Source: an uncultured Sulfolobales archaeon (GTDB lineage: Archaea; Thermoproteota; Thermoprotei_A; Sulfolobales; NBVN01). Taken from it: a stretch of 64,000 nucleotides of DNA. The notes under the pieces are model-generated. The model searched no databases and was not told where the DNA came from. It saw nothing but the letters and a program-made list of their open reading frames with translations. The stretch is taken from contig CALIKV010000010.1 of NCBI GenBank assembly GCA_938017505.1, positions 76,720 to 140,719 of the forward strand, in the 5' to 3' direction. This document shows, in pieces, positions 1 to 64,000 of the stretch. Within the stretch, counting starts at the first letter, position 1. Every line of letters begins with the position of its first letter. The position numbers were made by a program, and so were the translations under genes.

Positions 1-77
1 TAACGCCTCTCACCGGCTGGGACTTACATGACGGTGCTGCATATATTACCAACCCGTACCAGAAGACGATAACGTCG

Positions 78-1487
78 GTGAGGATGACGTGGACCGCTGT
101 CGTAGCTCATTCACCACCAGGAGAGTTTTCAGGTGACGTAAGTTACGTGGAGAGTGACGAGGCAATACCGGACGACGTTGAGGTTGCCTTAACGAGCAAC
201 AGAAGTCTTGACATGTATCTAAGGCTTGCCGAGAAAGGGGCTAGAGCTATCCTCGTATATAGGAGGGACGCAGTGCCTGAGGGCATCCCTTACGTAGGGC
301 TCTTCCCACCCCCCTCAGAGCTCCCTAAAATGAAGGTTCCAGCGTTAAGCGTGTCACGCAGAGAAGCTGACAGGATTAGATGGCACATTGCAAGGGGGGA
401 GAGGGTTAAGGTCGAGGGGTTTGTTAAATCAAGCTACAGCGACCCAAGAGACGTTAAGGTCTTGTCTGCTGAGTTCGGGGACGGCTCAAATGAAGTACAC
501 TTGACAGCACATTACTGTCACCCCAGGGGGATGGTCAACGACAACGTAAGTGGTGCCGCCACATTGCTATTCATGGCAAGGGTCCTCAACGAGTCTCTCA
601 AAAAGACTAGGTGTGGTTTAGGGGGGAGGAAGCTCAGGTTTGTATGGTTTCCTGAACACTACGGGTCTGTGGCTTTAATTAGGAAGATCCTCGGCGAGGG
701 TTTCGAGGTATCGGGGGTGTTGAACCTAGATATGATAGGTGAGAAGCAGTGGATGACTGGCTCTATACTGAACTTCATAAGACCTCCAATTGCGTTGCTG
801 AGCAATTTCGAGGCACATGCGTTCAGGAACTTCTACTCAGGAATAAATAGAGGGTGGGGGTTGCCAGTCCTAAACAGCGTTAAGCCCTCTATGAGATTCG
901 ACATCAGACCGTACGTGGCGGGCAGTGATCATGACTCGTACATAGTCTTTGGTATTCCTGCGATCTCACTAACTAACTGGCCTGATAGGTTTTACCATAC
1001 AAGCCTTGACACCATAGACAAACTCAGCCCTATCAACGCATTGAAGGTAGGCTTCATGGCGCTTAAGACCGCGTTAACTTACACCCCAGGCGATGAATCT
1101 ACGCTGAGGCGGTATTCAGGCTTTGTGCAGGGCCTTGACTGCTTTAGGGCTAAATCAAGTGCTTTAACCACGCTACGTGGAAGGGTCTACGCAAGGTTGA
1201 GTGGTTCCCTGAGGTGCTGGGATTTACCTCGGAGGTCCGGACTCCCGTCAAGCCAGTACCTACTAAGAAATGCTGAGGATGTTGATTTACACGCGAGGAT
1301 AAAGAAACTGCTCAGCAGAGCATCTTGGGTCTCAACAGCCCTCATTACAGCGACGTTGTACTCATTATGTGGGGTTAATTCTAAAGACCTGATGAGGGTT
1401 CTTACCGCGGAGTTAGGTTTTAAAATGAGAGAGGACGACTACCTACTTATAACTAAGTGCATGGAGATCCTAGGCATCTCTTCATGA
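78..1487 (+). CDS. M28-family metallopeptidase-like protein (aminopeptidase-like)
   Basis: 469-aa ORF. Blocks HYCHPRGMVNDNVSGAA, NLDMIGE and GSDHDSY resemble the metal-ligand regions of M28-type peptidases. The family call is from motif memory only. Confidence 0.5.
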   Translation: MRMTWTAVVAHSPPGEFSGDVSYVESDEAIPDDVEVALTSNRSLDMYLRLAEKGARAILVYRRDAVPEGIPYVGLFPPPSELPKMKVPALSVSRREADRIRWHIARGERVKVEGFVKSSYSDPRDVKVLSAEFGDGSNEVHLTAHYCHPRGMVNDNVSGAATLLFMARVLNESLKKTRCGLGGRKLRFVWFPEHYGSVALIRKILGEGFEVSGVLNLDMIGEKQWMTGSILNFIRPPIALLSNFEAHAFRNFYSGINRGWGLPVLNSVKPSMRFDIRPYVAGSDHDSYIVFGIPAISLTNWPDRFYHTSLDTIDKLSPINALKVGFMALKTALTYTPGDESTLRRYSGFVQGLDCFRAKSSALTTLRGRVYARLSGSLRCWDLPRRSGLPSSQYLLRNAEDVDLHARIKKLLSRASWVSTALITATLYSLCGVNSKDLMRVLTAELGFKMREDDYLLITKCMEILGISS

Positions 1488-1497
1488 GGTCCGCCTC

Positions 1498-2040
1498 ATG
1501 TTACTGGTCTACTACGGTAAAGGTAAGGGTAAGACGACGGCCGCTCTTGGAACCGCGTTACGGGCGTTAGGTAGGGGTTGGAGGATTCTTATAGTTCGTT
1601 TCATGAAGGGGAACACAAGTGGGGAGTTCGTATTTATTAGCGAGTTATCTCGATTATTCAAAAATCGAATCTCCCTCGTGAGTCTGGGGGGCGAGGCTTT
1701 CGTCAACCCAGATGACCTAGGCGATTACAATGCCTCGCTAAGTATGGCGCTAAGTTACGGGTTTCTCACACACGTTTATCCCTTGATGATGCGTGAGCTA
1801 CGGCCTAAGTTGGTGATCCTTGATGAACTGGGGTTAGCTGTTCACATCGGGTTGGTCGATGAAGGCCTAGCTCTTAAGATACTAAGAGGTTTTGCAGGCA
1901 ATCAAGAGAGGCACGCCATACTCACCGGTCGTTACACGCCAAAGAGTCTGAGGGAGCTTGCTGACTTAGTTACGGAGTTCAGGGAAGTCAAACATTACTT
2001 CAGGAAAGGCTGTGTGAACGTTGAAGGACTGGACGTGTGA
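1498..2040 (+). CDS. cobA: cob(I)yrinic acid a,c-diamide (cobalamin) adenosyltransferase, CobA/BtuR type
   Basis: 180 aa. The N-terminal P-loop-like YYGKGKGKTTAALGTALRALGRGWRILIVRFMKG is typical of CobA/CobO/BtuR. Confidence 0.75.
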   Translation: MLLVYYGKGKGKTTAALGTALRALGRGWRILIVRFMKGNTSGEFVFISELSRLFKNRISLVSLGGEAFVNPDDLGDYNASLSMALSYGFLTHVYPLMMRELRPKLVILDELGLAVHIGLVDEGLALKILRGFAGNQERHAILTGRYTPKSLRELADLVTEFREVKHYFRKGCVNVEGLDV

Positions 2041-2150
2041 CCGTCACGTGGAGCGTTCAAGCCATCCTGCTAAGTTCTTAGGGGCGGTTAAATTCACGCG
2101 TTCCACGAAGGCTTTTACTTTAAATTCCTCACGACATTGAAGCCTCTGGT

Positions 2151-4241
2151 CTAAGGGATGAAGAACTCATACATATTGTACGTCACTATGTAATAGGCGA
2201 AGACTAGCGAGACTATACTCATTAGCTTTATTAATATGTTTATTGAGGGCCCCGCTGCGTCCTTCATAGGATCGCCCACAGTATCTCCTATTACCGTCGC
2301 TTTATGGGCTTCACTACCTTTACCGCCGTGGTGCCCTCCCTCTATGTATTTCTTCGCGTTATCCCACGTGTTCCCGACGTTGCCTTGAAAGAGTCCTAGT
2401 AGTAATCCAGAGATAGTTGCAGCGAGCAACATACCGGCTAACCCGTGAGGCCCTAGAGTAAAACCGACTATAAGCGGTGTTGCAATCGCTATCAACCCGG
2501 GTAGGATGAGCCTCTTTATCGCGTAAGTCGTTACTATGGCTACGGCTCTCCCGTAATCAGGTCTCTCCCTGAATTCAAGTATCCCAGGTCTCTCCCTGAA
2601 CTGCCTCCTTATCTCCTCGATAAGGACGAAGGCCGCGTCGCTTACGGCTAGGACCACCACAGCGGTGAACACCGCCGGCATCACCACACCGATGAACATG
2701 CCTGAGACAAGCTTGGCATCCAGCACTGTTAGATTCTGGAACAACTTAGTCAGCTCTACACCGGTGTAGTGCTGAAGTATAGAGGCGTAAGCCCCTATGA
2801 AAGCTAGGGCCGTCAAGGCCGCAGACCCTATTGCAAACCCCTTGCTAACGGATTTCATAGTGTTACCGGCTGCGTCGAGCTTATCAGTTACCGTGCGCAC
2901 TTCATCGCCTAAGCCTGCCTGCTCGGCTATGCCGGCTGCGTTGTCAGTTATAGGCCCGTAAGCGTCAGCGCTGACGACGACTCCCGTTAGCGATAACATG
3001 CCAACAGCTGATAGGGCAACCCCGTAGATACCGAGCCAGAACTCCCGTGTGGGTAACCACAGCACGAGGAAGGACAGTAGTGACGCTATAGAGATCATGA
3101 GCGCTGGGATGAAAGCGCTTAGAAGCCCGTAAGCGAAGCCCGTGAGTATCGTTAGCGCCGGTCCTGCCTCGGACATCTTAGCGACTCTCCTGACCGGAGA
3201 GTACCTCGCGTTAGTGAAATAATCGCTTGTTAGACCTATCGCAACGCCTGCTATTAACCCCGCGATGACGACTGTCCAAACCCTAAACCCCAGCTCTCCG
3301 CCGATCAGTTGCGTTACCGTGAACACCGACATGACTGCTATGAGGATTGAGGCGGTTATTGTGGCTAACGTCAACGGTCTTGAGGGGTCGCCGCCCTCCC
3401 TAGTACGTACAACAAACGAGGATAGTATAGAAGCTATCACCCCGGCCGCAGCGACCAGCATGGGAATCAAAGCGAAGCTAACCCAGGAGTAAGTGCCGAG
3501 TCCCCTTAATTGAGTGGAGGCGATAACCATGGTAGAGATTATCGCACCTACGTAAGACTCGAAGAGATCGGCCCCCATCCCAGCCACATCGCCGACGTTA
3601 TCGCCGACGTTATCAGCTATGACGCCCGGGTTTCTGGGGTCGTCCTCAGGTATCCCGACCTCGACTTTACCGACCAAGTCAGATCCTATGTCAGCTGCCT
3701 TAGTGTAAATACCACCGCCGACTCTCGCGAAGAGAGCGACTGAAGAAGCGCCGAAACTGTATCCTATTATATCGTTTATGGCCTCGACGCTTTCACCGTA
3801 TACCACGTATTGAAGAGCTACTAATAACAACCCCACGCCAACGGTCATTAAGCCCATTACAAGACCTCCGTTAAACGCTAGTCTGAGTGCCTTATTGAGA
3901 CCCTTCTCCGCGGCCACGTTGGTTGTTCGTACGTTTGCGTTCACGGCTATTCTCATACCTACGTAGCCGGCGATTATCGAGGAAAGAGCTCCTAAAACGT
4001 AACTCAGGGACATCCTAAGGGTTCCGAATACCGCTAGGAGAATCGCCAGCACCACCGCTATGCTGAATATCACCGTGTATTGCTTCTTAAGGTACGCCCT
4101 AGCTCCCTCCTTAATAAACTCGTGGATCTCGATCATTCTGCCAGACCCTTTAGGTTCCTTAAGCACCCTGTAAGAAGTTATCAACGCGTAAACTATGGCG
4201 ATTAACGCAACCGCTAAAATGAAACCCTCTACATACCCCAT
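2151..4241 (-). CDS. hppA: membrane-bound H+(Na+)-translocating pyrophosphatase
   Basis: 696-aa polytopic membrane protein with hallmark motifs GDNVGDVAGMGADLFESY, IADNVGDNVGD and IGDTVGDPMKD. Confidence 0.95.
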   Translation of the reverse strand: MGYVEGFILAVALIAIVYALITSYRVLKEPKGSGRMIEIHEFIKEGARAYLKKQYTVIFSIAVVLAILLAVFGTLRMSLSYVLGALSSIIAGYVGMRIAVNANVRTTNVAAEKGLNKALRLAFNGGLVMGLMTVGVGLLLVALQYVVYGESVEAINDIIGYSFGASSVALFARVGGGIYTKAADIGSDLVGKVEVGIPEDDPRNPGVIADNVGDNVGDVAGMGADLFESYVGAIISTMVIASTQLRGLGTYSWVSFALIPMLVAAAGVIASILSSFVVRTREGGDPSRPLTLATITASILIAVMSVFTVTQLIGGELGFRVWTVVIAGLIAGVAIGLTSDYFTNARYSPVRRVAKMSEAGPALTILTGFAYGLLSAFIPALMISIASLLSFLVLWLPTREFWLGIYGVALSAVGMLSLTGVVVSADAYGPITDNAAGIAEQAGLGDEVRTVTDKLDAAGNTMKSVSKGFAIGSAALTALAFIGAYASILQHYTGVELTKLFQNLTVLDAKLVSGMFIGVVMPAVFTAVVVLAVSDAAFVLIEEIRRQFRERPGILEFRERPDYGRAVAIVTTYAIKRLILPGLIAIATPLIVGFTLGPHGLAGMLLAATISGLLLGLFQGNVGNTWDNAKKYIEGGHHGGKGSEAHKATVIGDTVGDPMKDAAGPSINILIKLMSIVSLVFAYYIVTYNMYEFFIP

Positions 4242-4356
4242 ACATTACCCCTGTAGTGTTCGAGGAGGAAGACTTAAAAAAGCTTTGTTCAGGTTTATAA
4301 GTGGGTCTGTGTTACTCAGATAGTGACTGTGAAGTCGTAGAGGTGAAGTTGAGGAT

Positions 4357-5358
4357 TTGACGAGTCAGAGCACGTCGATATACACTAGAGCAGGGCTTGA
4401 CGAAGTCCTAGCTACAGCAATACTTTCAAATGTCCTGACCACCAAGGGGGCCAGGGTCTTTATAGAGTTCGTGCCTCAGCCATTGAGAAACCCCATAAAA
4501 ATAATCAAGAGCTATGCTGTCGGACTAACGCCTTCTCAAGTCGTAAGTCTAACCAATACGATAGGGTTTCATGTAGTCCCTGAGAAGAAACTTAGCGTAG
4601 TGACTAAGTACGATGAATCAGGTAGGGGGGAGGTTCTTATGAGTCTCTCAGAGACGAGCACACTAACCCAGACAGTCCTAGAGTACGTTGAGACGCTAAA
4701 CACTGTAGTAGAGATCCCTGATCAACTGCTTAAGGACGTCGTCTTTTACGTAACCGGGCGAGTGAGTGAAATGAGTAAGGTTGGTAAGGCGCTGACCAAA
4801 GCCGTTAAGATGAACTACAACTCAACCGACTTCTCAAACACCCTCTACATCTACTTCACAAACGTGATACGCACGAAGCTGTACAAGTTGAGCGCTGAAA
4901 TAGAGAGAGAAGCCGCCAAGCACGATGAGGCATTGAAGCTCATTGACGAATTGCTGAGGAGCGAGAACCTGATTCCCTACGGACCCTTAAGAGTTGCAGT
5001 AATATCACGCAGCTTTGATAAGCAGCTCATTAAGAATAATTACTGGTTGTTGAAGCCCCTGACTTACGACCTGTTGACCAGATTATGTAGGGAGGACGGC
5101 GTTGGGATGGTGGTCCTAGAGACGGAGTTAGGACACACGTTGAGGATATGCCTCGGGATCAAGGACATCAGCTTCGTCAACGTAATATCGTCCTTGCCTA
5201 GGGAGCTCTCCAGCGAGCTTAACGTAATGCTGAAGGGTAATCACGTGATGATTAAGTTCAAGGATCCTTCGAGGAGCTCCTTAGACGCTGTCTTGAACGT
5301 AGTTGACGTGATTGCCTCGAACATAGCACCCTTATTAATCAGGTCCTCGAGAACTTGA
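4357..5358 (+). CDS. hypothetical protein; possibly a catalytically inactive DHH/RecJ-like fold
   Basis: 333-aa ORF with coding-like composition. The N-terminus IYTRAGLDEVLATAILSNVL aligns by eye to DHH motif I/II, but the His/Asp ligands are replaced. No DHH or GGGH motif is present. Confidence 0.45.
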   Translation: MTSQSTSIYTRAGLDEVLATAILSNVLTTKGARVFIEFVPQPLRNPIKIIKSYAVGLTPSQVVSLTNTIGFHVVPEKKLSVVTKYDESGRGEVLMSLSETSTLTQTVLEYVETLNTVVEIPDQLLKDVVFYVTGRVSEMSKVGKALTKAVKMNYNSTDFSNTLYIYFTNVIRTKLYKLSAEIEREAAKHDEALKLIDELLRSENLIPYGPLRVAVISRSFDKQLIKNNYWLLKPLTYDLLTRLCREDGVGMVVLETELGHTLRICLGIKDISFVNVISSLPRELSSELNVMLKGNHVMIKFKDPSRSSLDAVLNVVDVIASNIAPLLIRSSRT

Positions 5359-5364
5359 TAGGAT

Positions 5365-6351
5365 GTGTTGATGAAGGCCATAGTCACTGGCGGGGCTGGC
5401 TTCATAGGCTCTCACGTAGTTGAAAGCCTGGTGAATGAAGGCTATGAAGTATTAGTCGTGGATAATCTAAGCTCAGGTAGGTTGGGGAACATCAAGCCCG
5501 CGTTGGAGAGCGGTAAAGCTAAGCTCTTAGTTAAGGATTTAAAAGTGTTTGATGAGGGGTTTAAATCCGTTTTCAGAGATGTTGATGTTGTTTACCATTT
5601 CGCGGCAAACCCTGAAGTCAGGATATCTACGACCGAACCACGAATACATTTCGAGGAGAACGTCGTAGTCACTTTCAACGTGCTTGAGGGTTGTAGGATC
5701 GGGGATGTGAAGGAGTTGGTCTTCGCCAGCTCATCAACCGTTTACGGTGATGCAGACGTTCTTCCAACACCAGAGGATCACCCAACGAAACCTATATCTA
5801 TTTATGGAGTCTCTAAGCTCATGTCGGAGAACCTGGTGGCGACCTACAGTACCGTATACGGTGTTAGGTCGTTGATCTTAAGGTTCGCGAATATAGTGGG
5901 TCCTAGGCAGACTCACGGGGTTGTGATAGATTTCATTGAGAAGCTGAAGAGCAACTCAGAGAGACTTGAGATCCTGGGCGACGGAACCCAGAGGAAATCC
6001 TACCTACACGTTAAAGATCTCATCACCGGAATGGATAAGGCCCTTAGACATATTAGAAACGCAGGAAGGTATTACGAGGTTTACAACATAGGTAATGTTG
6101 ACTGGGTGTCAGTCAAGGAGATAGCCGATTTAGTGGTTGAGGAGATGAGATTAGATAAAGTAACTTACGTATACACACCAGCAACCCCTGATGGCAGGGG
6201 TTGGGTAGGGGATGTCAAGTTCATGTTGCTTGACGTTAGGAAGTTGATGAGCTTAGGATGGCATCCCACCTTAACGTCTAGGGAGGCGTTAAGAGAGGCT
6301 ATAAGGTGGTTGCTAGGAGGAACTCTTAATATACACGCGGATGCGCTGTGA
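5365..6351 (+). CDS. NAD-dependent nucleoside-diphosphate-sugar epimerase/dehydratase (UDP-glucose 4-epimerase-like)
   Basis: TGGAGFIGSH Rossmann motif and a YGVSK catalytic YxxxK. Length (328 aa) is typical of extended SDR epimerases. Confidence 0.85.
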   Translation: MLMKAIVTGGAGFIGSHVVESLVNEGYEVLVVDNLSSGRLGNIKPALESGKAKLLVKDLKVFDEGFKSVFRDVDVVYHFAANPEVRISTTEPRIHFEENVVVTFNVLEGCRIGDVKELVFASSSTVYGDADVLPTPEDHPTKPISIYGVSKLMSENLVATYSTVYGVRSLILRFANIVGPRQTHGVVIDFIEKLKSNSERLEILGDGTQRKSYLHVKDLITGMDKALRHIRNAGRYYEVYNIGNVDWVSVKEIADLVVEEMRLDKVTYVYTPATPDGRGWVGDVKFMLLDVRKLMSLGWHPTLTSREALREAIRWLLGGTLNIHADAL

Positions 6352-6379
6352 ACGTTGAGGTAAACTTAGGAAGCCTTGT

Positions 6380-8602
6380 TTAGTAGGGGGATATAAAGTC
6401 CTCAGGTCTCGGCGGCTCTGGCTTCAGTCCCTTTCTCTGTCTTATACGAGCGATTATGTCAGGTAGTAAGGACTCAGGAACTGGTGCCCACCTGCTGAAT
6501 TCAGTGCCCCAGAAAGCTCTGCCGGCAGTAGCTGATCTCAGGTCATTGGCTAGATCCAGAGACTCCGCCACCGGTATTTCAGCTATAACTCTTGCTACGT
6601 TGCCACTGGAGGTTATCATGTCTAGGACCCTACCTCTCTTCTTAGCGATGACCGAGACCGCCGAGCTCATTAAATCCACGGGGACTCTAACATCCATCTT
6701 TTGTATCGGTTCTAGCAGGGTCGGCTTAGATAGCAACATGCCGGCGTAGATGGGGTTTCTGACGGCTGGGAATATCTGGGCTGGTCCTCTGTGCGCTGGA
6801 TCCTCGTGAACAACAGCGTCGTGAAGAACCACTTTCACACCTCTCACCTTCTCCATAGCAATTGGACCTTCATTCATGGCTAGTCTGAAACCCTGTATCA
6901 CGGTGTCTTTGATCTCCCTTAAGTATTGGATACCGGTAGTCATGTCAACGAAGACGTTGATCCCCTCGTCAATCGCCCATATTCTCTTACCCTCATCGTA
7001 ATCCCATCCAGCCTGATCCCTTAGAACCCTTGCCATCTCTCTTGAATCCATATTCTCAGTTATCGCTCCTTGCTGAATGAGTGAAACGGTCTCGTCGTTA
7101 AGAGGCTCGACACTTATGTAGAACTTGTTGTGCTTGTTCGGTGACTTGCCCTCGAGGACCTGGGACGGGGCCCTTATAGCCTCTCTGTACACTATCACGG
7201 GCGGTGTTGTGTCAACTTCCACTCCGTAATTCTCTTTAAGTAACGTTAAAGTGATCTCCAAGTGTAGGGGTCCCATACCAGCCAAAAGATATTCACCTGT
7301 CTCTTCATTTATCTTGACTATTAGATTTGGATCCTCTATAGCCATCTTCCTCAGGGAGTCTATGAGTTTCGTTAGATCCTGAGTCTTCTTAGGCTCCACC
7401 GCCATAGTCACAACAGGTTCGGTCACGTACCTAAGTCTTTCGAAGGGTGCCGCCACTTCTTTGAACCTCAAATCAACCGCGGTCTCACCGGCTCTAGCTC
7501 TATCCAGTCCTAGCACAGCGCCTATATTACCTGCTGAGACGAATTCTACCTGCTCTCTGAACGGGCCCATGTAGAGCGAGACTTGAAGCACTTTCTGTGG
7601 CGTTCTTGAATTAACCAACCAGACCTCTTCACCAGACCTTAGAGTACCGGACATAACCCTTCCAGTAGCCACAAAGCCTGCATGGGGATCCAGCCTCATG
7701 TCGTTTATCATAAAGACTATGGGTCCCTTTGCGTTGACTTCTATCATGGCTCTGCCTAGCTCCGTATTTATATCGCCCTTCCATATCTTCGGTATCCTGT
7801 ACCTCTGCGCCTCCATGGGATTAGGCACGTTAGCGATCACCGATTCTAGGAGGGTCTCATGCAACGGCGCTATCTTCTGGAACTCCTCCACTGCCTCCCT
7901 ACCATCCTCGTAAGCCTTAATCAAGTCCATCACGTTAACGCCCTTCTTCTGAGCGTGGGGGACTGTTAACCCTATCTTGTCCTTCGCAGACCCGAAAATC
8001 ACCTGACCCTTCGAAACGTCCAGAACCCACTTCTCCCTGAATTCGGGATCAGCATTCTCCATTATAAGTCTGTTGACCTCCTTTATAATGTCCACGAACC
8101 TCTTCTGTATCTCCTGGGGTGATAGCTTCAGCTCTTTTATGAGCCTGTCTATTTTATTTATGAAGAGAAGCGGTCTCACCCTCTCCTCAAGGGATTGTCT
8201 GAGTACGGTCTCCGTTTGCGTCATCACCCCTTCTACAGCGTCGACGACCACTATCGCACCGTCAAGAACGCGTAGGGATCTCGTGACCTTGCCCGAGAAA
8301 TCAACGTGACCGGGTGTGTCAATGAGGTTTACGACGTAGCTCCTACCCCCCAACTCGTGATATAGGCTTATATTCGCTGCTTTAACGGTAACGCCTCTTT
8401 TCTGCTCGACGTCGAGGTAGTCAAGAGCTAGTGCCTCTCCAGCCATTTTAGCAGATATTATACCTGCAGCTGCTAGCAGGACATCGGATGTTGTTGTTTT
8501 ACCGTGATCTACATGAGCTATTATGCCTATGTTCCTCACATGCTCTAAATTACTCATTATCCTCTGTATCTGATCCACCGTCTTGTACCTAGGCATGCTC
8601 AC
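6380..8602 (-). CDS. fusA: translation elongation factor 2 (aEF-2)
   Basis: 740 aa. GTPase motifs [17 protein letters not shown] and NKIDR, plus a diphthamide-region C-terminus ([11 protein letters not shown]). Confidence 0.97.
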
Positions 8603-9056
8603 TACCTACAGAACTAATTTTAAGGAAGTTATAAGCTTAACTTAGTGCTTGGTATCACGTCTTTGTTACTCGCCCCTCGTAGTACGGCACGTATCGCTTT
8701 CCCTCATAACGCACCCACATTTCCAGATAACTTAACTTATACGAGGCTCTATCAACGGTTTTATACAACGTTTCTTTAGGGTTCTTGAGCTATGTAGTCT
8801 TGTAGTCCTTGCTTTCTTCATTCGTAGAGGGTTTTAGGAGCGAACCCGCTCCCCGCGTCCGAGGGCTCTCCACCCTCATAGGAAGCCGTTATTGTCACGT
8901 ACTCCAGGCGACTTGGAACTGGTTGAATGGGGGTCAGCTCCTCATTGTCATCCATCGTTGTAGACTAGTTAACGCAGGGGAAATGATGGATCTTTTACCA
9001 TATGTAGTCTGTCGATACAGTCTTTGAACCCGACTGCAAGAGATGGTGGTTATTCC

Positions 9057-9788
9057 TCACTGGTCCGGCTTATCCCCCTTCCTAAGGAACCTCTCGAGGG
9101 TAGTGCTTGAAGGGCCTGAGGAGCCTTCATCAACTACTCTCTTAAACAACTTAACCCTATCCTCGGTCATCCCCTCCACTCTCAGTAGTTCTGTAGCGTG
9201 AGCGTTTATGACCGCCTTTAAGCTGCCGAACTTGTGCAGAAGCCTCTCGGCTAAGGTAGGCCCTACCTTAGGGAAGGACGAGAGAATGTAGACCTGCCAC
9301 GACCTCACGTCCTCCGTCTTAGGTTTCTTACTCTTTCTGTAGGTGGGTAGCAACATAGCTTTTTTCTTACTTGCGCTCTCTTTCCTCGCTCTCTGAATTC
9401 TTTCAGCCACGTATCTCAAAAGCTCAGCCGTATGCTTGGAATCTCTCGTATAGAGGACTGGTATATTGAAGGATAGGACAGCGGATATGAGCGCTGCTTC
9501 AATGGGCCTAGGATTCTCAACATATCTACCCAGGTTAAACACATCACCCTCTACTATGAGGACGGGTTTGCCCTTCTCAAGACTCTTCAGCCTCTTCAAC
9601 TGATCGAAAAACCTGCCCTCATAAACGGACCTGACTAAATCATCGATTCTTTTTCGTTCTATGAATACGTCGTCAATCGCGTAATCGCCAACATCAAGAA
9701 CTTTAAAAACTAGGGAGACCCCCATGCTTGATAAGTTAAGTGGTACGTCCGAAGACTTCTCACGCTCGTCCACGTAGATCTTAACCAT
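9057..9788 (-). CDS. xpf: XPF/ERCC4-family structure-specific nuclease, short (nuclease + HhH2) archaeal form
   Basis: ERCC4 nuclease block VDEREK...GDYAI...ERKRIDDL. The C-terminal (HhH)2-like region is FPKVGPTLAERLLHKFGSL. There is no helicase domain, as in crenarchaeal XPF. Confidence 0.85.
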   Translation of the reverse strand: MVKIYVDEREKSSDVPLNLSSMGVSLVFKVLDVGDYAIDDVFIERKRIDDLVRSVYEGRFFDQLKRLKSLEKGKPVLIVEGDVFNLGRYVENPRPIEAALISAVLSFNIPVLYTRDSKHTAELLRYVAERIQRARKESASKKKAMLLPTYRKSKKPKTEDVRSWQVYILSSFPKVGPTLAERLLHKFGSLKAVINAHATELLRVEGMTEDRVKLFKRVVDEGSSGPSSTTLERFLRKGDKPDQ

Positions 9789-9987
9789 TGACGACCCCTC
9801 CGCTCAGAGTTAACGTGTACCCGTCCTCGAGATTCAGGCGGTAAGTCCGTCGGGAAGGCTCATGCACGGGAACGCCTCGAGAAACGGTCAAGTTATCTGA
9901 GCATAGAGCCATGCGTTCTATGAATCACCACCAACGTACTTTCGATTCAAGCGTTTAAAATCGCGCTCAGCCCTAGAGACACGGTCT

Positions 9988-11079
9988 TCATTCATCAATG
10001 CTTCTCACCCACCTACCCTCCTCCAAGACATCTAGCCTTAAGCCGCGCTCCATGAAGTACTCTCTTAAAGATTTCATCAGCTCCTCAGCACGGATTTCGG
10101 AGGGTATCGTAACACCAGCCGCACCCTTATGTCCCCCGCCAGACCCTCCGAAGTGCCTCGCTAAGTAGGTGGTGAGATCCGAAGCCAGCGGAACCTTAAG
10201 CGCGTTTAACACCCTCTGCGAGGCTCTTACATAGACCCTGGTCTCACCAGATCTTCTGGAGAGGGCCAGAGCAACATCAGCCCCTGAATTGATTAACGAC
10301 TTCATCACAGAGGCTTCGTAGGCCCCCACGCAAGTTATGGCTAATAGGAATTCCTTGTTCAGCTCATAGAGTCCTGCCCGCGAAATGCCTTTGAGAACTG
10401 CAATCACCTCGCTCCTAGAAGTCTCGGTGCTTGACAGTATTGAGTGGGCTTGCTCGTAGCACTCGACACATAGATTAGTGAGGTAGTGAAGTGCTTTAAA
10501 CGTGGTAGGCTTAGCTAATCTCAAGTTCTTCGTGTCGTATAGAATTCCGGAGATCATAAGCGTTACTAACTCATCGTAGGGCTTTACGTTCAGGACTTCC
10601 ATCATCAAAGCGATGATCTCGCTGGTTGAAGCAACCTCCTTGGCGTGAATAGTTATCAACGCGTCGTCGACTAATTCGTTGGTTTCATGATGATCTACGA
10701 CCACATACCTAAGCCCGCTACCTAGTCTGAAACCCGGCACCTGATAGCTGCTTGAAACGTCGACAAATATATGGAGGTCGCATCGCGTAGTTGAGGGGGC
10801 TCCATATGACTCAAGATCTAGCTTCAGGCCCTTAACGACTCTCTTCGCAACTCTGTTAACACCTTCAGGAAGCGCCACATACGCCCGGGTCTCGTGGTGT
10901 TTGGTTTCGATCAGGTATTTAAGAGCTACAGATGACGCAATCCCATCAGGATCCGCGTCCCTGTGAGTTAAAATACAGATTGAGGGATGGGTTCGTATAA
11001 TATTCAGTAGTTCATAAGTTAGGTTCCTGAGCTCCTCCATACCTCCTAAGTAGTTCATCTCTAAGCGACTCCAAAGCAT
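9988..11079 (-). CDS. DHH-family phosphoesterase (NrnA/RecJ-like) with DHHA1 domain
   Basis: Intact motifs HRDADPDGIAS, VVDHHE and GGGHKGAAG. The true start is probably the internal Met at about 11040 (MEELRNL), which would shorten the overlap with the upstream gene. Confidence 0.85.
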   Translation of the reverse strand: MLWSRLEMNYLGGMEELRNLTYELLNIIRTHPSICILTHRDADPDGIASSVALKYLIETKHHETRAYVALPEGVNRVAKRVVKGLKLDLESYGAPSTTRCDLHIFVDVSSSYQVPGFRLGSGLRYVVVDHHETNELVDDALITIHAKEVASTSEIIALMMEVLNVKPYDELVTLMISGILYDTKNLRLAKPTTFKALHYLTNLCVECYEQAHSILSSTETSRSEVIAVLKGISRAGLYELNKEFLLAITCVGAYEASVMKSLINSGADVALALSRRSGETRVYVRASQRVLNALKVPLASDLTTYLARHFGGSGGGHKGAAGVTIPSEIRAEELMKSLREYFMERGLRLDVLEEGRWVRSIDE

Positions 11080-11341
11080 TATCGATTGCCTGGTCTAATA
11101 AGGACTCAAACTCAGGGTTCAGAGGCTCGGGAGACTCTAGCCTTAGGTCAATGACCACCTCAACGTGATCCGACTTCACGCCGACGGATATGACGATTTC
11201 ATAGTCGCTCCTACGCCCTGATAGAAAGCTCAGCGACCTCTTAATCTCCTCTTCTAGGAAGGCAGCGATCTCGCTTAACCCCTGAGGGTCTATCCTGTTG
11301 ATGTCAAGCCCTAACGTCTCCACGTAGCTCCTAGTGTCCAC
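11012..11341 (-). CDS. small conserved archaeal hypothetical protein (DUF3194-like position next to prefoldin beta)
   Basis: 109-aa ORF tightly coupled to pfdB, with an 11-nt overlap. The family assignment comes only from size and genomic context. Confidence 0.45.
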   Translation of the reverse strand: MDTRSYVETLGLDINRIDPQGLSEIAAFLEEEIKRSLSFLSGRRSDYEIVISVGVKSDHVEVVIDLRLESPEPLNPEFESLLDQAIDNALESLRDELLRRYGGAQEPNL

Positions 11342-11699
11342 CCTTCCCCTCGCCTGGCACTAACCTGTATTTCTCTAACTCCTTCTTCACCGCCTCAAAC
11401 TGCTTCCGTAACGATTCCTCCACCCTCTCGAAGCTCTGAAGTCTTACCTCAAGCTCCTCCTTCTTCTCCTGTAGTTCCTTGAGGGTTACGTCTCTCTCAA
11501 CCCTGACGAAAACGAAGCCCGTGTTCTTATAGACAGTGGTCTCTGGAGCCACGTTCTGAAGGATGTTAAGAGCTCTCTCAACATCCTTTAATTCCGAAGA
11601 AACGACGGATTTCTGAGTTATTATCGAGGCCAACTGAGACTCTATCTGCTGGTATTTAACGACTATCTGCTCAAGCTCTGGCGGTATCCTCTGAGCCAT
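11331..11699 (-). CDS. pfdB: prefoldin beta subunit
   Basis: 122 aa with two coiled-coil arms flanking a beta-hairpin region (TTVYKNTGFVFVRV). Typical GimC/prefoldin beta sequence and superoperon position. Confidence 0.9.
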   Translation of the reverse strand: MAQRIPPELEQIVVKYQQIESQLASIITQKSVVSSELKDVERALNILQNVAPETTVYKNTGFVFVRVERDVTLKELQEKKEELEVRLQSFERVEESLRKQFEAVKKELEKYRLVPGEGKGGH

Positions 11700-11827
11700 A
11701 CTATCGCCTCACATAGTTAGCACCACACACCTTAAAAATTTATTCTATGGCAACAAATCACTAAAGTACTCAGAGAGATCCCCTGCTTTGCCAAGGACAC
11801 GGTAATCGGGAGATTACGATTCAGACC

Positions 11828-12085
11828 TCAAGAGGTGAGTGTTCTGACGGCCTCGATGAGCATGCTAATCAAGCTAAGAGAGTTAATGAGCGGGGGCTTT
11901 AAGGACCCTATTTCATGACCTCTAATCACAAGCCTTACTTCACACCCTCCACACACGGCCTCGAACTCGACGCCCCTTAATCTCAAGTTAACCTCGGGAA
12001 CCAGTGATTTGTAAATCGCTTCACTTAACGGACACTCACTTGCGTCGAACGAAATCTCAACCACTACTTCATGAGGGGTTCTCAA
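11828..12085 (-). CDS. pcc1: KEOPS complex subunit Pcc1-like
   Basis: 85 aa. The pattern A..IYKSLVPE...V.....L.I...A.EIGSLK..INS.L..I is similar to Pcc1/CTAG. It holds the conserved position between Brix and prefoldin beta. Confidence 0.6.
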   Translation of the reverse strand: MRTPHEVVVEISFDASECPLSEAIYKSLVPEVNLRLRGVEFEAVCGGCEVRLVIRGHEIGSLKPPLINSLSLISMLIEAVRTLTS

Positions 12086-12106
12086 CAGCTAACACCCTCC
12101 ACAGGG

Positions 12107-12667
12107 TTAAACTCCTCCCTCAACCTTCACCACCTTTGATATCGTGAGAAGAGGTCCGCAGGGCCTCCCAGTAAGCACGCAATAGAAAGACACCTTAGCA
12201 CCATCCTCACAGCCAGTGATCACGAGCTCTAAGGAGCCTGCCGGGTCATCCACGCTTGACGTTAACGCGGGCTTGAAGATCTCCGTAATCGCCTCCCCTA
12301 CTTCCTGCGGCAACCCGTGTGGAACCTTACTTGCATCCAGCAATAGTTCTTTAACGCTATAAGGCATCTGCGCACCTCGCGTCTCCCTTAACAGCTTGAC
12401 TGATTTTAGCGTAATTAAGTAGCGCTTCATTAAAGCGTTGTAGCCCTCCGCCGGAACTAAGTACATCAACGTAGATGGGTTACCCTTCATCTCTAAGATT
12501 ATTAGGACGCCTTGAGAGTTATAACGCTTGGTCAGTAAGGCGAGGTCTCTGTAGGTCGCCTTACCCCTGTTGAATTTAATCGCGTTGGGAATCACTATCT
12601 TTAATTCGTTAACTAAACTCCTAGTCCTCCTTGACGGTTCACGTGACGTAGTTATTATGAGATTCAT
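12107..12667 (-). CDS. Brix-domain (Imp4-like) ribosome biogenesis protein
   Basis: The N-terminus MNLIITTSREPSRRTRSLVNEL is typical of archaeal Brix proteins, and the superoperon position fits. Confidence 0.8.
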   Translation of the reverse strand: MNLIITTSREPSRRTRSLVNELKIVIPNAIKFNRGKATYRDLALLTKRYNSQGVLIILEMKGNPSTLMYLVPAEGYNALMKRYLITLKSVKLLRETRGAQMPYSVKELLLDASKVPHGLPQEVGEAITEIFKPALTSSVDDPAGSLELVITGCEDGAKVSFYCVLTGRPCGPLLTISKVVKVEGGV

Positions 12668-12682
12668 CCCATCCTCCGCTTA

Positions 12683-12943
12683 CTAGGGGGCTTTAGGACT
12701 CCCTACCTCAGTCCGCGGTGTGTAAGCCCCGCCAGCGAAAATAGTCCCGCACTTAGGACACTGCCAAATCCCGACCGATATCCTCTTCATCGTCACCTTA
12801 GCTTTACAGAAGGGACATACGGTATCAGCGTACCTCCTCTCAGCGATCTCCCTCCATTTCTTCCTTAAAGAGGACCCGTATCTAGCTCCGAACCTGCCTG
12901 CGATACCAGAGACCTTTAACCGACCCATCATCTCTCCCATCAC
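12683..12943 (-). CDS. rpl37ae: 50S ribosomal protein L37Ae (eL43)
   Basis: GIAGRFGARYGSSLRKK followed by a C4 zinc ribbon (CPFC...CPKCG). The likely real start is MGRLKV at 12928. Confidence 0.93.
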   Translation of the reverse strand: MMGEMMGRLKVSGIAGRFGARYGSSLRKKWREIAERRYADTVCPFCKAKVTMKRISVGIWQCPKCGTIFAGGAYTPRTEVGSPKAP

Positions 12944-12962
12944 AAAGAGTCTTTAAAGGGTT

Positions 12963-13877
12963 TTAAGCATTGTCACTTGATTCGCTCTCCCGCTGTCCCT
13001 CACCGCACTCAACCCCCTTCACATCCTCCGTGGTTGCCGCCTCACGCCTCCCCAGCAGTTCGTCGACCCTCAGTATCAGCTCAGCCCCCTTCCTCAAGGC
13101 CAAAGACACGGCGTTCTCGATCTCCTGCAGGGTCAAGTATCCGTTGCCTGATTTCTGAAGCCCCGCTATCATTCCATCATCACTAACGCCCACGATGAGC
13201 TTGGAGGTTATAACTCCTTCCTCCTCCAAAGTCGGGTCGATTACCAGCGAGTCGCCTAACTTACCAACGGATACGGTGAGGGCCCTCCTCACTATAGGTA
13301 GTGGTTCTGAAGAGGTCGACCTATCCACGTGAATTAATTCATCCTCCGTTAACGTGTGCTTAGGAACCCTAGCGGTTAGGAGGGCTGCTAGGGTCGCTAT
13401 GGATGACGCGTCAACTAGGTTCCCTCCATGGTCCAACACGTAAATGTCTATCCACACGACCCAGACCTTCCTCCCAGGTACTACAACTAGCTTACTGGTG
13501 TCAATGACGCTGCATTCCCTTAGAACCCTGTCAATAACCCTCGCTAACTCGATAGCGTTCTCGTCAGGCGGCCCGGGTTCGAACGCCGGTGACGCCGTCG
13601 GCACAAACTCGGCAGAGACAACTAACACCCCCTCATCCGGAGCGTCTGGATATGGGGACCCCAACTCAAGCTTAACCCCAACTAACACCTGCGTATCGCC
13701 GAGCTTCACTAGCGCCGAGCCCTCAGCCTTAGGGAGATACTCTGTAGCTATCTTTAACTCCCTGAACTCCTCCAATCCCCTCCCGTCAGCCCTAACCCCC
13801 TTCTTCGCGAGGGAGGAGAGAGTGTCTGCCTTAAGCCTTGATATTATGACCTCAGGCGAGGTCGGCGTCACTGACAT
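12963..13877 (-). CDS. rrp42: exosome complex component Rrp42 (RNase PH-like, non-catalytic)
   Basis: RNase PH-fold sequence (RADGRGLEEFR...) directly downstream of rrp41. It carries an acidic, Cys-containing C-terminal tail of about 30 aa. Confidence 0.9.
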   Translation of the reverse strand: MSVTPTSPEVIISRLKADTLSSLAKKGVRADGRGLEEFRELKIATEYLPKAEGSALVKLGDTQVLVGVKLELGSPYPDAPDEGVLVVSAEFVPTASPAFEPGPPDENAIELARVIDRVLRECSVIDTSKLVVVPGRKVWVVWIDIYVLDHGGNLVDASSIATLAALLTARVPKHTLTEDELIHVDRSTSSEPLPIVRRALTVSVGKLGDSLVIDPTLEEEGVITSKLIVGVSDDGMIAGLQKSGNGYLTLQEIENAVSLALRKGAELILRVDELLGRREAATTEDVKGVECGEGQRESESSDNA

Positions 13878-13878
13878 G

Positions 13879-14607
13879 TCACTCCACCTTCACCAAGTAC
13901 TTATTACGTAAGGTTTCCTTCTGAAGCCTATATATTTCACCTATACCCTTAAGAGCCAGTTTAAAAGCCTCACTGAATTCACTAGACGATAACACCCCGT
14001 TCAGCTGAAGTAAAGTAACTGCGTTAAGCGACGGAGCCACGGCAACAGGCATGTCAGCCTCCCCGTAGTTGTCCTCAACCTGGTCTACGTCCAGGATTAA
14101 GTGACCCTCAACCTTACCCACCGCGACAGCTGCCACTAAGTCCCTCATAGGTATTCCCGCGTCGGCCAGTGCTAGGGACGCAGCGTTAAGTGCTGCCGTT
14201 CTAGTTCCACCGTCAGCGCTAATGACCTCTATGAATATATCTATAGAGGTTCTAGGGAACAACTCACTTAGAATCACAGGCTCTAAAGCCTCTCTTGCGA
14301 CCTTAGATAACTCTATCTCCCTTCTGGACGGTGCTGGATTCTTCCTCTCATCCGTGGAGAAGGGCGCCATGTGGTACCTGCACCTAAGCACAGCTCTGTG
14401 AGGTAGTACCATGTACTTCTGCGGGGGCTCCCTAGGCCCGTACACGGCGGCTATAACTCTCGTCTTGCCGAACTCAACATACGCGGAGCCGCTTGCGTTA
14501 GTGAGGATGCCTACCTCCATCTTCACAGGCCTTAACTCATCAATCCTCCTCCCGTCATGACGCAATCCGTTCTCGCCTATGAGTTTAGGTCTCTCGCTCT
14601 CCAACAC
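13879..14607 (-). CDS. rrp41: exosome complex exonuclease Rrp41 (RNase PH)
   Basis: [18 protein letters not shown] and the phosphate-site region [25 protein letters not shown]. Confidence 0.93.
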
Positions 14608-15328
14608 CTATTAAACCCCTCTTAACCTTCTCTAAAGTAATAAATTCTTTCACGCGATCCGTCAGGCCGGATACGTGGGCCTCAACCTCGATCTTTCTGA
14701 TGGCCCTCACCGCTATGTCTTCGTACTGCTTATTCTCACACCTAACAAGCACCCTCCCGTTATTGCCGATCACCAACTTGCACCTGGTTTCCACCTCTAT
14801 CATGGACTGCATAGACCCCTTCTTACCTACGAGTCTCGGGATCTTGACCGGACTTACCTCCACTAGAGCCCCCTCAGTAACCTTCCCGAGCTCCTTACCC
14901 TTAGTGGATATTACTGGATCCCGCGACCTGTCAAAGTGCTCTACCTTGCCTATCACCACATCGCCGACGTCTAAGAAGTCCTTCAAGTTGTCTTTAGCCG
15001 GATTAACCGGTCTGCCTAGGAAGTCGACTGCGTGAAGGACTCCCGGGAAGGGCGCCTTAATGTTTAGCTCCCAGCTAGTGAGTCCGACGTCGCTAACTAT
15101 CCCTATAATCACGTCACCCACCCTAGGGTAATAGAAACCCTCAAGCGGTATGACCTTCAAGCTCTTTTCCTGAGTGTTCAGCTCAAGCAGTCCGACGACC
15201 GATGAGTAGTACGACGTGCCAACCCTGTAGACCGTCGTCGGTGTCAGCACCCTGAATTCGCCCTCGACCAGTCTATCGCCAGGCGTCACGAGGGTTCTCT
15301 CAACCTTCTGCTCGGAAGAACCGCTCAT
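14585..15328 (-). CDS. rrp4: exosome complex RNA-binding protein Rrp4 (S1 + KH)
   Basis: An S1-like central region and a KH GxxG motif ([12 protein letters not shown]). The gene precedes rrp41 with a 23-nt overlap. Confidence 0.9.
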
Positions 15329-15329
15329 A

Positions 15330-16025
15330 CTACACCACCTTAACGCTTAATTCCACGTCACCCTTGGTGAGCCTATTAATGGAGTCTATGACCTCATTCT
15401 GCATGCCTGCAGGTATCTCTAACTCAACATAGAGTGAGCCATCACTCAACCACTTCTCATTTCTAACCTCGCCTAACCTCCTCAGCTCGCTGTGCGTCCT
15501 ACCTGCTATGCTGGGCGATACCTTAATGGTTATCAGCGCTCTAGCCACCTTGATGGGCAGGATCCTCGTTAATTCCTTGATTATTTTTGAAGCCTGCTCC
15601 TCCACAGTCCTGTACAGGTCTACTGTCGCCTTAGCCTCCTCCATGGCTTTCTCAATACGTTGAGGAGGGATAGGTGTTTTGGTCTTGGGATCCACTGCAG
15701 ACCTAGCTATGTAGTTAACTATCAGCCTCCTCTTTTGCTCTATCAGCCTCCTCCTCTGCTCGGTAGTCAGCTGGAGTTCCCCCTTCTTGAGTATGGTGGC
15801 GGCTATCGATTTCACGTCAGTAACTCCGAAGACCTTAACTAGCTCCTGTGGTGAGGCTTTATCCCCTTTCTTGACGTCCTTATATATGATGTCGCCGACG
15901 AGAACCTCTGACACGTCCTTCACTTCACCCTCCCTGTACCTGAGGGCTTTATCAGGGTCCACTAGTATCTCGAACCTATCGCCGCCTTTCTCAAATCGAG
16001 CTATCACGTACTCCCTACTACTCAC
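15330..16025 (-). CDS. sdo1: SBDS-family ribosome maturation protein (Sdo1)
   Basis: N-terminal FYSH domain ARFEKGGDRFEILVDPDKALRYREG. Length 231 aa. Confidence 0.9.
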   Translation of the reverse strand: MSSREYVIARFEKGGDRFEILVDPDKALRYREGEVKDVSEVLVGDIIYKDVKKGDKASPQELVKVFGVTDVKSIAATILKKGELQLTTEQRRRLIEQKRRLIVNYIARSAVDPKTKTPIPPQRIEKAMEEAKATVDLYRTVEEQASKIIKELTRILPIKVARALITIKVSPSIAGRTHSELRRLGEVRNEKWLSDGSLYVELEIPAGMQNEVIDSINRLTKGDVELSVKVV

Positions 16026-16759
16026 TTACCTACACCTGATTCCATGACGTAACCGGCAGTCTCTTCATAGCTAAGCTTCCTGAAGACGCCTTCCTCCAGC
16101 GTTACGACGCCTATCTCAATCAGCTCAGGCGCTAGTCCCTCCTCCGTCGCGGCTCTAAGCGCTTTCAGGGCCAGTTCTATGGTGTCCTTCTTGCTTATGT
16201 CCTTCCTGTAATTCTTTTCGAGATATTCCATAGCCGGTTGCTCGCCTGAACCGACTGCCAGAGCTAAATACGCGAAGTAATACCCGTTTATCTCCGTCTT
16301 GTAGACGTGAATCCCTCTCCTATCCTTACCTAGGAAAATCAGCGAAACCCCGAAGGGCCTCACACCAGCGTGTTGCGTGTATAGTTGCTTAACGTCACAC
16401 ACGGACTTAACAACGTACTCCACGTCAGCTGGTTCATCGTATACGAACCTATAGTTGAGCGCTTCCCTCCTCGCATAGTCTATGAGGATCCTCCCGTCCG
16501 CGGCGAGGCCTGCGAACGAAGCCCCCATGTGTGAGTCGACCATGAATATCTTAGCTATCGAATTCATGTCTATCAGCGATGAAATCCTCCTTTTCTCAGC
16601 AACTAGGACGCCGACGTTATCGGTCTTGAGAGCCACTGTAGTCCATCCCTTCCTAACGTTTTCTGCGGCGTACTCGACCTGGTAAAGCTTACCGTCTGGG
16701 GAAAACACCGTTATCGCTCTATCGTAGCCGAGGGCCGGTGGTCCGAAAGCCATCTTCAA
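16022..16759 (-). CDS. psmA: proteasome subunit alpha
   Basis: YDRAITVFSPDGKLYQVEYA N-terminal signature. Length 245 aa. Confidence 0.95.
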   Translation of the reverse strand: MKMAFGPPALGYDRAITVFSPDGKLYQVEYAAENVRKGWTTVALKTDNVGVLVAEKRRISSLIDMNSIAKIFMVDSHMGASFAGLAADGRILIDYARREALNYRFVYDEPADVEYVVKSVCDVKQLYTQHAGVRPFGVSLIFLGKDRRGIHVYKTEINGYYFAYLALAVGSGEQPAMEYLEKNYRKDISKKDTIELALKALRAATEEGLAPELIEIGVVTLEEGVFRKLSYEETAGYVMESGVGK

Positions 16760-16766
16760 TCCCTTA

Positions 16767-17840
16767 GTGAGTAAGGACGTTAAGGAATATAAACTTATGT
16801 TTGCCCTAGAGTCTTTTGATCTAGGGGTTTACACGGTGGGTAGTTGGGTGGATAGGCTGCGTGAATCTACGGTGATCGTAATGGGCGCTGGAGGGGGCGG
16901 TGACGTTGTTACCGCCTACACCTTCTGCAAGGTGCTTGAGGACGTTGTAGGAACTCGCGTGTGCGTGCCCTTAGGGGTTCTCTGGGAGAGGTGGGTCACC
17001 GATCCGTATCCAGGACCCGTTCCTAAAGGCAGTATTAAAAACGCGGAGCTCCGTGAGTGCGTGTGGGTTAATGAGAGGACCTACGTCACGCGGGGCAAGC
17101 ACTCGTTTAAACCCCACGTCACGTACGTCGCTGAAGTCCTCGGCAGGGAAGTCCCCGCAACCACCTTAGAGCACGGCGTTGAGGGGGCTTACAAGTGCTT
17201 TAAAGAGTTGGAGGATCTGTACGGCGAGGCACTTTTATTAGATCTCGACGTGGGCGGCGATATACTTGCAGAGGGCTGGGAGGAGAACCTGTGGTCGCCG
17301 TTAGCGGATTCAATCACTCTAGCAGCCACGGCCAGGGTTAACGGGCTTGTGGGCGTGGCAGCACCTGGGGCTGACGGTGAGTTACCACAGAGCCTGGTCA
17401 TGCAGAGGATCAGCGACGTGCTCAGCATGGATGGCTACGTAGGCGTCCTAGGTTTCTGGGAGCATCACAGGGCCTTCTACGAGGGTTTAATAGACCGGGT
17501 TAAGACTGAAGCCAGTAGGACCCCCTACCTAGCTCTCAAGGGCGAGGTAGGAGTCAAGGGAATCAGAGGCGGTAGTAGGGTGGTAGAAGTAAACGCAACC
17601 ACACTTACGGTGTTCCTGTTGAGGAGCGAGCAAGTCCTCAGAATCAATAAACTAGCCCAGAGAATAGGACACACGAGATCCCTTGCTGAGGCTTGGATTG
17701 AAGCCAGGAAGCTCGGCATACCAACCGAACTAGACCTTGAAGTGATTGCGTCCAAGAAGTATGGCGTGGGGCCGGAGGCAAGTCCTGACTGGAACAGAGT
17801 GAGGTCAGTGCTTAAGAACCAACACTTAAAAACCTCATAA
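16767..17840 (+). CDS. conserved archaeal hypothetical protein (DUF1152-like, Gly-rich loops)
   Basis: 357-aa ORF with a GTG start. Contains the loops MGAGGGGDVVTA and LDLDVGGDILAEG. The family name is recalled, not verified. Confidence 0.45.
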   Translation: MSKDVKEYKLMFALESFDLGVYTVGSWVDRLRESTVIVMGAGGGGDVVTAYTFCKVLEDVVGTRVCVPLGVLWERWVTDPYPGPVPKGSIKNAELRECVWVNERTYVTRGKHSFKPHVTYVAEVLGREVPATTLEHGVEGAYKCFKELEDLYGEALLLDLDVGGDILAEGWEENLWSPLADSITLAATARVNGLVGVAAPGADGELPQSLVMQRISDVLSMDGYVGVLGFWEHHRAFYEGLIDRVKTEASRTPYLALKGEVGVKGIRGGSRVVEVNATTLTVFLLRSEQVLRINKLAQRIGHTRSLAEAWIEARKLGIPTELDLEVIASKKYGVGPEASPDWNRVRSVLKNQHLKTS

Positions 17841-17846
17841 TAATAA
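17837..17846 (+). promoter_or_regulatory. TATA-like box upstream of initiator tRNA
   Basis: ATAATAATAA is centred about 24-27 nt upstream of tRNA position 1 (17865). Confidence 0.5.
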
Positions 17847-17864
17847 GGAATGGGGGGATGAAAT

Positions 17865-18089
17865 AGCGGGGTGGGGTAGCCAGGTTAGCCCGCGGGGCTC
17901 ATAATGCCCCGGTAGACCCTTAAGTCCCCCCGCCATTCAACGCGTGAAAAACCACGCGCAAAGCGCATCACTGAAGAATGGAAGGTGAGAAAATATTTAT
18001 AAGCGCTATCCTATTAATTAGATACGAGGGTCTACCGGGAGCGATGAGGGACCCCGAGGTCGGTGGTTCAAATCCACCCCCCGCTACCA
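17865..18089 (+). tRNA. initiator tRNA-Met (CAU), interrupted by a 147-nt intron; CCA encoded
   Basis: - **Cloverleaf:** it was drawn by hand.
- **Acceptor and initiator signatures:** the acceptor stem is AGCGGGG/CCCCGCU with an A1:U72 pair. The anticodon stem is CGGGG/CCCCG, carrying the three G:C pairs typical of initiators.
- **Anticodon and T-arm:** the anticodon CAT is at 17900-17902. The T-arm is GGTGG-TTCAAAT-CCACC.
- **Exons:** the exons are 17865-17903 and 18051-18089. Confidence 0.9.
17904..18050 (+). other. tRNA intron at canonical 37/38 position (147 nt)
   Basis: The anticodon CTCAT pairs with intron ATGAG (18044-18048). A helix of about 15 bp forms between GCCCCGGTAGACCCT (17906-17920) and AGGGTCTACCGGGAGC (18027-18042). 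Together these give a bulge-helix-bulge-like fold. The junction is ambiguous by 1 nt (A/A). Confidence 0.8.
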
Positions 18090-18167
18090 CTTCCTCAGGC
18101 CACGCGTTAGTCTAGGATACGTCAGTCTAATATTTAGCGCTCTAACAATTATTCTGGGGGTATTTGT

Positions 18168-19016
18168 TTGGGGCTTGAGAATCTATTCGTAGGCCCTGCG
18201 GGAATTCCGTTAAGCGCTAAGGGGATGGGGGTTATCGACGGTGTTAAGAAAGTTAGGGAGCTTGGCTTAAGCGCTATGGAGATTGAGTTTGTGAGAGGCA
18301 TTTGGCTTAAGCCTACCGAGACCTCGTCGCTGAGGAACACTGCACGTGATGTCAGCGTTATTTTAACGGTCCACGCACCTTACTACATCAACTTACTCTC
18401 CAAGGAGGAGAGCACCCTTAATGCCTCTATTAAGCGGATTACTGACTCAGCAAGGCTTGGCTACTTGGCTGGCGCTTGGTCCGTCGTCTTCCACTCAGGC
18501 TATTACGGTAAGTTAAGCTCTGAGAAAGCTGTTGACGTCGTTAAGAACGTTCTAAGGAGGGTGATTGGCGAGCTAATGAATGAGGGTGTAAGGATATGGG
18601 TCAGACCTGAGACGATGGGTGGGTTAGCCGAGTTCGGATCCCTTGAGGAGGTAGTCTCGGTTGTAGAGGGTGTTGAGATGGCGAATGTAGCTCTTGACTT
18701 CGCCCATCTCTACGCTAGGAGCAGAGGCGCTTTTAACAGGCTGAGAGACTTCACCGGGGCATTAGAACTCATAGAGTCTAGGCTGGGTAGTGAAGCGCTG
18801 AAGGAGATGCACATACACCTCTCAGGCATAGAGTACGGTGACAGAGGCGAGAGAAGGCACGTAGACTTCGAGGACTCTACTTTTAATTGGGTTGATGTCC
18901 TTCAGGCACTTAAGGATTACGACGTTAAGGGAGTAATTATATGTGAGTCACCCAGCCTGGAAAGTGATGCCCTATTGATACAGAGGGAGCTAAGTAGTAG
19001 GTTCAGCCGCACTTGA
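18168..19016 (+). CDS. TIM-barrel AP-endonuclease-2 / xylose-isomerase-like family protein (endonuclease IV-like)
   Basis: 282 aa with the pattern FVGPAGIP...ELGLSAMEIEF...HAPYYINL...VFHSGYY...RPETMG...LDFAHL...HIHLSG. This is characteristic of the Nfo/AP-endonuclease-2 TIM-barrel family. Confidence 0.7.
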   Translation: MGLENLFVGPAGIPLSAKGMGVIDGVKKVRELGLSAMEIEFVRGIWLKPTETSSLRNTARDVSVILTVHAPYYINLLSKEESTLNASIKRITDSARLGYLAGAWSVVFHSGYYGKLSSEKAVDVVKNVLRRVIGELMNEGVRIWVRPETMGGLAEFGSLEEVVSVVEGVEMANVALDFAHLYARSRGAFNRLRDFTGALELIESRLGSEALKEMHIHLSGIEYGDRGERRHVDFEDSTFNWVDVLQALKDYDVKGVIICESPSLESDALLIQRELSSRFSRT

Positions 19017-19463
19017 ATCTTGAGTCACTTGGTTGGCAGATCTTGAACTTCTCCATAGCCACGCAGATTTGATCAATGGGTATGAAGGCAGTAGCTCCCG
19101 ACTTAAGCTTTATGAACACGGACTTACCGATGACTCTAAGCTCGGCCTCCTCACAGACTGAGATAGCCCACACCCATTAACAAACGCTTGCAAGGTTATT
19201 AATTACTGTCGAGCTTCCCACGTGAAGAGACCGCATGCGGTCTTACGTGTCTTGGCTAAAGCCCCCTACGTAGGCATTCAATGAAGATCCCTTTACAGAG
19301 TACATCTTAAGCCGTGAGGGATTGGCGTCGCCGAGGCATGTAAGGCTCTGGAAGTCTCGAAACCAACTCTCCTCAGGAGTATTCAAGGCGGGAAGGACGA
19401 AGGACTCCGCTTGATCAGATACGTAGCGCTCAAGGTATAAAAATAGAGGCGTGAGGAGTTAGT

Positions 19464-19646
19464 ATGCCGAGGGAAAGGCACGTGGACGTTACCCCTTTCG
19501 CGAGAATAGCGATATTTATCGATGGCTGGAACCTCGCCAGAACTACCAGAGATCGCTTGTGAAAGGAGATAGACTTTCGAAAGCTTCTTGACTATTTCTC
19601 AAGAAATGCCTTCTACATCAGAAATTGTTTGGAGTTTCGGAGGTAA
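19464..19646 (+). pseudogene. NYN/LabA-like domain remnant (truncated, in-frame TGA)
   Basis: MPRERHVDVTPFARIAIFIDGWNLARTTRDRL-TGA-KEIDFRKLLDYFSRNA matches the N-terminal IAIFIDG.N...ID...LL pattern of NYN/LabA proteins. It stops after about 60 codons. Confidence 0.55.
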
Positions 19647-19650
19647 TAGA

Positions 19651-21017
19651 ATGGAGAAAGTTGATATAATTGTGTATGGTAGGGCATGTAGTGACTTTAG
19701 ATCAAGTTAACCGAGTAATCTCTAAGGGTGCTGTAGTAGTTAAGGATGGTGTCATTATTGATGTAGGTGAGGAAGGAGACATACGCGGTAAGTATGAGGC
19801 GGAGGAACTAATTGAGAGAAAAGATCATGTAGTGATTCCTGGTTTGGTTGATTGTCATACTCACACACAACAGTACTTGCTTAGATCCGCCATAAATGAT
19901 GAAATGCTTCAACTACCTCCTGTCTGGACTAAGGTTTTGGTTCCTTTCGAGAGAATTATGGGAGAAGATCTAGCGAGGTTGTCGAGTAGAGCTAGCATAA
20001 TTAAATGCTGAAGAACTGAATTACGTACTTTGTTGAGGCTGGTGCTCCGTACCCCGAGATCTTGGCTGAGGAGGTTCTTGCTTCCGGTATTAAGGGTGTG
20101 GTTACTTACGCAACATGTGATATTGCTGAAGAGAAGGTCGCAGAGCCTGCAGAAGTGATTAAGAAGGTCGAGAGACTCCGCGGTATGTATAGTGGTCGCG
20201 GAACAAACCTCCGTGTGCGGGCTAGTTTAAGGCAGGTTATGATGGTTTCTGAGGAGTTGATGGAGGGAGTAATTGAGTTTAGTAGGGAGCATGGTTTGGG
20301 ACTTACTCTCCATCTTGGTGAGTATCGGGGGTGGACTACACACTCGCTAAGTATGGCTTGAGGCCTCTGGAATACTTAGTTAAGCGAGGGATTAAGGAGA
20401 TCAAGCCAGTCATCATAGCTCACGGCGTCTGCTTCTCGCCGAGGGAGGTGCACATACTTAAAGAACACGGACTCGGGCTCTGTTAGCGTCCCTCAGTCGA
20501 TTCATGGCTTATGGGCATACATTGAGTAGGGCTCACTGACTTAGAGGGTCTCAAGTTAGGTATTGGGAGTGATGGTGGTGCTTGGGGCGAGATAGACCTA
20601 CTACATGAAGCTAAGATCGCTAAAGCCTTAAGTAAAGCAGCAAGCACCTCAATCACCTACTACAAAGCAGGACTAGACTCAAACACTCTACTCAAAATAC
20701 TGACAGGATCTACAGGATCTTTAGTGAGTGAAAAAATCGGAAGACTCGAGAAAGGATATGCAGCAGACATAGCAGTACTGAACATAAAAGACGTTAAGAA
20801 CCTACCTATACACAACCCTGTAGATACCGTAATAAATTATCTCGATGGAGACAACGTCACAGACGTGATCGTTAATGGGAAACTAGTAATTGAGAATGGG
20901 AAAGTCAAGACTCTAGACGGGGAGAAAATCACAGAAGAACTACTGAACTGGGAAGAAGAAATAAAAGAAAAATTCAGTGAACTAGCAAAACAACTCAAAA
21001 CAAGCCACAATATCTAG
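19651..21017 (+). pseudogene. amidohydrolase (MtaD / chlorohydrolase-type deaminase) pseudogene with multiple frameshifts and in-frame stops
   Basis: - **Family homology is spread over all three frames.** The pieces are MEKVDIIVYG / HVVTLDQ..VVVKDGVIIDVG..IPGLVDCHTHTQQ / MLKN-TGA-ITYFVEAG / LTLHLGEY / LAKYGLRPLEYL..IIAHGV / GIGSDGG / GRLEKGYAADIAVLN.
- **Lesions:** there are at least 5 lesions.
- **Composition:** the segment is clearly AT-richer than its neighbours. Confidence 0.85.
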
Positions 21018-21077
21018 AATGCAAGACATTTAGGGAATGAATTTAAGTAAAGAGAGTGCGCTACTTAGAAAGTAATC

Positions 21078-21359
21078 CTACTTCTTCTGAAGTGATCGGT
21101 GTTTCCTAACTAGATCTCTCATGAACTTAAGGAATTCCTGTCTTGACGGGAAGTTTATCGCGCTGGCAGGACATATAGACTCGCAGGAGCTACAGCCAAT
21201 AACGCAGCTGTAAGGGTTCTTAACTACTGGATGTCCCCCATCAGCTTCGTAAACACTATTAGGGCACCAGCTGACACAAGATAAGCAACCAACGCATTTC
21301 TCGTAATCTATTGTTGGATACCACGGTATTTCCTCGCGTGGTATTCCGAGATAAGTCAA
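21078..21359 (-). CDS. 2x[4Fe-4S] ferredoxin-family protein
   Basis: Two CxxCxxCxxxCP clusters: CVGCLSCVSWCP and CVIGCSSCESICP. Length 93 aa. Confidence 0.85.
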   Translation of the reverse strand: MTYLGIPREEIPWYPTIDYEKCVGCLSCVSWCPNSVYEADGGHPVVKNPYSCVIGCSSCESICPASAINFPSRQEFLKFMRDLVRKHRSLQKK

Positions 21360-21370
21360 TTCCTACTCCC

Positions 21371-21754
21371 CTACACGCTAGAGCTGCTCATCACCTTACT
21401 AATTGCTTCTTCTACTTTCTTGATAGCGTCTTCAGTAGTCATATTCCTTAAATCTAGTGGAACTAGTTGCTTATCGATGTCAAGACCCTTCGATATGAAA
21501 GATTCCCTAAATAGTTTCCTCTGTAGTCGAGGATCGCAGGCACCAACGACGTATACTATATCCTTCCTACCATCCTTAAGTAAATCGTTTAAGAAGTTCT
21601 CACCATCCCCAACACATAGTTGCGGATGAACCACAGCATACTCAACATCAAGTTGTTCCCTAACGAAATTCACGAGCTGCCAGATATTTAGCTTCGCGAA
21701 ACCCGGGCAATCACCTCTGCATACGCAAAGGATAAACCTTGGTTTATCAACCAT
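21371..21754 (-). CDS. Cys-rich small redox-module protein resembling the non-FAD Cys-rich domain of HdrA-family proteins
   Basis: FILCVCRGDCPG...QLCVGDGENFL...VYVVGACDPRLQRKLFRE..GLD parallels, by memory, the HdrA-type block VC.CG.NI...MC.D.GQ..I...VVVAAC.PR....FR..GL. It is probably co-transcribed with the ferredoxin. Confidence 0.4.
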   Translation of the reverse strand: MVDKPRFILCVCRGDCPGFAKLNIWQLVNFVREQLDVEYAVVHPQLCVGDGENFLNDLLKDGRKDIVYVVGACDPRLQRKLFRESFISKGLDIDKQLVPLDLRNMTTEDAIKKVEEAISKVMSSSSV

Positions 21755-22424
21755 TCCGAACCCCCCAGCAACTGTAATGTAGGATTAATAAGCTTTTCAA
21801 TTAATTCATGAGCTTCAACCAACGTATCCTTGTGACATAAAACGGCATAGGAGGTGAAAATGGAATGCCAAACTCTATGTAAAGTAGTGGTTGGAGCCGA
21901 CTAAAGTGCCTCCGATGTTATAGAGGGTTAAAGGCTGGCTTTCAATGCTTGAAATGCTAATGCAGACTTGAATGCAGGCCTAATGAAGGACTGAGGAATG
22001 GCTGCTGGAGGAGATTTCGGATACTCAGTTAATGAGGCAGCAAATGAAGCGGGACTCTCCACCTACTTGCTTAAACGGATACCTTACACTCACCATAGAA
22101 TCAATTAAAAAAGCCATAGCTTCAGCAAAGAAGTAAATCCTGAAACATTTTTGATAAGCCCACTCTCACCCTTTTTAGGCGAGAGCTTAATCGGGACATA
22201 TCAAACATAAGGCCCAAAAGCACGAAGAGGAATGTTCCCAGTATGAATGAGATTTCGCGCGCGAAAATAGTGCTTAGTAGGCCTGTCGAATCGCTTTTCA
22301 ACTCGTCTACACAAGAGCTGATGAAGGCCTATGACGATAGGCCTCAAGCGGGGCAGCGCAGCCTAACTCCTAATGAAGCTCATTGTTGCCAAGCACCTTT
22401 GGAGCTTGATTCAGAACCCAAAAT

Positions 22425-22502
22425 TGGCGGGCCCGCCGGGATTTGAACCCGGGGTCTCCGGCTCCGGAGGCCGGCGCCTTATCCTGGCTAGGCCACGGGC
22501 CC
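22425..22502 (-). tRNA. tRNA-Arg (CCG), CCA encoded
   Basis: Reverse complement is GGGCCCG-TG-GCCT..AGGC-G-CCGGC-CTCCGGA-GCCGG-AGACC-CCGGG-TTCAAAT-CCCGG-CGGGCCC-G-CCA. The anticodon is CCG. Confidence 0.95.
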
Positions 22503-22564
22503 TCATTTAAATTATGCAGGCGGAAAATAATAGAATTTGGAATTCTGATATTATCTGGAGAGCG

Positions 22565-23014
22565 TTAATTAACTGCGGTGGTTGCGAGCTTCTTATTCCT
22601 GGCTTCCTTCAAGTATTGTATGGCGGCTGAGATGCTTCCTCTAGCCTCTATTAATGGACCCCACTTAACCCTGAATTTCTTAGGCGCTAGCGGTCTCACC
22701 CTCTTCTTAACCCTTCTAGGTACGTAGGAGCTCTCCATCTCTTTAAGACCGAATGTTCCATCAATCATTTCAGTGACAACGTCTCTCTCAATCAGCTTGA
22801 GCAACGCCTTCCTCAACCTATCCTCACCTACTAGCCCGCTTAACTCCCTCCTTAACTCCTTCCAAGCCAGCGGCCTCCCCTTACCCTTAATGATTAAAAC
22901 CACTAAATCCTCGAGCTCCTCATCGCTGGGAGCTCTCATAACTAATACTTCCTCGTCCTCATAAATAACTCTCGGCTTCTTACCTGTATCCTTAACCGTA
23001 TTAAGGTCTGCCAA
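22565..23014 (-). CDS. hypothetical winged-helix-like protein with basic C-terminal tail
   Basis: 149-aa ORF. The central region LAWKELRRELSGLVGEDRLRKALLKLIERDVV looks wHTH-like and the tail is Lys/Arg-rich. No family was recognised. Confidence 0.5.
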   Translation of the reverse strand: MADLNTVKDTGKKPRVIYEDEEVLVMRAPSDEELEDLVVLIIKGKGRPLAWKELRRELSGLVGEDRLRKALLKLIERDVVTEMIDGTFGLKEMESSYVPRRVKKRVRPLAPKKFRVKWGPLIEARGSISAAIQYLKEARNKKLATTAVN

Positions 23015-23135
23015 CCTTATCCCCTATATATATTGGACTTTGTTGCATATAAACCCGAAAAGTATTAACGACGCTAAAGAAAGCACGATATCGCCTCTGA
23101 AAGCCTTGCCACCAGGAAGGACGGCATGACTTAAG

Positions 23136-23507
23136 TTGATCTGCCAACCCTACCTTAGACGTAGGAGCAAGTGGCACTCCTTAAAAATAAACGATGAGCG
23201 AGAGTGTAGGTGGTGGTACTCAGTGAAGGTCTTAACGTTAGTTGCCGAGATCCCCCTGCAAATGAACGAAGCGTACATGCGTAAATTATTGAAGATCAAG
23301 AGCTACATTACGGAGGAGATAGGAGTTAACGTCTCTCTAGTTGTCATGTCGACTGACGACCAGCCTAAGTTAATAGTGTTCGACGAGATTATCAGCCTTA
23401 ACGAAAGCTTTACAAACATCGTTAAGGCGATAACACGGGGGCTAGCTGACAACATAGGCGATCCGAACTTCCTGGAGAAAGCTGTAGGAGGGGTTGAATC
23501 AAGTTAA
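23136..23507 (+). CDS. small hypothetical protein (probable start GTG 23223 or ATG 23262)
   Basis: The first 29 codons of the ORF overlap the TATA-like box and look non-coding. The downstream part, KVLTLVAEIPL...GVNVSLVVMSTDDQPKLIVFDEIISLNESF, is coding-like. Confidence 0.5.
   Translation: MICQPYLRRRSKWHSLKINDERECRWWYSVKVLTLVAEIPLQMNEAYMRKLLKIKSYITEEIGVNVSLVVMSTDDQPKLIVFDEIISLNESFTNIVKAITRGLADNIGDPNFLEKAVGGVESS
23181..23191 (+). promoter_or_regulatory. TATA-like box for the 23223 gene
   Basis: TTAAAAATAAA lies about 30-40 nt upstream of GTG 23223. Confidence 0.45.
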
Positions 23508-23580
23508 AACTGCTAATCACGTTACGTGAACTTCAGCAACATAACCCTGGCCAGTTCTCCGAAGCTACAAGATAATCAGG

Positions 23581-23976
23581 TTGAAGAAGCTCAAGACATC
23601 GATGGGGCTTAATCCCGTGCTCCGTCTCGAGCGTGTCATCCCTACCACGCACAGAGCGAGATTCGGGGTTATGAAGTCGTTATGGCTGAGTGTATCTCTT
23701 CGCTACTTACGCATATCTCGCCCATTATCGAGTATTAACTCTAATCTTGATATGGGTAGATTAGGGGGTATAGAAAGATATTCAAGGTCTTGGAGGTTCG
23801 CTGAGCATGTTAGGGGGTCTGTTGGAGAACATAGCAGGAAGGTTGAGAACATTACGTGGGGCCACATCCATGAACAGGAAGTACGATCTCATCACAGTGC
23901 TGGAGGGCTTAGAACTTTCAACGAATTAGTTAATCTTGTGACGGTTTTTTATGCAGGTTTATTAATTCTCACTTAA
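23581..23976 (+). CDS. doubtful ORF (Arg/Ser-rich, TTG start); region may be non-coding or an RNA gene
   Basis: This is the only ORF of 60 aa or more in a gap of about 490 bp. Its composition is unlike neighbouring genes, and a T6 run (23945-23950) lies inside its 3' end. Confidence 0.2.
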   Translation: MKKLKTSMGLNPVLRLERVIPTTHRARFGVMKSLWLSVSLRYLRISRPLSSINSNLDMGRLGGIERYSRSWRFAEHVRGSVGEHSRKVENITWGHIHEQEVRSHHSAGGLRTFNELVNLVTVFYAGLLILT

Positions 23977-24001
23977 TATACCCTTGGAAAGGTGTTGAAG
24001 A

Positions 24002-24709
24002 TTGGCCGTCGACGTGAGGTTAATGACTGTCGAGCTGCTTAAGGCTTATAAGAAGATTCTCAAGTATAAAGAGCTTGAGAACCTAACCGGTCTCTCCGCA
24101 CCTGGTTTATGGAGGTACATCAATAAACGTGTACGTCCTACAAAGGATAGGGCCGTAGAACTCTTTGAGATCCTTACTAGCCAGCAGGTGGTTGAGGAGA
24201 TTCTTAGGGGCAAGCTCATCGAGATAGACGAGAACTTGTTTAACTTATCGATGATCATTTACGAAGTGCCTATCCTGAAGATACTGTCCTACACGGCTTA
24301 CAGGGAGTTCCACCGTTACAACATAAACGCCGTGGTCACCGTTGAGGTTGACGGGATACCAATAGGCGTTATGATTGCTGACGCGCTTGAGTCAAAGTTA
24401 GTTATAGTTAGGAGGAGGCCTGAGATAGGCGTTAAGAAATATCACCAGGTCAGCTACATAGCGAGGGACCCGCCGGCAGTGGTCTCTCTCTTCATGCCTT
24501 CCGAGTCTCTTGAAGGAGGTGATCGCGTCCTAATAGTGGACGACCTGCTCAACAGCGGAAGGACTTCCTCAGCTCTCGTGAAGCTGATACGCATGACCGA
24601 CGCCGTGCCTGTAGGGCTCTTCTCAGTGGTTGCGATCGGCGAGAGGTGGCGTGAGCAACTGGAGAATGAAGTAGACAAGATCCACGTAGCTCTGAGGCTT
24701 AGTAGGTAG
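24002..24709 (+). CDS. phosphoribosyltransferase-domain protein with N-terminal HTH (PurR/GfcR-like putative regulator)
   Basis: The N-terminal HTH is LENLTGLSAPGLWRYINKRVRP. The C-terminal type-I PRT domain has the PRPP loop VLIVDDLLNSGRTSSA. Confidence 0.7.
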   Translation: MAVDVRLMTVELLKAYKKILKYKELENLTGLSAPGLWRYINKRVRPTKDRAVELFEILTSQQVVEEILRGKLIEIDENLFNLSMIIYEVPILKILSYTAYREFHRYNINAVVTVEVDGIPIGVMIADALESKLVIVRRRPEIGVKKYHQVSYIARDPPAVVSLFMPSESLEGGDRVLIVDDLLNSGRTSSALVKLIRMTDAVPVGLFSVVAIGERWREQLENEVDKIHVALRLSR

Positions 24710-24730
24710 AGATAGAATCACACGTGCTTA

Positions 24731-25639
24731 GTGTTCGGTATGTGCGAGGCAAGCACGCCCGAGGTCCTCGTTGACGTTTTCTCGGTCTCAATACTTATAG
24801 AGGCTTTGGCACCTTCGAAACTAAGCACCGTTAGCGGGTATAGAGGCGTTAAGGACTTGAACATAGTTCACTTCGCATACACCCCACACGTAATAAGACC
24901 TCCTTTAGAGAGAATAGTCGTCGACTCTTTAGAGGGTAGGGAGTTCACGCTAGGTAGACACTTGAGGGAGTACGCACTCCAAGCACTCAAGCACCCGTTA
25001 ATCAGAACCAACACTGCGTTCGGATACTTAATGCTTGCAATCCCGTTAGCCTACATCTTAGGTAGGGCTACTGTGTTTGGAGATGACTTGAAGTCAGCAA
25101 GAACGTTAGTCGACAAGTACTCGCCCTACGTAGTAGAGGGCTTAAGGAAGGAGGGTAGCGGCGACTTCTACTCAGCTCTAAAGATCGCCTCTATGAGGCA
25201 TATAGGCAATTACTTCGGGTCAATCCCGTCGGTAACGGAGGTGGATGAAGAGCTATTTAATAAAGTCACCCTATGGGACGTTCTAAGGGATTCAATGAAC
25301 ATAGATCTGGTAAGTCACGAGATAGTGACTGGGTTTAAGAGGGTCTTAGAGGTGTATGAGTACTTGAGCCTTATGGAAGGGCTTGAGGATCTCCTGATTA
25401 GAGTGGGTTCCGCGCACACAAAACTACTGGGGGAGTACATAGACACCCTGGTCCTAAAGAGCAGGGGTCTAAACGCTGCTCTAACCCTTAAACACCTCTC
25501 TAACCTGAGGATGGTGGTCAGCGACGAGACTTGGGCTGTAATAGACACGTACGTCAGGGAGCAGAAGCTAAACCCCGGCAGCATCTCCGATATAGTCGCT
25601 GCCGGTGTGGCGCTCTATCAAGTGAGGGGGCTATGTTAA
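24731..25639 (+). CDS. CitG/MdcB-family (triphosphoribosyl-dephospho-CoA synthase-like) protein, diverged
   Basis: Blocks are co-linear with CitG. LIEALAPSKLSTVSG aligns with E..LSPKPGLVD, RTNTAFGYLMLAIPLA with GVNTHKG.IF.LGLL, IDTLVLKSRG with GDTNV.SRGG, and LNPGSISDIVAAGVAL with LSPGGSADLL. The alignment was made by eye from memory. Confidence 0.55.
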   Translation: MFGMCEASTPEVLVDVFSVSILIEALAPSKLSTVSGYRGVKDLNIVHFAYTPHVIRPPLERIVVDSLEGREFTLGRHLREYALQALKHPLIRTNTAFGYLMLAIPLAYILGRATVFGDDLKSARTLVDKYSPYVVEGLRKEGSGDFYSALKIASMRHIGNYFGSIPSVTEVDEELFNKVTLWDVLRDSMNIDLVSHEIVTGFKRVLEVYEYLSLMEGLEDLLIRVGSAHTKLLGEYIDTLVLKSRGLNAALTLKHLSNLRMVVSDETWAVIDTYVREQKLNPGSISDIVAAGVALYQVRGLC

Positions 25640-26217
25640 GGGTTCTGAATGGAAGGATGGTAAAAACTAGGAAGGAGTTATCGGCGTTGATGGGTGAGGG
25701 GGTGGAAGCCTACGTATTCTTAGGAGGTCCCAGGCTCCCGTTAGGACACGTAAATGCGGTTCTCGGAAGCCCCTTCTACGTAGTCACGGGGAAATACGAT
25801 GATATATACGTAACTAAGGCGGCAAGGGATTTAGGCAGGTTGCTAGACGCTCGCGTCCTTGACCTCGGGAGGTATCACATGGTAGGCATCGGGGGTATAG
25901 ACCCTCATTACTGTGTATCTAAGGCCCTGAAGTTGTTGAGCGATATTGACACACGCGAAGTCCTGGTCTTCTCATACCTACCGGCAATGAATTGGTGTGA
26001 CCTCGTGCCGAGGTTAAATGTTAGAGCAGGGCTGCCGGAGCTCTCCGACTTTATTGAAAGAGTTAAGCCGAGGTTGTTCGTGAGTCTTGGGAGTGAGAGT
26101 TGCTGTAAGTTGAGTGGGGGTATCAAGGTAATCACAATGAGCGCGAGCGATACCTACCTAGACATAAACCTGGACTCAGACCTCCCTAGCCATGACCCAG
26201 GCGTCCTCACCGTCTAA
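25633..26217 (+). CDS. metallophosphoesterase-fold protein lacking canonical metal ligands
   Basis: The start ATG 25633 overlaps the upstream stop (ATGTTAA). The blocks are co-linear with metallophosphoesterases but substituted: VFLGG for GD, VTGKYDD for GN(H/C)D, GIGG for H, and VFSYLP for GH.H. Confidence 0.4.
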   Translation: MLRVLNGRMVKTRKELSALMGEGVEAYVFLGGPRLPLGHVNAVLGSPFYVVTGKYDDIYVTKAARDLGRLLDARVLDLGRYHMVGIGGIDPHYCVSKALKLLSDIDTREVLVFSYLPAMNWCDLVPRLNVRAGLPELSDFIERVKPRLFVSLGSESCCKLSGGIKVITMSASDTYLDINLDSDLPSHDPGVLTV

Positions 26218-26652
26218 GTAGTAGAACCTGATCCTCTGAACCTTCTTAAACCCTAGCTTCTCGTAGAGACTGATGGCGGGTTCGTTACTAACCCTGACCT
26301 CGAGATACACTTCACTCACCTTATAGAAGGCCTTCAACCTATTTAGCGCTTCAATCATTAAGGCACGTCCTATACCCCTACCTCTGTAGTCTGGATGGAC
26401 GGCGATGCTTATCACGTGCCCAACCTTCTTAAAGAGAGACTTATTTATGTAACCCAATCCCCTCTCAACCCGACACATGACATAGCCTACCACTAAGGAG
26501 TTTAGGTCGGCAACTAGGAAGGCCTCACCCCACATATCTAGATGATGCCTCCAAAAATCTTCCGGGTAATGCTCTCTAAGGGAGACCATGTTTATATTTA
26601 TGACAGCAGGTAAATCCTCCGCCCTCGCGATCCTTATTAGGGCCTCGTTCAT
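26176..26652 (-). CDS. rimI: GNAT N-acetyltransferase (RimI / archaeal Ard1-type protein N-terminal acetyltransferase)
   Basis: 158 aa. Acetyl-CoA motif YRGRGIGRALM and the RimI-like end YYLDGEDAWVM. Confidence 0.85.
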   Translation of the reverse strand: MNEALIRIARAEDLPAVININMVSLREHYPEDFWRHHLDMWGEAFLVADLNSLVVGYVMCRVERGLGYINKSLFKKVGHVISIAVHPDYRGRGIGRALMIEALNRLKAFYKVSEVYLEVRVSNEPAISLYEKLGFKKVQRIRFYYLDGEDAWVMAREV

Positions 26653-26714
26653 CGAAGCACCCGAAATTAATCACCGGTCTCAGTGTATTATATTAATTAA
26701 ATAACAGTAATTAA
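26653..26714. promoter_or_regulatory. AT-rich divergent promoter region (rimI-like / coaBC)
   Basis: GTGTATTATATTAATTAAATAACAGTAATTAA lies between two divergently oriented starts and contains several TATA-like elements. Confidence 0.5.
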
Positions 26715-27986
26715 TTGGACGTGTACGCGATGCTTAGGGAACTAGCGTTTCACCCGGCGGAGGAGATAAGGTGTAGTAAATCGAGGCACCTGGACGGTGT
26801 CAAGATAGGCTTTGGACTGACAGGCTCCGTTGCGATTTACAAGGTAATTGACGTCATGCGTGAGCTGATTAGGAGGGGGGCGGTGATTCATACAGTCATG
26901 TCTAAAGCCGCAACTGAGTTGCTAGGTCCTACGTTGGTTGAGTGGGCGGTTGGGAGTAAGGTGTTCACGGAGTTTAAGGGTGAGGTAGGTCATGTCTCTT
27001 TAAGTAGAGAAGTTGATTCCTTCGTGATAGCTCCAGCTACCGCCGACGTGATAGGTAAGGTTGCCGGCGGCATATGTGATAATCCTGTCTCCCTAACTGC
27101 CGTCAACATTCTTGGTCTTAAAAAACCTGTGGTAGTGGTTCCGGCCATGCACTCAGGTCTCTGGAACTCCCCTCCGGTAGTTGAGTCTCTGAACCGCCTT
27201 GAGGGTTTAGGAGCCACTGTGGTCCCTCCGGACCTCTCTGAGGGTAGGGCTAAGTTCCCGGGGGATGACGATATCCTAGCGGCTGTGGAGGTAGCCACCT
27301 TGAGAGGGAGGGATTTAAGGTCTTTGAGACTATTGGTAACAGCCGGGCCCACTAGGGAGTACCTCGATGAGGTGAGGTACATCACTAACTCAAGCAGTGG
27401 TAAGATGGGTGTAGCCGTAGCTAGGGAGGCGTACTTCCGGGGGGCTGAGGTTACGCTCATCCACGGACCCCTAGCTGTAGAGAGGCCGCACTACGTCAGG
27501 GCGGTTGAAGTAAGGACGACCGAGGAGATGCTTGACGCAGTGATGACGGAGGTCAGAAGCAGGAGATATGACGCCGTAGTTCTGGCGGCGGCCCCAGTGG
27601 ATTTCAAGTTCACACAATTCACTGAGGGGAAGATCAAGTCGGACGTGAATAGACTGAGTGCTGAACTTGAGGTCACACCTAAGATATCGCTTAACCTGAG
27701 GAAGGAGTTCTCAGGCATCGTAGTAGGGTTCGCCGCTGAGGTGGTTAGAGGCAACACTGACAAGCTGATCAAAGCTGCGCAGGACAAGTTAGAGGACAGG
27801 GGATTCGATTTAATTATAGCTAACGACGTCAGCCAGCCTGATGTAGGTTTCGCCTCTGACTATAATGAAGTGGTAATAATCACTAAGGGGGGACGTAGTG
27901 AGGTAATTAAGAAATCGTTGAAAGACGTTATAGCCAGGAGGATTGTAGACCTACTTAAAGAGGAGCTAGCTAATAATGAACGTTAA
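26715..27986 (+). CDS. coaBC: bifunctional phosphopantothenoylcysteine decarboxylase / phosphopantothenate-cysteine ligase
   Basis: 423 aa. The N-terminal flavoprotein domain is GLTGSVAIYK...APATADVIGK. The C-terminal CoaB domain is VTAGPTREYLD..RYITN.SSGKMG. Confidence 0.92.
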   Translation: MDVYAMLRELAFHPAEEIRCSKSRHLDGVKIGFGLTGSVAIYKVIDVMRELIRRGAVIHTVMSKAATELLGPTLVEWAVGSKVFTEFKGEVGHVSLSREVDSFVIAPATADVIGKVAGGICDNPVSLTAVNILGLKKPVVVVPAMHSGLWNSPPVVESLNRLEGLGATVVPPDLSEGRAKFPGDDDILAAVEVATLRGRDLRSLRLLVTAGPTREYLDEVRYITNSSSGKMGVAVAREAYFRGAEVTLIHGPLAVERPHYVRAVEVRTTEEMLDAVMTEVRSRRYDAVVLAAAPVDFKFTQFTEGKIKSDVNRLSAELEVTPKISLNLRKEFSGIVVGFAAEVVRGNTDKLIKAAQDKLEDRGFDLIIANDVSQPDVGFASDYNEVVIITKGGRSEVIKKSLKDVIARRIVDLLKEELANNER

Positions 27987-28854
27987 AGTACCTTTACATA
28001 TCTCGGGCTTCTGGGTCCCCCATATGACCGGTGATCCGCTGACGGCAGGTTCTCTTGGCGCCGGGATCACGTTGAGACCGTGTGTTACGGCTCAAGTTAT
28101 GAAGGGCCGTGAGGATAGGGTTATAGTGAATTCAAGAACCATGACTCACGGTTTAATTGAAACTATTAAGAGAATCACCAGTAGCGACACTGTTAACATC
28201 GAGGTTTCCACGCCAGCCCTCCTGGGTGAGGGGCTGGGCTTCAGCGCAGCCTTATCAATAGTAGCGGCGTCATCGGCGCTTATCAACACCGGCAGAAGCG
28301 CGACGTTGACTAGAGTCGGCGTCATAGCGCATGAGGCTGAGGTGATGATGTTGACCGGGTTGGGCGATGTCGCGGCTGAACTACGCGGCGGCGGTTTAGT
28401 CATCAGGACTAAGCCAGGGGCGCCAGGTGTTGGCGAGGTAGACGTATCGCCTGTCAGGGACTCCGTCAGCGTTGTGGCTTGTCTCATTAGAAGCGACCTG
28501 GCAACGCCGGACATGCTTAGAGTTTATGGCCCCAAGATAAAGGAGGTGGGTAGGGAGATTTTCAGGAGATTCATCGCTGAACCATCCTTCGATAAGTTCC
28601 TTGAGTTATCCCACGAATTCAGTAGGTCAGTCTTCATAACTGACGACGTGGACTCCACGCTTAGATCTGTCTTGAGTAGGTACTTAAAATCCGGGGAAGT
28701 CCTCACGTATTTCATAAAGAAAGGCACTCTAGTGGTGGTTACGTCTGGAAAGCCTAGCACGGCCTTACTGGAGGACGTTGGAAGGACCGGCATCAAGTTG
28801 ATAGGGGTTTTCGAGCCGTCGTTTGAGGGCACAACAATGGTTTTCAGTTCTTAA
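27976..28854 (+). CDS. pantoate kinase (archaeal PoK, GHMP family)
   Basis: GHMP motif LLGEGLGFSAALS. The 292-aa gene sits between coaBC and the PPS gene, as in the archaeal CoA pathway. Confidence 0.75.
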   Translation: MNVKVPLHISGFWVPHMTGDPLTAGSLGAGITLRPCVTAQVMKGREDRVIVNSRTMTHGLIETIKRITSSDTVNIEVSTPALLGEGLGFSAALSIVAASSALINTGRSATLTRVGVIAHEAEVMMLTGLGDVAAELRGGGLVIRTKPGAPGVGEVDVSPVRDSVSVVACLIRSDLATPDMLRVYGPKIKEVGREIFRRFIAEPSFDKFLELSHEFSRSVFITDDVDSTLRSVLSRYLKSGEVLTYFIKKGTLVVVTSGKPSTALLEDVGRTGIKLIGVFEPSFEGTTMVFSS

Positions 28855-28856
28855 GG

Positions 28857-29675
28857 ATGCAAAGCAGTAATGAAACGGTGGGATGGATGGGTGAGGAAGT
28901 GGAGTCTAGCGTGCCGCGTACTCATCCCAGGTACAAGTCTTTACTCGTCAGGGAGAGACTGATTAAGGGATTCGAAGAAGGCTATGTTGCGAGGGCCGGC
29001 TTGATAGCTCATGGTAGGGGGGAGTGCTTCGACTACCTAATAGGTGAGACAACCATTGAACCGGCTGTAAAGGCCATCGAAGCCGCTGCCGCCGCATTAC
29101 TCCTAGCCAGGAACCCGGTAATTTCAGTTAACGGCAACGTAGCTGCTTTAGTGCCTGAGGAGGTGGTGAGGCTGGCCGACGTTGTTAACGCTAAGCTAGA
29201 GGTTAACCTCTTCTACAGAACTGAGGATCGAGCGAGGAGGATAGCCGAGATCCTTACGAGGCACGGGGCCCGGGAGGTACTCGGCGTCGACGACGCCGTG
29301 GCTGAGATACCTGAGCTACTGAGCCAAAGGAGGAAGGTAAGTCGTAGAGGGATATTGATCGCTGACGTGGTTCTGGCACCGCTTGAGGACGGGGATAGGA
29401 CGGAAGCGCTGAGGAGAATGGGTAAGTCTGTTATAACCATTGACCTAAACCCGCTTTCAAGGACCTCCAGGTCAGCAACAATAACGATAGTTGACAATGT
29501 AGTGAGGGCGATGCCTAAGATGGTAGAGTACGCTCGGGAGCTAAGTACTTACTCAAGGGAGGGGCTCACCGACATACTGAATAACTATGACAACAACGAA
29601 ACCTTAGTACAGGCGTTAAAGCACATCATTAAGAGGCTTGACGAGCTCTCTCAATCGAAACTCACGTTATTCTAG
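28857..29675 (+). CDS. 4-phosphopantoate--beta-alanine ligase (phosphopantothenate synthetase, PPS)
   Basis: HPRYKSLLVRERLIKGFEEGYVARAGLIAHGRGECFDYLIGE matches the conserved N-terminal region of archaeal PPS (COG1701 family). Confidence 0.8.
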   Translation: MQSSNETVGWMGEEVESSVPRTHPRYKSLLVRERLIKGFEEGYVARAGLIAHGRGECFDYLIGETTIEPAVKAIEAAAAALLLARNPVISVNGNVAALVPEEVVRLADVVNAKLEVNLFYRTEDRARRIAEILTRHGAREVLGVDDAVAEIPELLSQRRKVSRRGILIADVVLAPLEDGDRTEALRRMGKSVITIDLNPLSRTSRSATITIVDNVVRAMPKMVEYARELSTYSREGLTDILNNYDNNETLVQALKHIIKRLDELSQSKLTLF

Positions 29676-29751
29676 TCCGGTCGGGTTTGAAAACGCCTAG
29701 ACCGGCACATAAAGTAATCTCTGTCTTCACGATACGGTGGTCAGCACTCCC

Positions 29752-30594
29752 TTACCCACTTATCCTCTCCTTAAGCTTCCTAAACTCCTCCTCACTCATA
29801 CTCCAATACTCACTTGGTCCGGGGAAAAGCCCTTTCTTAACGTCGTCGACGTACCTGCTTAACGCCTCCGCTATCTGATCGCTAAGGTTGGCGTACCTCC
29901 TGACGAAGGGGGGAGGCGTTGGATTTATGCCTAGGAGATCATAAATAACTAATATCTGGCCATCGCATTGCACGCCAGCACCTATACATATGGTCGGCAC
30001 GCTCACCTTCTTAGTTATCTCGGCCGCCACTTGCCAGGCCGTGAACTCTATGACTATCGAGAAAGCGCCAGCCTCCTGAAGGGATCTAGCCGCTTCAATC
30101 ATGTTCAGCGCGTCTTCAGCGTTCTTGCCCCTTAGCTTGTAGCCCCCAAGCATTAAGTACCTCTGCGGGTTAAGTCCTATGTGTCCCATCACAGGTATCC
30201 CCGCCTTAGTCAACGCCTCAACGGTTTCAACGACCTCAAGACCCCCCTCGATCTTAACAGCGTCCGCACCCATTTTAATCAATTCACCGGCATTCCTGAT
30301 CGCCTCAGTCTTGCTAACCTCGTAAGTCAGGAACGGCATGTCAGCTACTACTAAGGCCTTGGTCTTCGCGTTCACCACAGCCCTAAGGTGATGCTTCATC
30401 TCGTCGAGCGTGACCGGCAGGGTGGAAGCATAACCCATGATCACCATACCTAAGGAGTCCCCAACAAGCAGGCCGTCAATGCCAACCCTATCAGCTAGGG
30501 TTGCGTCGTAATATGAATATGCGGTGACCATGACGATCTTCTCGCCAGACCTCTTCTTCTTTACGAAATCGTGAGGGTATATTTTATTGCTCAT
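29752..30594 (-). CDS. panB: 3-methyl-2-oxobutanoate hydroxymethyltransferase
   Basis: KIVMVTAYSYYDATLADRVGIDGLLVGDSLGMV...VVADMPF...VKIEGG. This is the canonical PanB pattern. Confidence 0.93.
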   Translation of the reverse strand: MSNKIYPHDFVKKKRSGEKIVMVTAYSYYDATLADRVGIDGLLVGDSLGMVIMGYASTLPVTLDEMKHHLRAVVNAKTKALVVADMPFLTYEVSKTEAIRNAGELIKMGADAVKIEGGLEVVETVEALTKAGIPVMGHIGLNPQRYLMLGGYKLRGKNAEDALNMIEAARSLQEAGAFSIVIEFTAWQVAAEITKKVSVPTICIGAGVQCDGQILVIYDLLGINPTPPPFVRRYANLSDQIAEALSRYVDDVKKGLFPGPSEYWSMSEEEFRKLKERISG

Positions 30595-30660
30595 AACATA
30601 CCCTGTAATTATTAACTTGAGAGGTTAATAATGATGTGGCCGGGCCTTGAATGATACGGC

Positions 30661-31596
30661 TTATAAGCCCGCCCTCATCAGGGACTCCTTAGCCCTAACC
30701 ATCAGCCACAGGACCTCGTTAATCGGAGTCTTCACACCGACGCTCATACCTCTAGCCACAATCTCGCCGTTTATGTAATCGACTTCCGTCCTCCTCCCGC
30801 TTACTAGGTCCTGATACATTGATGAGTAGTTCTCCCCCGTTGTTTCAGCAACCTTTATTAATTCATTCAGGGGGTCTACGTGGAGCACCAGACCGAGTTT
30901 CTCAGCTACTTCACGCACCTCCATCACCACCCCGGTAGCTACTCTGAATAGGTTTTCATCCATTATCACGTGCTTGTTTCTTACACCGTGAAGGGCTGTC
31001 AAAGGGTTTATGGCCGCGTTAACGGATAACTTAACCCACCTATAGGGTTCTATGTCGTCAACCACCTCCACATTGAGCACCTTAAGTAGGGATGAGATAC
31101 TCTTCAGCGACTCTCTAGGAACCCCCTTAGAACCTAGGTAGCTAGTTGAGCCGCCGATCCATGTGAATTCGTAGAGACCGGATCTGTGAACGCCGTGATT
31201 CAGGACCAGAGCAGCAACCCTCTCAGGACCTAAGACCTCGAGGGCCTCCTCGTAGGACCTCAACCCATTCTGGCAGGTTACCAAAACCCCTCCATCACCT
31301 AAGTACGTCCTTACAGCTCTCAAAGCCCTCGAGAAGTCGTACGCCTTAGTAGTCATTATGATCAGGTCGAAGGACCCGATCTTCAACAGGTCGTCGTACG
31401 TTACGAGACGCATTCCACTAGGTCTCTCTACGGAGTCGTTAACCTTACGGAGCCGCAGGCCACTGCTTCTAATCATCGCTAGGCGTTGAGGATCCCTGAG
31501 CAGTACGTATGGCTCCACTCCAACGCTCAACAACGCGTAGGACATTAAGGTCCCTACAGCCCCGCTACCAACAATGAGAACTCTCTCCATACTCAC
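30661..31596 (-). CDS. panE: 2-dehydropantoate 2-reductase
   Basis: N-terminal Rossmann VLIVGSGAVGTL, a KAYD block and the C-terminal ApbA domain (SSMYQDL..GRRTEVDYINGEIV). Confidence 0.85.
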   Translation of the reverse strand: MSMERVLIVGSGAVGTLMSYALLSVGVEPYVLLRDPQRLAMIRSSGLRLRKVNDSVERPSGMRLVTYDDLLKIGSFDLIIMTTKAYDFSRALRAVRTYLGDGGVLVTCQNGLRSYEEALEVLGPERVAALVLNHGVHRSGLYEFTWIGGSTSYLGSKGVPRESLKSISSLLKVLNVEVVDDIEPYRWVKLSVNAAINPLTALHGVRNKHVIMDENLFRVATGVVMEVREVAEKLGLVLHVDPLNELIKVAETTGENYSSMYQDLVSGRRTEVDYINGEIVARGMSVGVKTPINEVLWLMVRAKESLMRAGL

Positions 31597-31780
31597 ACCA
31601 GTAGCACCACTTATCGTTTATCCTAGATATCTTGTTTCCAGGTTTTTTCTTCTTATCGTTCCTCATATGACGCACTGTATCCTTAAAGAGAGTTAACAAA
31701 CCTCGTTTTCAACGGTGTGAAGCCTTGGTGAAGAAACCTGATTTAAGAACTGTCTCCACTCTTATCTCTGGTGTAGGGAG

Positions 31781-32533
31781 TTGCACGTGGCGATCGAAAA
31801 ATCAGCTGTAACCCTGCGAAACGTGGTTAAGAACTTCGGCAGGGTTAGAGCCCTTAACGGCGTTAGTCTTGAGATTGAGCGGGGGATTATTTTCGGTTTA
31901 ATAGGTCCTAACGGGGCTGGCAAAACAACCTTGCTGAGAATCTTAGCTACATTACTTAAGCAGGATGATGGACTTGTAGAAGTTCTGGGGTTTAGACTGC
32001 CCCAGGATAAATATCATGTGAGGAAGCACGTATCATACCTCCCCGAGGACGCTGGCTTATACTCAAGACTGACGGGATGGGAGAACCTGCTGTACTTCGC
32101 GATGCTTTACTACGATAAGGGTTCTAAGGCGCTGGAGGTGGCTGAGCTCGGCGCTAAGATCTCGAACTTGAGTGAGCGAGATCTGAGCAGGAAGACTTCA
32201 GAGTATAGTAAGGGTATGAGCAGGAGAATAGCGATAGCGAGAACGCTGATGATAGGCTCTGAGGTTGTGATACTCGACGAACCTACATCAGGACTTGACG
32301 TCTTCTCCGCGTACTCCGTACGCAGGATTCTCAGGGACTACGTTAAGAACCACGCTGTCACCGTGATCATGTCCTCCCATAACATGATCGAAGTGGAGGA
32401 GATCTGCGACGAAGTAGCTCTCATAAATAGAGGTCTCATAATAGCTCAAGGAGCTCCAAGAGACTTAATAAGCACGTACGGCGGGAGGAATCTAGAGGAC
32501 GTCTTCATAAGTCTCGCTGGTGAGGTTGAGTGA
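31781..32533 (+). CDS. ABC transporter ATP-binding protein (ABC-2 type)
   Basis: Walker A GPNGAGKTT, signature YSKGMSRR, Walker B VVILDEPTSGLD. Confidence 0.9.
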   Translation: MHVAIEKSAVTLRNVVKNFGRVRALNGVSLEIERGIIFGLIGPNGAGKTTLLRILATLLKQDDGLVEVLGFRLPQDKYHVRKHVSYLPEDAGLYSRLTGWENLLYFAMLYYDKGSKALEVAELGAKISNLSERDLSRKTSEYSKGMSRRIAIARTLMIGSEVVILDEPTSGLDVFSAYSVRRILRDYVKNHAVTVIMSSHNMIEVEEICDEVALINRGLIIAQGAPRDLISTYGGRNLEDVFISLAGEVE

Positions 32534-33759
32534 GCGCAATACGTGTGATCGTATGGAAAGAGATTAAGGATATGTTACGTGACGTACGCACCCTAGCTGC
32601 GATTGCACTCCTGCCTTTATTCATGCTTCCTTTAATGAGCGTCACTTCACTTTACGCTCAGGGTCTCCAGCCTGGAGTGGTTGCAATAATTAACTACGAC
32701 TCGTCCACGGGTTTTGTATGGGGGGTTAATATTACGTCAGCGGACTTCATACGTGGGATGAGGGAGGAGTTAGAGAGGAACGGCTTCAGCGTGGTTCATA
32801 ACATAACGCACTACGTTGATGCAATGGTTATAGTGAGGGAGGGTTTCGCATGCAACGTATCATCCTTTACCGAGAGGTCATTCCTCGAGGTGATTAAGAG
32901 CCTCGGGTCTAGTAAGGCGGACGCCGCGGAGAACATTATAGTGAATTACGTTAACAAGTATAACCACATGCTGGCAACGCTTAAGGTACTTGAGTTAGGC
33001 AGTGCTGCCGGAGTTAATGTGTCCGTGGACTCCGTCTTAAACCCTGTTAAGACTCGAGTCAGTGTCGTAGGCGCTGGCGGTGCTCCAGTGAGTTACGAGG
33101 AAGCCCTGAGGGTCTATATCGCGAGGTTCCTGTCGTTCAGCCTGATCTTCGTTACAACCCCCTCAACGGCTTATATAACCGATTCAGTCATAGGTGAGAA
33201 GGAGAGGAAAACTCTAGAGGCTTTGTTGAGCACCCCCATACCGAGGCATGCCTTAATCGTAGGTAAGGTCGTCTCGACTTCGTTGATTGGATTGCTGACA
33301 GGGTTTACAAACGCTCTAGGTCTCCTCCTCTTCGCGTACATACCTTCACTGTTCTACGGGATTAATCTCTTCCATCTCATCCCGGCAAGTGTTATGACAG
33401 CGCATTTCATGGCGATATACCTCTCAGTCTTAAGCTCCCTCGCTTTAGTAACCCCGGTAGTTATTAGATCAGGCAGTTATAGAGCCGCTCAAGCCTTCTC
33501 CATGGTGATAATCAGCATAGCTTCCATAGTTTTCTTCATCTCCCTCTATGTTGACATAGAGCAATTGAGCGACGTCTATAAGGCAACGCTCTACGTGCTC
33601 CCCTACACTCACGCGTCGCTCTTTATAAAGTACACTGCACTTAACATGCCTCAAAACGCTTTACTTCATCTGGCGATATTAATCCTAGTGATATCGTCTC
33701 TAGTATACCTCTCTATAAGGCTGTTTAGTGAGGAGCGGATAATATATGGGAGGACGTAA
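32530..33759 (+). CDS. ABC-2 family transporter permease
   Basis: 4-nt overlap with the ATPase gene. It has one N-terminal TM segment, a large extracytoplasmic loop and a C-terminal multi-TM bundle, typical of ABC-2 permeases. Confidence 0.7.
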   Translation: MSAIRVIVWKEIKDMLRDVRTLAAIALLPLFMLPLMSVTSLYAQGLQPGVVAIINYDSSTGFVWGVNITSADFIRGMREELERNGFSVVHNITHYVDAMVIVREGFACNVSSFTERSFLEVIKSLGSSKADAAENIIVNYVNKYNHMLATLKVLELGSAAGVNVSVDSVLNPVKTRVSVVGAGGAPVSYEEALRVYIARFLSFSLIFVTTPSTAYITDSVIGEKERKTLEALLSTPIPRHALIVGKVVSTSLIGLLTGFTNALGLLLFAYIPSLFYGINLFHLIPASVMTAHFMAIYLSVLSSLALVTPVVIRSGSYRAAQAFSMVIISIASIVFFISLYVDIEQLSDVYKATLYVLPYTHASLFIKYTALNMPQNALLHLAILILVISSLVYLSIRLFSEERIIYGRT

Positions 33760-33836
33760 GGATGGGTTCCTGATGACCTCTCAGAGACTCCCTGAAGCTT
33801 ATATTAAGCATGGCATCTACTCTAATAGGTGGTTAG

Positions 33837-36011
33837 ATGAGACTAAACCTAGGCCTGCTCTCCAGAAATAAAGGGAAGATAATCACCGCAACGTCTCTAG
33901 CGTTCCTAGTTATCTCGGCATGGATCGGGTCCTACTTAAGGCTTTACCCAGTCTTCAACTCTTTGGATATGGGTTATGATCCAATGCTCAACGAGCTTGA
34001 CCCGTACTCGGAGTACTGGACGGCTGAGAAAATCCTTGAGAAGGGATTCGCTTACTACTTCAGCCTGGACAGATCTAATAATGAGACGCACATCTTCTGG
34101 TACCCGTGGGGGAGGGATTTCGTTAAATCAACGTTGCCACTCACCCCAGTGTTCTCGGTCGTCACGTACTACGTCGCGAGGATGTTTAGCCCTGACATGA
34201 GTCTGCAGGAGTGGATGGTCTACGTACCCGTAGTTTTCTTCGTACTCTCCCTCGTAGGGATCTACCTAAGCGCTAGGGAGATGTGGGGCGATCCTCCAGC
34301 GATCGTGGCTGCGCTTGTAGCAGCGCTGATGTTCAACAGCAGGCAATTAGCAGGCTTCACAGTAAAATACGCTGCCGGCCTAGGTTTCATCTTCCTAGCC
34401 ACTTACTTCCACATAAGGACCTGGAAGAGGAGAAGTCTCATAGACGCGTTGCTGGCCGGTGTTTTCCTATCCATAACAGCCTCCGGCTGGGCTGGCTTCA
34501 ACCTGCTCCTAGCCGCCATGTTACTGCAACTAGTCTTCCAGCCGTTGATAACTCAGGTGTCGAGGAACGATTTAATTCTATGGGGTCTTGAGACCCTTCC
34601 CCTGGCGCTGACCATCACCCTTATCCCATTCTACGGCCCTACCTACTTGATCTACAGTGTCGGGATCTTAATACCTATGGGTTTCCTGGTCATCGGTATT
34701 GCGTTATTGCTCGAGCGTGTAGCCTTGTTAAAAACCGTTAAGCTTAAGTACCCCTTGCTGGTTAAGTGGCGCGTCATGTACTTATTGTTAGTGGGGTTGG
34801 TAGGTGTAGGCGGTCTCCTAGGGCTCACAACGGGATTCATCCACGTTAAAGGCAAGGGTCTAGCGGCGATGGGGTTAGGAGGGCTGACGCACGTCTTAGT
34901 AGGCACTGTTCAAGAGTACGCGCCCGCCACCGCGTACAGTTTCGTATGGAACGGCGGGACGCCTCTGATAATCTCCGTGTTTATGATCCTGTACTTCGCT
35001 TACAGGGCCTTTGTCAAGAAAGATCTGACAAACCTCTTCATAGGGGTCTTCCTGATTATCACTGCCTACGCTACTCTTAACGTCTCGTACTTCTTCCCTC
35101 TGCTCAATTACGTGGTAGCTATATCTCAGAGTAGCTTCGTAGCCCTATTTATACCGTATTTAAGTAAGAGGAGGGATCTACTGCTCAGAATACTAAGTAT
35201 AGCGATGCTGGCAATGCACTTATCCCTCACGCTGTTCCAGGGGATGACAATGTGGGTACCTGCCTACAGAGCTCAGGTACCGATGATAATAGCTTCAGGC
35301 CTGGACGTACGGAATGACGTGCCGGCATGGCTTGACGCCCTCAACTGGATTAAGAACGAGACCCCTGAAGACTCAGTCGTCATCTCATGGTGGGATTACG
35401 GATACTGGCTCAGCGTCCTGGGGGAGAGAGCCACCGTGGCTGATGGCGCCACGTTAAATGCCACTCAGATAGAGTTACTGGCTAAAGCACTAACCGGGAC
35501 TGAGGAGGAGGCATTCGAGATCTTCACTAAGCACTTCCATTGCACCCCTGGCAAGACCTATCTGGTAATTTACGACGTAGCCCTCTTCTCAGAGCGACTG
35601 GGCTCCACATATGTGGGTCCTCTGGTCTTCCAAGGCGGGGTTTTCATAGGGGCTGACATGGCTAAGGGGGTCTCAGCGATATACAGGATAGCTGGTAGAA
35701 CAGCCCCCGTAACGACCACCACCATAGACCAATACGCCTACACTATACCTAACTGGGTCGACGCTTCATTGACCAATGCAACCCTCTACAAGATATTCCT
35801 GCACTCGATTCACGAGGTATTCGGCGTTGAGGGGCTTAAGGTTAGGTTTCTCTACGGCGCTCTTCAGTACCCGCAGTACGCGCCCGAGTTGCCGAGACCA
35901 ACGCTGAAGGTCTTCAAGCCAGCGCATATCTCCGTGAGCCAGCTCTACGAAGGAAGCAACGTCTACGTCGTCGTTGCTGTTTACGAGATGGGTGGGCAGG
36001 TAGTTGAATGA
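33837..36011 (+). CDS. aglB: archaeal oligosaccharyltransferase AglB (STT3 family)
   Basis: 724 aa with about 13 N-terminal TM segments and the catalytic-domain motif ISWWDYGYWL (WWDYG). Confidence 0.9.
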   Translation: MRLNLGLLSRNKGKIITATSLAFLVISAWIGSYLRLYPVFNSLDMGYDPMLNELDPYSEYWTAEKILEKGFAYYFSLDRSNNETHIFWYPWGRDFVKSTLPLTPVFSVVTYYVARMFSPDMSLQEWMVYVPVVFFVLSLVGIYLSAREMWGDPPAIVAALVAALMFNSRQLAGFTVKYAAGLGFIFLATYFHIRTWKRRSLIDALLAGVFLSITASGWAGFNLLLAAMLLQLVFQPLITQVSRNDLILWGLETLPLALTITLIPFYGPTYLIYSVGILIPMGFLVIGIALLLERVALLKTVKLKYPLLVKWRVMYLLLVGLVGVGGLLGLTTGFIHVKGKGLAAMGLGGLTHVLVGTVQEYAPATAYSFVWNGGTPLIISVFMILYFAYRAFVKKDLTNLFIGVFLIITAYATLNVSYFFPLLNYVVAISQSSFVALFIPYLSKRRDLLLRILSIAMLAMHLSLTLFQGMTMWVPAYRAQVPMIIASGLDVRNDVPAWLDALNWIKNETPEDSVVISWWDYGYWLSVLGERATVADGATLNATQIELLAKALTGTEEEAFEIFTKHFHCTPGKTYLVIYDVALFSERLGSTYVGPLVFQGGVFIGADMAKGVSAIYRIAGRTAPVTTTTIDQYAYTIPNWVDASLTNATLYKIFLHSIHEVFGVEGLKVRFLYGALQYPQYAPELPRPTLKVFKPAHISVSQLYEGSNVYVVVAVYEMGGQVVE

Positions 36012-37242
36012 GATCTGCGGAGATTTCGTAGTGGTTAACCCGTATGTGTGGTTATCTAACGCGTGTGTCCGCTTCACCGATCGAATTGAGGATATCTACA
36101 CTCTCTCAGGGGGTGGCGTTGCCGAGGGAGGGTTAAGGATAATCACTCACGGGATGGCGTCGACGCATACTCACTTAGGACTCTACCCGGTAAGGAGCAC
36201 TGTGGCAGCGGGGCTGGATCTCGACTCCTGGGTTAAAGGTAGGGCGTGGCGTTGGGAGAGATTCGTTAGGGGGAATCCTGAGGTTAGCTACCTGTCCTCG
36301 CTAATAGCTGCAACGGAGATGCTCTTGTCAGGCGTCACTCTCATAGCTGATATGCATTTCAATGAGGAGCTCGTCTACAGGACACTCAGCGAGATCGGGG
36401 TTAAGGCTGACTTAAGCGTGGCTATAATGGACGGCGGGGTCTTCGATAGCTACGAGGAAGCTCTTGAGGAGAACCTTAGACTGCTTAAGGCCGTTCAAGG
36501 CGCTGACGTCAAAGTCAGGCTTGGGCCCTGCACCCCGAGATTATTAACTCCTGAGCAGTTCAGGGAGATTGTTACGTTAGCTAAACAACTCGATATCGGC
36601 ATTCATACTCATCTAGCCGAGGTTCGTGAGGATATCGAGTGGCTTAAGAGCAGGTATTCCATTTCACTAAAGGAGTTCGTGGACCTAGTCGGTTTGAGGG
36701 ACACGGACTCTATAGTGGCTCATGCAGTGTGGGCTGAAGACGTAATTGATTTACTTTCGTCAAGCAACATCACGGTATCTCATTCACCAAGGTCTAACAT
36801 CTTGCTGGGGGATGGAAGAGCCCCTGTAAGGAGGTACTTAAGGCATGGCGTTAACGTCTCACTGGGCGTCGATGTGGCCCCCACATACGACTTACGGGAT
36901 GAGTTAAAGACGTACGTGTCGTTGCACTACCCTGGCGAGGGGCCTTCAGACACTCTTGAGGCCTTCCGTCTGTCAACTATAAACGCGTATAGGGGGCTTG
37001 GCTTCGGGAGCGGAGAGCTATCCCCGGGCGAGGTCGCGGACTTGGTTGTGTGGTCAGTCACTGATCCACTAGTTGATGACCCCCTAGCTCAAGTAATATG
37101 GGGTTCCTCTAGGGTTGAGGAGGTTTACGTATCCGGGAGGTTAATCCTCAAAGAGGGAAGACCTGTGAGTAGCGTGGATCTCCTGAGGGTCAGGGAGAGG
37201 CTACACGAATACCTCAGAGAATTCTCGAGATCACAGCCCTAA
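36004..37242 (+). CDS. amidohydrolase-family deaminase (MtaD / chlorohydrolase-like), intact
   Basis: THTHLG metal motif, IHTHLAE, AHAVW, VSLGVDV. It overlaps aglB by 8 nt and is a paralog of the pseudogene at 19651-21017. Confidence 0.8.
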   Translation: MNEICGDFVVVNPYVWLSNACVRFTDRIEDIYTLSGGGVAEGGLRIITHGMASTHTHLGLYPVRSTVAAGLDLDSWVKGRAWRWERFVRGNPEVSYLSSLIAATEMLLSGVTLIADMHFNEELVYRTLSEIGVKADLSVAIMDGGVFDSYEEALEENLRLLKAVQGADVKVRLGPCTPRLLTPEQFREIVTLAKQLDIGIHTHLAEVREDIEWLKSRYSISLKEFVDLVGLRDTDSIVAHAVWAEDVIDLLSSSNITVSHSPRSNILLGDGRAPVRRYLRHGVNVSLGVDVAPTYDLRDELKTYVSLHYPGEGPSDTLEAFRLSTINAYRGLGFGSGELSPGEVADLVVWSVTDPLVDDPLAQVIWGSSRVEEVYVSGRLILKEGRPVSSVDLLRVRERLHEYLREFSRSQP

Positions 37243-37897
37243 CACTTGCGACAAGCTCCTTGCTTACAGAGTTTAGCTCTTCAAGGAAGCAAGCGGCAGA
37301 TGCTCCGAACCCTCTATCCATGTGCGCCTCAAGAACTTTAGTCCAATCAATCTTTATTATGTAATACGTGATGAATATCGATATGAAGACGAAGAGAGGC
37401 ACCGCCTGATATGCTTGCTCATCGCTGAATACGGTGAAAATACTCCCGTAGAACACAACAGCGCTCTTCAGGAAGACTTTACCTAGAAACACTGCTAGGA
37501 AGTAAGAGGGCATTGAAAATTTAGTGACTCCTAGCGGCAGGTAAAGCACGTCGTCAGGAAGCGGTAGGGCAGCGAAGAGGAATATAGCCAGCGTGACTGA
37601 CTTTCTAGCGATCTTGTTGAAAAGCTCTACATTCCTTCTGCTGACAGGGCCTAAGGCCCGGGACGCCCCCCTACCGAGAGCATATATTACGAGCTTCCCC
37701 AACGCGGCTCCTAACGCGGAGGAAACAATTATGATTATTTTGTCGTTAATGCCTGGATAGCTGATCGCGTAGGACAGTATTATAAGTAAGTAAGGAAGCG
37801 ATACGAACGGGATCGAGTTACTTACAAAGCTTATTATGAGGGGTCCCATAGGTAGAGAGCTGAACACGCTCAAGATCTTGAGTATCTCGGTAAGCAT
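37214..37897 (-). CDS. DedA/VTT (SNARE-associated) family membrane protein
   Basis: Polytopic protein with FAALPLPDDVLYLPLGVTKFSMPSYFLAVFLGKV, which resembles the VTT-domain core. Confidence 0.6.
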   Translation of the reverse strand: MLTEILKILSVFSSLPMGPLIISFVSNSIPFVSLPYLLIILSYAISYPGINDKIIIIVSSALGAALGKLVIYALGRGASRALGPVSRRNVELFNKIARKSVTLAIFLFAALPLPDDVLYLPLGVTKFSMPSYFLAVFLGKVFLKSAVVFYGSIFTVFSDEQAYQAVPLFVFISIFITYYIIKIDWTKVLEAHMDRGFGASAACFLEELNSVSKELVASVRAVISRIL

Positions 37898-37971
37898 GAT
37901 ATCCCTTCCTATGAATACCGCGCAATTAACTTAATAAGCTGCCTGCGTACGTATAATCACAGTGTACTGTA

Positions 37972-38469
37972 ATGGAGCCGACACGGATCCACAGCACTAT
38001 GACCGAATGCCCTGTGTGCGGTAACAGAACCCTTGAGATAAGCGTTTACGTTTATGAAGTCCCGCTTGTCGGCAAGGTTTTACTTGATGTTTGGAAGTGT
38101 AGTAACTGTGGCTACAGAAGGTCTGATGTAGGGCTCGCTGAACACGGTGATGAGGTCATGATATCCTTTAAGGTGAAGAGCCCGGAGGACCTAGGAGCGC
38201 TTGTTGTTAAGTCATCCTCAGCCACCATAGTTATCCCCGAGTTAGGTGTAGAGGTAAGCCCGGGGCCGGCGGCGCAAGACCACATAACAACAGTTGAAGG
38301 GGTCTTAGAGAGAGTGCTTGATAACGTGCCCTCAGAGTGCTTTGATGAGAGTAGCGAGTGCAACAAATTCGTTAAGGACATAACTAGAGCTATGAATAGT
38401 GAGAAGGAATTCACGGTAATACTAATCGATCCCCTGGGCAAAAGCACCATACGGAAATGGGGGACGTAA
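37972..38469 (+). CDS. ZPR1-type zinc-finger protein
   Basis: CPVCG...(27 aa)...CSNCGY zinc ribbon followed by a beta-rich domain. The size (165 aa) is typical of archaeal ZPR1-like proteins. Confidence 0.7.
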   Translation: MEPTRIHSTMTECPVCGNRTLEISVYVYEVPLVGKVLLDVWKCSNCGYRRSDVGLAEHGDEVMISFKVKSPEDLGALVVKSSSATIVIPELGVEVSPGPAAQDHITTVEGVLERVLDNVPSECFDESSECNKFVKDITRAMNSEKEFTVILIDPLGKSTIRKWGT

Positions 38470-38490
38470 TCCCTAAGCTATGGAGCACGT

Positions 38491-39024
38491 TCACTCGACC
38501 TTTATCTCGAATTCGCCGAAACCTCCTTTAAGTTTCTTGAGCTCTATCTCCAGTATCCCGTTCCTGTAATCCGCCTTAGCACTTTTCACGTCAACTTCGT
38601 CAGGCAACGCAACCTTCTTAAAGTACTTTCTCCCGTTACTTGCTTGAATAATCAACTCCTTACCTGAAGCCCTAAGCTTAATTCCCTCTTTCTCAACGCC
38701 TGGCATCTCCACCACGATTCTCACCCTGTCTCCCTCGTCGATAACGTCGGCCAGGGGCTCCCTCTCCTCAGTTATCTTGGGTTTCATGCCTTCCCTCCTC
38801 ACATTACCGAACTCGTCTACCTTAATCTGTCCGTCAGGACCTATGTAGATTCTGTACCCGTAGACGTATGGCCCAAGGCCTCTCTCACGCAGCTTCTCAA
38901 CCTCCTCAGGACTTATTCTGAAGAGTTTCTCACTCTCCCTAATGAACTCCCTCACCTCGTCCTCAAACTCCTTGAACAAGTCGTCAAATATATCAAAGAA
39001 CGACTTCCTCCTCCTGTCACCCAT
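38491..39024 (-). CDS. hsp20: small heat-shock protein (Hsp20 / alpha-crystallin domain)
   Basis: ADVIDEGDRVRIVVEMPGVEKEGIKL...AKADYRNGILEIELKK is a canonical alpha-crystallin domain pattern. Confidence 0.9.
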   Translation of the reverse strand: MGDRRRKSFFDIFDDLFKEFEDEVREFIRESEKLFRISPEEVEKLRERGLGPYVYGYRIYIGPDGQIKVDEFGNVRREGMKPKITEEREPLADVIDEGDRVRIVVEMPGVEKEGIKLRASGKELIIQASNGRKYFKKVALPDEVDVKSAKADYRNGILEIELKKLKGGFGEFEIKVE

Positions 39025-39066
39025 CGAGCTCCACCAAATCTAGTATTCATAGAGAGGATTTAAAGT

Positions 39067-39402
39067 TTGCCCCCGGAGCGGATTCAACCGCCTCGTGGGA
39101 GATCCTTAAGTACTAACATAAGTAAGATAATTCGGTGTCTATCTAAAGTGTGGTTCGCATTCGTTAACTCTCCCCTGGGGCCCAATATGAGGGTGCTTAA
39201 GAAATTCACAGTGTCCACGACGTATGCGGAGGAGGAGTTGGAGATCCTCCAAAGTAGGGTCTCGAGCTTCCTTGACTTGAGAGCCATCCGCGTTTCTGAG
39301 GGACGTGTGGACGCGATATATGAGATAGTCGCCGTAGACCCTGACGCTGCGGATTTAATTAGAGTGGGTGTAGACAAGTTCATACTGGCTGAAATCACGT
39401 GA
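39067..39402 (+). CDS. small hypothetical protein (probable start ATG 39187)
   Basis: The ORF's upstream part looks non-coding. From MRVLKKFTVSTTYAEEELEILQ onward it is coding-like (about 71 aa). No family was recognised. Confidence 0.4.
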   Translation: MPPERIQPPRGRSLSTNISKIIRCLSKVWFAFVNSPLGPNMRVLKKFTVSTTYAEEELEILQSRVSSFLDLRAIRVSEGRVDAIYEIVAVDPDAADLIRVGVDKFILAEIT

Positions 39403-39485
39403 TTTCGAACTGTTCTGCAGGATCAATGCGTCTCCTCAATAGGGGTTAAGTCTTAAAAGCAGTTCTCTCAGGTAAAGGAGTCTTC

Positions 39486-39818
39486 TTGGGTGGGGTATTG
39501 CCTGTAGATGTTATAGTGATTACTAATGGGACCTCCTTCAGCGAGGACGTGCTTAAGTCAGTTTGGGAGACCGCTCAGAAGTTGTTTCACGAGTATGGAC
39601 TAGAAGTCTACGTGATACCGTACGTATCTAAAGATTCCAAGGTTATGATAGTTGTTAACGACGTTGAGTTCGTGGTCTCTAGAAAGCTTACGCATGAGGA
39701 AATTGAGGACTTGATTCTAACCGCGTGTGAGGGCGAAGGTAAAGGTAGGGAGATAGCTTTGGTCGGGACTGTCATCTCCGACTGGAGCGAGTTCGGAAGC
39801 GCGCAAATAGCGTTCTAA
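39486..39818 (+). CDS. small hypothetical protein
   Basis: 110 aa. The pattern VIVITNG...GLEVYVIPYVSKDSKVMIVVNDVEFVVSRKLTHEEIEDLI is weakly similar to the 23223-23507 product. Confidence 0.5.
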   Translation: MGGVLPVDVIVITNGTSFSEDVLKSVWETAQKLFHEYGLEVYVIPYVSKDSKVMIVVNDVEFVVSRKLTHEEIEDLILTACEGEGKGREIALVGTVISDWSEFGSAQIAF

Positions 39819-40179
39819 GAGAACCCTGATCTTTTCGTTCGATTTTGCTACTATTGATGTCTTACGTCTAAACTCCCCCTCCACCCGACCTCCCTAAGAA
39901 CCCATTGTTCTTCAGACGAGGAGTTAGTGTTGGACTGTTTATCCCTGGATATTCGTTGACGTTCTTTTGTTTCCAGGGACTTCCACCTCGTCCACGGAGT
40001 CTGAGGGGCCCTTGCGGGGTCGTTGGCAGCTGTAGGGCCTAACGGAACGAGCTCCTATCTACGAGAGTAAGACCATCTTCCGGGCGGCTCAGAGCATTGC
40101 TCCCATCGCCGACCAGAATCACCATAGCCCTCATCATCACCTAAACAAACCAGAACTTATAAACCCTTACCTAGAGATA

Positions 40180-41178
40180 TCAACAAGAAAATAGCCTCTC
40201 CCTGATGATATCACAAATACTTAACTCTCTCCATGAACCGTACCGACCCCTCACTTCGATGCCTAGCTCCCTAAACAATCTCTCCGAGTCCTCGGTTTTT
40301 CCTGAGAGCACTCCGTATTTCTCTATGTGCGATCTAACGAACAGCAGGTCCTTAACCCTGAGGCCGAGGCTTCTCAATTCCGAGATGCCCCTAGCAAGTA
40401 TCTCGCTCTTAGGGGTGCTGCGCTGTAGAGGTGTTAAGATGTGAATTAAGGTGTGATTAGAGTTAAGCCCTGCTAGAGGAGGCTTGCTAAGTACTACGTG
40501 TGAAGCCATGAACCTTCTCTTCCCTAAAGCGTAAACCATCGTCTCGTTAGGGTCAAGCCTCTGTTCAGTTACGCCTATTAGGACTGAGATGTTGTACGGC
40601 ACGTACACATAGCTTGACAGTACTTCAGTGGACACTCCTTTTAATCTAGAGAGCAGGAGGTCTTGAGGTAGCGTGTTGATGAGCTTCTCGTAATCTAGTA
40701 GAGAACCTCCCTCAATCCTAACTCTCCTCCTTAAAGGATCTATCTCAGTGATGCCTGCATAGATACGTGCAGCTCTGGACCTGCCTCTGAGGAACTTTAT
40801 CACTGAACACCACCCGGATTCGGGCTGGTATAGTGTGCTGTACTTAGTTGGCAGCACATCATACCAGAAAACCCCTGTTAACTCGGCGTGAGGCGGGTAC
40901 ACCTTTTCATTAAGAGTCTCCTCATCCCCTACGAGGAGGTAGTCATACTGGATCTCCCTCGCTTTAAACCCTAAGTTATTCACGCATCCGCGTTCCATAA
41001 CATACATAGGAACCCTGTCAATACACGTGTTGTTGATGTCCCAACCCTCCAGAGAGCTTGGCGTGTCTCGCAATGATAATATAAGGGGGTCTTCTGCGTT
41101 ATCAGCATGTAAGTTACTGCTCAGTGAATCCCCTAGAAACAACTCCTTAGCTTTCCTCCTCAGACTCCTCCTCCACAC
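40180..41178 (-). CDS. FAD-dependent oxidoreductase-like protein (amine-oxidase/PPO-type fold), lacking the N-terminal dinucleotide-binding motif
   Basis: Mid and C-terminal blocks YEKLINTLPQDLLLSRL and VRGRYGSWRELSICDIIRE resemble COG1232-type flavoproteins. No GxGxxG is present in this ORF. Confidence 0.45.
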   Translation of the reverse strand: MWRRSLRRKAKELFLGDSLSSNLHADNAEDPLILSLRDTPSSLEGWDINNTCIDRVPMYVMERGCVNNLGFKAREIQYDYLLVGDEETLNEKVYPPHAELTGVFWYDVLPTKYSTLYQPESGWCSVIKFLRGRSRAARIYAGITEIDPLRRRVRIEGGSLLDYEKLINTLPQDLLLSRLKGVSTEVLSSYVYVPYNISVLIGVTEQRLDPNETMVYALGKRRFMASHVVLSKPPLAGLNSNHTLIHILTPLQRSTPKSEILARGISELRSLGLRVKDLLFVRSHIEKYGVLSGKTEDSERLFRELGIEVRGRYGSWRELSICDIIRERLFSC

Positions 41179-41470
41179 CTTCTTCTTCCTCTTCCCTCTT
41201 TATCGTAATGCGTCTAGCTTCATTGATGAACAGATGCGATCTCAAGTGATGAACAAGGTCTTCGGCGAAGAAGAACAGCGGGCCGCTCACCGAGGATCTG
41301 AGGGACTCCCTATCCTTAGGACACACCTCATCGATCTTAACGCAGGCAGGGCATAATAGGAGGTTAGTCGTTAAGTCTATACACGTCTCCACAGTCAGAC
41401 CCCCTATATCGAGGGAAATCCTACGCCATCTAGGCTCCCAGAAAAGCGACATTAACCACACCTGCATCAC
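41147..41470 (-). CDS. hypothetical protein; possibly the degenerate N-terminal part of the downstream oxidoreductase-like gene, ending in a poly-Glu tail
   Basis: RISLDIGGLTVETCIDL...VKIDEVCPKDRESLRSS aligns loosely to the GxGxxG...E...GG region with key residues replaced. It ends EEEEEGVEEESEEES and overlaps the next ORF by 32 nt in another frame. Confidence 0.3.
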   Translation of the reverse strand: MMQVWLMSLFWEPRWRRISLDIGGLTVETCIDLTTNLLLCPACVKIDEVCPKDRESLRSSVSGPLFFFAEDLVHHLRSHLFINEARRITIKREEEEEGVEEESEEES

Positions 41471-41596
41471 TATCTATTGATAAGGAGAGTTATAAAACTG
41501 CACCTACGTACCTGGCTGATGCTGGATCCAGTTGTCCGCGTACTTACGTGCGAGGATGAAGGACGTGAGCACAGGTTAATACGGCTGGCCGATGGC

Positions 41597-41779
41597 TCAA
41601 GAGCACCTATAGCCGTGCTTACTTAGCTTCCAAATAATGGCATCACGGATAAAACGACTTCTATTATCGTAGGACTCCTTAGCTATTATCTCGTCCATTA
41701 AGTCTATCACGTCATTAGGAAGTTTAACTGATATTACCTTGTCATCTGACATAGCCATCCTTTTTATAAATAATACCAT
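41597..41779 (-). CDS. ribbon-helix-helix (CopG/MetJ-type) DNA-binding protein
   Basis: KVISVKLPNDVIDLMDEIIAKESYDNRSRFIRDAI shows the classic RHH strand-helix-helix pattern. The likely start is the internal MAMSDDK. Confidence 0.7.
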   Translation of the reverse strand: MVLFIKRMAMSDDKVISVKLPNDVIDLMDEIIAKESYDNRSRFIRDAIIWKLSKHGYRCS

Positions 41780-41858
41780 TAATTTAAGTGCATCTATTAA
41801 TTATTAGATAGAGAATTATTATTTATATTCACCGTAAACAACCTCCTTTGATGCGGAG

Positions 41859-42320
41859 GTGGAGGAGTTCATTATTAAGTCGAGAATTGCTATATTTCTA
41901 GGTGTGTGTTTGGAGGACCCGGTGATCACGGTTACCAGGTACTTGGTGATCAAGAGACTGGCTGGCAACTCATCCATGATAATGGCGGTTAAGGAGTATT
42001 TCGTTGATGGAGTCTCACCAAGTACTATAAGCTATAAGTATAAAATCTCTAAGTTCAGGGTTAGGGGCTACGTCCAGAGGGTCACAGAGAAGCTCAGAAA
42101 CCCCTACTTAACCTCAAACGTGGTGAGGCAGATCTTCCCGGTTATCCTGGAGGTAGAGCCCGCCGTGATTAAAGTGGGTGACAGGTTCATATGCCTCCTC
42201 TGCGACCAGACATTCACCAGTGAAGTAACTGTTGAGAATCATATAAGGAGAAAACACGCGGATTACGTGAATGAGGTGGTAGAGCAGATCGTTGGTAGTA
42301 CTAAGGGTTTAAGGAAATGA
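41859..42320 (+). CDS. C2H2 zinc-finger protein with putative N-terminal HTH
   Basis: C-terminal FICLLCDQTFTSEVTVENHIRRKH (C2H2). GTG start preceded by GGAGGTG. It is divergent from the RHH gene across an AT-rich spacer. Confidence 0.6.
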   Translation: MEEFIIKSRIAIFLGVCLEDPVITVTRYLVIKRLAGNSSMIMAVKEYFVDGVSPSTISYKYKISKFRVRGYVQRVTEKLRNPYLTSNVVRQIFPVILEVEPAVIKVGDRFICLLCDQTFTSEVTVENHIRRKHADYVNEVVEQIVGSTKGLRK

Positions 42321-42387
42321 CACCCTCACTTCCGCAGCTTCGTTAATCTATTAGTTCGCCATGAGGTTAATTAATCACTCCTGAAGC

Positions 42388-43065
42388 TCATTGCAGGGCT
42401 TGCGACGCTGACAGCTGATGATATAACTTAATGAAGCCCAAGACGTTAAGGTCTGCAGCATTGACCTTCACGTCATTATAGTAGATGTCTACCCCGTTAT
42501 ACACGCCGTCCTTCCTCTTTATAATCAGCCTTAACCTACTCTCTTTGAGTATATCCCTGACGTCCTCATACTTTATTAAGTCATATAGTATGGAGTCGCT
42601 GAGTAACCCCAGCGCGTCAGTGACTAGGGAATCGCATTTCCTTACGTTTAGGACTGCGTTGATGTAGTGCTTGATCAACGAAGGTTGCGCCTCCAAGTAA
42701 CCCTCGTTTCTGAGAGAACTTAGTTCATCACACTCAAGGCTATTGATAAGCTTGACGAGCAACCCCTCAGCGATGAGATCTAGGGGTGAGTCCATTAGAT
42801 TCCTTATGAAGGTTAACGATGAATAACTAGGTTTTAAGGTGTCGAGGTATTTAATCCATGATGCATCATGACATCCTGTCTTACACACCTCCCTCAACAC
42901 GCGTGCGAGCCTCTGATGCCCGGATGCAGTGTCCTCAAGTATTAAGCTGAGAGCTATGAGGAGCTTGTTAGGCTTCCCCAGGGCGTAGAGCTCCCTAAAC
43001 CCTAGTCTCACTAACTCGGTAAACTCTCTATCATCAACCCTATCAAGCGAGTTAAACAGCTTCAT
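42388..43065 (-). CDS. hypothetical protein (no recognisable family)
   Basis: 225-aa ORF with coding-like composition: a helical N-terminal two-thirds and a beta-rich C-terminus. Confidence 0.5.
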   Translation of the reverse strand: MKLFNSLDRVDDREFTELVRLGFRELYALGKPNKLLIALSLILEDTASGHQRLARVLREVCKTGCHDASWIKYLDTLKPSYSSLTFIRNLMDSPLDLIAEGLLVKLINSLECDELSSLRNEGYLEAQPSLIKHYINAVLNVRKCDSLVTDALGLLSDSILYDLIKYEDVRDILKESRLRLIIKRKDGVYNGVDIYYNDVKVNAADLNVLGFIKLYHQLSASQALQ

Positions 43066-43200
43066 GAGTGATGTCCTTCTTCTGAAGAGCAGGTTCCCTC
43101 TCCGTTTCTTCAGTGATGAGATGCTTAAAAAACTTAGGAGTTAAGAGATATTGGTGCGCCTTCGCTGAGGAGTGTTAAGTGGGTTGATGGCAAGGTAGTT

Positions 43201-44046
43201 TTGGAGGATACGGCAATACCACCTATACCTAAAGAGAAGGTATTGGCGAAGGTCTTAAGCGCTCTTATCTACTCTCCCATCAAAAACAGGAGCGTACTTA
43301 ACAACGTGGAGCCCGGGATAACGCTAGGTAGCTTCGGGGTAGTAAGGGTCATAGAACCTGGCGTGTGGAGTAATGCGACTCCCGGCGGGACCTACGGAGT
43401 CGTTCCATACTGTAATGACGGAGTTCTCGGACTTGGGTTAGACGGCCTCGCCTCAGAGTACGCCGTCGTCCCGGCGGAATGTCTGGTTAAGCTGGCGAAG
43501 ACCGACGTGACGCGGTTAACACCTCTCTACCTGGAATTCGGTTACTTATATGAGTTGGCGAAGTTGATGGAGACTTCCGCGAGGTCGATCATCATAGGTT
43601 GTGGATTCGCTGCTTACGTTCTAGGGATGCTCGCTAGGAAGTACGGAAGCGCTGAGATACTCTGCATTAACGATGACCATAACTACGTCAAGCAGTTACG
43701 CGACCTAGGCCTGCCCTTCAGAAGGAGCCCCGGCGACATTAAGGAGAGAGCCAGCTTAGTGATTCTCACAGAAGACGTGGGGTTCGAGTGGATTAAGTTG
43801 CTTCAAGACGAAGGGAGGGTCTACATGGCTTCAGGGGTCTTCGCCTTAAACGTCCGCTTTAAGGGTAATCCCTCTAAATTGAAGCTGATCAGACCCAGCA
43901 TATTCAGATCTAGTTACGGTATGAGATACATAAATAAAGTGAGTAACTACGTGCTTAGCAGTCAGGTCGGGTTCGTCGATGATCTAAGCCAGGTGGCGAG
44001 CGCTCTAGAACTCTTCGAGAGAGTTGTTCTCGTCTTTAAAACGTAG
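43201..44046 (+). CDS. medium-chain dehydrogenase/reductase-like protein lacking obvious catalytic zinc ligands
   Basis: GSFGVVRVIEPGV...GLASEYAVVPAECLVKL and the Rossmann-like IIIGCGFAAYVLGMLARKYG resemble the ADH/MDR layout. The N-terminal Cys/His ligands were not seen. Confidence 0.5.
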   Translation: MEDTAIPPIPKEKVLAKVLSALIYSPIKNRSVLNNVEPGITLGSFGVVRVIEPGVWSNATPGGTYGVVPYCNDGVLGLGLDGLASEYAVVPAECLVKLAKTDVTRLTPLYLEFGYLYELAKLMETSARSIIIGCGFAAYVLGMLARKYGSAEILCINDDHNYVKQLRDLGLPFRRSPGDIKERASLVILTEDVGFEWIKLLQDEGRVYMASGVFALNVRFKGNPSKLKLIRPSIFRSSYGMRYINKVSNYVLSSQVGFVDDLSQVASALELFERVVLVFKT

Positions 44047-44055
44047 AGTAAGGTT

Positions 44056-45300
44056 TTACATGCCGTAGAAGCTCTCCGGGGTTATAGGCTTCGAGGGGGT
44101 CTTGATCTTATCCCTGGCGAGACTTCCCAAGACCTTCACACCCTCGGCTATCTTATCTGGTGAGGGGAAGCTGAAGTTAAGTCTCATTGAATTCCATCCA
44201 CCGCCGTTGGAGAAGAACGAAGCGCCCGGCACGTAGGCAACGCCCATAGCGATGGCCTCGGTGAGCATCTTCCTCGTGTCTATCTCGAGCGATGGAAGGA
44301 ACACCATTACAAACAACCCGCCGACAGGCTTAGGCCACCAAGTGTTCTCGGGCATGTGGTCAAGGAGGGAGTCAAGCATAACGTCCCTCTTAACCTTATA
44401 GACTTGCCTAGCTTTCTCTATAGTCCTCTCAACCACGCCCCGTCTCATGGCTTCAAGGGCTATGTATTGTGTTAGTGATGATGTGTGAAGATCCGCAGTC
44501 TGCTTAGCTCTCTCAAGCACGTCAATGACGTAGTGATTCCCCAAAACCCACCCTAGTCTCAGTCCCGGTGAGAGTATCTTGCTCAACGTGCCTAAATATA
44601 TGACCCTACCCTCCTTATCGAGCGTTTTAAGCGGGGTCACGTCAACCCCGCTCTCGTAGACGAAGTACGAGTAAGGATCGTCCTCGATAATCACTACGTC
44701 GTACTCGGAAGCAAGCTGTAGGAGAGCCTTCTTCCTCTCAACACTCATCGTGACGCCGGCAGGGTTATGCGCGACTGGTATTGTGTATATGAACTTAACC
44801 TTCTTGCCTTTAGCGTAAACCTTCTTCAGCTCCCTCTCTAGGAGGTCTACACGCATTCCGTCCCCGTCCACAGGAACCCCTATTATCTGGGGGTGTGAAA
44901 GCGTGTATGCGTTCAGGGCAGCTAAGTAAGTAGGTAACTCAACTATTATCACGTCCTCCCGCTCTATGAAGACCCTGCTTATTAAGTCCAGTGCCTGTTG
45001 CGAGCCAGTTGTGATCAGTACGGAGTCACTGCTGTCGACTTTAACGTCCTTCCTCTGCAGGAAATTCGTTAATTCCTTCCTGAACTCGGTTATCCCGGCT
45101 GTCGGTGCGTACTGAAGTGAAGACTCCCCACGCTCTCTAATAACCTCCTGTGCTATCTCAGCTAACTCCTCCTTAGGAAAGGTCTGTGGATCCGGCAGGC
45201 CTCCCGCAAGACTTATGATCTTCCTGCCTTCAGTGAGTTTAAGAAGCTCTCTCACCTCCGATGCTTTAAAGAGCTCAGATCTTCCCGCAAGTAACTTCAA
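44056..45300 (-). CDS. class I/II PLP-dependent aminotransferase (2-aminoadipate/aromatic aminotransferase-like)
   Basis: 414 aa. NPAG block (AHNPAGVTMS), the PLP-lysine region LGTLSKILSPGLRLGW, and YVPGASF. Confidence 0.85.
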   Translation of the reverse strand: MKLLAGRSELFKASEVRELLKLTEGRKIISLAGGLPDPQTFPKEELAEIAQEVIRERGESSLQYAPTAGITEFRKELTNFLQRKDVKVDSSDSVLITTGSQQALDLISRVFIEREDVIIVELPTYLAALNAYTLSHPQIIGVPVDGDGMRVDLLERELKKVYAKGKKVKFIYTIPVAHNPAGVTMSVERKKALLQLASEYDVVIIEDDPYSYFVYESGVDVTPLKTLDKEGRVIYLGTLSKILSPGLRLGWVLGNHYVIDVLERAKQTADLHTSSLTQYIALEAMRRGVVERTIEKARQVYKVKRDVMLDSLLDHMPENTWWPKPVGGLFVMVFLPSLEIDTRKMLTEAIAMGVAYVPGASFFSNGGGWNSMRLNFSFPSPDKIAEGVKVLGSLARDKIKTPSKPITPESFYGM

Positions 45301-45461
45301 GTAATCGACCGTTTTGAATCCCCTATAAATTAGGGAATTAAGGGTTTTAAATATTCGTCTATAATATTGACATTATTTTCTTTACTTATTATCAACATAA
45401 ACCCCGGCCACAAAGTATTAAACATATCGAAGGTGATAGTACGCCGGTGCCGTTCCTAAGT

Positions 45462-46532
45462 TTATCTTTTTACGTAGAGCCAGCATGCAACACCGTGTTC
45501 AGGCTCTACATCAATTATAGGTGGTTCCTGAGTCTTGCAAACGTCCATCGAGTAAGGACACCTTGGATGGAGTCTACAGCCGCTCGGCACTGCTGCCGCG
45601 CTCGGTATCTCGCTCTTGATGGGGACCTCTCTCATCTTTAATCGGTTAGAAGGGTCTGGCTCAGGTACAGCTGCTACTAAAGCCTTAGTGTAGGGGTGAT
45701 AAGGGTTGTTGATTATTTTACTTGCAAGACCCGTCTCGACTATCTTACCTAAGTACATGACTGCTATCTTATCACATATGTAGTTAGCTACAGCTAGATC
45801 GTGAGTTATAAAAATGTATGAGAGATTTCTTGAGCTCTTTAAATCGAGCATTAGTTGTAGAATTTCAGCTCTTATAGAGACATCAAGCATGCTGACGGGT
45901 TCGTCAGCTATTACCAGCGACGGGTTAAGTATCATAACTCTAGCTACCGCAACTCTCTGCCTTTGACCACCTGATATCATGTGCGGATATCTCTCAACGA
46001 ACTCTTCAGGAGGATTAAGCCTGACCTCGCTTAGGGCCTTATAGATAATCTCTTGCCTCTCTTCCTTGCTTGACCCTATAGAATGTATTATTAGAGGCTC
46101 CTCCAAAATACTCCCTAAAGTCATTCTAGAGTTAAGCGATCCATAGGGGTCCTGGAATATTATCTGTATCTCGCGTTTCAACAGTTTGTCGATGCTACTA
46201 GGCAACTTATCGAATAGACTAACGTAATCCCCGTAAACGAATATTCCCTGAGGCATCAATTCCTTAACTTCTTTAGAGACCTTGTACAATGCTCTGCCAT
46301 CAGACACTTCTATGAGTCTAGCTATCAATCTACCCGTTGTTGTTTTCCCACATCCTGATTCGCCAACCAAACAAAATACGTCGCTCTCAACAACCTCGAA
46401 GCTTATCCCGTCAACGGCTTTAACACTCCTAGGAGGCTTACCTCTCAAGATCTCAGAGATACTCCTCTTCACCGGGAAATACTTCTTCAGATTCTCCACT
46501 CTAAGCTTAACCTCACTCACTTGGATCACCAT
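45462..46532 (-). CDS. peptide/nickel-type ABC transporter ATP-binding protein (OppF/DppF-like), orphan copy
   Basis: Walker A GESGCGKTT, signature MISGGQRQR, Walker B LVIADEPVSMLD, and a C-terminal oligopeptide-ABC Cys motif (GCRLHPRCPY...ACWLY). Confidence 0.9.
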   Translation of the reverse strand: MVIQVSEVKLRVENLKKYFPVKRSISEILRGKPPRSVKAVDGISFEVVESDVFCLVGESGCGKTTTGRLIARLIEVSDGRALYKVSKEVKELMPQGIFVYGDYVSLFDKLPSSIDKLLKREIQIIFQDPYGSLNSRMTLGSILEEPLIIHSIGSSKEERQEIIYKALSEVRLNPPEEFVERYPHMISGGQRQRVAVARVMILNPSLVIADEPVSMLDVSIRAEILQLMLDLKSSRNLSYIFITHDLAVANYICDKIAVMYLGKIVETGLASKIINNPYHPYTKALVAAVPEPDPSNRLKMREVPIKSEIPSAAAVPSGCRLHPRCPYSMDVCKTQEPPIIDVEPEHGVACWLYVKR

Positions 46533-46823
46533 TAACCTAGGTTCTAATCACCTTCCTCGGCAACAAGCTAAACAGGACCAACGTCGGTGAAGCTACAGTA
46601 GTGACGTAGAGGACTAACTGAAGTAGTATGTGCCTTGACCTCAACATACGAGTTGTTCCCCAGGCTTGAGGTCATTGGCCTTGTTGTCATTGCCGAACCA
46701 CCCTAGCTAAAAACTATTACTTAACTTAAAATTAAAATTTTATCATTCAATTGAACGTCGTGACTGACGTTAAGGTAGGCGGTGACTCCTCCACAATCGT
46801 GGTCAGCACTGTTATTAAAGACC

Positions 46824-47792
46824 CTATTTCTTTGTGTGTAGCCAGCATGCCACTCGGTGCTCCCCACCCATTTCAATGGTTGGTGGTTCCTTATGCCTGC
46901 ATATATCCATGACGTAGGGGCACCTAGGGTTAAATCTACAGCCTATCGGGGGTCTCCTGAGGTCGGGAGGGACTCCCGGTATCCACGTTATCTTCCCTTT
47001 ATACCCCAACCTGGGTATGCTTCTCAACAGCCCTTGCGTGTATGGATGCTTCGGGTTATTGAATATCTCCTCGGAAGACCCGAGCTCGACTACCTTACCT
47101 GCATACATTATAGCTACCTTATCGGAGATCTCAGCAATAATGCTTAAGTCATGCGTTATGAATATCATTGAAGTTTTCTCCTCAGTCTTTATCTTCTTCA
47201 GCAAGTTCATTATCTGTGCTTGAATAACCACGTCCAGCGCGGTTGTAGGTTCATCAGCTATTACTAGCTTGGGCTTAAGGAGTAGAGCCATGGCAATCAC
47301 GACCCTCTGCTTCATACCCCCGCTTAACTCGTGAGGATACCTCTTCAGCAACTCTGGGTTAAGCCCTACTTGTACTAACGCCTCTACAGCCGATTTGACC
47401 GCTTCTCTCCGACTGAAACCCTTGTGAAACGTCAGTACCTCAACCAGTTGCTTCTCAACAGTGTAGACGGGGTTAAGCACGTTCATGGCACCCTGGAAAA
47501 CCATGCTTACTTTACTCCATCTAATCCTCCTTAGCTCATCCTCACTCAACTTAGTTACGTCAATGCCGTCAATGAGCACATTGCCCCCCTCGATCCTCCC
47601 CGGAGGCGGGACCAACCCGAGCAATGAATAACCTAAAGTAGACTTACCGCACCCGGACTCGCCTGCAAGACCAAGAACCTCAGCTTCCCCCACAGTAAAT
47701 GAGACCTCGTCAACTGCTCTTACAATGCCAGCCAGTGTACGGTAGTAAACCCTCAGATCCCGTACATCGAGTACAGTTCTCAAAGAACCCAC
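46824..47792 (-). CDS. peptide/nickel-type ABC transporter ATP-binding protein (OppD/DppD-like), orphan copy
   Basis: GESGCGKST, LSGGMKQR, LVIADEPTTALD, and the C-terminal GCRFNPRCPY...ACWLH. Confidence 0.9.
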   Translation of the reverse strand: MGSLRTVLDVRDLRVYYRTLAGIVRAVDEVSFTVGEAEVLGLAGESGCGKSTLGYSLLGLVPPPGRIEGGNVLIDGIDVTKLSEDELRRIRWSKVSMVFQGAMNVLNPVYTVEKQLVEVLTFHKGFSRREAVKSAVEALVQVGLNPELLKRYPHELSGGMKQRVVIAMALLLKPKLVIADEPTTALDVVIQAQIMNLLKKIKTEEKTSMIFITHDLSIIAEISDKVAIMYAGKVVELGSSEEIFNNPKHPYTQGLLRSIPRLGYKGKITWIPGVPPDLRRPPIGCRFNPRCPYVMDICRHKEPPTIEMGGEHRVACWLHTKK

Positions 47793-47856
47793 TACTCACA
47801 CCTAAAGTTCAACGGGTTTAAGCTTTATTAGTCACAAGACCTTAAACTATATTCAG

Positions 47857-47913
47857 ATGATGAGGTGGGCAGCCTAAGACTAAAGTAAGGATGAAGACCA
47901 CGGTTCACTCTGA
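47857..47913 (+). ncRNA. candidate C/D-box sRNA (57 nt)
   Basis: - **Box layout:**
  - C box ATGATGA at 47857-63.
  - A 12-nt guide GGTGGGCAGCCT.
  - A degenerate D' box AAGA.
  - C' box ATGAAGA at 47891-97.
  - An exactly 12-nt guide CCACGGTTCACT.
  - D box CTGA at 47910-13.
- **Promoter:** a TATA-like TTTATTA at 47824-30 places the transcription start about 3 nt before the C box.
- **Location:** the element is intergenic. Confidence 0.55.
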
Positions 47914-48032
47914 GCCTCTACCCTTTATAACTGGGAGACGCGCCCTCCCTTGCCGAGGTGAACGTTTACAAGCTCCTCGTGAAAAGGTAAATCAATGAAG
48001 TCCTTCGTTTAATGCTACGAAAATTGAGGCTT

Positions 48033-48632
48033 CTATAGCATTGACGGTATCTCTCTCACGCACTCCAACTCTCTGAGCCTGCCGAGGATCCCGTAGACCG
48101 CTGTGTTAACTTCGTCCTCGTCCTTAGCCCCGGTGATGACCATCTTGCCACTGCTGAATATCAGCAGAACTACTTTAGGTTCTTCCATCCTGTGTATTAA
48201 ACCTGGGAATTGTTCCGGTTCATACATGACGTTAGGCAACAACAGCGCAGCCTTCTCCAGGTCGACCTCCATGCCCAAGCTCGCCGACGCAACTATGTTC
48301 TGTATCTGAATCCTAGGCTTACCAACTATTATTATGCCGTGTCTGACGAAAGCTCTGATTATCTTCTTAAAACCGTCTATCAGTTGATTCTTGCTCTTAG
48401 CCCCGGTGATGACCATCTTGCCGGAATTAAATATCAACGCGGTCAGCCTTGGCTTACTCAGCCTGTAGATCAAGCCAGGGAATTCCTCAGGGTCATATTC
48501 GACATTTGACACAGTCCTGGCCACCGCGCTTAAGTCTAAGTTCTGATCAAGAGTTGCGGTGGCAACTATATTCTCAACCCTTATGATGGGTTTGATCTCC
48601 ATTTTAAGCACCCAATAATTTAAAATAACCAA
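48033..48632 (-). CDS. tbp: TATA-box-binding protein
   Basis: Two direct repeats: [16 protein letters not shown]...[26 protein letters not shown] and [16 protein letters not shown]...PGLIHRM...[15 protein letters not shown]. The probable start is MEIKP at 48602. Confidence 0.95.
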
Positions 48633-48649
48633 GCTTTTAAATCGGACTC

Positions 48650-49459
48650 CTACGATATATACTCAGCCAGCTCGCTCAATGAGGGCAGCTCAAAGATCCC
48701 CACATCGTCATCGATTATAATCGGTCTAATTCCTTGGATCACGGCTTCATCCCTAAGTATCGGCGATATGAACGTATCCGGGCTTAACGTTATTCTCGAG
48801 CCTGTCTGGTAAGCTCCGGTTGCCGGTAGGGTTACGAAGGTCTTGCCTGAGATCTTCAACTCCCCGACTAGGAAGCAATGAAACTTGCCGAGCCTCCCCA
48901 CGCTATCCCGTAAGGTTATGCTCGGGTGCTCATGCCCTAAAATCAAGTAACTCCACTCACGTCCTGCGTCCCTCGGAAGCACTTTATGCCCGTGAACGAT
49001 CAGGTACTCACCCATCATGAAGAACTCCTCCAACCTGAAATCAAACCTCTTCTTAAGGATTGGGAGGTAGTTGTCGTGGTTCCCCCTGACCACTACAACC
49101 TCCTTCACCCTAGGTGTGACATGCTCTAAGAAGCCGACCAGCTCTCTCCTCTCAACAGGGCTTAAGCCGTTGAAGCTGTGTTTAAGGTCGCCCGCGATAA
49201 CTAACTTGTCAACGGCGAGTTCACTCAGGAGTCCGTCAACTAGCTCGATGGCCCTCTTAAGTTGGAAGCGAGGTATGAAGACGCCCTTAGAAGCCAGCTC
49301 GTCCTCATACCCTATATGTATGTCCGCTATAATCAAAGCTCTATACCTCCTTAAGTAGAGCGCGGGTGAAACGCCTGCTATGTCAGCTCCCTGAATTATC
49401 TCCATCGGCATCATAGATGAAGGTGCTACGAAGTATTTAAAAGCTTGAGCGATGATCAT
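48650..49459 (-). CDS. metallophosphoesterase (ICC-like, COG1407 type)
   Basis: Intact motifs IADIHIG, AGDLKH, VRGNHD and LGHEHP. Confidence 0.8.
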
Positions 49460-49464
49460 TATTG

Positions 49465-49514
49465 ATGATGAGGCTTACAAGGGTTGATTGAGTGAGAGGA
49501 GAACCCGCGTCTGA
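49465..49514 (+). ncRNA. weaker candidate C/D-box sRNA (50 nt)
   Basis: - **Box layout:**
  - C box ATGATGA at 49465-71.
  - A 12-nt spacer GGCTTACAAGGG.
  - A D'-like TTGA.
  - A poor C' box (GTGAGAG).
  - A 12-nt spacer.
  - D box CTGA at 49511-14.
- **Promoter:** a TATA-like TATTTAAAAG at 49434-43 lies about 25 nt upstream. Confidence 0.3.
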
Positions 49515-49520
49515 ACCCCA

Positions 49521-50225
49521 CTACAGGTAACCACTCAGCTCAATCACCGACCCACTTAATTCCTGGGGGCATTCGCTTAAAATCCTCTTTATCAACCTTA
49601 CAACAACCTCCAGGTTCATCGATTTCTTAAGAACGCCTTCAGGCAACTTCTTAGATGGTACATCAACCCAGCCGAGAGCGATGCCGAAAACCCTAACGTT
49701 AGCGGGCACGTGGTTCTTCGCTTCCCTGACCACTGTGTGGATTGCTGCGGAGGACGCCAGGGTAGGCAATGATGGGGTTAAGCCTTCATAGACCTTAGAA
49801 CCCTTAATGGGGGTTAGGTCTGTAAGCACGATTATTGAGGAGCCTTCCCCCCTCATGAAGGAGGCCAACGCCCTGAGCAGGGTTAGAGGCACTACTACAT
49901 TCAGGTACGTAACTTCCTTGACGAGTTCCTCACTGAGGTCCTGGAACCTGGATTGATCGAAGACAGGCTCCATTATTATAGATGCGTCTAGTGAGTTGGT
50001 TAAAGCGCGCATCTTAGCGACCAGACTTTCAACCCCCTTACCCAGAAAGTCGTGCTTTATTAAGTGAACGTCACTCACCTCCCCCCTAAGAGAGCTTGAG
50101 AGAAGCTTTGCGAGCTCGTCGCATCCTCTATTACACTGAAGAATAAGCTCGTATTCACCGGCCAGTGAAAGGGCAACATGCCTCATCAGCTTACCTGAAG
50201 CCCCCATAATGAATAACTTACGCAT
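49521..50225 (-). CDS. Rossmann-fold NAD(P)-binding protein, SDR-like
   Basis: N-terminal FIMGASGKLMRHVALSL (GxxGxxx-type). 234 aa. No clear YxxxK was recognised. Confidence 0.45.
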   Translation of the reverse strand: MRKLFIMGASGKLMRHVALSLAGEYELILQCNRGCDELAKLLSSSLRGEVSDVHLIKHDFLGKGVESLVAKMRALTNSLDASIIMEPVFDQSRFQDLSEELVKEVTYLNVVVPLTLLRALASFMRGEGSSIIVLTDLTPIKGSKVYEGLTPSLPTLASSAAIHTVVREAKNHVPANVRVFGIALGWVDVPSKKLPEGVLKKSMNLEVVVRLIKRILSECPQELSGSVIELSGYL

Positions 50226-50226
50226 T

Positions 50227-51141
50227 TTAGGACCTCATTAAGAACTTGACTAAGAACAGCCCGTAGACGCATGAGGTTAGGGGGTCAGTCCTTAGGCGTA
50301 GCGAGAACACCTCAGCGTTACGGCTAACAGCCAACGCCTTCACAGGCCTTAACGAGTACTCCTCAACGTCCGTAGTTATTAGGAGCACTCTCCCCACCCT
50401 CTCCACGAGCTTAGGTACAGCCTCAGGCTGGACTAGATGAGCAGTGACTAGATACCCGTATGCGAGCTCCTCCGCAACCCCCCACATAGAGGGGCTGGCG
50501 GTGATGATGAAGGGCCTCCCTAGGAAGGCTTTCAGCTCCTCTAGGACTCCGCTGTAGGACCGTAGGAGTTCCCCAAGCACAGCAACATCAATGGTCTCTA
50601 GCTCGCTCAATATCCTCGATTTACGTACGGAATCCCTCCCAGCCAAGTTGCCCGCCGCAAGTGACGCCACTACATGCGTATCAATCAACCACTCCTGAGT
50701 GTCCAGATCAACTACCTTATTCACCCCTAACCTGTACTTCAGCTCCTCACTAAGGGCTCTCTGAGAGACAACCAGTACTTCGTGGTTAGTCCACGTCAGT
50801 TGGTCGATTAATAAGCTCAGGGTGTGAAGACCTTCGCTCGAGGAATAAACCAGTATTTTCGATTCCCTGCCCTCATCGTAGGGGGCTATATAATACATCA
50901 GGTCCTCAGGACCTACGTACTTAACGTCTTTATCGGTTATGGAGGAGAAAGCTATTGCCGTGTACCTAGCCGGCGACTCATAAGGGTCGCATGTAGTGGT
51001 AATTACTTTACTAGCGTCCTTAATGAAGCCAGCGACCACTGAGGCATGGACTTTTAAGTTGTTAACTCTCTCCTTACTTAACGTACTGGCTAACTCCTCT
51101 ACTAGACCAGAGAGTCCCTTAGACTCGTCTCGCACAAACAC
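50227..51141 (-). CDS. hypothetical protein, possibly double-SIS (sugar isomerase-like) fold
   Basis: 304 aa with two half-length repeats of alpha/beta character (KVITTTCD...ILVYSSSEG and PFIITASPS...VLLITTD). The call is weak. Confidence 0.35.
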
Positions 51142-51926
51142 CCCACCCTCTCATCAGGTCCGGGCAACCTAGGTATCAGCTCCGCCAGTATCCTTTTAGC
51201 CTTCTCCACGTTCTCGGACATCACCCTAGCCACCTCCTCAGCGGTGACAGGCTTCTCCGCCCACACATCGTAGTCGGTTACCAGCGCTATTGTAGCGTAA
51301 TGCATTTCAGCTTCCCTGGCCAGGTTAACCTCGGGGACCAAAGTCATGCCAACCACATCGGCCTTAAAGACCTCCTTCCAGACCCTGGACTCAGCTCTGG
51401 AAGAGAATCTCGGACCCTCTATACAGACGTAGGTCCCTCTGGGATGTATCCTCACGTTTAGGGACTGAGCTACCGACGTGATTAAAGTCCTCAACGTCGG
51501 GCAGAAAGGATCAGCCAAGCTCACATGAGCTACGACAGGTCCGTTGAAGAAGCTATACTCCCTCTTCTTGGTCATATCTATGAACTGGTCAGGAACGACC
51601 AGGTCCCCAGGCATGAAGTCCTCCCTAAGTGATCCTACAGCTGACACAGCCACAACCCACTTCGTCCCCAATGACTTAAGAGCCCAGACGTTAGCACGAT
51701 AATTAATTTTGTGGGGAGGTATCTTATGACCCCTGCCATGTCGGGGGATGAAAGCGATGGATCTGCCCTTGTAGGTACCAACCATCACATTATCAGAGGG
51801 ATTCCCATAAGGCGTGTATATTTTAAACTCCTTAACGCTCTCAAACATCCCTGGGTCGTAGAGACCGCTACCGCCGATAATGCCTATCTCGACCTTAGTA
51901 GGAGGCTTAACTAGCACACGAACCAC
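51102..51926 (-). CDS. mtnP: S-methyl-5'-thioadenosine phosphorylase
   Basis: [12 protein letters not shown]...[29 protein letters not shown]...AVGSL...GMT is the canonical MTAP/PNP-family pattern. Confidence 0.92.
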
Positions 51927-52058
51927 CCAAGTATTCTAGTAAGTTAATGTTTAAATAATTCCTCGAGCATTCCCCCTACCTTATAATAACGGATCCTTCA
52001 GAATAAACCCATGCCTATAATTTTAAAGCGTCATCAGCCAACGACCACGCAAGTATTG

Positions 52059-52277
52059 TTAACCGGCATACTCCCTCCTCTTGCGGGCAGTCACCAGCTT
52101 TGTGAATAAGCCGTAAAACCCGAGTACGAGACCGGCTAGCGATATCGCATAAGCGAATATTGAAAGCAGTATGTTCGGTGATATTGTTTGAATTACCATC
52201 AGGAAAGTCAGCACCCACCCCCCTGCAAGTAGGAGGAGGCCGATGGCGATGTAGAGGGATTCATCACTTACTCGCAT
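52059..52277 (-). CDS. small two-TM membrane protein at the 3' end of the opp operon
   Basis: 72 aa with two hydrophobic helices and a basic tail (TARKRREYAG). It overlaps the oppF stop by 14 nt. Confidence 0.5.
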   Translation of the reverse strand: MRVSDESLYIAIGLLLLAGGWVLTFLMVIQTISPNILLSIFAYAISLAGLVLGFYGLFTKLVTARKRREYAG

Positions 52278-53268
52278 AGAGCCAACACTTCACATAGTGT
52301 TCAGACGTTATCTTCGTCATGGGCGGTTCCTGCGTCTTGCAGACTTCCATCACGTGAGGACATCTTGGGTGGAGCCTACAACCACTCGGCGGTCTCATCA
52401 AGTTCGGCGGTTCCCCACGCAAAGTCTCCCTGACTCTAAACCTGTTTGACGGGTCTGGATCTGGTATCACGTTAATTAACGCGGTTGTATACGGGTGTTT
52501 CGGCCTTGCTATTATATCAAGCGCTGGGCCTACCTCTACAATCTGCCCGGCATACATAACTGCTATGCGGTCTGAGAAATACTTCGCCGTCGAGAAGTCG
52601 TGGGTAATATAAACTATCGAGAGGTTGTATTTCCTCTGTAAATCCTTGAAGAGAGTCAACGTTTCGATTCTGACGGAGGCGTCGAGCATTGAGACAGGTT
52701 CGTCAGCTACCACGAGCTTCGGTCTCAGGATTAGTGCTCTTGCTATCGCAACTCTCTGGAGTTGACCGCCGCTGAGCATGTGCGGGTACTTATTAATGAA
52801 GTCCTCAGGCGGTGTTAGCCTGACGTCCTCAAGAGCCTCTATCACTCGTTCTAACCTGGGTTTCTCGTTATACCTATGTATTATGAGAGGTTCCTCAAGG
52901 ATTTTCTTGACGCTCATGAACGAGGGCACGGCCCCGTACGGATCCTGCTGCACCATCCCAGTCTCCCTTCTATACCACTTCAGTCTTCTTTCACTCAACT
53001 TAGTTATATTGGCGTTTTCATAGAGTATCTCACCGCTTGTCAGTCTAACGAGTCTTAAAATGGCCTTACCAAGCGTGGTCTTACCGCAACCGCTCTCGCC
53101 GACTATCGCGTATATCTCCCCTCTCCTCACGGCCACAGACACTCCGTCAACGGCTTTAACGTATCCCGTGATTGTGAGGAGTTTCCTTACAGGATACCAT
53201 ACCTTCAAATCCTTAATCGCCAGGAGCACGTCCTCGCGCACGGTAGTCAAAGTGCTACTTGCCTGCAT
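52264..53268 (-). CDS. oppF: oligopeptide/dipeptide ABC transporter ATP-binding protein OppF/DppF
   Basis: GESGCGKTT, LSGGQLQR, LVVADEPVSMLD, and the C-terminal GCRLHPRCPH...KCWLY. Confidence 0.9.
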   Translation of the reverse strand: MQASSTLTTVREDVLLAIKDLKVWYPVRKLLTITGYVKAVDGVSVAVRRGEIYAIVGESGCGKTTLGKAILRLVRLTSGEILYENANITKLSERRLKWYRRETGMVQQDPYGAVPSFMSVKKILEEPLIIHRYNEKPRLERVIEALEDVRLTPPEDFINKYPHMLSGGQLQRVAIARALILRPKLVVADEPVSMLDASVRIETLTLFKDLQRKYNLSIVYITHDFSTAKYFSDRIAVMYAGQIVEVGPALDIIARPKHPYTTALINVIPDPDPSNRFRVRETLRGEPPNLMRPPSGCRLHPRCPHVMEVCKTQEPPMTKITSEHYVKCWLYASK

Positions 53269-54214
53269 ATAGCCAACACCTCACGTACGAGTTCCGGTTG
53301 AGCTTTATTAGAGGAGGTCTCTCGCCGCAGACAGGCATCGCGAAAGGACACCTCGGTCTGAAACGACATCCTGGAGGCGGGTTTATCAGGCTTGGCGGAG
53401 CTCCTGGGACAAACGTAGGCGCTTTATTCTCATGGAGACGTGGAACGCTTGACAGCAATGCCTTGGCGTACGGGTGGAGCGGTTCAACGTAGACGGTCTC
53501 AGACCGGTTCAGCTCCACGACCTCGCCAGCGTACATCACGGCAACATGATCGGCGATCTCACTTGATATCCCTATGTCGTGCGTGATGAAAATGAAGGAT
53601 ATTCCGGTCTTGCTCCTGAGATCCTTCAGCAGACCCAAGATATTTGCTTGCGTCATTACGTCGAGAGCTGATGTGGGTTCATCCAGTATCACTATGTTAG
53701 GCCTCGTTATTAGGGCAAGCGCTATGACTACCCTCTGCCTCATCCCACCGCTCAATTCGAAAGGATATCGCCATAAGAACTCCTCCGAAAGACCTACTAG
53801 ACCGACCATGTTGCGGGCAGCCTCAATAGCTTCCCCTTTACTAACGCCCTTGTGTAGGACGAGCGGCTCTATTAAGTGATCTACAACCCTGACAACTGGA
53901 TTAAGTGAATTCATGGCTGCCTGTGAAACGTACGAGACCTTAATCCATCTAACCCTCTCGTCAAACTCGCTGTCGCTTAGGTTCATGACGTCAACGCCGT
54001 CGATCACCACGCTTCCCTTATAAACGGCTACGTTCCTCGGTAAGAACCTCAGTATAGCTCTAGCCAGCGAGCTCTTACCACACCCGGACTCACCTATAAC
54101 TGCTAGGCTCTCGCCCTGATCCACAGCGAAAGTGACGTCATCAACGGCCCTGACTATGCCACGCATAGTTCTGAAGTAGAGATGTAGGTTCTTCACTTCC
54201 ATGAGCGCTGGCAT
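53255..54214 (-). CDS. oppD: oligopeptide/dipeptide ABC transporter ATP-binding protein OppD/DppD
   Basis: GESGCGKSS, LSGGMRQR, IVILDEPTSALD, and the C-terminal GCRFRPRCPF...RCWLY. Confidence 0.9.
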   Translation of the reverse strand: MPALMEVKNLHLYFRTMRGIVRAVDDVTFAVDQGESLAVIGESGCGKSSLARAILRFLPRNVAVYKGSVVIDGVDVMNLSDSEFDERVRWIKVSYVSQAAMNSLNPVVRVVDHLIEPLVLHKGVSKGEAIEAARNMVGLVGLSEEFLWRYPFELSGGMRQRVVIALALITRPNIVILDEPTSALDVMTQANILGLLKDLRSKTGISFIFITHDIGISSEIADHVAVMYAGEVVELNRSETVYVEPLHPYAKALLSSVPRLHENKAPTFVPGAPPSLINPPPGCRFRPRCPFAMPVCGERPPLIKLNRNSYVRCWLYAGK

Positions 54215-54216
54215 CT

Positions 54217-55623
54217 TTACATCTCCCTCAGCCTTGGATTGAATATCTTGTCTAGGGTGAAGCCTATGAGCGCGAAGCCCAGCGTCAACAGGACAAGGCA
54301 GAAAGCAGGTTCTAGGATCCAGTGATAGTAACCCCTGTACACAGCACCGCCGCTAAACGCCTCGTCTAATACTTTCCCCCAGGTTATGGCGGTCGGGTCG
54401 CCCACCCCTAATATAGCTAGGGCAGCCTCTAGAAAAACGTATGACGGGACTGACAATATGATGCTGGGAATCGTCGTAGGAAGTATTTTCGGGATCATGT
54501 AACGGAACACGATCCTGAGGTCACTGGCCCCGTAAGCCCTAGTGGCCTCTATGTATGGCATCTCCTTTATTTGAAGGAACATAGCCCTATAGACCTTCAC
54601 ACCGCTGCCGAAGATGCTTAACGCGATCACTATCACGAGCAACGTCCATATAGTGAATCGGTAGAAATACGATATCATCACCACGATCGGGAGGAACGGC
54701 AACACAAGCATTATTTCGTTAACTCTTTGAGTCATGTAATCAACCCACCTACCGTACCACGCGCTCACAGCAGCTATGATCATCTCCAGAAACACTGTGA
54801 CAACCGAAGCGATGATGCCGAAGGCCAACGCGATGGGAGCCCCCCATATAATAGCCAACCACAGATCCCTCCTCTTGTGATCAGTGCCTGCCAAACCGAA
54901 GACCCTCCCGTAAACGTTCAGTTTAATATCTACATCAGTTGCGTTGTTGGGTGATGAGACCACCAATACAACCCTGTATCTCCCCTTTAAAACCTCTCTA
55001 GTGTCAGGTGATAGAATGCTCTTGTCCTCCTTCGCGAATAAAGCGATTTCCGGGCTTATGTCGTAAGCGGGACTCTCTCCAAGCTTCTCCTTGATGTACT
55101 TGGCGTATTGAGCTTGGAACGCCCTATCAGCTGACACCGAGTAATACCTGTATTCACTACTTAACGACTCACGCATTATAGTGAGTTCCGTCCCGTCAGG
55201 CTTAACCCACGTTAACGTTACCAACACCGCTTGCGTGATGTTGCGTGCATAGAACCTCAAAGCTAGTTCTGACGGGAACTCATCGTATTCAAAGCTGAAG
55301 GGTATTTCTATCTTTATATATACACCGCCTCCGAACGGTATCGGTTGCTTTACCTTAATACCTTCAGCCCTGGAGTCTAGCACTATGGTTTCCGGGAGTT
55401 TTTTAGTGAGGAAGTTATTTACCCATGCTGGATACGCTAGCTTCGGGCAATCCTCCCAGTAATCTAAGGTATTCCAAGCCTTAACCGCCTTATCATACGG
55501 CATTGCCACGACGGCGTAGATTGATATGGCTATAAAAACCACGATTATTACCGTCCCAGCCAGCAATGACTTGTAGCGGAACGTGGGTTGCAAAGCAGTT
55601 TTAATCCTGCCTGTCAAGATCAC
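54217..55623 (-). CDS. oppC: oligopeptide ABC transporter permease OppC/DppC with long extracytoplasmic N-terminal insert
   Basis: 468 aa. TM1 is followed by a loop of about 220 aa and then the BPD-transport core with an EAA-like region (EATRAYGASDLRIVFRYMIP). Confidence 0.85.
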   Translation of the reverse strand: MILTGRIKTALQPTFRYKSLLAGTVIIVVFIAISIYAVVAMPYDKAVKAWNTLDYWEDCPKLAYPAWVNNFLTKKLPETIVLDSRAEGIKVKQPIPFGGGVYIKIEIPFSFEYDEFPSELALRFYARNITQAVLVTLTWVKPDGTELTIMRESLSSEYRYYSVSADRAFQAQYAKYIKEKLGESPAYDISPEIALFAKEDKSILSPDTREVLKGRYRVVLVVSSPNNATDVDIKLNVYGRVFGLAGTDHKRRDLWLAIIWGAPIALAFGIIASVVTVFLEMIIAAVSAWYGRWVDYMTQRVNEIMLVLPFLPIVVMISYFYRFTIWTLLVIVIALSIFGSGVKVYRAMFLQIKEMPYIEATRAYGASDLRIVFRYMIPKILPTTIPSIILSVPSYVFLEAALAILGVGDPTAITWGKVLDEAFSGGAVYRGYYHWILEPAFCLVLLTLGFALIGFTLDKIFNPRLREM

Positions 55624-56633
55624 TCACCCACTTTTATTCTAGGGTCTACGAGCGCGTAGACTACGTCGAGAACTATTACGCTGACCCCAAGTAAGTACGC
55701 GAAAATAGTGGCCGTGCCTATTATCACAGGCGCGTCGTTTATACCTATTGCTTCGGCCATGAGAGTGCCCACCCCAGGCCAGTTAAACACCCTCTCAGTT
55801 ACTATAGCGCCCATCCATGATGATATCAAAACAAGCACGAAGTCAGTTATTATGGGGGGGAGAACGGGTCTGAGGACGTACTTTCGCTCTATTATCCTTG
55901 GAGGAACCCCTCTCGCTCTCGCATATTCCACATAATCCTCCATGGAAAACATCAGGAAGAAAGTCCTCATGCGATACGCGCCTATCGGTATGTAGGCAAC
56001 GCTCCAAGAGAGCAACGGCAACACCATGTGCTTTAACACGCTTAACGCGTAGAGCAACGGCTCCTCGGGAGGCGGTGCGTCGACCAGACCACCGTATGGC
56101 AGTACTCCAAACCATGACGCAAAAATTATTATCATGAATATGCCGTAAAACCATCCAGGCATCGATGACAGGGGTGCAAGCGATATGATTGTCTTGTCAA
56201 GCTTACTCCCGTATCTCCTCGATAGTAACAGTCCCAGGAGTAGCTCGCACGCGAATATCAGCACATTCGCGGTGGTGAACAATAGAACCGTTGTTGGCAG
56301 CCTCTCCCCTATTATATCCCACACTCTGTTTGAACCGCTAGAGCTGAACATCTTCATCGCTCTACCTAAGTTCAACGTAAGCGCGTTGTACAAGTAATTG
56401 AAGCTTCTAATTATGAAGTGCTGGTCGAGGCCCATTCTCTTGATCTCCTGCTCTATTATTCTCTCAGCAAGCTTCTTGATCTCCTCTGGAGGGTATCCTT
56501 TGTAAGCAGGGTTAGTGCGAAGGCTCTCATACACGTTGAATCTAAGCTCACTTATTACGATCTCATCCACATAGCCTCCGGCATTGGCGATTACGATGGT
56601 CAGGTATACAGCTACTATGATCGCTAACGCCAC
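55620..56633 (-). CDS. oppB: oligopeptide ABC transporter permease OppB/DppB (start codon uncertain)
   Basis: BPD-transport core with YVEYARARGVPPRIIERKYVLR (EAA loop). About 23 further in-frame, protein-like codons (DALRFGRSKITRIGRYVGFRAAT) lie upstream of the GTG with no canonical start. Confidence 0.85.
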   Translation of the reverse strand: MALAIIVAVYLTIVIANAGGYVDEIVISELRFNVYESLRTNPAYKGYPPEEIKKLAERIIEQEIKRMGLDQHFIIRSFNYLYNALTLNLGRAMKMFSSSGSNRVWDIIGERLPTTVLLFTTANVLIFACELLLGLLLSRRYGSKLDKTIISLAPLSSMPGWFYGIFMIIIFASWFGVLPYGGLVDAPPPEEPLLYALSVLKHMVLPLLSWSVAYIPIGAYRMRTFFLMFSMEDYVEYARARGVPPRIIERKYVLRPVLPPIITDFVLVLISSWMGAIVTERVFNWPGVGTLMAEAIGINDAPVIIGTATIFAYLLGVSVIVLDVVYALVDPRIKVGE

Positions 56634-56730
56634 TGTGGCTGCTCTAAATCCAACGTAACGCCCGATCCTAGTAATCTTACTTCTCCCGAATCGCAGTGCA
56701 TCTCACCCTAAAAAAGTTTCAAGAATCTCC

Positions 56731-56737
56731 TTTTAAA
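56731..56737 (-). promoter_or_regulatory. TATA-like box between SBP gene and oppB
   Basis: The minus strand reads GGTTTAAAAGG, about 30 nt upstream of ATG 56701. Confidence 0.4.
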
Positions 56738-56772
56738 CCTTTAAGTTTGATTAAAAAACAAATCAAGTTAAT

Positions 56773-59499
56773 TTAAGTCTTGGGCTTCCTACCCATCAAA
56801 ACTGCCACAACGCCAACTACTAAACTCACTATGCTAAGTCCGATGGCTGCGTAAGCGACGGTCGCCAAGGACCCTACCTGGTCTTGAACGCTCTTTACCT
56901 GAGAGCTTACTGCGTCGATCTTTGACTCTACACTGCCTATACGAGACCCTAAGCCGCTTACGTCACCGCGTACGGCGGCCACCTGCTCACCCACGTACCC
57001 TATCAGGCTCTTCACAGTGAAAGTCGTTTTAACTATCGTGGGTGTGCCAACGAGCTTGGATACTGCTACGACAACCAGTTCTGCCGTTCCCTCCTCTAGG
57101 GCTCCTGTCTCATCAGGTCCTAGTCTGATCTCGTACAAGCCGTCTCTCACAGCTTCAGCATAGCCGACAAACTTTCCTCCAGGATGTATTATAAGGTATT
57201 TAACGTAGAATATATCATCGACACTATACGGCTGCCCATGGAAGCTCACTCTCACACCAGTAGTTAGGGGTTGTGTCTGTATAATGGTCCCAATGGGGTC
57301 TATAGAGACCTCAGGAACCATGGGTTCGCCGAACTTAAGCCATTTATCGGCGGTGTCAACGTGTTCCCTATAGGCTTCAATCACTACTTGCTTCGCGACA
57401 GTGTCAACTACATCGAGGTAGAAGGGACCGTTGCCAACCCAGAAATGCCCCTTACTATTATACCAATTCATCAAGTTCTGGTATCTTGCCAGAACTTCAC
57501 TCGCCGACGCATATCTCCCTAGAACCTCCGCATACGGTATGAACCCTGTGTTAATCGCCTCCTGAAGCTTTTCCTTCAGTATTTCTAGAGACGGTCCTGC
57601 AATGTAGTTCATCCAGTCAACTCCTAACCTGTCTGCTTTATCTGCGCTGAACGCCAGCCTCTGCTCCGCCTCAGCCAGATACCCTATCGCGAGGGCGTGC
57701 CAGGGAGCTGCACCCTGACTGTAATAAGGCCAGAATCCGTCGGCGCCTGCCTCGGCGATCCATTCAGCGTCTTCGTACCAAACATCTGTGTAGTATTCTA
57801 TTACGAACGGATTCTCACTCACTATCTTGAAGCCCTTGAACGTCTCCATAAATGCTTCATAATCTGGAACGTAAGCCTCGTCGTAGATAGGACTTGCGGG
57901 ATCAGCCCTGTCATGAGTTATTATGAATGCAAAGACTATATCGGCAATGCTGAACTGGCTGCCGTCATGCCACTTGTACTGCCCAGAGAATAATTTATCA
58001 TCGTAATGTACAACTATTTTCGCATTTGCATTAACATTCTCACCTAGAGCCTCCTTAACAGTTATTATCTTTTTCTGAGAGGCATCCCACTTATACCACG
58101 CATCGCCAGGCACCTTTACCTCGCTAACTTTTATTAACGAGACCCAGTCCAGCGTCTTACGTACAGGGAGCTCCTCATTCACGTAAACCTCTGCTTTCTC
58201 GACTCTGTGCGGCCAGAAAAGACCGGTGTAGGGATCCGGTAACACTGCTGTCTCGCCTGTAGCCCGTATTATTGATTGATCGAATATCCAGTTAGTGCCT
58301 GCTATAGCGTTCCACGGTTCTACCAGCAAGCTAGGCATCAGGATCTTCACTTGACCACCAACTCTGTTCTCATACCTCAACGTCCAAGGCCATAGCCATG
58401 AGCCGGAGTAGCCGCCGGAAAGATCGTAGGCAATGCTAATCTCAGGTCTCCTTACCCACAGCGAAGTTAAGTGCACTAGCCATATCCTCTGGGACTCCTT
58501 CAGAGACAGGACTAAAGCCTTCGACATTAATTCGTCTCTCTCTTCGGCGGATTTATACATTTTATTATACAGTTTTTGAGCGACGCTGTAGAACTCTGGG
58601 TCATTCACATATGCCTGCCACAAAGGCTCTGGCCTTCCCATCTTAGTGTAGAAGTATCCGAAGTTATCCGCCTCGTCCCTAGATACTATGGTGGTTATCC
58701 ATCCTCCAGTGTACACGTGCCACTGGCCGTCAGCCGGGTTACCTCTAATCCAGTAGGGAGAGAGCTCGCGTGATGTACCGTATTTCCTCTCTACAGTGAA
58801 TCCCAGCTTCTCCAGCTGACTTGCTGTGTAATCGCCTATGGCTCTTCTAGCGTCCTCCGTTCTGATTAAGAATATTATTGTCACCGGCTCGCCTTTATAG
58901 TACCACTTACCGTCTCTATACACAGCGCCCATCTTCTGCATTTCCTCGAATATCATCGCCTTGCCCTTCTCGAAGTTGTACTTGTACGTGGACTCAACTT
59001 CATATATAACATCGGCGTATCGTGCGTAGTCCGGGAAGCTCGGCGTCAATGCGGTATACCTGGGGACGGCTAAGCCGCCCATTATATCGCTGGCTATGTA
59101 AGTCCTGTCTACGATGTAGTTCATAGCCTCTCTTATCTTCGCATTACTGAAGGGATTCAGCTTCCCTGTGGCGGGGAACTCAGGGCCGACGGGGTTGAAA
59201 GTTAGTTCGTAGTAGAGCCCGTATGAGAACTCGTATGAGAGGCCCTTCTCCTTAACGGTCTTGAATATGTTAGGGTCTGTTAGGTCGTCGAAGAACGCCT
59301 GAGCTTCATTTTTAACCAGCATTTCCACTACCTTATCCGGATCTGACTCCGTGTAGAACACTACCTCGTCAACCCAAGGACCTCTAGGCGCTTGCTGCGC
59401 TGACGTGAGGAGCGCAGACCCTAGCCCAACTACTATTGTTAGAGCCAACACCAACGCAATTACCTTGCTATACTTGAGAGTATTCATTACTGAATTCAC
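56773..59499 (-). CDS. ABC transporter substrate-binding protein (family 5, peptide/oligosaccharide type) with C-terminal membrane anchor
   Basis: 908 aa. It has an N-terminal signal/TM segment, a family-5 SBP-like body, a Ser/Val-rich coiled segment and a C-terminal TM with a KPKT tail, typical of archaeal SBPs. Confidence 0.85.
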   Translation of the reverse strand: MNSVMNTLKYSKVIALVLALTIVVGLGSALLTSAQQAPRGPWVDEVVFYTESDPDKVVEMLVKNEAQAFFDDLTDPNIFKTVKEKGLSYEFSYGLYYELTFNPVGPEFPATGKLNPFSNAKIREAMNYIVDRTYIASDIMGGLAVPRYTALTPSFPDYARYADVIYEVESTYKYNFEKGKAMIFEEMQKMGAVYRDGKWYYKGEPVTIIFLIRTEDARRAIGDYTASQLEKLGFTVERKYGTSRELSPYWIRGNPADGQWHVYTGGWITTIVSRDEADNFGYFYTKMGRPEPLWQAYVNDPEFYSVAQKLYNKMYKSAEERDELMSKALVLSLKESQRIWLVHLTSLWVRRPEISIAYDLSGGYSGSWLWPWTLRYENRVGGQVKILMPSLLVEPWNAIAGTNWIFDQSIIRATGETAVLPDPYTGLFWPHRVEKAEVYVNEELPVRKTLDWVSLIKVSEVKVPGDAWYKWDASQKKIITVKEALGENVNANAKIVVHYDDKLFSGQYKWHDGSQFSIADIVFAFIITHDRADPASPIYDEAYVPDYEAFMETFKGFKIVSENPFVIEYYTDVWYEDAEWIAEAGADGFWPYYSQGAAPWHALAIGYLAEAEQRLAFSADKADRLGVDWMNYIAGPSLEILKEKLQEAINTGFIPYAEVLGRYASASEVLARYQNLMNWYNSKGHFWVGNGPFYLDVVDTVAKQVVIEAYREHVDTADKWLKFGEPMVPEVSIDPIGTIIQTQPLTTGVRVSFHGQPYSVDDIFYVKYLIIHPGGKFVGYAEAVRDGLYEIRLGPDETGALEEGTAELVVVAVSKLVGTPTIVKTTFTVKSLIGYVGEQVAAVRGDVSGLGSRIGSVESKIDAVSSQVKSVQDQVGSLATVAYAAIGLSIVSLVVGVVAVLMGRKPKT

Positions 59500-59716
59500 C
59501 TCAAGGTATTATTGTGCTTGACAATATAAATCTTTAACCACTTCAACGCTGATGTACTTAGCTTGGTGCGGATGGGATTTACTCACAAATTTACCGGTGA
59601 AATCCTTAACTTATAGTACATTCATCTTTTTAGCCCGAAATAAATCGTGTGAAAGCTTCCTCTTTTAGTTTCCCAGTTAACTGTGAAATCTCCGTTTGCC
59701 GCGTCTACGGCGGCTC

Positions 59717-60187
59717 TCATCGATGGCGAGCGTGATGGCAGCCTTCCGTAAGTTCCTCAAGTCTATCTTGCCTATACGCCTCAATAACTTCTTTAATGGT
59801 GTCCGCGTTAGCCTTTAACACAGCCACTCCAGCCTCTTGGAAAACGCTCAGTGCTTGTGGTCCCATCCCGTAAGCGATTATGGCATTAGGTTTGAATCGT
59901 AGGAGGCGGTGTGGTGGACGTCCAGCCCCGCCGAAATGCTCACTTTCATTGGGCATCGCTTGGACGTTTGAAACGCTGCCGTCTTCGTCCAACTCCACGA
60001 CAATGAAGTACGGCGCTCTCCCAAAATGCTCCGAAAGCCTTGCGTCAAGCCCATTTCCATCCTCAGCCGGAATAACTATCCTCTCCTTCAACTTCTCACC
60101 TCCATCTTTTCTAGAGACTTGTAATAATTTTAATCTTTCCCGCCCTAACCTCTCGGGCTTTCCCCTATCTTCACGCACGCCCTCCAC
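59717..60187 (-). CDS. NifB/NifX-type (dinitrogenase Fe-Mo cofactor domain family) protein
   Basis: IVIPAEDGNGLDARLSEHFGRAPYFIVVELDEDG...IIAYGMGPQALSVFQEAGVAV is the typical PF02579-like pattern. The likely true start is TTG 60091, preceded by GGAGGTGA. Confidence 0.75.
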   Translation of the reverse strand: MEGVREDRGKPERLGRERLKLLQVSRKDGGEKLKERIVIPAEDGNGLDARLSEHFGRAPYFIVVELDEDGSVSNVQAMPNESEHFGGAGRPPHRLLRFKPNAIIAYGMGPQALSVFQEAGVAVLKANADTIKEVIEAYRQDRLEELTEGCHHARHR

Positions 60188-60440
60188 GGACTCTAAAACG
60201 TATACTCGCGGTACTCGTACAGTGGTTCAAAAATCCAGGTGCCGCGCTCCACGCGACTCCGCATGGCATGCGGCTAGAAAACTGTGCGGTGGGGAACTCG
60301 AAGAGGGTGATGTTTTATGACACAGTGGCGAAGGCATACCACCGCTATCCTTGTACAGCTACAATGAGGCTCATAAGCGACTGTGACGTGTTGACTTTGA
60401 ATCTGGGGTATGGTGACTACACCGGGACTAGAAGTATTAG

Positions 60441-60525
60441 TGCGGGGGGTGGGATTTGAACCCACGCAGGCCTACGCCATCAGGGCCTAAGCCTGACCCC
60501 TTTGACCTGGCTCGGGCACCCCCGC
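60441..60525 (-). tRNA. tRNA-Leu (UAG), long variable arm, no encoded CCA
   Basis: Reverse complement is GCGGGGG-TG-CCCGAGCCAGGTCAAAGGGG-TCAGG-CTTAGGC-CCTGA-TGGCGTAGGCCTGC-GTGGG-TTCAAAT-CCCAC-CCCCCGC-A. Confidence 0.93.
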
Positions 60526-60660
60526 ACCAATAACTATTAAGGGTTCTGGTATTAAAAGAATTACCCGTTTTCTTCAGCGATGTGCTTATTACGGTTTTCA
60601 CGTTGTTTTGATTATAGGTGTTTGGATCGGTGGTTCACTGCCTGATATGTTGCGTGGTGA

Positions 60661-61851
60661 GTGGTGATGAGCTCTAGCGTTCCTGAGTGTTTAGTTAGGA
60701 CGTTATTTAGCGAGGTCGCGGAGGGGTTGCCCTGTTTCTGTCTTGAGAGGTGGCAAAGCTTGCACGAAACTAGAGTCAAAGTTCTGCTTAGTGAGAGCGG
60801 TGTACAACCTCTCACGGTTTACGAACTTGCTGAGTACGGCGTTGACCTGAGGAAGGTCTTGAGTCTAGAGGTGGGTTACGGGTGGACTAAGGGCTCACCA
60901 GAGCTTAGAGAGAGGGTCTCCGAACTCTACGGCAGGACCGTCGACGCTGAGGGTGTCGTGGTAACTAACGGCTCTGCTGAAGCCAATCTAGTTGCTTTGC
61001 TGAGCACGGTTAAGCCGGGGGATAAAGTCCTAGTTGACATGCCCAACTATATGCAGGTTCCCGGGCTGCTTAAGTGGGTTAAGGCTCACGTCATACCGCT
61101 ATGGAGAAGCCCACCAGCTTGGAGGTTCCCGTTAGGGGAGGCTCTTGAGCTTATGAGAAGACACAGACCTAAAGCCCTCTTCGTCAACGACCCGAACAAC
61201 CCGACCGGCACCATCATGAGTGAGAGAGAGCTGGACGAGCTTGCTCAAGAAGCTGAAAGTGTAGGAACCCTAATGGTGTTCGATGAAGTGTATTGGGGGT
61301 CTGAACTACAGGGATCAAGACCGAGTATATTAGAGGTTGCCGGTGCTGAACACGCTCTCTCCGTGTCGGGGCTCTCCAAGGTGTACGGGTTGCCTGGCTT
61401 AAGGATAGGATGGGTAGCGGGTAATAGAGAGACGGCGAATAAGTCGTGGAGCGTGAAAGACTACATCACTATAGCCCCTTCAGTGCTGAGCGACTACGTG
61501 GCCTCAGTCATGCTCGAGTCAGGAAACGTGGAGAGACTCAGAGAGAGAGCTAGGAGGATAGTCAAGAGCAACTTAGAAACTCTTAAAGAGGCACTTGCTT
61601 CGGGGGAGGGGGTTATCGAGCCTTACTGGCCTGAGGCCGGGGCGTATCTGTTGGCTAGGATACCGTGGAGTGGCGACACGTTAGCAGTTTCATACAAGCT
61701 CTTCACCGACTACAGTGTCTTAATTAATCCTGGCGAGTGCTTCGAGATCCCTGGATTCGTGAGGATTGGGACTGGACAGAACCCGTCAAAGTACGGCAGG
61801 AGCGTTCAGGCATTAATTAACGCGTTAAGAGACATCGTTAACGTCCATTGA
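60661..61851 (+). CDS. class I/II PLP-dependent aminotransferase
   Basis: 396 aa. NDPNNPTG block, the PLP-lysine region SGLSKVYGLPGLRIGW, and the N-terminal LSESGVQPL motif of this subfamily. Confidence 0.85.
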   Translation: MVMSSSVPECLVRTLFSEVAEGLPCFCLERWQSLHETRVKVLLSESGVQPLTVYELAEYGVDLRKVLSLEVGYGWTKGSPELRERVSELYGRTVDAEGVVVTNGSAEANLVALLSTVKPGDKVLVDMPNYMQVPGLLKWVKAHVIPLWRSPPAWRFPLGEALELMRRHRPKALFVNDPNNPTGTIMSERELDELAQEAESVGTLMVFDEVYWGSELQGSRPSILEVAGAEHALSVSGLSKVYGLPGLRIGWVAGNRETANKSWSVKDYITIAPSVLSDYVASVMLESGNVERLRERARRIVKSNLETLKEALASGEGVIEPYWPEAGAYLLARIPWSGDTLAVSYKLFTDYSVLINPGECFEIPGFVRIGTGQNPSKYGRSVQALINALRDIVNVH

Positions 61852-62640
61852 TTGAGTCTGGTGTTGTATGTGATGTTGTTCTTTTTAGCCCCGTTGATAG
61901 GACTTATGGCGGGCGTGCTTGGCTCCATGTTTGGGCTTGGAGGCGGGTTTCTGATGATTCCGTTGTTGAACATCGCCGGCGTCGATATGAAGGTGGCGAT
62001 AGGCACCTCGGCTAGCGCTATATTCTTCAACATGCTTTCATCAACCATAGCTTACTCGAGATATAAATACGTGGTTTACAGGGCAGGTCTCTTCATATCC
62101 GTAACTGCTGTTGTGACGGCGTACTTCGGCGCTCAACTAACTAGGATCCTAAACGCCGACGTGTTGAGAGTGTTGTTCGGGGCAGTGCTCATCTTAGTAG
62201 GGTTGAGGATCTACGCTGGTAAGGAGGGCAAGGAGCGAGATGCCAGACGAGATATGAACTGGGACTCAAGCACTTACGCGAAGCTCTTATTGGGGGGGTG
62301 TTTAGGAGGGTTCGTAGCTGGGCTTCTCGGGGTCGGTGGTGGGGTTGTTAATGTTCCTCTGCTCACGATGCTGGGTTTCACGATACATCACGCCGTAGCT
62401 ACCTCGTCGATGGCGATCACCGTAACGTCCATTACCTCAGCCCTCACACACTACACACTAGGTAATGTCGACCTGCAACTCCTAGCTCTCCTGACACCCT
62501 CGTTGATTGTTGGGGCTCAGGTAGGCGCGTTGATAGCAAAGAAGACGAAATCGAGAACGCTTAGGAAGGGCTTCGCGATCACGCTCTGGTTCGTCTCCTT
62601 GAGAATGCTGCTTAAAGGCATCGGATTACTCGTGCCTTAG
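61852..62640 (+). CDS. TauE/SafE-family anion exporter membrane protein
   Basis: 262 aa with two homologous halves, each carrying G.GGG(F/V) loops (LGGGFLMIPLL and GVGGGVVNVPLL). Confidence 0.8.
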   Translation: MSLVLYVMLFFLAPLIGLMAGVLGSMFGLGGGFLMIPLLNIAGVDMKVAIGTSASAIFFNMLSSTIAYSRYKYVVYRAGLFISVTAVVTAYFGAQLTRILNADVLRVLFGAVLILVGLRIYAGKEGKERDARRDMNWDSSTYAKLLLGGCLGGFVAGLLGVGGGVVNVPLLTMLGFTIHHAVATSSMAITVTSITSALTHYTLGNVDLQLLALLTPSLIVGAQVGALIAKKTKSRTLRKGFAITLWFVSLRMLLKGIGLLVP

Positions 62641-62665
62641 CACGTAAGAAAAGACTTAAAGATTA

Positions 62666-63562
62666 GTGATTAACTTGATCACCGAAGTCGTTGTGATGAT
62701 GTTTGGGATCATCGTGCTCGGCATGTCGATTAACAGCCTTGCCAAGCGAATCCCACTATACAACTCGGCAGTCGAGTTATTGGTAGGCTTCGTCTACTGG
62801 ATCCTAATACCCTTAACGTTCTTTAAGACGTTCAGCGAGAGGGGGTTAGAGCTTTCAGATTTTTGGATACTCACGTCGTTCCTGGTCTTCATGATAATCA
62901 CCTTCATAGCCCTGTACAGGGCTCGACGCTACGAGGAGCGTGGAGTTAGGGAGGCTGTCTTCCTAAGCTCTGTTTTCCCGAACGCGGTCTTCCTAGGGTT
63001 TCCAATCAGCATGGCGTTCTTCAACACCTTAGAGGTCGCCTCAGTGTTCGGGCTCTTCACAGTGACCCTCAACGTCGTGATACCTGACTTAATGATCGCT
63101 AAAAGGACTGCTGCGGTCAGGCTCTTGAGGCACCCGGCCTTAATAGGATTTATTGCTGGGATCCTTTTCCACAGCACCAACCCGGAGTACGTTACAGTGG
63201 TTTCCGAGCGCCTAGGTTGGGTAACCCCGCTGCTCAGCTACTCCTCCACCCTGGTTCTCGGTCTAAGATTACCGCTCTCCCTCAGCCCCGTTAGGAAGTA
63301 CTTAAGGGTAATAGCCGTAGTTGCGTTATTCAGGTTCGCCGTACATCCACTAGTAAGTCTACTCACAACGCAGCTCTTCAACATCCCCTGGGTCAAGGGA
63401 GTCCAGTTGGCGTTGCTCTCGGCAATGCCGCCCGCTCTCATAAACACGATCATATCTGAAAGATATGATTGGAAGCCTGAGTTGGTCTCAACAACTACAG
63501 TAACGTTAACCGTGCTTAGTTTAATAGCGTTAACGGTGCTTAGCTATCTAGTACGGAGTTGA
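62666..63562 (+). CDS. AEC (auxin efflux carrier) family transporter
   Basis: 298-aa polytopic protein. Blocks such as VFPNAVFLGFPI and ALLSAMPPALINTII are typical of AEC permeases. Confidence 0.7.
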   Translation: MINLITEVVVMMFGIIVLGMSINSLAKRIPLYNSAVELLVGFVYWILIPLTFFKTFSERGLELSDFWILTSFLVFMIITFIALYRARRYEERGVREAVFLSSVFPNAVFLGFPISMAFFNTLEVASVFGLFTVTLNVVIPDLMIAKRTAAVRLLRHPALIGFIAGILFHSTNPEYVTVVSERLGWVTPLLSYSSTLVLGLRLPLSLSPVRKYLRVIAVVALFRFAVHPLVSLLTTQLFNIPWVKGVQLALLSAMPPALINTIISERYDWKPELVSTTTVTLTVLSLIALTVLSYLVRS

Positions 63563-63572
63563 ACCGCAAAAC

Positions 63573-64000
63573 TTACTTGGACACGGCCTGCTTTATCTCC
63601 TCCACTTTATCCCTGCGTACAGTCAGTACGGGTTTCTCCGGCAGTATTCCCTGAGGTCTGAACAAGACTATGGTCACTATAACTAGACCGACCAGTATAT
63701 ACTCCAACCACTCAGGACTTATCGGTATCACTAATGACAGCAAGTCCTTGTACGTGTATATTAAGGTTCTAACTATGGTGAACACGGTGATCCCTAGTAG
63801 GATGCCTAGGTTATTAGCTACGCCTCCCAGCATCATGTACGCCCAAGGCCAGAAGGTCCACGTTAGCCTCGTGTACGTGTAGGCTTTCATGCTTCCAGTG
63901 AATATGGCCCAGAGGGCTCCTCCAATAGCCGCTATAGAGCCTCCGATGATTAAGGTTTGTTTTTTAAGCTTTACTATGTCCTTCCCGTAAACGCTTGCAG
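63573..64000 (-). CDS. branched-chain amino-acid-type ABC transporter permease (LivM/LivH family), 5'-truncated by window end
   Basis: The reading frame stays open upstream of the listed Met to the window edge (..LIIGGSIAAIGGALWAIFTGSMKAY..). The C-terminal ...LFRPQGILPE is typical of LivHM permeases. Confidence 0.6.
   Translation of the reverse strand, partial: ASVYGKDIVKLKKQTLIIGGSIAAIGGALWAIFTGSMKAYTYTRLTWTFWPWAYMMLGGVANNLGILLGITVFTIVRTLIYTYKDLLSLVIPISPEWLEYILVGLVIVTIVLFRPQGILPEKPVLTVRRDKVEEIKQAVSK

Follow-up and report, generated by a model that had tools for sequence, protein, structure and literature searches.

Adjacent half-genes, probably in place of one long-intron gene, for the initiator tRNA of an uncultured Sulfolobales archaeon, with dispersed homologous halves in its close relatives

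The origin of split tRNA genes, either as ancient relics or as recent accidents, has been argued since 2005, and to our knowledge very few natural intermediates of tRNA splitting are known. A 2014 review counted 29 trans-spliced tRNA genes in seven genomes, and a split initiator tRNA has been listed only for Nanoarchaeum equitans (PMC3218864). Archaeal tRNA introns have a median length of 15 nt and span 11-129 nt (Chan, Cozen and Lowe 2011, PMC3218864). In Aeropyrum pernix, the annotated “121-nt intron” of tRNA-Asp(GUC) carries a strong promoter on the same strand, 20-25 nt ahead of the 3′ exon and beside a 14-bp G/C stem, and northern blots of this tRNA revealed the two halves and not the full precursor (PMC3218864). 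In the literature searched, we found no report for the Zestosphaera lineage.

Here, we analyze the initiator tRNA locus in a 64,000-nucleotide stretch of DNA (the window; all coordinates refer to it), and compare it with intact, contiguous and dispersed counterparts in related genomes. Our preferred account, which we consider probably correct, is that positions 17825-18089 hold two adjacent initiator half-genes and not one gene with an ordinary long intron.

With introns allowed, ARAGORN calls a tRNA-Met(CAT) with a 147-nt intron at 17865-18089 on the plus strand, and the joined exons give a 78-nt cloverleaf that is again called as tRNA-Met(cat) (Table 1). The spliced product is, base for base, the intron-less gene of Zestosphaera tikiterensis (L010), whose mature sequence scores 65.1 bits against the Rfam tRNA model RF00005, and this identity fixes the exon bounds independently of any predictor. 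An A1:U72 pair and three G:C pairs closing the anticodon stem are the identity marks of archaeal initiators. Read off the sequence and the ARAGORN drawing, the window gene carries A1:U72, G29-G31 paired with C39-C41 (29:41, 30:40 and 31:39) and a CAU anticodon. The gene is missed by ARAGORN at default settings and by Rfam at the gathering threshold, which together report only tRNA-Arg(CCG) (22425-22502) and tRNA-Leu(UAG) (60440-60525) in the window, and neither a second initiator copy nor another initiator-like anticodon arm was found within the 64 kb. Across relatives, including those with free-standing 5′ and 3′ halves, the exons are 100% identical, and such perfect conservation in every form argues that both halves are functional.

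Table 1. Features of the initiator tRNA locus, in window coordinates
Feature	Position	Strand	Basis
Upstream TATA-like box CTTAAAAA; putative promoter, serving the 5′ half and any read-through precursor	17825-17832	+	motif position, conservation
5′ leader TGGGGGGAT; can pair with the C-rich box (17924-17932)	17851-17859	+	RNAduplex
Exon 1: 5′ half of the initiator tRNA, positions 1-37, ending CUCAUA	17865-17903	+	ARAGORN with introns
Insert at canonical 37/38, 147 nt	17904-18050	+	ARAGORN with introns
Bulge base A17904 of the 5′ splice site; closing helix, 5′ strand (17905-17921)	17904-17921	+	BHB register, folding
Conserved C-rich box GTCCCCCCG followed by CCA; leader-complementary	17924-17935	+	conservation, duplex folding
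Variable spacer between half-genes, ~53 nt, with hairpin CGCGTG-AAAAAC-CACGCG at 17941-17958	17936-17988	+	not alignable with L002 or L004-6
A-rich tract and TATA box (TTTATAA, 17996-18002); putative internal promoter of the 3′ half	17989-18002	+	conserved position
Predicted 3′-half leader: helix strand 18026-18044, BHB strand 18045-18048, bulge bases G18049-G18050	18024-18050	+	register, co-folding, presumed start
Exon 2: 3′ half of the initiator tRNA, positions 38-76, CCA encoded	18051-18089	+	ARAGORN with introns

At position 37/38, two 3-nt bulges lie on opposite strands with a 4-bp helix between them, and the predicted cut in each falls after the second bulge base. The bulges of this bulge-helix-bulge (BHB) motif are T36-A37^A17904 (UA^A) and G18049-G18050^A38 (GG^A), in a register that was set by hand, the minimum-free-energy fold drawing neither of them, and the central helix joins C32-A35 to T18045-G18048 (CTCA/TGAG) with four of four base pairs perfect. 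Beside the BHB stands a G/C-rich stem of the ~12-15 bp kind that joins a 5′-half trailer to a 3′-half leader, here with 14 contiguous pairs (17908-17921 with 18026-18039) and three further pairs past two single-base bulges. The predicted folding energy of the entire precursor is -95.3 kcal/mol (z = -5.1 vs shuffles). In addition, when the predicted half-RNAs of the window are co-folded, they form the correct cloverleaf with the extension helix at -78.8 kcal/mol, compared with -63.3 kcal/mol when folded apart. These results uphold several claims of an earlier note on this DNA, which had identified an initiator tRNA-Met, placed the split at 37/38 with the same exon bounds, described the 147-nt insert as far beyond the usual length, proposed that it pairs with the anticodon and is closed by a helix of ~15 bp, and named a tRNA predictor as a check of the bounds. 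The identity agrees with the ARAGORN call, A1:U72, the G:C triplet and CAU; the bounds recur both in the intron-allowing ARAGORN call and in the intron-less L010 gene; the length exceeds the entire published range given above; and the two pairings are the CTCA/TGAG helix and the stem of 14 contiguous pairs plus three.

The genes around the locus run in the order Rrp4, SBDS and proteasome alpha on the minus strand, then DUF1152, the tRNA and an endonuclease IV-like TIM-barrel gene on the plus strand, and the closest named relatives of the flanking proteins are Zestosphaera MAGs. In every lineage, 78-102 nt separate exon 2 from the endonuclease IV-like gene downstream. Neighbour protein identity to the window is 91% for L002, 74% for L004-L006 and 61% for Z. 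tikiterensis, and the insert at 37/38 is 119 nt long in the first, 242 nt in the second and absent in the third. In the contiguous relatives, conservation of the insert is confined to two modules shared by the window, L002 and L004-6. The 5′ module consists of one bulge base, the helix strand and (G)TCCCCCC(G/A)CCA, and the 3′ module runs from TTTATAAG through ~24 diverged bases to the complementary helix strand and then the BHB strand. Because L002 is so close to the window, part of what the two share may be inherited rather than selected, which makes L004-6 the informative contiguous comparison.

Between the modules little is kept. The hairpin at 17941-17958, an AGCGC/GCGCT pair and the TTTATAA at 17996-18002, all pointed out in the earlier note, are present in the window sequence. 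The hairpin and the AGCGC partner of GCGCT are absent from L002, and the interior is unalignable in L004-6. Since the interior hairpins are gone from the closest relative, we regard this stretch as spacer and not as conserved structure. The hairpins proposed earlier therefore stand as features of the window sequence and fall as conserved elements, while the reading of the insert as one long structured intron gives way to two conserved modules separated by spacer. The TATA-like stretch, which had been listed without interpretation, is indeed present and becomes the key feature of the present account.

A functional small RNA hosted by the insert, be it a C/D box guide of the kind carried by euryarchaeal tRNA-Trp introns or a stable circular RNA made of the intron, could draw on one CTGA, some GTGA-like strings and a 6-bp hairpin in the interior. 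We nevertheless consider it extremely improbable and rejected a C/D box RNA as a candidate, as the insert has no C box (RUGAUGA) and a single CTGA, a permissive Rfam search of 17780-18170 (E <= 10) returned chance-level matches only, with no family among them, and L002 has a different interior, while that of L004-6 cannot be aligned. On the same grounds, we do not retain the earlier suggestion of a stable excised intron RNA or C/D-like element. The remark that the insert is too short for a homing endonuclease was sound: the sole ATG-initiated frame in the 147 nt stops after three codons, and a mobile intron carrying such an enzyme was discarded. Searches of IMG/VR gave no exact match to exon 1 or to exon 2, so that an integrating virus as carrier of either half finds no support.

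Beyond the contiguous relatives, the two halves occur at separate loci. Free 3′ halves were found by scanning genomes for exon 2 not preceded by A37, a pattern that deliberately left out intron-less genes, and by inspecting neighbour loci. Eight loci carry one (L007, L008, L027, L094, L043, L088, L090 and L091), each reading aaaaCTTTATAAGG, ~24 nt, GGGTCT(A/G)CTGAGGG..GTGAG, exon 2 and then the endonuclease IV-like gene. Like the window, they carry TTTATAA, at the same distance to exon 2. The upstream neighbour is a divergent tRNA-Arg(CCG), the 3′ half and the gene are separated by a strong T-rich tract, and no exon 1 was found in the 3.6-8 kb covered at these loci. Free 5′ halves were found by following DUF1152 homologues and stand beside DUF1152 in L096, L097, L098, L099 and L150. 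Their upstream CTTAAAAA box, G-rich leader and exon 1 are all as in the window, the trailer TC(A/G)CCCTCAG(T/C)AGACCC leads into G(T)CCCCCCACCA, which is the C-rich box, and no exon 2 was found within 3.5-6 kb. A metagenome scan with the pattern GGGGCTCATAN{8,12}GYRGACC gave, among the matches listed, mostly chance hits, L150 alone being relevant.

The dispersed halves also correspond to each other. The trailer ACCCTCAGTAGACCC of the free 5′ half is the exact complement of the 3′-half leader GGGTCTACTGAGGGT. One 5′ half (L096) and one 3′ half (L008) belong to one assembly, at similar coverage, and the 5′ half L098 (GCAGACC) pairs best with the 3′ half L027 (GGTCTGC), these two being in different genomes. 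Both conserved modules of the window are homologous to the half-genes of a sister clade, which are truly separate.

In 17 of 17 sequences, the distance from the start of a TATA-like box to exon 2 is 52-56 nt; these sequences fall into three families unrelated in sequence. Family 1, comprising the contiguous window, L002 and L004-6 and the eight free 3′ halves, has TTTATAA at 52-55 nt (55 nt in the window). Family 2 (L015, L019 and L050, with inserts of 139-174 nt) has TTTTTAAA at 56 nt, and family 3 (L061, an Aeropyrum MAG with an insert of 253 nt) has CATATAA at 53 nt. Initiator genes with 15-50-nt introns show no TATA-like box. In the ~100-nt gap between the free 3′ halves and the divergent tRNA-Arg, CTTTATAAGG is the only conserved element, and because a free-standing 3′ half needs its own promoter, this element is the sole conserved candidate. 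TTTATAA occurs 13 times in the window vs ~9 expected and is thus not rare by itself, so that the promoter argument draws on comparative conservation, i.e., on the conserved position of a same-strand motif in the 17 sequences.

The transcription start of the 3′ half was placed using the usual archaeal spacing between TATA box and start. This spacing predicts a start near 18024-18026, ~22-24 nt past TTTATAA, and a leader of ~25 nt that would consist entirely of the helix strand and the BHB strand. Such a leader lies within the size range tabulated for known split 3′ halves (PMC3218864). The helix is specific to its cognates: duplexes reach -27 to -37 kcal/mol within a family and -12 to -28 kcal/mol between families, and the cognate duplex of the window reaches -33.1 kcal/mol vs -12 to -14 kcal/mol with the leaders of unrelated families. 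From the conserved position of the motif, we infer that the internal promoter may fire in the window organism. The same TATA might instead serve the endonuclease IV-like gene, which starts 79 nt past exon 2 on the same strand, with exon 2 lying in its 5′ untranslated region. We judge this very unlikely, as that gene has a TATA-like box of its own, TAATATTTAG at 18128-18137, ~31 nt before the start codon, and in the dispersed forms the strong T-rich tract separates the 3′ half from the gene.

The 5′ half likewise carries the elements of a unit. The string gcTTAAAAAcc is found at the same distance before exon 1 in all relatives, whether contiguous, dispersed or intact, and the CTTAAAAA box is the putative promoter of the 5′ half. 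Leader and C-rich box form a duplex of 9 bp at -17.7 kcal/mol in the window (RNAduplex), and an equivalent duplex of 8-9 bp exists in every family 1 member, L098 having a G5 leader and a C5 box. Folded alone, the predicted 5′ half of the window closes via this pairing, in a model where the share of the leader G-run present in the RNA is itself a prediction. Family 2 has a different leader/box pair, with an A:T to G:C compensatory change between L015 and L050. All pairings were tabulated by duplex folding; a column-wise covariation count was dropped because MAFFT set the L098 indel out of register for the leader/box helix.

The box and its CCA are kept in L002, in L004-6 and in the free 5′ halves L096-L099 and L150. 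In the short-intron initiator genes of related MAGs (L021, L030, L031, L039, L042, L052, L059, L062 and L085), box and CCA follow directly after the 3′ end of the tRNA, and in two of them, L042 and L062, leader GGAGGG faces trailer CCCTCC, a double compensatory change. Downstream of exon 2 in the window, there is no complementarity to the leader (z = -0.3). A leader-complementary box with CCA thus appears to be what normally marks the end of the initiator transcription unit. We read its presence inside the window insert, straight after the 5′ half, as further evidence that the 5′ half forms, or until recently formed, a separate unit. A decayed copy of exon 2, as from an integration-site duplication, was tried as a source of the C-rich box and rejected, its alignment being matched by 271-738 of 2000 shuffles.

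No T-tract of four or more occurs in 17936-17995, between the halves, so transcription probably continues into exon 2, and most of the splicing may be of the ordinary kind, within a single transcript. It is accordingly worth weighing the view that the insert is an ordinary if unusually long intron, removed within one full precursor, with the internal TATA an unused relic or a chance occurrence. The canonical BHB with its perfect 4-bp central helix, the lack of a T-tract terminator after the 5′ module and the frequency of TTTATAA in the window all suit such an intron, and in A. pernix a read-through precursor is detectable by RT-PCR (PMC3218864). We nevertheless hold this view to be unlikely, if deserving of real weight. 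The TATA and its spacing are common to the window and L004-6, whose inserts are otherwise unalignable; the free 3′ halves have no other conserved candidate for a promoter than this TATA; the 5′ module ends in an element that otherwise marks the end of an initiator unit; and the clearly cis-spliced initiator introns of 15-50 nt have no such box inside them. Two adjacent half-genes, which may still be transcribed together much of the time, account for these features better in our judgement.

Under the two-half-gene reading, the first unit would comprise the upstream promoter, the G-rich leader, exon 1, a 17-nt helix strand and the C-rich box with CCA, which would pair back to the leader. It would be followed by ~53 nt of fast-evolving spacer and then by the second unit, in which TTTATAA would direct a start ~22-24 nt downstream and a ~25-nt leader would bring the complementary helix strand to exon 2. 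The two helix strands would anneal, either inside a read-through transcript or between two separate half-transcripts, and form the canonical bulge-helix-bulge at 37/38. The archaeal splicing endonuclease would then cut both bulges, and an RtcB-type ligase would join the exons.

Neighbour-joining on the endonuclease IV-like protein places Z. tikiterensis outside a pair of sister clades, one contiguous (window, L002, L004-6) and one dispersed, and for that reason the tree alone gives no direction. DUF1152 and the endonuclease IV-like gene adjoin in the outgroup Z. tikiterensis, and each half keeps its own flanking gene in both clades. Given these two observations, the simplest history would be that the gene was disrupted once, in the common ancestor, and that a later rearrangement broke the DNA within the spacer. 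Three different contexts are seen downstream of the free 5′ halves, and these fit repeated rearrangement at the site. The reverse order, in which the halves were already dispersed in the common ancestor and were rejoined in the window lineage, is allowed by the sister relationship, and it is of note that the splice boundary of the short-intron genes (TA^T ... GTGTGAG) is kept in the dispersed forms and changed in the contiguous ones. We think it rather unlikely, as the two flanking genes are neighbours in Z. tikiterensis, so that adjacency looks ancestral, and as rejoining would require both halves to settle between these same two genes, correctly ordered and oriented. The lineage is thus best read as showing a tRNA gene in the process of splitting, with its halves adjacent in the window and on separate DNA in close relatives.

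Across the genomes compared, initiator genes show at least four sequence-unrelated disruptions, at 37/38 and at 30/31, whose halves lie from 119 nt apart up to different contigs. Separately, a LAGLIDADG reading was tried for an ORF between the halves of L024; its Pfam matches fall below threshold and it has no sequence match to solved structures, and we note it as a weak lead.

An essential initiator tRNA is thus found in three states among close relatives, i.e., intact, as adjacent halves and as dispersed halves. As homologous modules and the same flanking genes recur across these states, it can be tested directly which step came first and what the internal promoter does. There is also a practical side: standard tRNA finders miss the window gene and cannot see dispersed halves, so genomes of this kind will be scored as lacking an initiator tRNA. 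More speculatively, and as a possibility that we offer tentatively, uncultured Thermoproteota might have split their initiator tRNA gene repeatedly, and the window gene might be a live intermediate, producing a read-through precursor as well as two autonomous half-RNAs. With the moved box and CCA, the 5′ half might then close on itself as a self-contained RNA; this would be a feature not described before, one that makes a half-gene viable and permits its later dispersal.

Among known systems, N. equitans has the same tRNA split at the same position, tRNA-iMet(CAU) at 37/38, joined via complementary leader and trailer sequences and a BHB (Randau et al. 2005; Table 1 of PMC3218864). Its halves lie far apart in a reduced genome with several split tRNAs, whereas those of the window are 147 nt apart in an apparently free-living member of the Thermoproteota. 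The trans-spliced tRNA-Lys(CUU) of Staphylothermus and the split and tri-split tRNAs of Caldivirga maquilingensis resemble the window gene in being crenarchaeal and in having a promoter and a complementary leader for each 3′ piece (the promoter being a predicted one in the window), and differ in concerning other tRNAs, partly other split positions (30/31) and halves that are kilobases apart. The long C/D box introns of tRNA-Trp in Haloferax and other Euryarchaeota also exceed 100 nt at the canonical position, yet they hold conserved C, D′, C′ and D boxes with guides, of which the window insert has none, its interior being unconserved. The short (15-50 nt) initiator introns of Sulfolobales, Pyrobaculum and Thermofilaceae share with the window the insertion site, the same or nearly the same exons, a BHB and the leader/trailer box with CCA. 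Unlike the window insert, they have no internal TATA and no long closing helix, and their box lies after the 3′ end of the tRNA, not inside the insert.

The window gene shows the sequence-level features of the adjacent-half type, and we therefore count it with A. pernix tRNA-Asp(GUC). Both have an annotated intron of more than 100 nt at 37/38 (PMC3218864), an internal same-strand TATA with a start (predicted in the window) 20-25 nt ahead of the 3′ exon, a 12-15-bp stem rich in G/C beside a canonical BHB and no C/D box RNA, and for both the gene is intact in relatives, with a break in synteny at the tRNA. The A. pernix halves have been seen as separate transcripts by northern blot, while those of the window are predicted. 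Unlike the A. pernix case, the window tRNA is the initiator, in a Zestosphaera-like lineage, its 5′ half ends in a leader-complementary box with CCA, and its sister clade carries homologous halves at separate loci. The window would thus add a new tRNA and a new lineage to the adjacent-half type, together with dispersed-half relatives that share its modules.

Initiator tRNA genes disrupted at 37/38, at 30/31, or at both positions were found at several of the loci of other genomes compared with the window (L-numbers; see table). In L033, the gap between the two halves holds an antisense archaeal ATPase_2/DUF234 gene. L066 and L067 carry TTTAAAA or TTTATAA at -57 and -53 ahead of exon 2 (the 3' half) and are probably additional free 3' halves of initiator tRNA, exon 1 (the 5' half) not being found in the short upstream stretch present. 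Both L028 and L024 retain an intron at 37/38 besides the 30/31 split, have a separate TATA box motif upstream of the 3' piece, and show exact complementarity between the trailer and leader of the two pieces. For L078, no 5' piece was found within 5.4 kb.

Disrupted initiator genes and the neighbouring tRNA-Arg gene
Locus	Feature	Position or arrangement	Strand
L033	initiator split at 37/38	halves 1,654 nt apart	one strand
L093	single initiator gene with two introns	33 nt at 30/31; 21 nt at 37/38	
L028	initiator split at 30/31	pieces 361 nt apart	same strand
L024	initiator split at 30/31	pieces 1,348 nt apart	same strand
L078	3' initiator piece of the same kind as L028/L024		
Window	tRNA-Arg(CCG)	22425-22502, ~4.3 kb downstream of initiator gene	-

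Neither default ARAGORN nor Rfam at its gathering threshold detected the initiator gene of the window (17865-18089), and the free-standing halves were likewise undetectable by both; therefore, routine annotation of these genomes would report zero initiator tRNA and record it as absent. The L028 gene was miscalled by ARAGORN as a tRNA-Pro with a 322-nt intron. A further long-insert or split tRNA may lie in L018, where ARAGORN called a tRNA-Trp with a 104-nt intron (sub-sequence positions 144-339) whose 3' half is tRNA-His-like.

The 1,317-nt gap between the L024 pieces contains a 378-aa ORF on the opposite strand (gap positions 172-1308), in which LGLAMSDGSY and LAGVIDGDGC both resemble LAGLIDADG motifs. 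Its Pfam scores against LAGLIDADG_3 (19.4 bits) and Hom_end (16.9 bits) were both below threshold, and it had no sequence match among solved structures. If real, this ORF would represent a homing endonuclease sited between tRNA halves.

Window 16767-18089 was also compared with L010 1790-2941 (Zestosphaera tikiterensis, with an intron-less initiator gene) and L098 2501-3800 (Ca. Zestomicrobium, with a free 5' half). Compared with its orientation in the window, the block of DUF1152 and tRNA is flipped in Z. tikiterensis, and in Ca. Zestomicrobium the proteasome, SBDS, and Rrp4 genes come after the 5' half in inverted orientation. By this gene-order comparison, the initiator tRNA is a putative rearrangement hot spot. 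In the sister clade with dispersed halves (L007, L008, L027, L043, L088, L090, and L091), tRNA-Arg(CCG) lies right next to the 3' half and is transcribed divergently from it, and its position there versus in the window hints at the path of rearrangement.

Directly 3' of exon 2, a recurring trailer, GGGG(G)CCCCGCC(A/G)CCA, often with a T-run next, was observed in L061 (an Aeropyrum MAG), L076, L057, L024, L078, L066, L033, and L093; it looks like an acceptor-stem mimic with a CCA end.

Short-intron initiator genes (introns of 17-18 nt; nine loci: L021, L030, L031, L039, L042, L052, L059, L062, and L085) carry the box (A)(A)CCCCCC(A/G)CCA immediately 3' of the tRNA end, complementary to the 5' leader (A/C)TGGGGGGTCAAG.C. 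In L042 and L062 the two strands have changed in a compensatory way, to GGAGGG in the leader and CCCTCC in the trailer. Among described processing signals, no counterpart was found for this conserved helix of leader and trailer with its CCA end.

Follow-up and report, generated by a model that had tools for sequence, protein, structure and literature searches.

Enzymes of the CitG family, in their canonical form, convert ATP and 3'-dephospho-CoA into a triphosphoribosyl product and adenine (EC 2.4.2.52). To our knowledge, the family is biochemically known solely in connection with the prosthetic group of citrate lyase and malonate decarboxylase, and we know of no reaction assigned to its archaeal members and of no experimental proof for the catalytic roles of its conserved motifs. 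Two further groups of described proteins bear on the locus reported here. The first comprises Bacillus subtilis PurR and haloarchaeal GfcR, in which an N-terminal DNA-binding domain is joined to a phosphoribosyltransferase domain with a PRPP motif; GfcR shows that a helix-turn-helix (HTH)-phosphoribosyltransferase protein can serve as an archaeal transcription factor (PMC10838023). The second comprises metallophosphoesterase-fold proteins, from Metallophos_3-type phosphoesterases such as TT1561 (1uf3) and aq_1956 (2yvt) to Vps29, an inactive scaffold.

Members of all three groups of families meet in a window of 64,000 nucleotides from an uncultured Sulfolobales archaeon (GCA_938017505.1, CALIKV010000010.1:76720-140719). 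The host is a hot-spring archaeon. Gene 1 (24002-24709, plus strand) encodes a type I phosphoribosyltransferase domain of PRK08558/PurR-like type with a probable XRE-like HTH fused to its N-terminal side, gene 2 (24731-25639, plus strand) an archaeal-type CitG-family protein that is a putative NTP-dependent triphosphoribosyl transferase, and gene 3 (25633-26217, plus strand) a predicted metallophosphoesterase-fold pseudoenzyme. The trio is a novel combination of known families, and, in agreement with the preliminary description, no characterised function was found for it. The tight, co-directional packing reported there was recovered as well. Genes 1 and 2 are separated by 21 nt when gene 2 is read from GTG 24731 and by 30 nt from the alternative start ATG 24740, the one adopted for the database protein P0006, while genes 2 and 3 share a start/stop overlap, ATGTTAA, at 25633-25639. 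ATG 25633 is favoured as the start of gene 3, because a Shine-Dalgarno-like GAGGGGG run lies just 5' of it and the N-terminus read from it, MLRVLNGRMVKTRKEL, is homologous to that of an orthologue at locus L010, MLVRVVLGRRVKSRKDL. No promoter of its own can be made out for gene 2 in the 21-30 nt that precede it, and the three genes would be transcribed together.

Pfam CitG (PF01874) matches gene 2 from end to end (E 6e-26, 92.1 bits, cut-off 27, profile positions 4-284 of 284) and is also found in 17 of 17 homologues, so that profile searches place the middle protein in the CitG family, as had been proposed. Its co-linearity with CitG/MdcB stands, but the accompanying claim of diverged signature residues was overstated: in an alignment with E. 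coli CitG, all five motifs of the family (E-x4-P-x-K, N-T-x-x-G, E-x3-G-[FY], D-T and N-P-G-x-x-S-D) are kept. Deeper orthologues vary at two of these positions (DT to DS, NPG to N[LT]G). Gene 2 thus shares with CitG/MdcB of the citrate lyase and malonate decarboxylase systems both the Pfam family and the motifs, including N/S-P-G-x-x-[SA]-D. Unlike those enzymes, however, it misses the NCBIfam CitG/MdcB equivalog models (TIGR03125, TIGR03132, PRK10096 and PRK01237; no family at E ≤ 0.1), for which E. coli CitG, used as a control, scored 649 bits, and its orthologues in L016 and L019 gave no NCBIfam match at E ≤ 0.001. Furthermore, tblastn with E. coli CitX, CitD, CitC, CitE and CitF as queries returned nothing below E 0.1 in the 64-kb window, and the partners of gene 2 are instead an HTH-phosphoribosyltransferase protein and a presumably dead phosphoesterase.

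The closest detectable relatives of gene 2 are a CitG-domain protein from Natrinema with DUF447 as its partner (hhalign probability 96%, E 3e-9, 239 columns), PDB entry 3h9p (profile search, E 2e-4) and methylotroph orf7. A comparison of the gene 2 profile with the single E. coli CitG sequence aligned the C-terminal motif only (hhalign, E 0.11) and was uninformative. Like gene 2, these relatives occur outside citrate lyase and malonate decarboxylase contexts and are biochemically uncharacterised, but they adjoin DUF447 or mch/orf5/fae rather than HTH-phosphoribosyltransferase and phosphoesterase-like genes, and identity is only about 28%. A literature search on CitG with methanopterin, COG1767 and DUF447 yielded no relevant paper. 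By its sequence, gene 2 belongs to an archaeal CitG-like branch without a characterised member, and it is probably an active, divergent member of the family.

Two proposals for the substrate of gene 2 can be weighed against these data. The first takes its lead from the genes downstream, where Pfam and NCBIfam scans identified CoaBC, pantoate kinase, phosphopantothenate synthetase, PanB and PanE in a CoA cluster at 26715-31596. Since the canonical substrates of CitG are ATP and 3'-dephospho-CoA, gene 2 might act on dephospho-CoA or another CoA intermediate supplied by this cluster and form a ribosylated CoA derivative or a prosthetic-group precursor. The trio adjoins these CoA genes at every locus with enough flank, and even in L016, where the CoA block is inverted, the two lie within 2 kb of each other. 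The cluster is therefore present where the preliminary description had placed it, but the trio is not immediately upstream: a RimI-like GNAT gene on the minus strand (26176-26652), convergent to the trio, sits between the two and overlaps the 3' end of gene 3 by 42 nt, which argues against a shared transcript. What stands of the suggested relevance of CoA is adjacency, not a common unit, and the adjacency has been seen inside one syntenic clade; because the whole syntenic block is common to every genome with the trio, it carries little independent weight. In addition, the E. coli Cit queries detected neither a CitX/MdcG transferase nor an acyl carrier protein nor any citrate lyase subunit in the window, and gene 2, which misses every NCBIfam CitG/MdcB equivalog model, is closer to the DUF447-paired archaeal gene, which lies in a stretch of about 19 kb in Natrinema without an annotated CoA-pathway gene. 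We consider a CoA-derived substrate improbable.

The second proposal is that gene 2 forms the alpha-ribosyl bond in a modified folate resembling methanopterin, the role suspected for methylotroph orf7 and its methanogen homologues. The alpha-ribosyl-5-phosphate unit of methanopterin fits CitG-type chemistry, and Crenarchaeota have been reported to use methanopterin-like folates. The function of orf7 reportedly rests on mutant phenotypes. Gene 2 itself groups with archaeal and not with bacterial CitG proteins. The H4MPT island mch-orf5-orf7 of methylotrophs includes a CitG-family gene whose product is annotated as belonging to an H4MPT-linked pathway (PMC3615186; PMC11533326), and Methanobacterium formicicum, which is not known to have citrate lyase, carries a gene annotated as the CitG-type synthase (PMC7386643). 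At the present locus, however, family checks on roughly 35 ORFs of the window turned up no pterin or RFAP-synthase gene, gene 2 has no adjoining DUF447 partner, and the trio is found in one clade only, while a C1-carrier pathway should be widespread. A pterin substrate is accordingly given a low probability as well.

Gene 3 is recognised by its fold rather than by family models. Neither Pfam nor NCBIfam matched it, and gene 3 together with its four closest homologues gave nothing against Pfam Metallophos even at E ≤ 10. A profile search of 1.84 billion proteins, by comparison, returned 41 matches, and 15 of the 41 alignment members carry Pfam Metallophos_2, Metallophos_3 or Metallophos; the family link of gene 3 runs through these relatives. 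An AlphaFold2 model built on the 41-sequence alignment, which includes true metallophosphoesterases, reached a pLDDT of 91.4 (a first model from a 5-sequence alignment, with a pLDDT of 45, was discarded). In a Foldseek search with this model, the first 39 PDB matches were all metallophosphoesterase-fold proteins or complexes containing one, the top matches being 1uf3 (the best, E 3e-5, TM 0.63), 2yvt, GpdQ, purple acid phosphatases, Rv0805 and Vps29. On the strength of the model, gene 3 is assigned the metallophosphoesterase fold, a four-layer alpha/beta-beta/alpha sandwich, which it shares with TT1561 and aq_1956 (Foldseek probability 1.0, TM about 0.6).

Unlike the Metallophos_3-type enzymes, gene 3 has all five metal motifs replaced, which agrees with the earlier claim that every metal-ligand motif is substituted: DxH has become NGR (motif I), GD has become GG (II), GNxD (superfamily GNH[DE]) has become GKYD (III), H has become Y (IV) and GHxH has become GSES (V). 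Distant members of the family carry the full set, D[IL]H/GD/GN[ML]D/H[HY]PP/GHIHE, and match Pfam Metallophos_2 and Metallophos_3; these distant relatives adjoin other genes, such as those for a PduO-type adenosyltransferase and for thiamine, and not CitG. Orthologues at one and the same syntenic position form a gradient, from near-intact in the deeper relatives L016 and L029, through partial loss in L015, L019 and L022, to full loss in the window and in L010-L014. Since the L016 and L029 orthologues keep four of the five motifs, gene 3 appears to be a recently inactivated pseudoenzyme. Positions without a catalytic role (a DD pair, GIGG, [CG]D and GLxEL) are conserved across the family. Gene 3 resembles Vps29 in that the fold is kept while catalysis is predicted to be absent, but it is unrelated to retromer. 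These orthologues provide a clean natural series from enzyme to pseudoenzyme at a fixed locus, from near-intact to ligand-less.

The description of gene 1 as a PurR/GfcR-like protein with an intact PRPP-binding domain also held up, and an HTH is probable. The protein matches Pfam Pribosyltran (39.3 bits, cut-off 26.3, E 5e-10) and falls just under the cut-off of NCBIfam PRK08558 (173.7 bits, cut-off 184), with purR_Bsub as the second-best NCBIfam match (E 7e-20); in the PDB, APRT and B. subtilis PurR were equally strong matches. The PRPP loop, VLIVDDLLNSGRT, is intact, and DRVLIVDDLL-x-x-GRTS is invariant in 10 orthologues. No Pfam HTH matched the window protein, while HTH_3 was found in homologues at L030 (E 5e-6) and L034 (E 1e-3), and the segment ELE-x-[LI]TGL-x-x-P-x-LWRYIN, across the would-be recognition helix, is almost invariant. 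Gene 1 shares with PurR and GfcR a phosphoribosyltransferase domain with a PRPP motif, probably preceded, as in those proteins, by an N-terminal DNA-binding domain, but its predicted HTH is XRE-like and not a winged helix as in PurR, and its scores lie far under the cut-offs of both families (71.2 bits against 258.7 for purR_Bsub; 34.5 against 115 for the GfcR-type model NF002620).

More distant homologues of gene 1 are located inside purine-biosynthesis operons (purM-purP-purB-purP-[gene 1] in L028; purB/[gene 1]/purA in L034), which suggests a PurR-like regulator. This association is absent at the window, where gene 1 heads the CitG operon. Outside the clade, homologues of gene 1 never adjoin CitG, so gene 1 could be no more than a neighbour here. 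It is probably a purine- or PRPP-responsive regulator with a life of its own, though it might be a working adenine/xanthine phosphoribosyltransferase and not a regulator. The account of purine synthesis in archaea by Brown et al. (2011) makes no mention of an HTH-phosphoribosyltransferase regulator, and gene 1, placed elsewhere within purine operons, is a candidate for a so far undescribed purine regulator of Crenarchaeota.

With overlapping or near-touching frames, the trio recurs in more than 20 Desulfurococcales loci from Zestosphaera and its relatives (those listed with the trio are L001-L016, L019, L020, L022 and L026). Genome-collection and metagenome scans with lineage-specific patterns did not find it outside this clade; CitG-like genes of other archaeal orders were sampled via one haloarchaeal plasmid match. 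The linkage of the three genes across related genomes, which the preliminary description had put forward for testing, is thus conserved in a single clade and is not pan-archaeal. Genes 1 and 2 overlap by 14 nt in L019 and by 8 nt in L022, and the gaps are 1-3 nt in L016, where both flanks are rearranged and the trio is intact. An apparent split of CitG in L022 proved to be masked sequence and not gene decay. All genomes with the trio share a wider synteny that takes in a 149-aa gene upstream as well as the GNAT gene and the CoA cluster, so conservation of the trio could partly reflect lineage-wide collinearity instead of selection for the trio as such. In L029, CitG has been lost by deletion apart from a 52-residue remnant while gene 1 and a motif-bearing metallophosphoesterase remain, indicating that the partners can exist without CitG.

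With somewhat better than even confidence, we interpret the trio as one operon, confined to the Zestosphaera-like Desulfurococcales clade, that combines a PurR-like regulator, a CitG-family enzyme and an inactivated partner subunit. Gene 1 would be a PurR-like DNA-binding protein that controls expression from the conserved promoter in front of it, with PRPP or a purine nucleotide as the most likely ligand sensed by its phosphoribosyltransferase domain. Gene 2, by analogy with CitG/MdcB, would draw the ribosyl moiety from ATP, with release of adenine, and attach it as a 5-triphospho-alpha-ribosyl group to an acceptor hydroxyl. The ancestor of gene 3 would have been an active metallophosphoesterase at the same position, whose plausible task was to bind the (tri)phosphate on the product of gene 2 or to trim it; with its metal ligands all lost, gene 3 may now survive as a non-catalytic binding or partner subunit, in principle like Vps29, paired physically or functionally with gene 2.

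Selection on the three genes bears on this interpretation and on two others. In four independent pairs, dN/dS was 0.01-0.11 for gene 1, 0.13-0.20 for gene 2 and 0.15-0.24 for gene 3. These values show purifying selection, which still acts on gene 3; genes 2 and 3 have similar rates, more relaxed than that of gene 1, and both evolve faster than all neighbours. The matching rates would suit a functional pair of genes 2 and 3 alone, with a general purine regulator or salvage phosphoribosyltransferase placed in front of it. The far stronger constraint on gene 1, also visible in its identity across the clade (50-80%, against 27-60% for gene 2), and its occurrence in purine operons without CitG point the same way. 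On the other hand, the frames of genes 1 and 2 overlap or nearly touch in many loci, the 21-30 nt before gene 2 offer no evident promoter of their own, and gene 1 stays with the metallophosphoesterase homologue in L029, where CitG is lost, and with the trio in L016 despite the rearranged flanks there. Moreover, CitG chemistry releases adenine, which would give a rational tie to a purine/PRPP sensor. We rate a pair that excludes gene 1 as somewhat unlikely.

The fast evolution of genes 2 and 3, the disappearance of every catalytic motif from gene 3 and the deletion of CitG in one lineage (L029) could also be taken to mean that both genes are decaying relics without current function. In more than 20 loci, however, their ORFs are intact, dN/dS stays at 0.13-0.24 in the four independent pairs, and the non-catalytic positions of gene 3 are conserved family-wide, which makes decay very unlikely indeed.

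A more far-reaching reading is that genes 2 and 3 constitute an undescribed two-protein system, in which a 5-triphosphoribosyl group would be transferred from ATP onto a new acceptor by an archaeal CitG-type enzyme, the metallophosphoesterase-derived subunit would bind the triphosphate end, and the PRPP/purine-sensing gene 1 would switch the whole. We regard this version as speculative and, on balance, unlikely. If it were true, the acceptor could be a CoA intermediate, a precursor of a pterin cofactor or some other metabolite, and with gene 1 archaea would have their first candidate for a counterpart of PurR. A small operon whose archaeal CitG-like gene has its motifs intact offers a defined target for finding the archaeal CitG reaction, although the narrow lineage of the trio implies a modest impact unless the chemistry proves new.

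Further examination of the region upstream of gene 1 revealed a candidate promoter or leader. An Rfam scan returned two tRNAs only, with no match in the 490-nt gap ahead of the gene. A 131-aa ORF within this gap (23581-23976) was judged spurious. The gap is not conserved with L003: about 380 nt (23530-23910) could not be aligned with that locus, while the segment adjoining gene 1 (23911-24001, plus strand) is nearly identical to it. This segment contains a near-palindrome, ATTAGTTAAT (23925-23934), a TATA-like box, TTTATTAA (23958-23965), a second AT box, CTTAATATA (23972-23980), and a Shine-Dalgarno-like AGGTG (23990-23994), and judged from these sequence features it may act as the promoter or operator of gene 1. 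When the upstream regions were compared by eye, AT-rich TATA-like boxes and the near-palindrome formed a pattern that is firm for close relatives only, and about 20 orthologous loci have TTTATTAA-type boxes with unchanged spacing.

Three plus-strand genes oriented in the same direction make up the locus, as had been proposed from the sequence and is borne out by the ORF listing and by direct reading. Gene 1 (24002-24709, TTG start) encodes an HTH-phosphoribosyltransferase protein of 235 aa. Gene 2 (24731-25639) encodes a CitG-family protein of 302 aa if translation begins at GTG, or of 299 aa if it begins at the ATG at 24740, as in an identical database protein (P0006). Gene 3 (25633-26217) encodes a protein of 194 aa whose start overlaps the gene 2 stop in the heptamer ATGTTAA (25633-25639). 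This start is favoured over the ATG at 25657 because a GAGGGGG run lies just 5' of it and the eight extra residues align with the N-terminal strand of an orthologue (L010). Facing gene 3 from the minus strand, with a 42-nt overlap, is a RimI-like GNAT gene (26176-26652; TIGR01575, 101 bits vs. a cut-off of 86), and only beyond it does the cluster for CoA biosynthesis begin (CoaBC, pantoate kinase, phosphopantothenate synthetase, PanB, and PanE). The trio is thus near the CoA cluster, but not immediately upstream of it as the preliminary description stated. A functional link to this cluster, for which adjacency is the one argument, is unlikely because a convergent gene lies in between and because CitX and acyl-carrier partners are missing (CitX, CitD, CitC, CitE, and CitF were all undetectable within the 64-kb window).

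The three-gene linkage is conserved in related genomes, with constant gene order and overlapping or near-touching frames across orthologous loci. It was found in fourteen species-level genomes of a GTDB-based collection, all of them Desulfurococcales (Zestosphaera, 'Zestomicrobium', and uncultured Desulfurococcaceae), as well as in three further assemblies (L019, L020, and L022) and one metagenome contig (L026); two loci reached through gene 3 also carry it. Since the nearest homologues and loci bear such names, the window can be assigned to a Zestosphaera-like member of Desulfurococcales. All three proteins are members of known superfamilies; their combination occurs in a single clade only, and no earlier description of it was found in the literature searched. 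At one locus (L016), the trio is whole despite an absent upstream neighbour and an inverted CoA block. At another (L029), CitG has been deleted while gene 1 and a motif-bearing phosphoesterase are retained, separated by an AT-rich 345-nt spacer (L029:4706-5049) with a CitG remnant ('IYTNMCLGYLIL' / 'NNPSIYTNMCLGYLILRTS'). The lowest identity to the window is 50% for gene 1 and 27% each for genes 2 and 3, compared with >60% for RimI, phosphopantothenate synthetase, and PanB and >50% for CoaBC. The dN/dS values (Nei-Gojobori, four independent pairs) are 0.01-0.11, 0.13-0.20, and 0.15-0.24 for genes 1, 2, and 3, respectively. Purifying selection thus acts on every gene of the trio, with genes 2 and 3 in a similar regime that is more relaxed than that of gene 1. 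That genes 2 and 3 are relics without current function is very improbable because dN/dS is low and the ORFs are intact.

Gene 3 has no Pfam or NCBIfam match, and phmmer against PDB gave chance-level matches only (E ≥ 0.7). An HMMER search of 1.84 billion representative sequences with a profile built from five close homologues retrieved only 41 proteins at E ≤ 1e-3. We aligned gene 3 and two close homologues with 38 of these proteins and scanned each of the 41 members against Pfam; 15 matched Metallophos_3, Metallophos_2, or Metallophos. Motif-complete relatives carry D[IL]H, GD, GN[ML]D, H[HY]PP, and GHIHE, and the window protein has NGR, GG, GKYD, SYLPA, and GSES at the aligned positions. An AlphaFold2 model from the 41-sequence alignment reached a pLDDT of 91.4 (a five-sequence model, pLDDT 45, was discarded as unusable), and its first 39 Foldseek PDB hits were all metallophosphoesterase-fold proteins or complexes with one, including TT1561, aq_1956, GpdQ, purple acid phosphatases, Rv0805, MPPED2, and Vps29. 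Profile, motifs, and model together uphold the original reading of a metallophosphoesterase fold devoid of metal ligands. Among orthologues at the same syntenic position, the metal motifs are lost stepwise: those of L016 and L029 keep DxH, GD, H, and GHYHDN with motif III alone altered (to GECDD), those of L015, L019, and L022 have a partial set, and those of L010-L014 and the window have none. Positions outside the metal site (a DD pair, GIGG, [CG]D, and GLxEL) are conserved across the family.

Distant relatives of gene 3 are not adjacent to CitG. Three of them (P0059, P0061, and P0067) are encoded 3' of a gene for a PduO-type adenosyltransferase, and one (P0066) next to thiamine genes. Partly degenerate relatives lie directly 3' of a PF01923 gene, PduO-type ATP:cob(I)alamin adenosyltransferase-like, in L018:4216-5663, L023:4287-5720, and L024:4267-5600, where one flank has conserved 2-oxoacid:ferredoxin oxidoreductase, GNAT, and pyruvate kinase genes and the opposite flank those of MgtC, NAD synthase, and YjeF. 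PduO-type adenosyltransferases release triphosphate. The recurrence of gene 3 relatives beside them hints that this family may handle a triphosphate group; a second pairing with an ATP-ribose-transferring enzyme is a lead rather than evidence.

Pfam CitG spans the whole gene 2 protein (E 6e-26, 92 bits vs. a cut-off of 27), which confirms its family membership. The claim that its signature residues are diverged is only partly right: no NCBIfam CitG or MdcB model matched at E ≤ 0.1 (E. coli CitG, as control, scored 649 bits), but alignment with E. coli CitG and eleven orthologues shows that E-x4-P-x-K, N-T-x-x-G, E-x3-G-F, D-T, and N-P-G-x-x-S-D are retained. With hhalign, the gene 2 profile aligned with E. 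coli CitG only over the C-terminal motif (E 0.11), and over 239 columns with a CitG-domain protein encoded on a Natrinema megaplasmid (probability 96%, E 3e-9); the family profile also matches an archaeal structure, 3h9p (E 2e-4). On the Natrinema thermotolerans plasmid CP031304 (L106:8974-10418), the CitG-domain gene shares 4 nt with a DUF447 gene, a conserved partner unlike those of gene 2. CofD-like 2-phospho-L-lactate transferase and dihydropyrimidine-dehydrogenase-like genes lie 3-4 kb upstream there. The H4MPT island of methylotrophs (mch-orf5-orf7) has, in the orf7 position, a gene that is annotated as triphosphoribosyl-dephospho-CoA synthase (PMC3615186; PMC11533326); therefore, CitG-family proteins are known outside citrate lyase systems, though not biochemically defined. 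This precedent could suggest a pterin-cofactor role for gene 2, which we consider doubtful, as the gene content of the window lends it no support.

Residues 95-221 of gene 1 form a phosphoribosyltransferase domain (Pfam). Its best NCBIfam model is PRK08558 (173.7 bits, just below the cut-off of 184), provisionally named 'adenine phosphoribosyltransferase', followed by B. subtilis purR (71 bits), XPRT, and APRT; in PDB, an APRT and PurR structures tie (~3e-8), and the GfcR-type model gave only 34.5 bits (cut-off 115). The PRPP loop DRVLIVDDLL-x-x-GRTS is invariant among ten orthologues, an N-terminal segment ending in LWRYIN is almost invariant among them, and more distant homologues (L030 and L034) have Pfam HTH_3. 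A metagenome scan with the gene 1 alignment yielded twelve loci with full-length or near-full-length matches (L026-L034, L036, L037, and L047), only one of which, L026 (gene 1 80% identical), has the full trio. The homologue on a 46-kb contig (L028:3-4714, 50% identity) is the last gene of purM-purP-purB-purP, and another (L034:269-3652, 32% identity) lies between purB and purA. Because of these positions in purine operons, gene 1 appears to be one of a family of HTH-phosphoribosyltransferase proteins that is widespread in archaea and associated with purine genes, and a PurR-like sensor-regulator is its most likely role. That a protein built in this way can serve as a transcription factor in archaea has been shown experimentally for Haloferax GfcR (PMC10838023). 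No such regulator is mentioned in a 2011 survey of archaeal purine synthesis, and the PRK08558-like family may represent a so far undescribed archaeal purine regulator.

On balance, we favour the interpretation that the trio is a lineage-restricted operon of a PurR-like regulator, an archaeal-type CitG enzyme, and a metallophosphoesterase-derived subunit. By family chemistry, the gene 2 product would release adenine from ATP and attach the 5-triphospho-alpha-ribosyl group to a hydroxyl acceptor; adenine release could provide a rational, albeit unproven, tie to gene 1 as a purine or PRPP sensor regulating the operon. The gene 3 subunit would have lost catalysis and been retained by selection, presumably for binding. 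The trio offers a tractable starting point for defining what archaeal CitG-like enzymes catalyse, the gene 3 series a well-resolved case of pseudoenzyme evolution, and gene 1 a candidate archaeal purine regulator.

Upstream of gene 1, the last ~90 nt (23911-24001) are near-identical to the closest relative (L003) and contain TATA-like boxes together with an AGGTG site; boxes of a similar kind are seen at the other loci as well. The preceding ~380 nt (23530-23910) cannot be aligned with L003, although the flanks are >90% identical, and have no Rfam match; a 131-aa ORF overlying this stretch (23581-23976) is probably spurious. A small plus-strand ORF (23265-23507, ~80 aa) has no Pfam match and is strongly conserved with L003; L001, L002, L019, L020, and L022 have predicted counterparts of 93-95 aa upstream of gene 1, and the ORF might belong to the neighbourhood as a fourth member. 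A 149-aa protein (22565-23014, minus strand) is very strongly conserved (70-96% identity across the clade, dN/dS 0.04) and has a faint match to DUF5805 but none that is significant; its gene lies upstream of the trio everywhere but in L016. Elsewhere in the window, three consecutive short plus-strand ORFs (19670-21017) carry N-terminal composite-domain and C-terminal pieces of an amidohydrolase (Amidohydro_1), which suggests either a gene broken by a frameshift or other disruption or an error in the assembly; the window has an intact amidohydrolase at 36004-37242. The minus strand encodes a conventional metallophosphoesterase (48650-49459; Pfam Metallophos, E 8e-11) as well as a purine-nucleoside/MTA phosphorylase (51102-51926; PNP_UDP_1, E 2e-50); the phosphorylase shows that the genome has genes for purine salvage.
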